This document shows, in pieces, positions 1 through 28,816 of a DNA stretch of 28,816 nucleotides. How positions within the stretch are numbered: the stretch's first letter is position 1; each line of letters opens with the position of its first letter. The notes below the pieces were generated by a model, which saw nothing but the letters and a program-made list of their open reading frames with translations, was not told where the DNA came from and did not search any database. This DNA comes from a virus (lineage: Duplodnaviria > Caudoviricetes), in IMG/VR virus record IMGVR_UViG_3300032212_000117, positions 1 to 28,816 of that record; one strand, written 5' to 3'. The position numbers and the translations under genes are program-made.

Positions 1-240
1 ACCACAGAGGACGATGTGCATACTGAGATTGCAGACGGTGCTTGGCATGTCGTAACCGCTCAAGGCGTTTCGTTTTCGACAGGGAATGATTTGTATCCGA
101 CCCGCTACAGCACGACAGGCGGCGGCGTGGTCGATGGCGATATTGATCTTGCTTACTTCGTTTGTCTGCCTGACCCCAGCGCCGCTGAGTTGGCGGCTAT
201 CGAGGCGGACGCTGCAAGCGTTCTCGGAATATCAATTTAA
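1..240 (+). CDS. C-terminal fragment of an upstream gene (5' truncated); beta-rich, possibly a LamG/ConA-like virion protein end
   Basis: Frame 1 is open from base 1 (TTEDDVHTEIADGAWHVVTAQ...) to TAA at 238-240, so the GTG at 16 is probably internal. The 'DGAWHVV...GDID...SAAELAAIEA' pattern resembles C-termini of LamG-like tail domains (inference). Confidence 0.5.
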   Translation, partial: TTEDDVHTEIADGAWHVVTAQGVSFSTGNDLYPTRYSTTGGGVVDGDIDLAYFVCLPDPSAAELAAIEADAASVLGISI

Positions 241-257
241 CGGACAGGATATAGCCT

Positions 258-533
258 ATGACGCAAATCACAGCCACGTCTGATGGTGTTGGCGTTCGGG
301 CCGGTGGCTCTTACGTCGGCAAGTTCGTATCAGGCACACCAACCTTCACGCTCCAGGTGGATTTCGGCATCGGCTGGAACAACCTGAAAGACGCCTCTGG
401 CAGTGACATTCAGGTGACATCAAGCGCGACTTATGTGGATGGCGTTGTTAATGTCGATTGCAAGCTTCGCTGGGAACTCACCTCCGGTAGCGGAACGATC
501 GATCAGCAGATCAACCAGGATGGGAAGACTTAG
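258..533 (+). CDS. Small beta-rich hypothetical protein (91 aa), possibly a virion accessory protein
   Basis: AGGA RBS at 247-250 before the ATG; T/S/G/V-rich beta-strand pattern; stop lies 2 nt before terS. Confidence 0.7.
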   Translation: MTQITATSDGVGVRAGGSYVGKFVSGTPTFTLQVDFGIGWNNLKDASGSDIQVTSSATYVDGVVNVDCKLRWELTSGSGTIDQQINQDGKT

Positions 534-535
534 GT

Positions 536-1072
536 TTGGCCAAGGCCGATAAGCTCACACCAAAGCAGGAAGCATTCGCTCTCAAGTACGTTGAGTGTGG
601 AAATGCGAGCGAGGCTTATCGTCATGCGTATGATGCTGAGAACAGCAAGCCAGAGACAATTTGGGTGCGCGCAAGCGAGGTGCTTTCGAACAGTAAGGTG
701 GCGGTAAGGGTTATGGAGCTGCAAGCGCAGCATGTTGAGCGACACAAAGCCACGGCTGATCGCGTTGTTCAAGAGCTTGGTCGGCTCGCATTTTCTGACC
801 TGCGAAACTGCCTCACTGAATCCGGTCAACTCAAGAACCCGAACGATTGGGATGACGACACGGCGGCTGCAATTGGTTCGCTAGAGGTAACAACTCGCCC
901 TAGCGGCGTCGATGAGAACGGCAATCGCACAATTGAGCACGTTCACAAGATTAAGACTTGGGACAAGAACAGCGCTCTCGAAAAGCTGGGCAAGCACTTC
1001 GGGATATTCCTCCCCGACGCTGCCACGCCCGACATTCACATTCACATGCATGACAAGGCAAAGGACTTTTAG
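536..1072 (+). CDS. terS: Terminase small subunit
   Basis: N-terminal LTPKQEAFALKYVECGNASEAYRHAY HTH-type motif and C-terminal DKNSALEKLGKHFG, typical of phage TerS; directly upstream of TerL; TTG start. Confidence 0.92.
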   Translation: MAKADKLTPKQEAFALKYVECGNASEAYRHAYDAENSKPETIWVRASEVLSNSKVAVRVMELQAQHVERHKATADRVVQELGRLAFSDLRNCLTESGQLKNPNDWDDDTAAAIGSLEVTTRPSGVDENGNRTIEHVHKIKTWDKNSALEKLGKHFGIFLPDAATPDIHIHMHDKAKDF

Positions 1073-1074
1073 GC

Positions 1075-2448
1075 TTGGCTGAGCCTCAGGTTGAGTGGAC
1101 TTCCGCTCAGAACATGGCGATGGACAAGCTGCGCTGCGGGGCGTCCCACGTCGCGCTTCTGGGTGGTTCGCGATCGGGTAAGACCTTCTTGCTCTGTTTT
1201 GCCGTCCTGGTGCGTGCGCTGAAGGCAAAAGGCTCACGGCATGTTATCTTCAGGTTTCGTCTGAACGCACTGAAGGCGTCGATCGTTGCAGATACGATGC
1301 CGAAGGTGCTGAAGCTCTGCTTCCCAGACCTGCCGTCGCATGACTCGATGCTGAACAAGACGGATCTGGTGCTGACGCTGCCGAATGGGTCTGAGATCTG
1401 GTACGGCGGTTTGGACGACAAGGAGCGCACAGAGAAGATCCTTGGGATGGAATTTGTCACCATCTACTTCAACGAGTGTTCCCAGGTTCCATGGGGCTCG
1501 GTTAAGCTGGCCCTTACGCGTTTGGCGATGCAGTGTTTCGATGACGAGCTGCAAAAAGAGATGCCACTCCGGGCATATTACGATTTCAACCCGCCGAGTA
1601 AGGCGCATTGGTCGTATAAATTATTCATTCAGGGGCTGAGCCCTGACAATCGCGAGCCGGTCAATCAGGCAAGTTATGCTTGGCACCGTCTCAATCCGAA
1701 GGACAATCAGGCGAACATCGCCGAAGGCTACATCGCCCAGCTTGAGAGTATGCCGCTCCGCGATCGGTTACGATTCCTTGAGGGTGTATTTGCTGACGCG
1801 GTCGATGGCGCGCTCTGGACTATGGAGCTGCTCGATCAGAACCGTCACCATGGCGAAATGCCGACAATGGTGCGCACTGTGGTCGCGGTTGATCCGTCTG
1901 GCTGCTCCGGTCAAGAGGATACGCGGTCAGATGAGGTTGGCATCATCGTGGCCGGCGTGTCCGTTGAGGGCAAAGGTTACATCCTAGACGATCTGTCGGG
2001 ACGCTATGGGCCGAAAGAATGGGCCAAAATCGCAGTTAGTGCTTACGAGCGTTATGCTTGTGCTGCGATTGTGGCAGAGAAGAATTACGGCGGCGCCATG
2101 GTCGAGGCGGTGATCCAGGCTGAATCAGAGAATGTCCACGTCAAGCTGGTGTCTGCGAGTGTTGGAAAGGCTGTCCGGGCCGAACCGATAAGCAATCTGT
2201 ATGAGAAGCAGAAGGTCTATCACGCCGGTTTCTATCCTGATCTTGAGGAACAGATGTGTGCGTTCTCAGTGAGCGGATACCAGGGCAGTAAGTCTCCAGA
2301 CCGGGCTGATGCGGCTGTTTGGGCGCTAACTGAGCTGTTCCCGGCCATGACGGAGACGGAGCAGAAACGAAACTGGACACCGCCGAACACGATTAGTAGG
2401 TCTCGATCAGCCGGACGGTTGGCGGGTGGCACTGGGAGGCGGTTCTGA
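1075..2448 (+). CDS. terL: Terminase large subunit
   Basis: Walker A GGSRSGKT, Walker B-like IYFNE, coupling motif DFNP, RNase H-like nuclease motifs VAVDPS and SPDRADA; TTG start. Confidence 0.95.
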   Translation: MAEPQVEWTSAQNMAMDKLRCGASHVALLGGSRSGKTFLLCFAVLVRALKAKGSRHVIFRFRLNALKASIVADTMPKVLKLCFPDLPSHDSMLNKTDLVLTLPNGSEIWYGGLDDKERTEKILGMEFVTIYFNECSQVPWGSVKLALTRLAMQCFDDELQKEMPLRAYYDFNPPSKAHWSYKLFIQGLSPDNREPVNQASYAWHRLNPKDNQANIAEGYIAQLESMPLRDRLRFLEGVFADAVDGALWTMELLDQNRHHGEMPTMVRTVVAVDPSGCSGQEDTRSDEVGIIVAGVSVEGKGYILDDLSGRYGPKEWAKIAVSAYERYACAAIVAEKNYGGAMVEAVIQAESENVHVKLVSASVGKAVRAEPISNLYEKQKVYHAGFYPDLEEQMCAFSVSGYQGSKSPDRADAAVWALTELFPAMTETEQKRNWTPPNTISRSRSAGRLAGGTGRRF

Positions 2449-2759
2449 TGAAGCGAATTATTATGGGTGCGAGCGTGTTGTTGCTGGCTGGGTGTGCGAC
2501 GAAAAGCTATCCGACCATTACCCCGTTGACGGGTTTTGAGGTCACAAACATGTCGTGTCAGGATTTGGCTATGGAAATGGCCAAAACGGAAGAGTATGAG
2601 GCGCAAATAAAGCAGGAGGGGAAGCTAGATATTGATACGGTCACTGGCGTATTGATTGATGGCGGGCTCCGAAATGCTTTCGCGCATGATGATGCTAAGC
2701 GAGATTTAGAGCGCCGCCGCGAAAGCATAGGCTTAGCGATCTCTGCGAAGGATTGTTAA
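2448..2759 (+). CDS. Lipoprotein (accessory/moron-like)
   Basis: Signal peptide MKRIIMGASVLLLAG-C with an LAGC lipobox; two further Cys; visibly more AT-rich than its neighbours; TGATG overlap with the terL stop. Confidence 0.8.
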   Translation: MKRIIMGASVLLLAGCATKSYPTITPLTGFEVTNMSCQDLAMEMAKTEEYEAQIKQEGKLDIDTVTGVLIDGGLRNAFAHDDAKRDLERRRESIGLAISAKDC

Positions 2760-2819
2760 TTCCTCCCCACAAGACTGGGGGCCTCATCTAAAGATGAAAA
2801 CAAAAAGCAGGAGCCCCCT

Positions 2820-3074
2820 ATGGCTGAACCAGTTTCAATGAGCGCGGTCCTCGCAAGCGCCCTCACAGGGGCGAAAGCGGCAGCGCCTTATGTGCTTCCG
2901 GCTGCCGGAGGCGTATTGGGTGCGGCCCTCACCAAACCAGATAAGCCGAAAAAGCTCTCCAACCCGGACCCGGACAGCAAGAAAAAGCGCCTCGACAATG
3001 AGCGCGACCTTGCCCGTCGCTATTCCGAACAGGGCCGTGTTTCCAGTATGTTCAATAAGGATAAGCTCGGCTGA
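2820..3074 (+). CDS. Small hypothetical protein preceding the portal
   Basis: AGGAG RBS at about 2809-2813; hydrophobic Ala/Gly N-terminus and basic C-terminus; TGATG coupling to the portal start; small genes at this position are common in such podoviruses. Confidence 0.7.
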   Translation: MAEPVSMSAVLASALTGAKAAAPYVLPAAGGVLGAALTKPDKPKKLSNPDPDSKKKRLDNERDLARRYSEQGRVSSMFNKDKLG

Positions 3075-4645
3075 TGCGCCTCGACGATTTGCTGGCCACA
3101 TCTAACAAGATGTTCTCGCGCCAGGCTTCATTCAAAACGCTGTGCCAGACGCTCGCTGAGCACTTCTACCCGGAGCGTGCTGATTTCACGATCACGCGCA
3201 ATATCGGGAATGAGCTGGCTGATGGTCTGCTAGATTCGTACCCGATCCTTTGTCGGCGCGATCTTGGCAATGGCATTAGCTCTATGCTGCGTGACGGGCC
3301 TGAGTGGTTTGAGATCGATGTTGCTGGCGATGACCCAGATTATGCGGGCAAAGAGTGGCTGCAGTCTCGATCGAAGGCCTTGCAGCGTATGTTTGGCCAT
3401 ACCTCAAGCGGGTTCACCCGAGCGACGAAGCAGGGCGATCATGATTATGTCGCGTTTGGTCAGGCGGTTCTTTCTGTTGAGCCAAACAAGAATTATAACG
3501 GTATTCTCGTCCGAAACTGGCATTTGCGTGATTGTGCATGGGAAGATGATGAGACCGGTCAGGTTGGTCCTGTCCACCGCAAGTGGGCGCCAAGCCTGTA
3601 TGAGTTGAAGCGCACGTTCGGTGAGCACGCTCTACACCAGTCGCAGGTCGATAAGTGCCGTACTGAGCCGATGGCAACTGCCAAGATCCGGCACATTGTC
3701 ATGCCTTCTGAGATGTATGGCAAAGGACAGTTTGAGCAGTTCGGCTGGGTGTCCTTGTTCGTGGATATGGAGCGCGAGCACATTATCCAAGAGCGCGGGA
3801 TAAATTATAAATATTACAGCGTGCCTCGCTTCCAGACGATTGCGGGCGCACCTTATGCGTATTCGCCGGCCACTGTTGCTGCGTTGCCGAATGCTCGCGC
3901 GTTGCAGGCCATGACGTTTACGCTGATGGAGGCTGCTGAGCGGTATGCCCGTCCGCCTCTGACTGCAACGGCGCAGGTTGTTCGCTCTGATATTGACCTT
4001 GGTCCTGACGGAATCACCTGGATCGATAGGGATTATGACCAGAAGACGGGCCGCGCACTTGAACCACTTCTGCAGGACCGTGGCGGATACCCGATTGGCA
4101 TGGATTTCCGCGAGAAAGTGGTCGATGTGCTGTCGTCTTGCTTCTACTTGAACCGCTTGAGCCTGCCTGAGACGACGCACGAGATGACCGCTTATGAGGT
4201 CTCCGAGCGCATGAAGCAGTATCGCCGGGAAAACCTGCCGCTGTTTGCGCCGATCGAGAAGGATTATAACGGCCAGCTCTGCGAGGCTGCGTTTGGTTTG
4301 GCGTTCGACATGAACCTGCTGGGCAGTCCCCATGATGTGCCGAGCTCGCTTCGTGACCGCGACATTGAGTGGAAATTCAGATCGCCGCTATCGTCTGCAG
4401 ATGAAGAGAAGAAGGTCCAGCAATTCCAGCTGAATGCCGATATGCTCGCTACTGCTGCCCAGATGGATCCGATGATTGCGCATGATTATGACGTCCGCAC
4501 GGCATTCCGTGACGCGGTTGAGGCAACAGGAAGCCCAATCAAATGGCTGCGTGACATGGAAGAGGTTGTTGAGCTTGATCAGGTTAAGGCCGGCATGATG
4601 AAGGCACAGGCCCAGCTTGAAATGCAGGGCGCTGAAGCCGCCTGA
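3074..4645 (+). CDS. Portal protein (head-to-tail connector)
   Basis: 523 aa; motifs YSVPRFQTIAGAPYAYSPA and MTAYEVSER match T7/BPP-1-type head-tail connectors; follows terminase. Confidence 0.92.
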   Translation: MRLDDLLATSNKMFSRQASFKTLCQTLAEHFYPERADFTITRNIGNELADGLLDSYPILCRRDLGNGISSMLRDGPEWFEIDVAGDDPDYAGKEWLQSRSKALQRMFGHTSSGFTRATKQGDHDYVAFGQAVLSVEPNKNYNGILVRNWHLRDCAWEDDETGQVGPVHRKWAPSLYELKRTFGEHALHQSQVDKCRTEPMATAKIRHIVMPSEMYGKGQFEQFGWVSLFVDMEREHIIQERGINYKYYSVPRFQTIAGAPYAYSPATVAALPNARALQAMTFTLMEAAERYARPPLTATAQVVRSDIDLGPDGITWIDRDYDQKTGRALEPLLQDRGGYPIGMDFREKVVDVLSSCFYLNRLSLPETTHEMTAYEVSERMKQYRRENLPLFAPIEKDYNGQLCEAAFGLAFDMNLLGSPHDVPSSLRDRDIEWKFRSPLSSADEEKKVQQFQLNADMLATAAQMDPMIAHDYDVRTAFRDAVEATGSPIKWLRDMEEVVELDQVKAGMMKAQAQLEMQGAEAA

Positions 4646-4929
4646 TGAAGACTATTCCGCAAGCGCTGCAGGTGGCGCCTGTAACAATTGAAGAGACATT
4701 GGCGCTCAAAGCGCTGGGACAGGGTGAAGCGACGCCGTTTCAGCAGAAGCTGGCACTCGCTCTGATAATGAAGAAGTTTAGCCGGGCGTACGACATCCCG
4801 TTCATCGAGGGCAGTTCTGATGGTTCTGCATTCCTGATGGGCCGCGGCTTTGTCGGCAACCGAATTGATTTGCACTTAAAGCAGCCAGTTAGCGCGCTGC
4901 ATCCAGATGAGGTGAAGAATGAGTCTTGA
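4645..4929 (+). CDS. Small conserved protein between portal and scaffold (Bbp19-like)
   Basis: SAFLMGRGFVG resembles the 'TAFxEGRRxVG' motif of this family; synteny; translationally coupled at both ends. Confidence 0.7.
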   Translation: MKTIPQALQVAPVTIEETLALKALGQGEATPFQQKLALALIMKKFSRAYDIPFIEGSSDGSAFLMGRGFVGNRIDLHLKQPVSALHPDEVKNES

Positions 4930-5872
4930 TCCCGCACCATCCGCCGATCCGGTCGAGCCCGTAGCAGACCCGGTTGTAAATAATGACCCGCCTGCTGCGG
5001 ATCCTGCACCCGCAGATCCTCCCGCAGCTGACCCAGCTCCTGCGGACCCGCCCAAATCCTTCTTCGGCGCTGCTCCAGAGAATTGGCGCCAGGATGCAGT
5101 CGATAATATGCGCCTCAATGACCCAGAGGCGGCCACACGCGAGCTTAAGCGCCTTGAGCGCTTCAAGACACCGCAGGACTGGCTGAAGGCCACGCACGAG
5201 GCCAACAGAAAGATCCGCAATGGTGAGATCGCGAGCGGTCTTCCTGAAGACCCAACCGACGAGCAGCTTGCAGAGTATCGCGAGGCGCACGGCATTCCAG
5301 CTGAGGCGACCGGGTACGAGCTGGACCTTGGTGAGGGTGTGACGCTCTCCGAGGCCGATCAGTCGATTGTTGACACAATGCTTCCCGCCGCACATGCGGC
5401 GAATATCCCGAATGCTGCTATGTCCGGGCTCTCCAAGGCCTTCTTTGAGGCGCGTGCGCGCCAGGCGTCTGAGCGCCACGCACAAGATGAGCTGGACAAA
5501 CAAGCAACCGATAAACTCTTGCGCGAGGAATGGCAGAGCGACTTTCAAGCAAACACGAATATCTTTTCAGCATTTGTCGATGGGCTGCCTGAAGATGCTC
5601 GCCAAGAGTTTTCCAATATGCGTGGCCCTGGAGGCAAGGGGCTTGCGAACAACCCGGCCATTATCAACTCGATTGTTGACCTGATGCGCAAAGCGAACCC
5701 GACGATCACTGTGGTGCCTGCCAATGATGGCAACCCGCTCAAGACGATCGACGATGAGCTTGCGTCTCTGAACAAGATGATGTCCGATGAGCCGGACAAA
5801 TGGTACAAAGACCAAGCCGCACAGCAGCGCTGGCGTGAGCTGACCACGGCTAAAGATAAGCTGCCCGCATAG
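4919..5872 (+). CDS. Capsid scaffolding/assembly protein
   Basis: Pro/Ala/Asp low-complexity N-terminus, acidic helical body, LREEWQSDF motif; lies between portal and major capsid genes. Confidence 0.8.
   Translation: MSLDPAPSADPVEPVADPVVNNDPPAADPAPADPPAADPAPADPPKSFFGAAPENWRQDAVDNMRLNDPEAATRELKRLERFKTPQDWLKATHEANRKIRNGEIASGLPEDPTDEQLAEYREAHGIPAEATGYELDLGEGVTLSEADQSIVDTMLPAAHAANIPNAAMSGLSKAFFEARARQASERHAQDELDKQATDKLLREEWQSDFQANTNIFSAFVDGLPEDARQEFSNMRGPGGKGLANNPAIINSIVDLMRKANPTITVVPANDGNPLKTIDDELASLNKMMSDEPDKWYKDQAAQQRWRELTTAKDKLPA
4985..5053 (+). repeat. In-frame tandem repeat (DPPAADPAPA)x2 + DPP, 30-nt period
   Basis: Identical at protein level, with synonymous differences in the DNA. Confidence 0.85.
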
Positions 5873-6062
5873 AATTGAGAGAGAGGCTGACGGGCCTTGA
5901 TCTCCTTGCTCATGGGAATGAGCTAAAACTATCCGACAAATCCGATACAAAGACCCTGAGAGCATGAATGCTGGCCCCGGAAACGGCTAACCCAAGCGCA
6001 TGTGATCGGCCAACTCTGACGTTTCGGCAACATCAAACCCAACCAAATCAAGGAATTACCCT
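5873..6062 (+). promoter_or_regulatory. Structured 190-nt leader upstream of the major capsid gene
   Basis: Hairpin GCTCAT-GGGA-ATGAGC (5908-5923); extended stem 5962-6003 capped by CCG-GAAA-CGG; AAGGA RBS at about 6050-6054. Confidence 0.5.
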
Positions 6063-6893
6063 ATGGCTGATACTGCTTTCCAGAAGCAGTTCCGTCAGGA
6101 GTTCATTGCTGGGTACGAGAAAGCTGATTCTTGTCTCACAATGTCTACGACTACGGAACATACCGTGCGCGGTAATGAGGCTGAGTTCCTCATTGCTGAT
6201 TCCGGTGGCGCTAGCGCTACCACGCGCGGCAACAATGGCCGCATCCCGGCCCGTCACGACAACAACACGCAGGTTACCTGCACGTTGGAAGAGTGGCACG
6301 ACAAGGTTGAGAAGACCAATTTCAATATTGAATCTTCTCAAGGCGACCAACGTCGCATCATGCAGGACACAACCCGCATGGTGATCAATCGCAAGCGTGA
6401 CGAGCTTATTCGTACCGCTTTGTCTGCTGCAACAACCACATGGGGCGGCGCTGCTGTGCCAACCCTTACGCTGGTTACCAAGGCTCGCACGATCCTGCGC
6501 AATAACAGCGCTGGTGACGGTGAGATCTTTGCGGCAATCACCCCGGCTTATCATGGCTATCTGATGGGGCTGAACCAGTTCACTTCTGCTGATTACATTC
6601 AGGACAAGAAGTTTGAAGGCGTGTCGAAAGACAAGGCTTTCTCCTGGTATGGCGTCAATTGGATTATTGATGAAGAGCTGACGGGTGTCGGCACCGCAGA
6701 TGCCACCTGCTTTATGTATAACCGCTCCGCAATCGGTTCGGCGATGCACAAAGAAGGCATCGACACTGAGGTCGGTTACAACGGCGAAGATGCTTACTCA
6801 TGGTGCCGCGCGTCGGTCCACATGGGTGCCAAGCTTCTTCAGAATGCTGGTGTGATCAAAATGCGCGCTGATGACAGCGCTCTGTCGGCTTAA
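6063..6893 (+). CDS. Major capsid protein
   Basis: 276 aa with a strong RBS and strongly biased codons; motifs 'AFQKQFRQEF', 'INRKRDELI', 'FTSADYI', 'MGAKLLQNAGV' are typical of BPP-1-like HK97-fold capsids; follows the scaffold. Confidence 0.9.
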   Translation: MADTAFQKQFRQEFIAGYEKADSCLTMSTTTEHTVRGNEAEFLIADSGGASATTRGNNGRIPARHDNNTQVTCTLEEWHDKVEKTNFNIESSQGDQRRIMQDTTRMVINRKRDELIRTALSAATTTWGGAAVPTLTLVTKARTILRNNSAGDGEIFAAITPAYHGYLMGLNQFTSADYIQDKKFEGVSKDKAFSWYGVNWIIDEELTGVGTADATCFMYNRSAIGSAMHKEGIDTEVGYNGEDAYSWCRASVHMGAKLLQNAGVIKMRADDSALSA

Positions 6894-6907
6894 GGGAGAC
6901 TGAGAAT

Positions 6908-7183
6908 ATGGCTTATGCAACTTCGAATCCTCCTGAGCTGGTGGTTGGCACTCAAGCTTTCCGCATTTGGGCCTACAAGTCCACTGATGCGGCCACGGCT
7001 GTTCGGGTGTCAGGCTATTTCACCAATGGGTATGCCTTGGGTATGCGCGCAGGTGATCTGGTCATTGTCGTCGATACCGATGCCTCACCGATCGCAATGC
7101 AGCAGTGCATTGTAACGTCCGCGACTTCGAGCGCGGTTGACCTGTCTGATGGTGTTGCGGTTACCGCGACTGATACAGACTAG
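6908..7183 (+). CDS. Putative capsid cement/decoration protein
   Basis: GGGAG RBS; small beta-rich protein directly after the capsid gene and before a strong hairpin (synteny inference). Confidence 0.65.
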   Translation: MAYATSNPPELVVGTQAFRIWAYKSTDAATAVRVSGYFTNGYALGMRAGDLVIVVDTDASPIAMQQCIVTSATSSAVDLSDGVAVTATDTD

Positions 7184-7190
7184 TCCAACT

Positions 7191-7220
7191 GACCGAGCTG
7201 GCTTTAGGGTCGGCTCGGTC
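7191..7220 (+). terminator. Strong hairpin after the capsid/cement genes (leaky terminator or mRNA stabiliser)
   Basis: GACCGAGCTGGC...GTCGGCTCGGTC stem of about 12 bp with G-U pairs; followed by a C-run rather than a U-tract. Confidence 0.55.
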
Positions 7221-7243
7221 CCCCCCATTCACAAGGAGTTCTC

Positions 7244-7720
7244 ATGAGTGAAGCACCTCGCAATCCTTTTACCCGTGCTCAGATGGAGCGTGCAGAGTTT
7301 GGCTATTCTGGTCATTCTGTCGTCGCGCCGCGCGGAACACAGCCTGATGAATGCCTTGATCCGCACATTTGGTCGCTCGTGGCAGAGCCATCCCGGCTGA
7401 AAGTGTTTGATGAGATCCGCGTTGTTGAGGCAGATAGCGCCTGGGTCCAGAGATTGATCGTCACGTTCGTGAAGGGCTCGATCGTTCATGTCGCTCGCGA
7501 GAGCATGACAGAGCTGAAGGTCGCCAAAAAGGAAGCGCCGAAGAAGGCTGCACCTAAAGCCACGGGCGAACGATACAAAGCGGAATTTCGCGGCCCCCAT
7601 GCGCGCTGGTGCGTGATTGATACGCGGGCTGCGACTGCAGACAAACAGAAGATTGAGCAGGGCCTTGAGACAAAGGAAGAGGCCGAGGCAAAGCTCAAAG
7701 AGCTTCTGACGCCGGCCTGA
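7244..7720 (+). CDS. Hypothetical protein (head-tail region)
   Basis: AAGGAG RBS; typical codon usage; two small domains joined by a KKEAPKKAAPK linker. Confidence 0.75.
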   Translation: MSEAPRNPFTRAQMERAEFGYSGHSVVAPRGTQPDECLDPHIWSLVAEPSRLKVFDEIRVVEADSAWVQRLIVTFVKGSIVHVARESMTELKVAKKEAPKKAAPKATGERYKAEFRGPHARWCVIDTRAATADKQKIEQGLETKEEAEAKLKELLTPA

Positions 7721-7721
7721 T

Positions 7722-8909
7722 ATGACTGTCACCAAGCTCGCCCTCTACAATGATGCCCTGCGCCTAGTCGGCGCGGAGCGCCTTGCATCTGCGACAGAGG
7801 CGCGAGAAGTCCGATACAAGCTCGATGAGATCTGGGATCTGGGCGCTGCGAAGCACTGCTTCCGGATCGCGAAGCCGGTCTTTGCCCGCAAGACGGTCAA
7901 GCTATCGACGCCGACCACGATCACGACGCACGGGCTCACGAATGAGCACACGCTGCCAACTGATTATGCGGCAATGGTCGAGGTCTTCGCCGATGAGGAT
8001 CTAGACCAGGCGGTAAAGCGCCGGCTGATCGAGGATGACAATCTCTACACTGAGATCGCTGTCGTCTGGGTCCGCTATGTCCGTGACCTGTCGTCTATCT
8101 TCACCAACTGGACACCTGATTTTTCCAAGGTGGTGAGCACCTATATCGCTCAACAGCTGGCCACACGCATAAAGCCCGACCGGGTTGAAGATTTAACTGC
8201 CGGGTTGGAGTCGGCGATCGAGCTTTCTCTCTCGATTTCTGCTCAGGAAGAGGACTTTCGGCGACCGCAGAAGACGCTGACGACACTCACCAATGAATGG
8301 TTGCCGATCTACAATGATGCGCTTCAGCTCCTTGGCCTGCGCCGGATGACGACGATCTCCGATGAGCGTTCGGATCGGACTGAGCTGGATGCCGCGCTTG
8401 ATAGCCGCTTGGTGCGGTCGATGTTCGAGGACTATCCTTGGAATTGGGCGCGGATCACGGTCAAGAGCGAAGAGAACACAAGGCTCGAAACTGACTTTGG
8501 GTATGAATGCGTCCATGAGAAGCCTGAAGACCTGATCCGGCTCGACGGTGTCTTCCGAGATGAATATTGCCGGACCCCGCTAAAGAACTACGCCGATGAG
8601 GGTCGTGTTCTTCTGTGCAATGATGACACGATTTACCTGAAATATGTGCCGGATACCTATGTTGGGCAGCCTGCTTCTTGGCCCGCTTCCTTTGCCCGTC
8701 TTGTCGCTGCGCTCATGGCTGAACAGGCCGAGCCAAATATTGAGATGATCCGTCCTGATGTTCGCCGGAACCTGCCTGAGAAGGTCGTTCGGCGGCGCCA
8801 TGATGCGACCAGCAATGACTTCATGCAATCGCCTCCGCAGCGGATCAACACAGGCAGCTGGGTCCGTGCGCGCCAGGGCGGCACTCGCAATAGTCGAGAC
8901 TACGGATGA
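7722..8909 (+). CDS. Tail adaptor (T7 gp11 / tail tubular protein A-like), internally duplicated
   Basis: Two copies about 188 aa apart: LYNDALRLVG...VFARKTVK...LPTD...W-P-F and IYNDALQLLG...WNWARITVK...KPED...WPASF; precedes the nozzle gene. Confidence 0.85.
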   Translation: MTVTKLALYNDALRLVGAERLASATEAREVRYKLDEIWDLGAAKHCFRIAKPVFARKTVKLSTPTTITTHGLTNEHTLPTDYAAMVEVFADEDLDQAVKRRLIEDDNLYTEIAVVWVRYVRDLSSIFTNWTPDFSKVVSTYIAQQLATRIKPDRVEDLTAGLESAIELSLSISAQEEDFRRPQKTLTTLTNEWLPIYNDALQLLGLRRMTTISDERSDRTELDAALDSRLVRSMFEDYPWNWARITVKSEENTRLETDFGYECVHEKPEDLIRLDGVFRDEYCRTPLKNYADEGRVLLCNDDTIYLKYVPDTYVGQPASWPASFARLVAALMAEQAEPNIEMIRPDVRRNLPEKVVRRRHDATSNDFMQSPPQRINTGSWVRARQGGTRNSRDYG

Positions 8910-11536
8910 GCGATGGTGTCCTGAACACATTCAATCGCGGTGAGGTCAGTTCGCTCGCGTTCGGGCGTGACAGGGTTGATCGGATCCGAAATTCAGCTGA
9001 GCTGGTTGATAACTGGGTTCCGATGCGGCTTGGCCCGATGATCCGTCGCGGTGGTTTTGAAGTGATTGCTGCTGCCCTGACGGGGTCGCGGTTTTTTGAA
9101 TTCTTCTATTCGCTGAGCGAAGTGGCTGCACTTGAGATGGGAGACAGCCTGCTGCGCATCTGGAAAGATGACGCGCTGATGTCCCGCACCGCAGTGACAT
9201 CGACGATTGCGAATGGCGACTTTGCGACCGATCTGGCCAGCTGGACTGACGCCTCGGGGGCCGGCTCCTCTGTGACGTGGACAGCGAGCGGCGCCAAGTT
9301 TGTCGGGGCTGACACGACTGACGCGGTTTTGCACCAAACGCTGGGAAGCACACAGACGGGCGCTGAGCACGGTTTGCGGATAAAGGTTATCGACGCACCG
9401 CTTCGGGTTCTGATCGGCACCAGCGGAGCCAGCAGCGACGATATTACGGACAGTTTGCTTGAGCCTGGGGAATATTCTTTGGTTTTCACGCCAGATGCGG
9501 CGGCAACCATCACATTTGTGAATGATCAGGTGTATAGCGCCACGCTCGAAAGTGTTGAGTTGGAGGCTGCTGGCACGGTGACGATCCCGACACCGGTCCC
9601 GCTAGCGGATGTCGATAGTGTTTTCATGTCTCAGCAAGCGGGCCGGATTTACTGCAACTGGTCTGGTGAGCAATTCATGATTGAGCGCCGAGGGCCTAAG
9701 TCGTGGGGCGTTGTTGATTATCGCGTTGATGATGGCCCGTTCGATACCGTAAACTTGGATGAGGGCCTCACGCTGACGGCAGGTGCCCTGAAGGGCGACA
9801 CAACGCTGACGGCATCAAAGCGGCACTTCAAGGCGGCAGACGTAGGCACGCTGCGGAAGTTGCTAAGCACAGGCCAGGAGGTGAGCGCAACCGTCACGGC
9901 AGAAGATAATGGCACGGATTCGGTCAGGGTTACGGGTACGAACGGCCCTTCCCGTGCCTTCAGATTTACGATCTCGGGCACTTTTGTCGCGAGTGTTTTG
10001 CTTCAGCGATCGACAGATGGCACCAGCGGGTGGGAGACAGCGCGGGGGCCATTCACATCCACGATCACAGAAAGCTGGGATGACGATCTTGACGGGACGG
10101 TTTATTTCTATCGGCTGCATGTCCCTTCTGGTGGCTTCACGAGCGGCTCCGTTGGTCTGAATATCTCGTATTCAGGCGGCGGCATCGAGGGCATTTGCCG
10201 GATTAAATCGATCACAAGCTCGACCGTGGCACAGGTCCAGGTGCTTCAGGCTATGGGATCCACGGATGCCACACGGGATTGGCGCCGCAGCCAATGGGGC
10301 GGCGAGGCCGGTTACCCGAATGCGAACGCGCTTTACGAAGGGCGACTTTGGCAGGCAGGCAAAGAGGGCCATTGGGGCTCGGTAAGTGATTCCCCGCGTT
10401 CCTACGACCGCGACTTAGAGGGCGCAAGTTCGTCCATTTTCAAGACCATTGGTCAGGGTCCGGTCGATGAGGTGAGCTGGATTGCAGCCGCGTCTCGGTT
10501 GGCGCTCGGACTTGCAAGCGACGTAATCCCGGTTCGATCGTCATCCTTTGGTGAGGCGATGACCCAAGATAATGTGCTTTTGCGGGATGGTCCGAACCAA
10601 GGTGCCGCACTGGTTGACCCGAAGCGTTTGGGCAATTCGCTGTTTTATGTCCACGCGAACGGTTCGAAGATCTATGAGTTGACATATTCCACGGGGGATG
10701 ACGGCTTCCACGCGAATGATCAGACGCTGCTCCACGAGGATATTTGCAAGCCGGGTGCTTCTGAGCTGGCGCTTGCGATACAACCGGAAACACGCCTCTT
10801 TGTCAGGTTGAGCGACGGCAGTGCTCGGGTTCAGCTGTTTGACAAGGCCGAGGATATTCTGGGCTGGTCCAGGATCACGCTCGCAAGCGGTCAGATAACC
10901 GGGATTTTCACGTTGCCGGCGACAGATGAGACCATGATTTATGCCAAGATCTCTTATGGCGGCACGGAATACCTCTGCAAGCTTGCGAAGTTGAGCGAGT
11001 TCAATACACGGCCTGCGGACCTGTTTACCCACTATGCGGGTCCAATTCAGACTTGCACGGGGCTTGATCGCTTCGATGGCGTTTCGGTTGAGGCTTGGTC
11101 TGGGTCTGCGAAGATTGGCACGTTCACGCCTTCGGGCGGTTCGATTGATCTTGGTGCCAGCTACTCTGATGTGACGGTTGGATTGACGATCACGGCCAAA
11201 TATAAGTCCGGCAAGCTCGGCCAGTATGGTGAGCGATCGGTTTTGTCAGAGCGCAAGCGAGTCGTGGATCTGGCGATCTTAATGAAAAGTGTATGGCATG
11301 AGGGCCTGACTTTCGGCGTGAGCGATACGCGCCAGGATGCCCTGCCATTGTATTACAAAGGCGCAGAGCTGGATACGACTGCTCTGATTGATGATTTCGA
11401 TACTGTCGGTGTTCCGTTTGAGGGGGATTTCGATGTCGATAGCCGGATCTATATCACCGCCATGGGACCGGCGACCATTCTGGCTCTAAGTTTTGACTAT
11501 GACGAACGCGAACGTCAGGCCCGCGCAGCCCAGTGA
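8906..11536 (+). CDS. Tail nozzle (T7 gp12 / tail tubular protein B-like)
   Basis: N-terminal TFNRGEVS...NWVPMRLGPMIRRGG, GYPNANALYEGRLW and GWSR motifs of this beta-propeller family; 876 aa with inserted beta-sandwich segments. Confidence 0.88.
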   Translation: MSDGVLNTFNRGEVSSLAFGRDRVDRIRNSAELVDNWVPMRLGPMIRRGGFEVIAAALTGSRFFEFFYSLSEVAALEMGDSLLRIWKDDALMSRTAVTSTIANGDFATDLASWTDASGAGSSVTWTASGAKFVGADTTDAVLHQTLGSTQTGAEHGLRIKVIDAPLRVLIGTSGASSDDITDSLLEPGEYSLVFTPDAAATITFVNDQVYSATLESVELEAAGTVTIPTPVPLADVDSVFMSQQAGRIYCNWSGEQFMIERRGPKSWGVVDYRVDDGPFDTVNLDEGLTLTAGALKGDTTLTASKRHFKAADVGTLRKLLSTGQEVSATVTAEDNGTDSVRVTGTNGPSRAFRFTISGTFVASVLLQRSTDGTSGWETARGPFTSTITESWDDDLDGTVYFYRLHVPSGGFTSGSVGLNISYSGGGIEGICRIKSITSSTVAQVQVLQAMGSTDATRDWRRSQWGGEAGYPNANALYEGRLWQAGKEGHWGSVSDSPRSYDRDLEGASSSIFKTIGQGPVDEVSWIAAASRLALGLASDVIPVRSSSFGEAMTQDNVLLRDGPNQGAALVDPKRLGNSLFYVHANGSKIYELTYSTGDDGFHANDQTLLHEDICKPGASELALAIQPETRLFVRLSDGSARVQLFDKAEDILGWSRITLASGQITGIFTLPATDETMIYAKISYGGTEYLCKLAKLSEFNTRPADLFTHYAGPIQTCTGLDRFDGVSVEAWSGSAKIGTFTPSGGSIDLGASYSDVTVGLTITAKYKSGKLGQYGERSVLSERKRVVDLAILMKSVWHEGLTFGVSDTRQDALPLYYKGAELDTTALIDDFDTVGVPFEGDFDVDSRIYITAMGPATILALSFDYDERERQARAAQ

Positions 11537-11852
11537 TGGCTTGAGCCTGCCTGCCTCTGGGCGCGCATGGGTCATGGTCAAGGATGATCAGCTGCTCGGT
11601 TATGGCGGCGTGCTCTATGGGGATTTCCCCCAAGCATTCATGAACCTGACGCCCGAGGCGTTGGAGTGGCCGGTTCTACTGGCAAAGAGTGCGCGAGCGT
11701 TTCGCCGCGTATTGGATCAACACGAAACCGTGTTCGCGATTGCGGACCATAATTACCCTACGGCCCCCCGGTTCCTTGAGTGGATTGGGTTTGAGCCAGC
11801 GGGATACTTTGAGGGAAGGAGGCTTTACCGTTGGCATTCGACGCTTCAGTAA
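11499..11852 (+). CDS. GNAT-fold protein (T7 gp13-like position)
   Basis: N-terminal VRPA and C-terminal RFLEWIGF (GNAT motif B-like); sits between nozzle and ejection genes. ATG at 11499 preferred over TTG at 11493. Confidence 0.7.
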   Translation: MTNANVRPAQPSDGLSLPASGRAWVMVKDDQLLGYGGVLYGDFPQAFMNLTPEALEWPVLLAKSARAFRRVLDQHETVFAIADHNYPTAPRFLEWIGFEPAGYFEGRRLYRWHSTLQ

Positions 11853-12304
11853 AGAAAAAGCCGATGGACTTCGACTATCTCGATGTCGCAAGCAGTTTCC
11901 TGACCGGGGGCGGTTCCCTGATCTCTGGTCTCGGTGGTTACCAGGCTGGCCAATCAGAGGCAGCGCAGCGGGAGGTCCGGGCCGATCAGGCGCTCGCGAC
12001 AGGTACACGCCGCGCAACAGAGGTGCGTCGCCAGGGCGATAAGGTGGCTTCTGATGCCGTTGCGGCCAATGCCTTTAATGGCGGTGCCATGGACGCGGGG
12101 ATGATCGAGCGCATGGCCCGGATCGAAAGCGATACTGATTACAATGTTCTGGCGGAGATGTATGCGGCTGAGACACTGGCCGAAAGCGAGCGATATGCGG
12201 CGCGTGTTGCCAAGAAGACTGGTCAGAACCGTCTGATCGCGGGCGGAATCAAGTCCATCCCGTCTATTCTTGACGGCGCCAAGAAAATGGGCTGGCTCGA
12301 ATGA
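11831..12304 (+). CDS. Small ejection/internal virion protein (gp14/gp7-like)
   Basis: GGAGG RBS 8 nt before a TTG start; Gly-rich hydrophobic N-terminal segment, Ala/Gln helical middle, hydrophobic C-terminus; synteny. Confidence 0.75.
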   Translation: MAFDASVKKKPMDFDYLDVASSFLTGGGSLISGLGGYQAGQSEAAQREVRADQALATGTRRATEVRRQGDKVASDAVAANAFNGGAMDAGMIERMARIESDTDYNVLAEMYAAETLAESERYAARVAKKTGQNRLIAGGIKSIPSILDGAKKMGWLE

Positions 12305-13944
12305 GGATCCCTGACGTCAAAGGCGTTGCCCGATCGGTCCCTGCCGTTCAGTCGCAATTGGTTCGATCCAATCCCTATGAGGGTCTTGGCGAGGCGCTGG
12401 AAGGGCTTGGACGGGCTGCGGAGCGTGAGGTTGATGAGCGTGCGTCTTACCAGACAGCGCAGGCCCGAAGCGCCTTTATCAAGTCCCGTATTGAGCAGGA
12501 CAGCGCATTTGAGGAAGATCTCGATTATGCTGATCTTCCTGAGCGTTACGAAGAGGGATTGCGTAAAAGCCTTTCGACGGTTTCTGAGCAGATCAAAAAC
12601 CCACGTGCGCGGGCCATGTTCGAAGAAGAGCAGCAGGTTCGTATCGCCGAGGGCAAGGCTCGTCAGGCGCTGCGAGCCAGCGGGATTGAGCGGGACACTG
12701 AGCGCGCACGTGTCAGCGAGAGCTTGAATGGATTGAACGAAGCGGGCCTTGGCTCAGAGGATCCCCTTGAAATGTTTGCAGAGGTTGGGTCTTTGCTTGA
12801 GAGTGCGGTCGAGGCCGGTTATTACACGGCAGAGGAAGCGGGCCGAACCGAGCGGGTTTGGAAAGACACGTTCGCGGCCAATAAGATCTCTCTCATGGAA
12901 CCGGATAAGCGCCTGGAGGCTCTTGAGCTGCCATGGGCACAGAATATCCCCACTGTGGTGCGTGAGAAGCTGCGTGAAGAAGCTGAGCGGGATGGGCGGT
13001 CTGCCAGAGCGATTGAGAGTTCAGAGCAATTCTGGGCCGATACTGGTGGTGATTACAACGCTGCCTTGAAGCTCGCAGCTAAGATCAAGGACACCGATGA
13101 TCGCCTCGCTGTTGAGGGCCGTTTGACGACTATGCGAACCCGTCAGGATCAGCAAGAGCGTGAGCAGAACCGCGAAAATGTTCGTGCTGGATGGGAAGTG
13201 CTTGAGCAGGGTGGTGGGCTCGAAGACATTGATTCCGGCGTCTGGGCCGCACTGGATCCTCAAGAGCGTATTCAGATGCGGTCATGGATTAGTGCCCAGG
13301 CGCGTGCTGCTGCAGCCGGATCAAGCCGGGTTACAGACCTAAATGCCTATAATGATGTTTACAGCTTCCTCGACACAGACGACGCGACGGGCGCCCTAAG
13401 CTACCTCAACGCGAATTACGACAAGTTTTCAGAGAGTGACTATCGGAGTTTGCGGTCGAAGATCTCCGGCACATTCGAGGATCCGGGCCTGATTGAGAGT
13501 TCGCGGTCACTGACGCAAAGCGTTTCGAGTGCGATCGACCGGGCCGGCCTAAAGGGTGATGAGACCAAGGGTGAGTTGCTTCTCGAATATGATCGGCTTC
13601 AGCAGGATTATCAGCGCGAACATGGCGAAGATCCTTCGGACCAGTGGCGTGATGAAGCGATTGAGGGGCTGGCTGCGAAGTACAAGATCACCAAGTCTGG
13701 CTGGTTCAATGACAAGACGTCCGCAGCCTATGAGGTTGAAAAGATTGGAACCGTGCCGCAGCGCCACACGCAGGCGGTGCTTAACGCTTTCGGCTCTGTG
13801 GACAGCAAGACGACGATTTCTGAAGAAAAGCTTGGCCGATCTTACTCAATGGCCATGGCATATTTCCGATGGCATGGGATGAGCAATCCAAGTGATGAAG
13901 CAATAACCGAGATGATCAAAGCTCAACAGGCGGCTCAAGAATGA
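12301..13944 (+). CDS. Middle ejection/internal virion protein (gp15/gp20-like)
   Basis: 547 aa, predicted all-helical and charged; N-terminal 'MRIP...GLGEALEGLG' pattern; synteny. No muralytic domain recognised. Confidence 0.75.
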   Translation: MRIPDVKGVARSVPAVQSQLVRSNPYEGLGEALEGLGRAAEREVDERASYQTAQARSAFIKSRIEQDSAFEEDLDYADLPERYEEGLRKSLSTVSEQIKNPRARAMFEEEQQVRIAEGKARQALRASGIERDTERARVSESLNGLNEAGLGSEDPLEMFAEVGSLLESAVEAGYYTAEEAGRTERVWKDTFAANKISLMEPDKRLEALELPWAQNIPTVVREKLREEAERDGRSARAIESSEQFWADTGGDYNAALKLAAKIKDTDDRLAVEGRLTTMRTRQDQQEREQNRENVRAGWEVLEQGGGLEDIDSGVWAALDPQERIQMRSWISAQARAAAAGSSRVTDLNAYNDVYSFLDTDDATGALSYLNANYDKFSESDYRSLRSKISGTFEDPGLIESSRSLTQSVSSAIDRAGLKGDETKGELLLEYDRLQQDYQREHGEDPSDQWRDEAIEGLAAKYKITKSGWFNDKTSAAYEVEKIGTVPQRHTQAVLNAFGSVDSKTTISEEKLGRSYSMAMAYFRWHGMSNPSDEAITEMIKAQQAAQE

Positions 13945-13945
13945 C

Positions 13946-14098
13946 CTACTTCTTGCCTCGCCATTTGCGCCATTTGAAGTTCAGGTCGGCATACAGCTCG
14001 TCCCACCACCATTTCAACGTCATTCCGATGGCGGTCAGCACGAATAGGGCAACAATGCCAATTACAGCCATTCCGATGTCGTGCGCTAGCTTATCCAT
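13946..14098 (-). CDS. Small single-pass membrane protein (50 aa), antisense accessory gene
   Basis: MDKLAHDIGMAVIGIVALFVLTAIGMTLKWWWDELYADLNFKWRKWRGKK: one TM helix plus a basic/aromatic tail; fills the gap between two + strand genes almost exactly. RBS is weak. Confidence 0.6.
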   Translation of the reverse strand: MDKLAHDIGMAVIGIVALFVLTAIGMTLKWWWDELYADLNFKWRKWRGKK

Positions 14099-14107
14099 GG
14101 TGGGCGT

Positions 14108-17100
14108 ATGACACCTGAACAGATCATTGAACAGGAAAAAGCGCGCAGCGGTGCAGGTGGGGTTGAGATGGCTCCGACACCTGACACCATAATTGCGCGC
14201 GAAAAAGAGCGCTTGGCCAATAGTGCCTCTGGGTCGTTCTACACGATGCGCGAGACGCAGCCAGAGCGTGCTAGCAAGGTTATTTCGCTCTCTGATCGGC
14301 TTGGCGCTGAACGTGATTTTGTTGATCGCAATCTTGAGACGATGGAAGAGGCTGCTGCCGAAGATGAGCGTCGGAGCCTGCTGGCTCAATTCCCGAAGGT
14401 GGCGCAGTTCTTCTCTGACCCGTATCGAGCCGCAGAGGCGAAAGATAGCGTCTCCAACTTTGCTGAGATCGAAAAAGCATTTGCGGCCCGTCAGAAAGCA
14501 TCCCGGCCTAAAGGTTGGCTAGAGGCTCCATTCTCACAGACCGGAGATCTGGCGCGGTCAGCTGCGGGTGAGTTCGTCAACATGTTCGGCATGGGTGTTC
14601 GCGGTGCGGGTGACCTCACAGGAGCGTATGTGAACACCATGCGCGGCGGTGCCAATATGGTGCCTGGTCTTCGCGAGGGATTGGCCGAACTGGACCGTGT
14701 TGAGGCAGAAATCGCTCCAGAGGCGAAAAACTTCGCGCCACAGAATTATCTGCGCACAGCGGGTGGGGGCGTCTCCGAGCTGGGCGAGATCATCAAGCCC
14801 AAGGATATGGGCTTCGAGGACAAAGTTGCTGGTGCGCTTGGTCAAATTGTTGGTGCTGTTATCACCACGGTTGCTGGTGGTCCGGGCGCGTCTGCTGGTT
14901 TATTCATGGGTATGGGCGCTGATCAACAGGGTCAGGCTATGCGCAATGCTGGCCTCAACCCAGACGAGATGCTGCCTGAGCTGGTGGCCGGTGCTGGAAT
15001 TACTGGATTGAGCGAGCAATTGCGTCTCGGGTCGATCATGCGGATAATGCCGAAAGAAGCGCGCCAGAAGGTGGTTTCAAAGATGCTGGCCCGTGTTGCG
15101 GGTCAGGCCGGTGAAGAAGCGGTTCAGGAGTCTGTTGAGGGTATCCTGCAGAACGTTATGACCACGACATATGACGCGGATGCGAGTGTTTTCGATGGGA
15201 TTGCAGAGCAGGCCACGACAGCTGGTGCGGCCGCTGCGATTTTCCAGACCCTTGTTGAGGTCGCGTTGCCCGGCAAACAGCGTGGCGTGCGTGCTGAGAC
15301 CAATGCCCAGGAATTGATGGATATTCGCGAGGCGATCGAACAGACGCCCGTCTTCCAGCGTTCACGCGAAAGCATAGAGGCATTTCTTCAGCAGGCTGGT
15401 GAGGGCGAGACGATCCTGCTGCACAGCGAAGATCTGGTTGAGCTTTATCAGTCAGCCCCGCAAGAGTTTCTGCAGCGCATGGATGAGGTTGGTCTCACCG
15501 AAGACGATATTTCTCGCGCTATGGATGGTCATGACATAGAGGTCGAGGCCGCAAAGATCCTGTCCGTTTCCGAGGGCTTCGAGGATTGGGTCAAGATCGC
15601 CAAGGCCGATGGAGAGACACCAACGCTTCGCGAGCTGGAGCGATCTGTTGAAGATTCCGACGCTATGGGCGCCGTGGACTTCACAGAGGCGTTTGAGCGC
15701 ATCGCTAAGCAGGATGAGGCGCTGGAGGGCTTTGAGCGCGTACAGAGCGCTGTTACAGAGCAATTGGTCACTGCGGGGCGCGGACAAGCCGAGGCAGAGG
15801 CCGCAGGCGTCGTATGGGGCGCCATGTTCCGTCAGCTAGCCGAGGCCGGTGTAGACGAGGGCGCTGTGTTCGATCGGCTTGGTTTGCGGATCAATGAGCC
15901 TGCTGCACCACGCCTGCCTAAGCCGCAAGAGCCACAAAGCCTGCATTCTTTCATTCGAGAGCTGGGCGGGATCCGCGAAAGCTTCGGCGAGGATCAGAGC
16001 GGACACTTGCGCGGTGAGGTCGATGCGCGGCTTGGCGAACGTGTTCCAGGTCTGATCAATAATGCTTCTGGCGTCACACTGGATGAGATTTTCCGTGCCG
16101 CAACCGAGGAAGGCGGGTTTGAAATCCGCGATGAGCAAGACCTGCTGGATCTTCTGGATCAGGATTTGTCGGGCAACCGTGTCTATCCGGTTGGTGAGGC
16201 AGAGGTCTATTCAGCCGAACTGGATGCTTATGAAGCGCAGTTTGAGAAGCCAGATGGCGAGGTCATGGATCAGGCCGCTGAGGCCGGCTACGAAGGCTCA
16301 GACCGGGGCGAGGCCTCCGAATGGCTTGCTGCCTCTCAGAAGGGCCTAGACATGTCCCAAGAGGCTCGTATGGCCCGTGCGCGGGAGATGGGGTTTGATA
16401 CGGAGCAGGTGCTGTATCATGGAACTGGCGCAGACTTTCAGGAGTTTTTACGCGTCCCTCCGGCGCGTTCAACTAGCGCAGACTCCGCACGCGCCGGCGT
16501 ATGGATGACGGATTCCGCTCAGGAAGCTGCAGAGTATGGAGAGCTTGCTGCGCAAAATCTGAAAACAAACGTGCTTCAGCAGCGAATCAACCAGGCTGAG
16601 CGGCGCGGAGACTGGGACGAAGTAAACAAATTAACCCAAGAATGGGAGGCCTCCGATGCCGCGGGCTTTGATGGAGAGATGGTTCTCCCATTGGTTTCGC
16701 GTGGAAGTCTTCGGGTGGTCGATCTGGGTGGCAAAAAGTTCTCTGAAGCTGGGAATGAAATTTGGCAGGCAATCAACGCTGCTCAAAAAGAAGGGGTCGC
16801 TGGCGTCAGATTCACAAATATAGTGGACCCAGTTAGTAGTGCGGTCCCAACTGAGCCGACAACTCATACGCTCATCTTCGACCCCTCCAACATCCGCTCA
16901 GTAAACGCAGCTTTCGATCCAAACGCTTCTGAGAGCGCGAACCTGCTTGCCCAGAACCCGCCGCGCTCTCTGTTCGCCGCGATGAAAATGGACCCGCAAG
17001 ACCGGGCCGATTGGTATGATCGGATTGTCGATGAGCGGAAGGTTGGAACGAAGACCATCCTTACACTCAAAGCTGATACACGGAATTTGATCGACGATGA

Positions 17101-20100
17101 TGTGGTGATCGCGATCGAGAACGGGATTGACGTTGAGTTCACCGCTGACGGAATGCACGCAAACCGTGATAGCGCACCAACGCCTGAAGATATTGCGAAG
17201 GGTGCGCGGGTCATGGCGATGTCCACGGCAGCGCTTCAAGAATGGATGCTGCGCAATGACAGTCCCTTTGTCGGCTTCACGGGCGCGACTGAGGCGCATA
17301 ACCGACTTTACGAGAGTATGCTCGGGCGCTTTGATTTTGATGGCTATTTAGGGTATAAGACTCACGACTATCGCGCGATGCTGAATGTCGAGGCGGATGG
17401 GACAAAGATAGCTGACGCTGATCCGTATGATTCAGCGCCTGGCTTCATGATCGTAAAGGACGGGTATCTTGAACAAGCAAAATATTTCCTCAAGTCCCGC
17501 CAAGATGGACTTGCCGCAGACGCCACCGCATTCGGAGAATACGGCGCCGGAATCATTACCAAACGACTCGGCAGCACAGTTCCCCTTGAACGACGTTCTC
17601 GACGAGTGGGAGGCCCGGATAGCGGCGGGAACAGCGACGGACGAGGATCTGGAGTTTCTGGAGATGGGCAAGCTGTTTCTGGAAGCGATGTCGGCCTCAC
17701 CCCAATAAGGCCGCAGCAGCGCGAGCTGTTTCAAAGTGCGCAGCAAAAGGCCAGGCCGTCTGAGGTCGGTGTAGAAATCCCTAACAGCAATGGCCTTGTG
17801 GCGATCCGCACAGATGATCTGGGCTTCACCAATAGTGCTGAGAAGGCCATGTTTGATCCGCCGCCACGCTTCCGTGACGCGCAGAACATGACCAAGGATC
17901 AGTGGCGTAAGTACTTCAAGGAAGCTGGCGCCACCAAGGAAGCGTTTGAGTTCATTATTGAGCCTGCGTTGAAGGATATGTCTGACAAGGGCGACCTGCG
18001 CAAAGCTGATGTGATCAAGGCGGTTCGGGCCAATCGGCCAGACGTTCGCGCAAATGACACGGTGGCAAAAAAGCTGAAGCCGTGGCAGCAGGAGGCCTTA
18101 GACGTTGCTGACGATCCGATCGAACTTGCTCGCCTTGGTAAGCGGGCAGAGAGGTTTGTTCGGGATTATGAGGCAGGGCTCAAGGGAGAGCACAGCTATA
18201 GCGAGTATATCTCTCCAGGCCCCGCCACGGGGTATCGGCAAGAGCTGATTGTGGACCCTAGCGTGAATTACAGTTCCCACAACTGGTCGTCCCGCGGCGT
18301 GCTGGCTCACATCCGCATGACGATTCGCCAGATCGTGACCGGCGAAAAGGTGATGCATGCCGATGAGCTTCAGTCTGACCTGCATCAGGAGGGGGCGCAG
18401 TATGGGTATCGGGGTGACCCAAGCTCGCGCGCAGAGCGTCAGCAGGCGTACATGGATGCGCAGGCGGCGCACAATAGGGCAATTGACAGATGGACTGAGT
18501 GGGCAGAGCGGAAGGGCCTTCCTCAAGAGAACATTGGAAATCCTGACAGGGCGGGCACGTCAGAAATGCTTGACGACACAGGGCGCGAGTTGGTGCGCGA
18601 GTACTTCCGAACGGCTGATGTTCTTTCTCAAGTGGGTGAGGCCACACGCAAGGGCAATCGCCAAGATACAATGCGCCCGCCACGCGCACCCATGAAGGAC
18701 TGGGAGAAGCCCGCCATCCGTCGCATTCTTCAGCGGGCAATGGAGGAGGATGTCGATCTGGTGACGTTCACCAGCTTTGATACGCTGCACAACGCGCTTC
18801 AGACGGCTGACGGTACGCGCAATTTCTATGATGAGCGCCTGCCTAAGCACATCCGCAAGGTGGCCAAGCAATTGGGCGCCAAGGTTGAGCGGGCTGTGCT
18901 GCGTCAAGAGGAGTCCGCCTATTCCGTTCAGCGCATGAAGGATAAGATCACCGCGCTTGAGGAAAGACTAAAGCTGGCCAAGGAGGATGGTAATTTAAAT
19001 TATGGTGATCCCTCCACGATTAGGAGGACCATTCGTGGGCTAAAGCATCAGATCAGGCGCTCCGAGCAGGGCGGTGACGCTGTCCTTGCCATCCGCCTCA
19101 CCCCAGAGGCCAAGCAGAAGCTGCAGACCGAAGGCAATGTGCTGTTTCAATCAAACGACATCCATGACGGTTTTTATTCCGCGCTAGAGCGCAAGGTTTC
19201 TGAGATCAAAATGGATCGCGCTCCGGTCGATCAATGGATTTCGACGATTGAGAACCTGAAGGGCATCAAAAAAGAAGAGCTCGAATGGACGGGCATTCTG
19301 GATATGCTGCGCGCTCGCAAAGAAGAACACGATGCTGCCGGACGCAATCAGGCGCTTGTATTCGAGAAGGCGGATATTGTCAGCGCGATCCAGCAAAAAG
19401 GCGTCAAGATTGAAACGATCGAGGCGACCGAAGATGGCAGCGATGAGGGTGTAACTTTTGGGGCATCTGAGGTTTGGGAAGATCCCGAAGCTTGGGAATG
19501 GCGCATTGATGACGAAGTGGATTGGATTGCTGAGAGCGAGGGTGAAAGCATCCGTGAAGAGGCCACACGCGAAGTCGCTGCTGATGATCAGCAATATATT
19601 GAAGACGCCATAGGCGAAGACGCCAGCGAAGAGGCGGTGTTGGAGTATGCTCGACAGGAGTTTGCAGACGAAATTGAGCAGAAATATCAGGACATTCTTC
19701 GCGAGCGCGCTGAAGAATCAGCCAAAGCCAGTTACTACGATGACCCGACTTACATCATCCCGATAAAAGATGGCGAAGGCGACCAGATTGGAATGCTGCT
19801 CGGCAACGACAACTCGGGCTGGGATGTTCGCGCGTCCATGCATTATCGCGATGTCGTGCGCAATGACATCTGGTCTCAAGCAGAGGCCGAGGTTCAAGCG
19901 CGTGAATGGGCCGCAGAAGAAGGTTATGCGGGCGGTGAGGTTGGTCGCGGCCAACGTGCGCAGTGGATGGATTATGTCACTGACGGGCCGTACGAGAATT
20001 ATCGCGAGTTCAAGATCACGCTTCCAGAAGTGCCGGGCGAGTTTGTCGAGGAGTCTCACTTCACTGACCCGAATATCGTGGCTTGGGGGCGAACGACTGA

Positions 20101-23100
20101 TCGAGACTTGATCGTAAACCAGCACGACAACTTAGACGCGCGCGTCAAGGAGATTGCGGAAACCCTGACGGAGGATGCAAGCTTTGACATCCGGCGTACG
20201 AAAGCTGGGATTGAGCAATCTACGGCTTTGATTGAGCGCGGGCGAAAAGAGTTAGAGGCTCTGAAAAATAACGAGCGAGCTCATCCCAGTGAGAAATATA
20301 GCGTACAGGATGAGGTCGATCGCTATATCCGCAATCGGGCCGAGCATGAGCAAGACCTGATCAGACAGCGCGCAAATTGGGATAGTCGCGGGCGTGATCA
20401 ACATGCCCTCCAAATGGCTCTGCGTGAGCAAGAGGTTTCTGCTTTTTATATCGATGAGGCCCAATCCGACTGGCATCAGCAGGGACGGCAGGGGATTTAC
20501 GATACGCCGGAGGAGCGTGCTCGCCGCGATGAAATGGAAGATGACTTGCAGAGCAAGCTTGGCTCTCTTTCCACTGAAATAAATGAGTTTGGCAGGCGCT
20601 ACAGCGAATTACGTGAAAAGCTGTTCGACGGGGGTTCGGTCTCTCCCAAGGGCCATGATGTGTCAGAAGATTATAAACAAATAGCAAGTGAGAACCAAAA
20701 CCGGTATCGCATTGGCCTGAAAAAGCTGGGCGTTGAACTCAATCCAAACTATCCGAATGCGATGGAGGAGTTCGCCAAGATGGTGGACTCTGTCGCGCAC
20801 GGAGTTAATGATTTCAACACGGTTTTTCCAGACGCAGAGAGTGACGGTCTGATCCGTGAGATGGTGACCATCGCCACAGAGCAATACAAGCGACGGTCAG
20901 AAAGGCGGGCGCTGGAGCTTCAGCTCGACAAAGTTCGGGGAGCCCGTGCTGTCCCCAACGCTCCCTTTAAGGGCGACGCCTGGATCAATCTCCTCATGAA
21001 GAAGATGATCCTCCAAGCCGTTGGCGAGGGCAAAGACGCAATTGCGTGGGCAGATGCGCAGGTTGTCAAAGATCGATGGTCTGGCCGCTATGCCGAGCTG
21101 TACGAGAACATGTACGACAAGAAGATGGTCAAGGCCGCTCAAAAGCTGGTTGGTGCCAAGGCGAAGCACATGGACCTTGATGGCGGCGAAAAGAAAAGCC
21201 AGCAGAAACGCACAGATATGTACGTTCAGGCTTATGACCGATTGACGGACGAGGGAGATGTGCTCCGAATCGCGCTGGAGGAAAACAATACGGACGCCGT
21301 GCAAGCCATAGCGCGTGATGTAAGCTCTATTGTCACTAATGAGTCTGTCAGCGGTCAAGACTTGCGAATTGGCCGAGAGCTGAATGAAGAATTGTTCGCG
21401 TGGGTCCGGTCGGGCGGTTGGTCCGAAAGCCAAGGCTACTGGATCATTGAGCTGACCCCGGAAATGCGTGGACGGATCAAGCGCGAGGGCTTTCCGCTTT
21501 TCCAGGGACAAGACAAACAGCCTCGCGCCTCAGTCTTAATACCTGGCGGCGGCGTCCTCACTGACCAGAACGTCATCGTCAATCTGCTCAAGAAAAAAGA
21601 CCGCACGAGCTTCATGCACGAAAGCGCTCATATTTTTCTTGAGCTATATGCGGCGCTTGAAAGCGAAAATGAGGCGATTGCTGAGCGCATGGCCGCTATT
21701 CGCAAATGGCTGAAGATTGAGCCGGGCGAAAAGATTACCCGCGATCAGCACGAGAAATTTGCAGAGAGCTTTGAGGCTTACCTGATGGAGGGCGTGGCTC
21801 CGAGCGCTGAATTGCGCAGTGTGTTCCATTCCTTCCGGCAGTGGTTTGTGGATGTATATCGCCGGCTTCGCGGTCAGCTTCGCAATCTGGAGCCTGAAGC
21901 ACGCGACATCTTCGATCGTATGCTTGCCTCAGATGCCGAGATTGAAATGGCGCAGGGCCAGTATGTCGGCACGCTCTCGAATGTCATGGCGGGTTTGATG
22001 AAACCCGAACAGGTCGAGAAGTATCAGAAGCACGCCCGTAAGGCGGGCAATGTGGCCCGTGACAGGCTTTTCAAGAAGCACATGGAAGAGGTTAAGCGCC
22101 GGGAGCGTAAGGCCTACCAGGAGGAACAGGGCCGCGTTGAAGACATGGTTCGCGCCCAAATGGCTGAGTGGCCAGAGTATAAGGCGCTTACCGCGTTTGG
22201 TGAGGGTGGCCGGTCTCTCGATGTCGCGGAATCGCCTGAGAGCACAAAGCTGAACACGTCAGAGAATGGCGAGCACCCAGAGATTGTGGCGCCTGAAATG
22301 GGCTTCCTGTCAGCTGACGAGATGTTCAAGGCGGTTGCAAAGGTTCCAAGCCCAGAGGTTTTGATCCGTGAATCGGTCAAGAAGATCATGGGTGACCGCT
22401 ATGGCGACATGCTTCGTGATGGGACGATTGAGGCGGAAGCGATGGAAGCCGTGTTCAATGAGCCCACAATTCGCATGATGGAGGCTGAGCGCAATGCGCT
22501 GGCTGAAAAGGGGTCAGCTCAACCCATTCCTCTGATTGCCATTCGGCACGAAGCAGATCGGCTCATCAGCTCGATGCCGATCGATCAAGTCATCAAGCCT
22601 GGTAGATACGCGATTAAAGCGCGTGACCTGCACAAGAAATCGCTTCGCGCGGCTGCCAGGGGCAAGTGGGATGATGCGCTACGCTATACGCATCAGGCGA
22701 TGCTTCAGCACGAATTGGCGCGCAGAGCCTTCAAGGCGCGGGATGAGATTGAAAAGGCCAACCGCTATCTCGCCAAATTCGCGCCAAACCGAAAGCTGGA
22801 TCCGAAGAAGATCAATCCTGATCATATCGCAAAAATTCGCATTCTAATGGCGATGCCGGGCGCAGCTGACCAAGCAGAGGCGCGTAAGGAGCTTCAGGAC
22901 TTCGCTGAGAAGCAGGCTGAGCAAGGGCTGCCAATTGTCCTGCCGTTCGATGTGGCGCAAGACCGTGATCTTCCGCTGCGACGCCGCATGACAATGGAGC
23001 AGTTTCGTGAGTTTCGAGACAGCATCAAAAACCTGAATACGGTTGGTAGGCAGCAAAGCGCCATCGCTCTGGCAGAGTTCAATGATGAGGCACAGGCGCT

Positions 23101-25099
23101 CGCAGACGAGATCGATGCCAACTTCAAGGGCAAGCGCATCAGAGAGACGCGCAATCCTACCCGCACGGAGCGCGCATCCCGCATTGGACGCCAGATTGAT
23201 GCAACCATCATTCGGTGGCCTTTCCTGGTTGAATCACTTCAGGGCGGCAAGGTCGGGAAGATCGTTGAGGCGTTCGACACACGCCTGAGACAGGCCCTGA
23301 CGAACCGGAATGCCCGTCGCCAGAAGATGGCCGATGAGTTGGCTGCGATCTTCAAAAAGCATGGCATCAGCCAGAACGAGCTGAATAGTCGGGTTTCCGC
23401 ACCAGCGATTGAGGCAGGAGCCGTCAAATTCGAGCAGATCATGGCTATTGCGCTCAATATGGGCACTGAACAGAACCGGGACCGCCTTGCCGCTGATCCG
23501 TCAATGCTGGGCGATATGACTGCGATCGAGGCAATGCTTGCCGAGCACCTTGAGCAGCGTCACTGGGATGCAGCGCAGGAAGTCTGGGATCTGATCAATA
23601 CGCTTTGGCCAGACGCGAGTGCGGTTGAGCGCACCGCAACAGGCGTCACGCCCAAAAAGGTCGAGGCATCATCTGTTCAAACAAAGTTCGGCGCTTACCG
23701 AGGCGGCTACTATCCGCTGAAATACGACCGGGCGTTTTTGACGAATAATGACCTTCAGAAGAAGGATGAGATTGAAGAGTGGAAGAACGGCGTCAACGGC
23801 ATGGCAACCCGTGCATCGACGCGTCAGGGGTTCCTGAAAGAGCGTCAGCAGAATGTTGAGCGCCCTCTTGATCTGAGTTTGGGTGTCATCCTCTCGCACA
23901 TCGATGATGTGACCAATGACATCTACATGCGGGAGCCCGCATCTTACGTCTCACGGATGCTGAACAAGAACCGCATTCGCAAGGCGATCAAGGAGACGCA
24001 GGGCGAAGAGTATTTGAAGACGCTCGAAACCATCCTGAAGCGCACGGTGACGGGTACGGAGCAGCCCGATACAGCGTTTGAGAAGTTTCTGCAGACACTG
24101 CGCATAAACGCCTCAGTCGCCATCCTAGGCGGCAATGTGGTGACGGCTGGTCTGGCTCCGATCTCGTATTTCCAGACGGTCATTCCGCAATATGGGTTCA
24201 AGACCGTTTTTGCTGGCATCGCTGAATATTACGCCAACCCGATCAAGAATGCGAAACTGATTGTCGAGAAGTCTGCTTTCATGCGTGAGCGGCAGGATAC
24301 ACTGACCCGTGAGGCTCATGAGTTAATCCGAAGATCTGCCGGCCAAAGCCGTTTCGCTAAAGTGCAGGGAGCCGGATATTGGATGATGGCCATTGCCGAG
24401 AAGCATTCAGTCTCAGGCCCGCTCTGGATTGGGGTATACAATCAAGCGAAGTCTGAAGGCTCAAGCGAGGCGGATGCAATCACTGCGGCTGATCGTGCCG
24501 TATCGACCACGCAGGGATCTGGCCTTGAGATCGACCAGTCTGTCATGCAGGGCGGCAACGAGGGTCTAAGACTGCTCTCGTTCATGTGGGGCTATGTCTC
24601 GGGCTATTATGGCACGGTGCGAAATGACGTTGTGAGCGAGCAAGGGCTCAAGAAACTGATGCCGCTCGTCAAGCACATGGTCTTCCTGAACCTGGTTGCC
24701 TCTATGCTTGAGGCCCTGATCCGAGGCGGTTTCGGAGATGAAGAAGATCCCTATGTCGTTGCGGTCTGGCAGATGATGATGCGCAACACGTTTGGTTTGA
24801 TCCCCGGCGTGTCGAGCGCGGTCAGCAAGTATGACAGCGGTCCTGCTGCCTTTCAGGTTGGAACGAGCATCACACGCGCCACGGAAAATTGGGCTAAGGC
24901 CGGAACGCAGATCTACGAAGAAGGCGAGGCCGAGGGCGAGACCGTCCGGCGTGCGACGCTTGAGACGCTTAAAGCTGGCGGGTTCCTTTTCGGTGTTCCC
25001 GGCACGGTCCAGGCCATGAAAGCCGAAAAGACGTTTGCGGAAGATGACGATCCGACACTGTATGAGGCGATCGTTTCGGGTCCAGATGACGACAACTAA
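14108..25099 (+). CDS. Giant polyvalent ejection protein (gp16 position, 3663 aa): LPD22-like N-terminus, cargo array (ART-like, GNAT-like, duplicated DExQSD modules), HExxH metallopeptidase, helical/hydrophobic C-terminus
   Basis: Uninterrupted ORF at the position of the last ejection gene; YHGT (16415), HESAH (21617) plus HEKFA (21749), internal duplication, and hydrophobic helices near both ends. Confidence 0.88.
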   Translation: MTPEQIIEQEKARSGAGGVEMAPTPDTIIAREKERLANSASGSFYTMRETQPERASKVISLSDRLGAERDFVDRNLETMEEAAAEDERRSLLAQFPKVAQFFSDPYRAAEAKDSVSNFAEIEKAFAARQKASRPKGWLEAPFSQTGDLARSAAGEFVNMFGMGVRGAGDLTGAYVNTMRGGANMVPGLREGLAELDRVEAEIAPEAKNFAPQNYLRTAGGGVSELGEIIKPKDMGFEDKVAGALGQIVGAVITTVAGGPGASAGLFMGMGADQQGQAMRNAGLNPDEMLPELVAGAGITGLSEQLRLGSIMRIMPKEARQKVVSKMLARVAGQAGEEAVQESVEGILQNVMTTTYDADASVFDGIAEQATTAGAAAAIFQTLVEVALPGKQRGVRAETNAQELMDIREAIEQTPVFQRSRESIEAFLQQAGEGETILLHSEDLVELYQSAPQEFLQRMDEVGLTEDDISRAMDGHDIEVEAAKILSVSEGFEDWVKIAKADGETPTLRELERSVEDSDAMGAVDFTEAFERIAKQDEALEGFERVQSAVTEQLVTAGRGQAEAEAAGVVWGAMFRQLAEAGVDEGAVFDRLGLRINEPAAPRLPKPQEPQSLHSFIRELGGIRESFGEDQSGHLRGEVDARLGERVPGLINNASGVTLDEIFRAATEEGGFEIRDEQDLLDLLDQDLSGNRVYPVGEAEVYSAELDAYEAQFEKPDGEVMDQAAEAGYEGSDRGEASEWLAASQKGLDMSQEARMARAREMGFDTEQVLYHGTGADFQEFLRVPPARSTSADSARAGVWMTDSAQEAAEYGELAAQNLKTNVLQQRINQAERRGDWDEVNKLTQEWEASDAAGFDGEMVLPLVSRGSLRVVDLGGKKFSEAGNEIWQAINAAQKEGVAGVRFTNIVDPVSSAVPTEPTTHTLIFDPSNIRSVNAAFDPNASESANLLAQNPPRSLFAAMKMDPQDRADWYDRIVDERKVGTKTILTLKADTRNLIDDDVVIAIENGIDVEFTADGMHANRDSAPTPEDIAKGARVMAMSTAALQEWMLRNDSPFVGFTGATEAHNRLYESMLGRFDFDGYLGYKTHDYRAMLNVEADGTKIADADPYDSAPGFMIVKDGYLEQAKYFLKSRQDGLAADATAFGEYGAGIITKRLGSTVPLERRSRRVGGPDSGGNSDGRGSGVSGDGQAVSGSDVGLTPIRPQQRELFQSAQQKARPSEVGVEIPNSNGLVAIRTDDLGFTNSAEKAMFDPPPRFRDAQNMTKDQWRKYFKEAGATKEAFEFIIEPALKDMSDKGDLRKADVIKAVRANRPDVRANDTVAKKLKPWQQEALDVADDPIELARLGKRAERFVRDYEAGLKGEHSYSEYISPGPATGYRQELIVDPSVNYSSHNWSSRGVLAHIRMTIRQIVTGEKVMHADELQSDLHQEGAQYGYRGDPSSRAERQQAYMDAQAAHNRAIDRWTEWAERKGLPQENIGNPDRAGTSEMLDDTGRELVREYFRTADVLSQVGEATRKGNRQDTMRPPRAPMKDWEKPAIRRILQRAMEEDVDLVTFTSFDTLHNALQTADGTRNFYDERLPKHIRKVAKQLGAKVERAVLRQEESAYSVQRMKDKITALEERLKLAKEDGNLNYGDPSTIRRTIRGLKHQIRRSEQGGDAVLAIRLTPEAKQKLQTEGNVLFQSNDIHDGFYSALERKVSEIKMDRAPVDQWISTIENLKGIKKEELEWTGILDMLRARKEEHDAAGRNQALVFEKADIVSAIQQKGVKIETIEATEDGSDEGVTFGASEVWEDPEAWEWRIDDEVDWIAESEGESIREEATREVAADDQQYIEDAIGEDASEEAVLEYARQEFADEIEQKYQDILRERAEESAKASYYDDPTYIIPIKDGEGDQIGMLLGNDNSGWDVRASMHYRDVVRNDIWSQAEAEVQAREWAAEEGYAGGEVGRGQRAQWMDYVTDGPYENYREFKITLPEVPGEFVEESHFTDPNIVAWGRTTDRDLIVNQHDNLDARVKEIAETLTEDASFDIRRTKAGIEQSTALIERGRKELEALKNNERAHPSEKYSVQDEVDRYIRNRAEHEQDLIRQRANWDSRGRDQHALQMALREQEVSAFYIDEAQSDWHQQGRQGIYDTPEERARRDEMEDDLQSKLGSLSTEINEFGRRYSELREKLFDGGSVSPKGHDVSEDYKQIASENQNRYRIGLKKLGVELNPNYPNAMEEFAKMVDSVAHGVNDFNTVFPDAESDGLIREMVTIATEQYKRRSERRALELQLDKVRGARAVPNAPFKGDAWINLLMKKMILQAVGEGKDAIAWADAQVVKDRWSGRYAELYENMYDKKMVKAAQKLVGAKAKHMDLDGGEKKSQQKRTDMYVQAYDRLTDEGDVLRIALEENNTDAVQAIARDVSSIVTNESVSGQDLRIGRELNEELFAWVRSGGWSESQGYWIIELTPEMRGRIKREGFPLFQGQDKQPRASVLIPGGGVLTDQNVIVNLLKKKDRTSFMHESAHIFLELYAALESENEAIAERMAAIRKWLKIEPGEKITRDQHEKFAESFEAYLMEGVAPSAELRSVFHSFRQWFVDVYRRLRGQLRNLEPEARDIFDRMLASDAEIEMAQGQYVGTLSNVMAGLMKPEQVEKYQKHARKAGNVARDRLFKKHMEEVKRRERKAYQEEQGRVEDMVRAQMAEWPEYKALTAFGEGGRSLDVAESPESTKLNTSENGEHPEIVAPEMGFLSADEMFKAVAKVPSPEVLIRESVKKIMGDRYGDMLRDGTIEAEAMEAVFNEPTIRMMEAERNALAEKGSAQPIPLIAIRHEADRLISSMPIDQVIKPGRYAIKARDLHKKSLRAAARGKWDDALRYTHQAMLQHELARRAFKARDEIEKANRYLAKFAPNRKLDPKKINPDHIAKIRILMAMPGAADQAEARKELQDFAEKQAEQGLPIVLPFDVAQDRDLPLRRRMTMEQFREFRDSIKNLNTVGRQQSAIALAEFNDEAQALADEIDANFKGKRIRETRNPTRTERASRIGRQIDATIIRWPFLVESLQGGKVGKIVEAFDTRLRQALTNRNARRQKMADELAAIFKKHGISQNELNSRVSAPAIEAGAVKFEQIMAIALNMGTEQNRDRLAADPSMLGDMTAIEAMLAEHLEQRHWDAAQEVWDLINTLWPDASAVERTATGVTPKKVEASSVQTKFGAYRGGYYPLKYDRAFLTNNDLQKKDEIEEWKNGVNGMATRASTRQGFLKERQQNVERPLDLSLGVILSHIDDVTNDIYMREPASYVSRMLNKNRIRKAIKETQGEEYLKTLETILKRTVTGTEQPDTAFEKFLQTLRINASVAILGGNVVTAGLAPISYFQTVIPQYGFKTVFAGIAEYYANPIKNAKLIVEKSAFMRERQDTLTREAHELIRRSAGQSRFAKVQGAGYWMMAIAEKHSVSGPLWIGVYNQAKSEGSSEADAITAADRAVSTTQGSGLEIDQSVMQGGNEGLRLLSFMWGYVSGYYGTVRNDVVSEQGLKKLMPLVKHMVFLNLVASMLEALIRGGFGDEEDPYVVAVWQMMMRNTFGLIPGVSSAVSKYDSGPAAFQVGTSITRATENWAKAGTQIYEEGEAEGETVRRATLETLKAGGFLFGVPGTVQAMKAEKTFAEDDDPTLYEAIVSGPDDDN
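16274..16954 (+). other. ADP-ribosyltransferase-like domain (ART-PolyVal type) within the giant protein
   Basis: LYHGT...F..F, GVWMTDS...A.EYG, GVRFTN and IFDPSNIRSVNAAFDP follow the motif order of this family. Confidence 0.75.
17469..17708 (+). CDS. Putative nested gene (79 aa, acidic, helical C-terminus) in the +1 frame inside the giant gene
   Basis: AAAGGA 8 nt before a TTG start; protein-like C-terminus LNDVLDEWEARIAAGTATDEDLEFLEMGKLFLEAM; the host frame here degenerates into an R/G/S low-complexity stretch. Confidence 0.6.
   Translation: MNKQNISSSPAKMDLPQTPPHSENTAPESLPNDSAAQFPLNDVLDEWEARIAAGTATDEDLEFLEMGKLFLEAMSASPQ
17735..21505 (+). repeat. Two diverged tandem copies of one protein module (17735-19150 and 19151-21505)
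   Basis: Collinear motif pairs: GFTNSAE/GFYSALE, DQW/DQW, KADV/KADI, GP...YR/GP...YR, DELQSDLHQEG/DEAQSDWHQQG, PRAPMK/PNAPFK, LTPE...EG..LFQ in both. Confidence 0.85.
21506..21930 (+). other. Zincin-like metallopeptidase domain within the giant protein
   Basis: DRTSFMHESAHIFLE (HExxH at 21617-21631) and downstream HEKFAESFEAYLMEG supplying a candidate third Zn ligand. Confidence 0.8.
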
Positions 25100-25132
25100 A
25101 AAGAAAACCCCCGGAACCGAAGTTCGCGGGGG
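25098..25132 (-). terminator. Rho-independent terminator for the minus-strand gene, between convergent genes
   Basis: CCCCCGGAAC-CGAA-GTTCGCGGGGG hairpin (25108-25132) with an A-tract at 25098-25107, which is a U-tract on the minus strand. Confidence 0.8.
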
Positions 25133-25139
25133 CTTGAGA

Positions 25140-25814
25140 TTAGTGGTCATTGCTGGCCACCAGTTTTAGAGGGACAACCTTCTTCGCTCTGCGTGTTTCC
25201 CAGCCTTTCTTGGCAGCCTTGGAGCGTGATTTGCTCTTGATTGGCTTGGCCTTGGTGGGTTGCTTTGCAGGGGTGCCGATACATGCGAAGTAAATCGCAA
25301 GAGCGGCCTGGATGGCTCCCATGATGCCAAACACGAGCATCAAGGGTGCAGATGGTGCCTTAAGGGCTTTCAGGTCACTTTCGGCTTTCTCGACACGTCC
25401 GGTGAGGTTTGTGTTGAGAGTTTCCCAGGTCGAGGCGCGTCGGATCTCTCCGGTAGCGCTTGGCATGGGAAGGGCAGTCAGGTCTGCGCGGGCTTGATCA
25501 AGGCGGGTCTGAGCGGCTGTGACATCCGCTGAAACGGTGAAACCTTTGAAGGTCTCGAAACCTTGAGCGTTCTGGTAGCAGTCACACGCGATGAACACGA
25601 GTGCCGGCAGAACCAGAAACCAATTGCGGCGCAGGTGATACGCAGCGATTGGCCCCATAAGAGAGACGCAGACTGAGCCGATGACGGCAACGGCGACAAT
25701 ATAATCGTGTTGCCCTGAAAGCTCTGAGATCCAGTGAGCGGCAGAGAGTGCCGCGAAGCAAAGAGCAAGAAGACAGGCAATCCCTGTCGTGATAAGTGAA
25801 GACAGCTTCATCAT
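25140..25814 (-). CDS. Multi-pass membrane protein (224 aa), antisense accessory gene; superinfection-exclusion-like position
   Basis: AAAGGAA RBS before ATGATG at 25814; three N-terminal TM segments, a coiled coil, a fourth TM and a very basic tail (RSKAAKKGWETRRAKK); has its own terminator. Confidence 0.8.
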   Translation of the reverse strand: MMKLSSLITTGIACLLALCFAALSAAHWISELSGQHDYIVAVAVIGSVCVSLMGPIAAYHLRRNWFLVLPALVFIACDCYQNAQGFETFKGFTVSADVTAAQTRLDQARADLTALPMPSATGEIRRASTWETLNTNLTGRVEKAESDLKALKAPSAPLMLVFGIMGAIQAALAIYFACIGTPAKQPTKAKPIKSKSRSKAAKKGWETRRAKKVVPLKLVASNDH

Positions 25815-25945
25815 CGGGGTAGTTCCTTTGGTGAAGTCAGCGTCGAGAGGTGGTGAAGACACCTTTCGGCGCGACGTTTTCAAACAGCATTTTTAGGAAA
25901 ATATCGGGGCAACGCGTTGCCGTCCGATGCTTTGAATATAGCAGA

Positions 25946-25975
25946 TTTCGCGAAAATTACGATGTCATTCGCGAA
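25946..25975. promoter_or_regulatory. Pair of palindromic sites (TTTCGCGAAA and TTCGCGAA), putative operator
   Basis: Palindromes at 25946-25955 and 25968-25975, centres 21 bp apart, in an AT-rich divergent intergenic region. Confidence 0.5.
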
Positions 25976-26001
25976 AAAGTGCCGAAAACGGCGATTTTTT
26001 T
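25974..26001 (+). terminator. Weak terminator-like hairpin before the tail-fibre genes
   Basis: AAAAAGT-GCCG-AAAA-CGGC-GATTTTTTT: short GC stem with flanking A and T tracts. Confidence 0.4.
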
Positions 26002-26014
26002 CATTGAGGTGAAT

Positions 26015-26548
26015 ATGTCCGTAAACCTTCGGATTGCTGAGGCGATTCAGAACCAAACGTTGGCGCCATGCAGGGTTGCCGCGACAGATAATCTAACGCT
26101 TGCCGGCCTTCAAACGGTTGCCGGTATTGTGGTGGCTGCGGGCGATCGAGTGCTCGTGCCTGAGCAAACAGATGCCACTGAGAACGGGATTTACGTTGTT
26201 TCAGGCGGCACATGGGTCCGATCATCTGATCTGAATGGGTCGGGGGACTTGAGCACGGGCGCGATTGTCCCGATCTCAGAGGCTCAAGAATTGTGGCAGG
26301 TTTCTTATGCCGGAGCCTTCTCGGCAGGTGTGACTGCATTGACGTGGGTTCGCCTTCTGGCCGCATTGCGCACGCCAGTGACTGCAACAGACCTTGCGGA
26401 CGCGACGCATAGCGTAAACACCACAAACAAGTATGCGGGGCTGACCGTCCCTGACAGCACGAATACTCGCCTGATGATTACCTTCGGTGCGTCGGCGACA
26501 TCACCCTGGTACGTGGCCGATGGATCGGCATCGATCACCCCTTCTTAA
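26015..26548 (+). CDS. Short tail fibre/adapter protein (177 aa)
   Basis: GAGGT RBS before ATG at 26015; N-terminal CRVAATDNLTLAGLQTV...GDRVLV..Q.D..ENGIYV...W.R domain common in phage tail fibres; short C-terminal domain. Confidence 0.8.
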   Translation: MSVNLRIAEAIQNQTLAPCRVAATDNLTLAGLQTVAGIVVAAGDRVLVPEQTDATENGIYVVSGGTWVRSSDLNGSGDLSTGAIVPISEAQELWQVSYAGAFSAGVTALTWVRLLAALRTPVTATDLADATHSVNTTNKYAGLTVPDSTNTRLMITFGASATSPWYVADGSASITPS

Positions 26549-26571
26549 ATTGAACAGCACAGGAGCGCCCC

Positions 26572-28816
26572 ATGGGAGCTATTGAGAGGCTTGCAAAAGC
26601 GGTCCAAGCGAACACGCTTGCGCCTTGCCGAGTTGCGACGACTGAGAATATTACCCTTTCGGGATTGCAATCGGTTGATGGTGTAACCGTCATACCGGGC
26701 GATCGGGTTGCGGCTGTTGCGCAGTCGGACACGACTGAGAACGGGGTCTGGGTTGCTGCGACAGGCGCATGGAGCAGGGCGCCTGATTTCAACGGCACTG
26801 GTTCGATCCTCACCGGTTCCGTGATCGCGGTGTCTGAAGGGACCATCAACCAGCAATCGATGTTTCAGCTCTCTTTCGCGGGATCGTTTGCGCCCGGCTC
26901 ATCGAGCCTCGCTTTCGCACGGATTTACACAGAGGCGATCGATACATCTTGGGATTCCTCTCTCGCTGGATCATTGAGTGCCTACATGGCCGGCGCGCTC
27001 GGCGCTGCGGATCAGGCGGCATTTTTAGCGGCGACAGGTCTTGATGACCTTCTTTCCCAATACAACGGCGTAATCATCGACGTGGTATCCACCACGATCA
27101 TCGACGTTTTTGAAGGCAAGGGCGCTGACAAAGAGTTCACTTGGGTTCGGCGACGCTTTGAGCGCAAGACCAGCACGGCCCTTAATTATGATGTTTGGCT
27201 GATCACGTCTATTCGGGCGGTTGCGCTTCAAACTGACGGAACGTGGAAATATGGCCAGGTTTTGGAGGCGCCGGGCGCGCATGATTTTGCAATCCGTGAA
27301 AATGGCAAAGCGGATTTCATGGGCGGGACAGCCCACGGAAACGAGGTCATTACGGGCTCTGTTGCCTTGGTCGTGGACGGTGAGGCTCAGACGATCACTG
27401 CGGGCGCGCGGTATGTCGGCGATAGCGCTTACCTTGAACAGACCACGATCTTCTATGAATATATCTCAAGCTCGGACTATACCGGCTCTGAATTGGGGCG
27501 CTGCACACGTCGATGGGAGTTCAGGGACGTCACTGATGGCGCTATGCGTCTGCATAACACGGTCAACTGGGATGCAAATCTAAACACGACCATTCCCGGT
27601 TTCAGTGTCGATTTCGCTTATCTGGCCATGTATCCCTATGATGGCACGTTCTTCACCAAGACCAATTGGGAGCCGGGCGGGACGCTTTCGACGCATGGCA
27701 ATGCAAACGTCACCTATCCAGGCACATCCACATGGGATGCAACGTCCATAACCATCCAGAACGATGACAGCTATTCTGTCACGGTTGCGCAGGTCTCTGG
27801 CTGGCCATCTGGCACAGCAACGGGGCGAGACACACTCGTCAGCACAAAGCGTAAGATTTATATGTCCTATCAGGGCCAAGGCTCCGGCAGCCCTGTGACG
27901 GTTGCCGATGGTGAGGCCTGGGCTGTGGTGACTGAATACACGACTTCTGTCCCAACGGTTACAAGCCCCTCGACGTTTGGAGATGCGGGTGTCACGCTGT
28001 CAGAACGGGCACGTGGCCGGCGCACCAGTGCTGGTAATGGCGAAATCATCTTTGAAAGCACGACTTTCACGCCAAGCGACTATTTCAGCGCTGGCGATAT
28101 TGTCACCTTCACACCTTCTGCCGATTTCTCGAACGGCTCTGGTGAAACGGTCAATCTGGCGGGTGAGTACATCATTCAGATTGTCGATGATGGAAACGAC
28201 AAGATTCAAATTCAAGCGCCCGGCGGTGACTGGGACGAGCTGGAAAATGATACTAATTGGACCAATAACGCGACGCCTTACCTTCTGTGTGAGCTGTCCC
28301 TAAATGGCGGGGGAAGCCCTGCGATTTCGAGTGTGGTGGCTGCGCCTGACTTGTCAGTGACCTGCGAGCTTCGCTTTGTGCGTAATTCGAGCGGCAACCT
28401 TGAGGTGCGCTGGCAGAATTACACGCCGGGCCGTGACTTTGATACTGACTTTGATGCGGGTGACACTATCACGGTTGTATCAGACACATACACGAACACG
28501 CTGGATGGATCGACCGAAACGGTCAATTTTTCATTCGATATGGTGATTGGGTCGATTGTCGGCGGCTCTAGCACATTCTATGTGAACCGTTCGTCAATGT
28601 CTGAAGAGTTGGCGGCAGAGGCCGACAAACTAGACGATGGCTGGACCAGTGATGCAACAGTTGGTTATCAGGCCGTGTTGATTAGCTCAGGCGCGGGCTC
28701 AACGGACTGGCAGACGCCTGACTTCAGCCTTGCAGATGACATTTCAACGCGCTGGGTTTTCCCGCCTGACACGGATTATGCGCTGGTTTCGTTCGAGTCT
28801 GACGATGATAGCTCTG
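26572..28816 (+). CDS. Tail fibre / receptor-binding protein, 3' truncated (at least 748 aa); absent from the ORF track
   Basis: AGGAG RBS, ATG at 26572, frame read to the window end with no stop: MGAIERLAKAVQANTLAPCRVATTENITLSGLQSVDG...; N-terminal domain paralogous to 26015-26548; beta-rich T/S/G/D body. Confidence 0.88.
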   Translation, partial: MGAIERLAKAVQANTLAPCRVATTENITLSGLQSVDGVTVIPGDRVAAVAQSDTTENGVWVAATGAWSRAPDFNGTGSILTGSVIAVSEGTINQQSMFQLSFAGSFAPGSSSLAFARIYTEAIDTSWDSSLAGSLSAYMAGALGAADQAAFLAATGLDDLLSQYNGVIIDVVSTTIIDVFEGKGADKEFTWVRRRFERKTSTALNYDVWLITSIRAVALQTDGTWKYGQVLEAPGAHDFAIRENGKADFMGGTAHGNEVITGSVALVVDGEAQTITAGARYVGDSAYLEQTTIFYEYISSSDYTGSELGRCTRRWEFRDVTDGAMRLHNTVNWDANLNTTIPGFSVDFAYLAMYPYDGTFFTKTNWEPGGTLSTHGNANVTYPGTSTWDATSITIQNDDSYSVTVAQVSGWPSGTATGRDTLVSTKRKIYMSYQGQGSGSPVTVADGEAWAVVTEYTTSVPTVTSPSTFGDAGVTLSERARGRRTSAGNGEIIFESTTFTPSDYFSAGDIVTFTPSADFSNGSGETVNLAGEYIIQIVDDGNDKIQIQAPGGDWDELENDTNWTNNATPYLLCELSLNGGGSPAISSVVAAPDLSVTCELRFVRNSSGNLEVRWQNYTPGRDFDTDFDAGDTITVVSDTYTNTLDGSTETVNFSFDMVIGSIVGGSSTFYVNRSSMSEELAAEADKLDDGWTSDATVGYQAVLISSGAGSTDWQTPDFSLADDISTRWVFPPDTDYALVSFESDDDSS

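Follow-up and report, generated by a model that had tools for sequence, protein, structure and literature searches.

The window analyzed here is the whole 28,816-nt stretch of viral record IMGVR_UViG_3300032212_000117, whose genome has an estimated completeness of 58%. The giant polyvalent gene is the final and largest gene of its internal-virion block, lying after tail tubular and internal virion genes (Table 1). The C-core of its product is homologous to BPP-1 Bbp10 (27.5%, E 4e-45), which the available text of Hardies et al. (PMC4819975) lists as an IVP-D; there, IVPs are proposed to bring passenger enzymes into the cytoplasm. A sequence search with the C-core returned no solved relative. 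The C-core is likely the body of an ejection protein, and the giant protein is likely ejected along with the DNA. Operon position and the Bbp10 homology mark it as a homologue of IVP-D-type ejection proteins, in line with the ejection role supposed in the initial annotation, and its HExxH is intact, as it is in 191/191 C-cores, cargo-free relatives included. Disparate domains (LPD22, ART-PolyVal, a predicted GNAT fold, and a zincin) occur in a single polypeptide, as in polyvalent proteins. Bbp10 is unmentioned in the BPP-1 paper (PMC3863775), and papers on BPP-1, phi24B, and A1002 yielded no size data for a family member.

Table 1 Features of the giant polyvalent gene and its upstream neighbors
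Feature	Position	Strand	Basis or remark
Three upstream genes: IVP-A-like, IVP-B-like, 547-aa gene at IVP-C position	11493..13944	+	phrog_308, phrog_418 'internal virion protein'; third by position only
Giant IVP-D-type polyvalent protein	14108..25099	+	ORF; 3,663 aa, about 409 kDa
LPD22 domain, beginning of conserved N-core	14243..14497	+	Pfam PF18834, E 3.8e-12
Sixth motif copy, LYQ, aa 446-448, in conserved N-core	15443..15451	+	Homologue alignment
Predicted zincin N-half, helices and strand 1 (about 15878-15898)	15647..15907	+	Cargo-free relatives, L071 fold, complex prediction
Module 1, 127 aa, optional, ends VMDQ (aa 722)	15893..16273	+	Absent in P0004, P0005
Cassette 2, ART-PolyVal, ends LLAQ (aa 949)	16274..16954	+	Pfam PF18760, 38.5 bits vs cut-off 31.2
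Cassette 3, Gly/Ser/Arg-rich tail after domain, ends ELFQ (aa 1209)	16955..17734	+	Homologous ends
Cassette 4, predicted GNAT fold carrying large inserts, ends VLFQ (aa 1681)	17735..19150	+	AlphaFold2 pLDDT 80.7
Cassette 5, cassette 4 paralogue with longer inserts, ends PLFQ (aa 2466)	19151..21505	+	38% over 62 aa, E 2e-5
Predicted zincin C-half, strands 2-3, HESAH (21617-21631), conserved Glu helix (about 21749-21784)	21506..22021	+	Alignment
Conserved C-core	22022..25099	+	phrog_9880, E 9e-150

The predicted peptidase of this protein is encoded in two separated pieces. In cargo-free relatives the N- and C-halves are contiguous and form one zincin domain; in the window protein they lie about 1,870 residues apart in the chain. 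The H, E, and H (the E being the catalytic Glu, E2505 here) plus two downstream Glu residues are invariant in 49/49 alignment rows, the pattern of a zincin MPTase. Prediction of the two halves as a complex scored 0.73 versus 0.01 for the best control, a mark reached by 116/157 solved pairs and 2/215 mismatched pairs, although this pass may reflect resemblance to intact zincins; at least 15% of contacts are shared between runs, and partner pLDDT is at least 64. In the predicted fold the two halves make up a single zincin, from which the array loops out beside the active-site edge strand. The cassettes had been described as stacked before an HExxH peptidase, but the contiguity in cargo-free relatives, the fold of the empty-loop relative L071, and the complex prediction place them inside it. 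L071 and two other empty-loop relatives (P0138 and P0140) carry a single hydrophobic-x-Gln motif in the loop between strands 1 and 2, which is modeled in L071 as coil.

No N-half was found in 19 of the 80 loci searched for it. Among the 61 loci with both halves, L011 and L026 have the halves in overlapping frames, probably frameshifts. A gene split within the loop in Usme coincides with a duplication of sequence and is probably an artefact of assembly. None of these cases was used as a natural gene split. Peptidase-dead relatives were sought as a natural control and none was found; phages whose tblastn match begins after the HExxH still encode it. The folds nearest to the cargo-free model, at middling Z-scores, are PPEP-2 (Z 6.2, rmsd 4.3, 137 aligned) and LF (Z 6.1, rmsd 5.3, 147 aligned), and they include sequence-specific endopeptidases. 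Foldseek gave no match at E<=0.001 for the cargo-free peptidase or cassette 4 models.

Five hydrophobic-x-Gln motifs, followed by A, N, S, S, and G, occur exactly where the initial annotation had placed them. Within the window protein sequence LFQ alone exceeds chance (3 seen, 0.43 expected). Since loose hydrophobic-x-Gln matches number 60 versus about 50 expected, homologues were needed for MDQ and LAQ, which had been ranked below the LFQ sites; the homologues then confirm all five. The edges of homologue BLAST blocks lie at q722, q946-950, q1209-1210, q1672-1681, and q2463-2464, making every motif a module end. Homology breaks located in close relatives without reference to the motif (diagonal test) fall exactly at the Gln in 25/109 cases and within -4..+6 in 41/109, against a background of 9.7%; in a noisier test based on BLAST ends, 20/104 ends and 31/79 starts lie within 6 aa (background 10%). 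The end of module 1 is fused directly to the start of cassette 3 in P0002, and the end of cassette 3 directly to the peptidase in P0003, both at the Gln. The array occupies one variable site where cassettes exchange at the Gln, and the proposals that the motif is the cassette boundary and that the payload is swappable hold, with relatives gaining and losing modules at the motif. Of the five cassettes originally counted, all five end in the motif but only four are flanked by it: the motif on the N-side of module 1 is present in 12/43 carriers, equal to the background of 28.5%, and we now regard module 1 as remaining attached to the N-core rather than as a flanked cassette.

Homologous ends of cassette 2 carry the motif in 24/24 cases; its His771 is 97% conserved, while column 920, which we take to be the place of the usual catalytic Glu in the ART-PolyVal alignment, is His in 49% and Glu in 9% of 137 rows. 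Cassette 3 (motif at 9/11 homologous ends) has a weak lead to DUF6934 (Pfam E 0.2), and its Atlas value of 0.87 is likewise a lead only. The cassette 4 model matches GNAT folds at Z 8.6-9.6 (rmsd 3.5-4.5, 131-144 aligned), best with 6edw_A (Z 9.6, rmsd 3.5, 139 aligned) and including TacT3 (Z 8.7), so that a GNAT fold is predicted and acyltransferase activity is putative. Cassettes 4 and 5 have invariant residues in common (alignment A5), and cassette 5 is a candidate GNAT fold by paralogy. No Pfam GNAT hit was obtained among 20 cassette 4/5 family members, none of the cassettes matched a PHROG, for cassette 4 the Atlas returned nothing but hypothetical clusters, and a scan of viral contigs with cassette 4 found no loci.

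At the last site the motif is present in 77/82 homologues (24% background), and [LFY][FY]Q is seen 52 times versus 2.1 expected. The distance from the Gln to strand 2 varies from 0 to 14 aa across homologues, so the Gln does not belong to the fold at a set place. Two exceptions were noted: at one CP2 junction the hydrophobic residue is replaced by Ala, and the Usme insert sits in a different zincin loop and is without the motif. Synonymous positions vary freely (the hydrophobic codon holds 0.10 bit at its third base, and the Gln codon is CAG in 34 and CAA in 26 of 60 loci), and therefore the motif acts at the protein level. It is very improbable that it is a mere relic of cassette recombination, by target duplication or microhomology, with no job in the protein. 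Crossovers inside the motif and the n+1 motifs accompanying n cassettes are also expected from target duplication, but the free synonymous positions and the lack of any DNA repeat family found on the junctions argue against it, as does retention of the Gln among proteins about 30% identical. On the same DNA-level grounds an integron-like or other target-duplicating DNA-site cassette system was rejected.

Rather than following the cargo, the Gln tracks this scaffold. ART cassette ends carry Gln in 17/17 cases beside this peptidase versus 5/148 elsewhere; in the ART tree, 33/33 copies beside this peptidase and 4/104 elsewhere are Gln-ended, in about 9/9 independent pairs (p 0.004). The GNAT-fold cassette is motif-ended in 0/7 cases outside this scaffold, and other zincin scaffolds repeat other motifs, such as M[FY]A[IL], found eight times in P0169. 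These patterns indirectly support the motif as a signal that the resident peptidase recognizes, with co-variation with the peptidase being inseparable from co-variation with the whole scaffold. Cutting by a different enzyme, whether a host protease or one that matures the phage head, appears improbable. With the genome merely 58% complete, another protease could be encoded elsewhere, and BPP-1 bbp18, labelled 'protease', shares phrog_3742 with the window gene at 4919-5872. T4-type head proteases cleave internal proteins at hydrophobic-x-Glu. At the last site here, [LFY][FY]E is seen once versus 1.9 expected, which does not match the Glu of a T4-type site. The bbp18-like gene also lies at a scaffolding position, its window copy matches only a family of unknown function, and BPP-1 capsid proteins are not cleaved (PMC3863775). 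Further, a different zincin scaffold in the same polypeptide brings a different motif, and the motif persists among phages of very different hosts.

A more serious competitor, though one we consider unlikely, is that the motif serves for docking or as a pseudo-substrate and tethers, orders, or threads the cassettes in an uncut chain, with the HExxH acting on a host target or being only structural. A scaffold-linked Gln is explained equally well by docking. The conserved N-core contains a motif copy whose column is Gln in 80% of 107 homologues (motif nearby in 95/107), and [LFY][FY]Q is seen 63 times in the surrounding stretch versus 3.3 expected; judged from its sequence pattern, this copy appears helical and may be structural. 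This sixth copy had been overlooked in the initial annotation. The fold list contains the N-terminal domains of anthrax LF/EF, which are non-catalytic binding domains. Several observations also count against cleavage: the L071 model does not show the motif in the cleft, in the cassette 4 model the cargo fold includes a strand made of the residues up to the motif Leu, and a motif with 60 loose matches in one protein is weak. What speaks for cleavage over docking is that the catalytic HExxH is never lost, even without cargo, that the C-core has fewer [LFY][FY]Q than expected (31 versus 53+/-6), a depletion not shared by four control endings, and that there is one motif per junction, with about 290 aa of cargo to each (r 0.79), which fits release of each module. 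N4 vRNAP functions as an intact beads-on-a-string chain, and the recombinant protein, with its HExxH domain, showed no degradation (PMC13434306); it is packaged unprocessed, according to the available text of PMC5512222. This intact state counts against the self-cleavage reading.

On balance we favor, with somewhat better than even confidence, a likely ejection protein with a predicted split zincin, in which the reassembled peptidase likely cuts at hydrophobic-x-Gln and frees swappable cassettes in the host. The protein would be packaged and ejected whole, so that the tether delivers the cargo. The peptidase would then cleave its own loop and free four cassettes, which for cuts at the Gln would measure about 25, 28, 54, and 90 kDa; the N- and C-core would stay associated following cleavage. 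The scissile bond may lie before or inside the tripeptide and not necessarily after the Gln. The ancestral state would be one maturation cut in the empty loop, a site that cargo could exploit by bringing a second copy. For BPP-1-type phages in general, we see an even chance that the split zincin is a self-releasing cargo bay, in which domains with a terminal hydrophobic-x-Gln ride the loop beside the active site into the cell and are cut free, each scaffold lineage having its own peptidase-motif code.

If this is true, it would explain how small podophages exchange pre-expression effectors while the essential ejection protein stays functional. The motif could then serve to delimit unknown cargo domains, each a candidate counter-defence enzyme, and a natural module for delivering proteins to bacteria would be defined. 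The family offers residue-level predicted sites, cultured non-pathogen phages, and natural empty, one-cargo, and many-cargo forms, with L071 and Caulobacter phage JessA gp39 as examples of short ones. Processing by 3C and 3C-like enzymes also uses Gln-containing sites between modules of a single chain, and the LFQ-G/S likeness had been raised for this protein. The enzyme here is a zincin, however, and the analogy fails because the residue after the Gln is unrestricted (G/S/A in only 52/149 junctions, Pro in 11); no Pfam hit to a chymotrypsin-like cysteine protease was found in the window protein, from a genome of the incompleteness noted above. The zincins PPEP and anthrax lethal factor share a likeness of fold only (14-18% identity), and a toxin function is not implied. 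N4 virion RNA polymerase gp50 shares with the window protein the layout of a giant ejection protein, in which a membrane region lies at the N-terminus, a passenger enzyme and an HExxH domain are present, and the C-terminal body is helical (PMC13434306); it differs in being intact in reported preparations and in having one fixed passenger versus an array here.

The zincin peptidase of phage polyvalent proteins was proposed in 2017 to process the chain into units, a proposal for which our literature search found no test. In the available text of Iyer et al. 2017 (PMC5512222), such proteins combine ART-PolyVal, GNAT, PBECR, LPD22, and other domains with an HExxH peptidase in a virion-operon protein, as here, and, unlike here, cargo is not placed inside the peptidase. 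The main text of that paper describes no junction motif ('linker' gives 0 hits, and 'cleavage site' occurs only in a reference title). The self-processing idea dates from 2017; our literature search found neither the motif site nor the split architecture in print. The IVP-D proteins of epsilon15 and BPP-1 occupy the same operon position as the window protein, and Bbp10 is homologous to it; the available portion of the IVP-D paper (PMC4819975) gives no release mechanism, whereas in the family described here cargo is seen to insert in a defined loop, with a motif marking its boundary.

The hydrophobic-x-Gln motif acts as a boundary between cargo cassettes in the giant protein encoded by the window. 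All five copies of the motif, the residues following each, and HESAH lie where the initial annotation had put them. In the window protein taken alone, LFQ is the sole form above chance (3 versus 0.43), and the loose pattern has 60 occurrences compared with about 50 expected. A query with aa 2440-2900 identified 677 long homologues; removal of 38 near-identical Pseudomonas prophage proteins from the best 120 of the 677 left 82, of which 77 have [LFYM]-x-Q in the 30-aa window upstream of HExxH, compared with 24% of windows in the conserved C-terminal core (C-core). In a motif-blind breakpoint test of 27 close homologues (P0001-P0028 minus P0014, which is without the conserved N-terminal core, N-core), 25 of 109 ends of shared sequence coincide with a motif Gln and 41 lie within -4 to +6 of a motif (background 9.7%), as do 36 of 125 start points. 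Among the matches listed, the remaining breaks are mostly at the N-core end or reflect internal divergence of the ART cassette. The breaks on Gln, and the clean exchanges of cassettes at Gln in homologues P0002 and P0003, show that the proposed boundary role is a real feature. Insertion had been expected only at the motif. One CP2 junction is without the hydrophobic residue, and Xylella phage Usme has an ART-like insert in a second zincin loop where the motif is absent, so this site is not strictly the sole place where cargo enters. The annotated gene split in Usme coincides with a duplicated stretch, likely an assembly artefact.

Features of the window and of related loci
Feature	Location	Strand	Remarks
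Giant ORF	14108-25099		3,663 aa; holds the motif array
Sixth hydrophobic-x-Gln	15443-15451		aa 446-448; conserved N-core, outside 15893..21930, the span first annotated
Module 1	15893-16273		
Cassettes 2, 3, 4, 5	16274-16954, 16955-17734, 17735-19150, 19151-21505		
Small lipoprotein-like gene	2448-2759		terminase on one side, portal on the other
Gene in scaffolding position	4919-5872		phrog_3742; relative of BPP-1 bbp18 (annotation label 'protease')
Tail tubular protein A	7722-8909		395 aa; two phrog_394 stretches, an apparent internal duplication
Hydrophobic protein	25140-25883	-	247 aa; probably membrane; between giant gene and fibre genes
Neighbouring genes	25850-26548, 26572-28815		both with duplicated tail-fibre-type domain (phrog_11518)
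Usme duplicated stretch / second-loop insert	L085, about 3000-3400 and 4740-5010		
Zincin halves in overlapping reading frames	L011, 6907-13390; L026, 6015-13744		frameshift or assembly error

The cassettes had been described as stacked before an HExxH peptidase. They are upstream of HESAH, but cargo-free relatives and structure predictions indicate that the array interrupts the peptidase itself. Across 130 non-redundant proteins, anywhere from 34 to 2,270 aa (sd 506) separate HExxH from the final strand of the N-core, and N-core and C-core lengths are nearly constant (sd 59 and 89, n=122). Cargo-free homologues (locus L071, P0138, and P0140) have the order helix, strand, short one-motif loop, two strands, and HExxH. 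An AlphaFold2 model of the L071 stretch (35-row alignment, pLDDT 81.9, pTM 0.68) has strand 1 at 91-93, the motif as coil at 102-104, and strands at 108-111 and 116-119, with the HExxH helix next. Its closest folds cover both halves and match at middling scores, PPEP-2 with Z 6.2 and lethal factor with Z 6.1; Foldseek returned no matches to this model at E<=0.001. In a complex prediction that included zinc, the window zincin halves (aa 514-600 and 2456-2638) scored 0.73 compared with 0.01 for the best control, strand 1 contacting strand 3, with contact agreement between runs of at least 15% and partner pLDDT of at least 64. This mark is attained by 116 of 157 solved pairs and 2 of 215 mismatched pairs, although the pass may reflect likeness to intact zincins, since both are halves of one domain. 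A conserved Glu helix follows HExxH in 191 of 191, and the split-peptidase architecture is well predicted by these models. The 1,775-aa Pseudomonas homologue P0133 keeps HExxH with the zincin N-half and loop absent, possibly through deletion.

Four cassettes, rather than the five first counted, are flanked by motifs. Carriers of module 1 have an N-side motif at the background rate (12 of 43, background 28.5%), and module 1 is therefore an optional N-core extension. In proteins classed as without it by a crude pattern classification, a motif lies at most 40 aa past strand 1 in 54 of 87. BPP-1 and JessA each have a single cargo with the motif on both sides, and the site just before strand 2 has the motif in 13 of 13 named phage records viewed at that region (14 examined).

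Pfam assigns cassette 2 to ART-PolyVal, and the column that we take to be that of the catalytic Glu holds mostly His. The core of cassette 4 is predicted to adopt a GNAT fold, the top row of the fold matches being an uninformative helical hairpin; cassette 5 is the paralogue of cassette 4, and cassette 3 has a weak DUF6934 lead and nothing else. Loops of 34 of 46 relatives have Pfam matches, to ART-PolyVal (23), GNAT (6), PBECR (4), RadC (2), and GGDEF (2), as well as ParB, Zeta toxin, and LPDs. This variety and the P0002/P0003 exchanges bear out the suggestion that the cargo is swappable, and the families point to a possible anti-defence function.

The Gln goes with the scaffold. A cassette 2 profile search gave 150 matches (143 new ones used). 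Among 165 ART ends, Gln is terminal in 17 of 17 beside this zincin scaffold versus 5 of 148 elsewhere, and at least one of these five looks like a fragment of the giant ORF family. In a FastTree phylogeny of 137 ART copies, built with the tail left out, Gln is present in 33 of 33 on the scaffold versus 4 of 104 off it. The scaffold label switches on 24 occasions, with agreement in about 9 of 9 independent pairs (p 0.004). The phylogeny is noisy, and fragments may account for many of the 'other' proteins. Off the scaffold, the motif ending occurs in none of seven proteins of the cassette-4 family, one relative having LFS in place of LFQ. Proteins with other zincins repeat different words: P0169 contains eight copies of M[FY]A[IL]. 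Further giant proteins also repeat words of their own where the ART domain ends (P0201, P0271, P0173, P0252: MFAL/MYSF; LFSRR; LMASR; L[LM][AS]SQ). That ART subfamily is frequent among small phage proteins whose end is a hydrophobic tail rich in Gly/Ala (P0149-P0291).

A set of 149 distinct junctions, in which site selection itself dictates the Gln and hydrophobic columns, shows no Pro at the middle position. Gln is followed by G/S/A in 52 of them and by Pro in 11, so the likeness to 3C-type LFQ-G/S sites fails and a site of that type is rejected. Gln is 0-14 aa from strand 2 across 107 sites. In 98 de-duplicated proteins, which are related and so not independent, cargo has an excess of [LFY][FY]Q (66 versus 26) and the C-core a deficit (31 versus 53+/-6), with no such deficit for E, K/R, N, and S endings. 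Synonymous motif positions are unconstrained in the 60 loci, out of 76, that have a called site, and the junctions of the window carry no DNA repeat; a recombination relic is a very improbable explanation of the motif.

The giant ORF belongs to a podophage morphogenesis operon with genes for terminase, portal, capsid, tail tubular proteins, and tail fibres, along with two labelled 'internal virion protein'. The C-terminal part of the giant protein has matches in 49 phage records, including BPP-1 Bbp10 (27.5%, E 4e-45), listed as an IVP-D homologue in the accessible part of Hardies et al. (PMC4819975). Because of this homology and the operon position, the product is a putative ejection protein. 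The hydrophobic protein encoded downstream had no PHROGs matches and only a weak Pfam match below cut-off.

Cleavage at the motifs is likely, with self-cleavage by the resident zincin more probable than not. Cutting would follow ejection, since the tether is what would carry the cargo in. Since a hydrophobic residue just past the scissile bond is preferred by many zincins, cleavage may take place inside the tripeptide or ahead of it. Among the observations against cleavage, the motif Leu ends a cargo-fold strand in the cassette-4 model, and recombinant N4 vRNAP showed no degradation in the available portion of PMC13434306. An uncut chain in which the motif is a docking element is unlikely; it would be favoured if the sixth copy were structural. 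That copy keeps its Gln in 80% of 107 homologues with the same preferences in the residues before it, and the sequence pattern suggests that it sits at a helix end. It may be a genuine site that splits off the N-terminal region (where 240-260 is a hydrophobic stretch); it may also be a latency element or play a structural part. Cutting by another protease is quite improbable: the record is only 58% complete and holds the bbp18-like gene, but BPP-1 capsid proteins are uncleaved according to the accessible text of PMC3863775.

Self-cleavage by the zincin accords with Iyer et al. 2017 (PMC5512222), who proposed MPTase processing of polyvalent proteins; the main text, as far as accessible, names no cleavage site. 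The motif and the split architecture were described in none of the titles and abstracts searched, which covered papers outside subscription, and the accessible part of PMC13730344 held nothing relevant. In the available part of a preprint (10.64898/2026.04.10.717836), a phi24B protein of a different family is associated with the virion, and peptidoglycan is the proposed target of its peptidase.

Follow-up and report, generated by a model that had tools for sequence, protein, structure and literature searches.

Can a short reading frame lying out of register inside a giant phage virion gene be a gene in its own right, and what would its product do for the effector-like domain behind which it is placed? 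For this locus, the first-pass annotation had suggested an immunity or chaperone gene overprinted on a linker of the giant or, alternatively, a captured two-gene toxin-antitoxin unit read through in another frame. According to our analysis, the +1 frame is best explained as a conserved and selected gene, which was likely kept as the second member of a two-gene unit after its capture and the product of which is predicted to bind the GNAT-fold domain upstream and would likely restrain it, a reading to which, taken as a whole, we give slightly better than an even chance. That the frame is made as a protein is, judging from the sequence comparisons, very probable. Of the earlier proposal, a selected gene is borne out by comparative evidence and binding of the upstream domain by prediction, and the antidote role is one that we infer; the two alternatives merge into a single one, namely, a captured unit that is still working.

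The giant virion gene and its GNAT-fold module

The window, which is the whole virus record of 28,816 bases analyzed here, holds a podophage virion module in which genes for the terminase subunits, portal, major capsid, tail, and internal virion proteins are followed by the gene of a 3663-aa giant (14108..25099, + strand). This gene encodes a polyvalent internal virion protein resembling Bbp10 of BPP-1, with matches to LPD22, ART-PolyVal, and, in its C-terminal part, phrog_9880, and it combines LPD, ART, and HExxH domains within a virion module, as polyvalent virion proteins do. Its closest cultured relatives according to tblastn include proteins of Xanthomonas phages and Bordetella BPP-1 Bbp10, at 24 to 30% identity, and a domain search detected no MuF match in it. 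The modules of the giant end in MDQ, LAQ, or LFQ (MDQ720, LAQ947, LFQ1207, LFQ1679, and LFQ2464, at 16262-16270, 16946-16954, 17726-17734, 19142-19150, and 21497-21505, + strand), with S or G following the LFQ boundaries, and relatives of the giant recombine at these xxQ boundaries, which we take to resemble the site of a glutamine-specific protease. A HESAH sequence, an instance of the HExxH motif, lies just after the last boundary, at 21617-21631. Two adjacent genes farther downstream, 25850-26548 and 26572-28815, both match phrog_11518 and phrog_2647 (tail-fibre or head-decoration families).

The nested frame belongs to the module closed by the LFQ boundary at 17726..17734 (+ strand). The preceding module carries the ART-PolyVal domain (aa 768-933; 16409..16906, + strand), behind which no nested frame was flagged. 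It is followed by a domain (giant aa 950-1137; 16955..17518, + strand) that we assign, from structure comparison and its relatives, to the GNAT fold: GNATs make up most of the top 50 rows returned by VIA-align (best Z 7.0, rmsd 2.7, 103 residues aligned), a support that is moderate since the Z-scores are 6 to 7 (under 8) and the model has a mean pLDDT of 60. The acetyl-CoA motif A of GNATs, which we take to be R/QxxGxG/A, is degenerate, its position reading DIAKGAR in the window and not being conserved across the alignment of relatives. Because motif A is not intact, enzyme activity and toxicity of the domain are putative only.

The domain also resembles DUF6934 (PF22028), a family found as separate genes in Bacteroidota, with which it shares a similar region comprising a beta-strand and G-x-T/S and R-x-Y motifs. 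The Atlas gave 0.93 to clusters of which 46 to 47% of the members are DUF6934, and DUF6934 matches were obtained for 6 of 22 relatives (best E 1.4e-4); the window's own domain has no Pfam match at the curated cut-off of this family, and the pairwise comparison with the DUF6934 profile returned a probability of 8%. On these sequence data, we deem the link to DUF6934 a distant one. The domain was matched by none of 50,697 cultured phage records, Foldseek on the PDB gave no row at E 0.001, and a profile search of PDB sequences gave two rows at E about 0.4, both unrelated. Scans with the domain's motifs returned 7 viral and 41 genome loci, among which L027 is the only new true relative; four more turned out to be loci already known, and the remainder were rejected as chance matches. 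Among 401 genomes of L027's order, only L027's own genome matched.

Codon usage and selection in the +1 frame

The nested gene (17469..17708, + strand) runs from TTG to TAA over 79 codons in the +1 frame relative to the giant ORF 14108-25099. It starts 8 nt behind a Shine-Dalgarno (SD)-like AAAGGA (17455..17460, + strand), and its TAA stands 17 nt before the LFQ codons 17726-17734. Over its last 40 sense codons, the third position is G or C in 30/40 cases against 15/40 in the giant frame, which here uses CGA four times and GGA six times. Every count that the first-pass annotation had given was the same on recount. It had also remarked that the phage uses TTG starts elsewhere; the terL ORF begins with the same AAAGGA, 9 nt, and TTG. 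The annotation had also taken the giant's linker to be the shadow of another coding frame, and here the codon statistics and selection agree with it. When 40-codon segments stepped along the whole 11-kb giant were scored with a codon model derived from 12 further genes of the window, the shifted frame outscored the giant frame only in segments starting at 17498-17618 (peak difference of +0.54 versus a mean of -0.74, SD 0.30), the signal being restricted to nested codons 37-76. A score limited to synonymous codon choice did not favor the +1 frame.

The SD pairing of the nested start, at -8.0 kcal/mol, ranks in the top 3.4% of the 348 +1-frame start-type codons of the giant. The length of the ORF was rejected as evidence because 11 of the 113 stop-to-stop +1 runs in the giant likewise reach at least 79 codons. 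Downstream starts at 17505 and 17586 were discarded for want of an SD, 17505 being moreover ACG in L001, and so were two antisense ORFs, 17432-17746 and 17368-17700, which contain stops in L004 and L003. In the relatives P0005 and P0006, the giant frame at window positions 17465-17476 reads GYEQA versus GYLEQA in the window; a TAT codon at this site would place ATG where the window has TTG.

The same cassette is present in L001/L004 and in L003 at about 70 to 75% identity, in giants whose downstream modules differ. The +1 frame is open in all three close homologues with DNA, and in L001/L004 and L003 it has the SD and TTG of the window, with the closing TAA placed three codons before the window's. 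The giant frame reads GTA AAG GAY across the SD in 3/3 homologues; SD and TTG fall in a part that is in any case conserved in the giant's own frame (IVKDGYLEQA). The signal of selection comes from nested codons 37-76 (17577..17696, + strand), which encode a conserved acidic helical hairpin in the +1 frame and an R/G/S/D linker in the giant frame. In this segment, pN/pS, computed from three sequences, is 0.32, 0.34, and 0.33 in the +1 frame versus 1.02, 1.5, and 0.96 in the giant frame, and 25/40 residues are identical in the former versus 16/39 in the latter. Variable columns are distributed over the +1 codon positions as 7/12/22, with 22/41 at third positions (binomial p 0.006), and the antisense frame whose third positions coincide with those of the +1 frame is interrupted by stops in L004 and L003. 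An upstream control showed the reverse pattern, with pN/pS of 0.07 to 0.46 in the giant frame and 1.1 to 2.9 in the +1 frame, which there contains stops (Fisher p 0.002). Neutral simulations reached the observed +1 conservation with P of 0.03 to 0.04 for window/L001 and at most 0.0002 for window/L003. In the same three sequences, nested codons 1-36 show no +1 constraint (0/14 aligned residues of the middle part are identical): codons 1-17 evolve according to the giant frame and codons 18-36 are unconstrained in both.

These comparisons indicate a same-strand nested gene with purifying selection on the +1 frame over codons 37-76; the stops in homologues and the lack of purifying selection that the first-pass annotation had named as grounds against it did not turn up. 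Over these codons, the small gene appears to predate the giant's reading of the same bases, the linker being its shadow, as would suit a two-gene unit that was captured. A GC3-rich gene translated in this register seldom meets a stop and comes out as an R/G/S/D spacer, which would account for the linker.

Searches with the 79-aa product retrieved no homologue among 5.8 billion protein clusters, 18 pattern matches among viral contigs of which none was confirmed, and no Pfam or PHROGs match, including RHH and DUF1778. Residues 32-79 found nothing in the Atlas, and Foldseek against viral structures listed 35 rows, none at E 0.001. Such blank searches are no proof of novelty. Gene callers drop same-strand nested frames, so partners of this kind are absent from annotation and from protein databases.

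Joint exchange, predicted complex, and rival readings

The GNAT-fold domain and the nested gene behave as one exchangeable cassette (16954..17715, + strand). L003 and L004 share 16875-17733 with the window as a single block, behind which the sequence differs. In L061, both flanks match the window (83% and 78%) but 16954-17715 does not; here, the cassette consists of a GNAT domain 28% identical to that of the window plus a different nested ORF, and profile comparison of this one pair of nested products detected no homology. The domain and its nested gene, then, travel together and are replaced together, as a short partner ORF directly behind an effector-like domain. A +1 ORF with a start at the end of the domain was found in 5/5 GNAT lineages with DNA (window/L004/L003, L061, L063/L064, L005-L007, and L027), that of L027 (TAAGGA, ATG, 55 aa) having been seen by eye and not flagged by score; the SDs are weak in some of these (L005, -1.0; L006, -3.4; L061, -4.2 kcal/mol).

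Twenty-two protein relatives, either protein-only or DNA-backed, were scored for a shadow-like stretch. Behind the domain, one ranking in the top 2% of segments is present in 18 of the 19 relatives whose protein continues, a count possibly raised by the fact that the linker was part of the search query. The other 3/22 end about 105 residues past the motif, where the shadow would begin. The domain is internal in the window's giant and C-terminal in three clusters (P0026, P0028, and P0029), whose full-length members of 582 to 746 aa carry it at the tip. Two relatives of P0020 match in its N-terminal part only, and one of them, L071, carries other modules. L062 retains the last 95 nt of the window's nested gene (85% identical) behind a different module and with no good start, so a nested tail can be inherited without the GNAT domain. 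The +1 frame at L062:9870-9968, which follows a non-GNAT module, is chimeric: its start is like the L005:2311-2499 family, its end matches window 17636-17730 at 85% identity, and the two parts seem to have been joined by a crossover within the nested genes.

In the AlphaFold model of the nested product, residues 1-38 are disordered and two helices, 39-53 and 58-76, follow (pLDDT about 90 or higher over 41-70), in keeping with the acidic helices that had been read off the end of the product beforehand. Model and selection agree: the disordered residues 1-38 are unconstrained in the +1 frame, and the hairpin 39-76 is constrained. Co-folding of the domain with nested residues 30-79, from alignments of 22 and 3 rows, respectively, gave a predicted complex with a score of 0.67 (runs of 0.67, 0.39, and 0.67), whereas the best of three controls scored 0.00. 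The mark used for this score is reached by 116/157 solved complexes and by 2/215 mismatched pairs, counts that are rough with custom alignments. The runs agree in at least 72% of contacts, with a partner pLDDT of at least 66, and recall of a close complex is a less likely source of the score because sequence searches turned up no relative of the domain with a solved structure. In the model, domain residues 5-24, 62-64, 75-92, and 111-122 face product residues 36-51 and 57-76 across a hydrophobic interface (I80, G83, A84, M87, and A88 against L44, F63, L64, G67, F70, and L71), the hairpin docking on domain helix 77-101, helix 113-124, and the N-terminal helices. By GNAT topology, this is presumably the acetyl-CoA face. 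On these models, the nested product probably binds the domain.

The course of events that we propose begins with a DUF6934-like gene and a small downstream partner gene that would have been built into the giant. Having lost the stop, the giant would read through the partner's codons in its own frame and so produce the R/G/S/D spacer, and the partner's start sits inside the last helix of the domain. Initiation at AAAGGA-TTG would take place on the late mRNA that also serves the giant, so that the partner is made alongside it, and its hairpin is predicted to dock on the domain at the presumed acetyl-CoA face. If the domain is harmful or active in the virion-building cell, the partner would mask it there, and the domain would be freed upon ejection of the giant into the next host.

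A free two-gene counterpart may exist. In 5 of 201 Bacteroidota genomes, we obtained a DUF6934 gene over the cut-off, two of the five being near-identical, and a gene of 50 to 67 aa begins -4 to 40 nt behind every one of them (L073:1492-2107, L074:1495-2105, L075/L076:1477-2309, and L077:1516-2155); five further genomes had none above the cut-off. By gene order, these could represent an undescribed toxin-antitoxin-like pair. They differ from the window's cassette in that the sequence link is distant and the partners are separate and basic, whereas the nested product is acidic.

As to how the product acts on the domain, we hold an inhibitor and a folding aid to be about evenly matched as descriptions of the product itself. 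As a complete alternative, a product that binds the domain only to assist folding or assembly, by covering a hydrophobic groove, and is no antidote, seems unlikely to us. Selection, co-exchange, and the complex would apply to it just as well, and it would suit both the degenerate acetyl-CoA motif and the hydrophobic character of the predicted interface; moreover, the available part of PMC7314908 describes an acidic protein, TraH, that is encoded out of frame within traI and stabilizes the TraI relaxosome. Against this reading, gene order and size match the toxin-then-immunity layout, as far as given in the available part of PMC5576092, and the domain is also found as a swappable C-terminal tip of virion proteins.

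Less probable again is that the hairpin forms an alternative C terminus of the giant, reached by a +1 slip near 17577-17586 and ending at the stop at 17708, in a product of about 1200 aa whose GNAT domain is capped in cis. The +1 constraint does set in only at codon 37-38, where all three homologues read GTT CCC NTT GA, the preceding 36 codons are unconstrained, and an open stretch of that kind is not rare at the +1 stop density of the giant (113 in 3661 codons). Yet 3/3 homologues keep SD and TTG with an uninterrupted frame behind them, and the base following CCC is not constant (C or A in DNA; V in P0002). Furthermore, a clear SD and ATG stand just past a +1 stop in L027, L068, and L069, and the +1 frames flagged in the survey described below have stronger SDs than other +1 runs (median of -6.5 versus -4.6, p 0.001). 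Since nested residues 1-36 lack +1 selection, later entry by a frameshift keeps this small share of probability.

Slightly weaker still is the proposal that the nested frame is a relic, the now untranslated shadow of a captured gene. Orphan pieces of nested frames do persist, as the L062 fragment shows. The read-through junction LTPI..Q.ELFQ, however, is common to all three homologues, which therefore diverged after the fusion, and their 20 to 35 changes in 124 nt spared the +1 protein, whereas neutral change would be expected to put a stop in this frame about half to two-thirds of the time. Least probable of all is that the small acidic product acts on a host or phage target of its own (e.g., in anti-defence) and has no relation to the GNAT domain, a reading that would suit the diversity of nested products behind several kinds of modules but not their block-wise co-exchange with the domain or a predicted complex whose controls stand at 0.00.

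Comparable systems and other nested frames

Set beside known systems, the selected nested gene and its domain are predicted to work like a toxin-immunity pair and to be laid out like traH in traI. The latter pair, from the IncP plasmid RP4, has the same nested, out-of-frame layout, as far as the available part of the source goes (PMC7314908). TraH stabilizes a relaxosome, whereas the host gene in the window encodes a phage virion cargo protein and the nested gene ends a swappable effector-like module that its product is predicted to bind; the likeness claimed here is one of layout. For the MuF polymorphic toxins of temperate phages, the part of PMC5576092 considered here reports a short ORF right after 89.4% of 191 toxin genes. 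As in those pairs, a virion-linked effector domain is followed in the window by a short ORF and exchanged together with it. In MuF systems, by the same partial account (PMC5576092), the toxin is C-terminal and immunity is a separate downstream ORF, whereas the domain in the window is internal and its partner gene is read through. The window's giant also differs from MuF toxins in lacking a MuF match and in that the toxicity of its domain is putative.

The phage polyvalent proteins of Iyer et al. 2017 carry LPD22, ART-PolyVal, and HExxH as the window's giant does, and GNAT domains, of which the paper has two families, occur beside ART domains among their arrangements, in the portion covered; the word "overlap" is absent from its main text (PMC5512222). 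The GNAT-RHH type II systems AtaRT, TacAT, and KacAT likewise combine a GNAT-fold protein with a small partner, and AtaR blocks the active arrangement of acetyl-CoA, according to the part of PMC7758455 available. Unlike in these systems, the partner in the window is a downstream helical hairpin without RHH or DUF1778, and the GNAT domain is internal with a degenerate motif A; the cassette is not a GNAT-RHH toxin-antitoxin system. At the level of titles and abstract openings, in a literature mostly without subscription journals, papers on genes nested in or overlapping those of polyvalent or ejection proteins gave nothing on this arrangement, and neither did those on DUF6934, a family that one paper mentions. 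Against this background, the present case adds the exchange of domain and nested gene as one block, a counterpart made of two free genes, and the predicted complex of a cognate pair.

Same-strand +1 nested genes with their own start have precedents in phages, namely, Rz1 in Rz of lambda and E in D of phiX174. Rz1 and E serve lysis and are not tied to a modular effector cassette.

Frames of this kind recur in relatives. In a survey of 14 giants, from which the duplicate loci L002, L007, L063, and L067 were left out, 14 of 238 open +1 runs of at least 45 codons outscored the giant frame, all 14 with a start, compared with 2/141 of the +2 runs, neither with a start. At least one flagged frame is present in 11/14 giants and in 6/7 of those found through the C-terminal region alone. 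The flagged frames follow GNAT, Zeta-toxin, DUF7178, and, as seen by eye, ParB-like domains. Directly behind ART-PolyVal, none was flagged in the eight giants with an ART-PolyVal match, so not every cargo has a nested gene.

A broader model, which we offer tentatively and hold somewhat below an even chance, is that polyvalent virion proteins are chained effector-immunity units: each captured effector would have lost its stop, and the immunity gene behind it, read by the giant as a floppy spacer, would survive as a nested +1 gene. Effectors would thereby be released from the need for a C-terminal position. The R/G/S/D linkers would then hold, without annotation, a collection of inhibitors that are each cognate to an effector, in the window to a GNAT-fold domain and in relatives behind Zeta-toxin, DUF7178, and ParB-like domains. 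Were the partner an inhibitor, it would explain how harmful enzymes sit in the middle of a virion protein without poisoning the producer cell, give a simple rule for toxic modules, and supply the antidote for their cloning and study.

In L068, a 53-aa nested +1 ORF with a strong SD (9801-9962) lies directly behind a Zeta-toxin domain, a candidate for a second effector-partner pair. L005 has two tandem nested +1 ORFs behind a DUF7178-like module (2029-2499), the second of which resembles L062:8982-9233. Nested +1 ORFs with a GGAG-type SD and ATG are also seen at L069:10536-10808 and L065:1808-1975, one behind an HExxH-motif region and one behind a ParB-like stretch.
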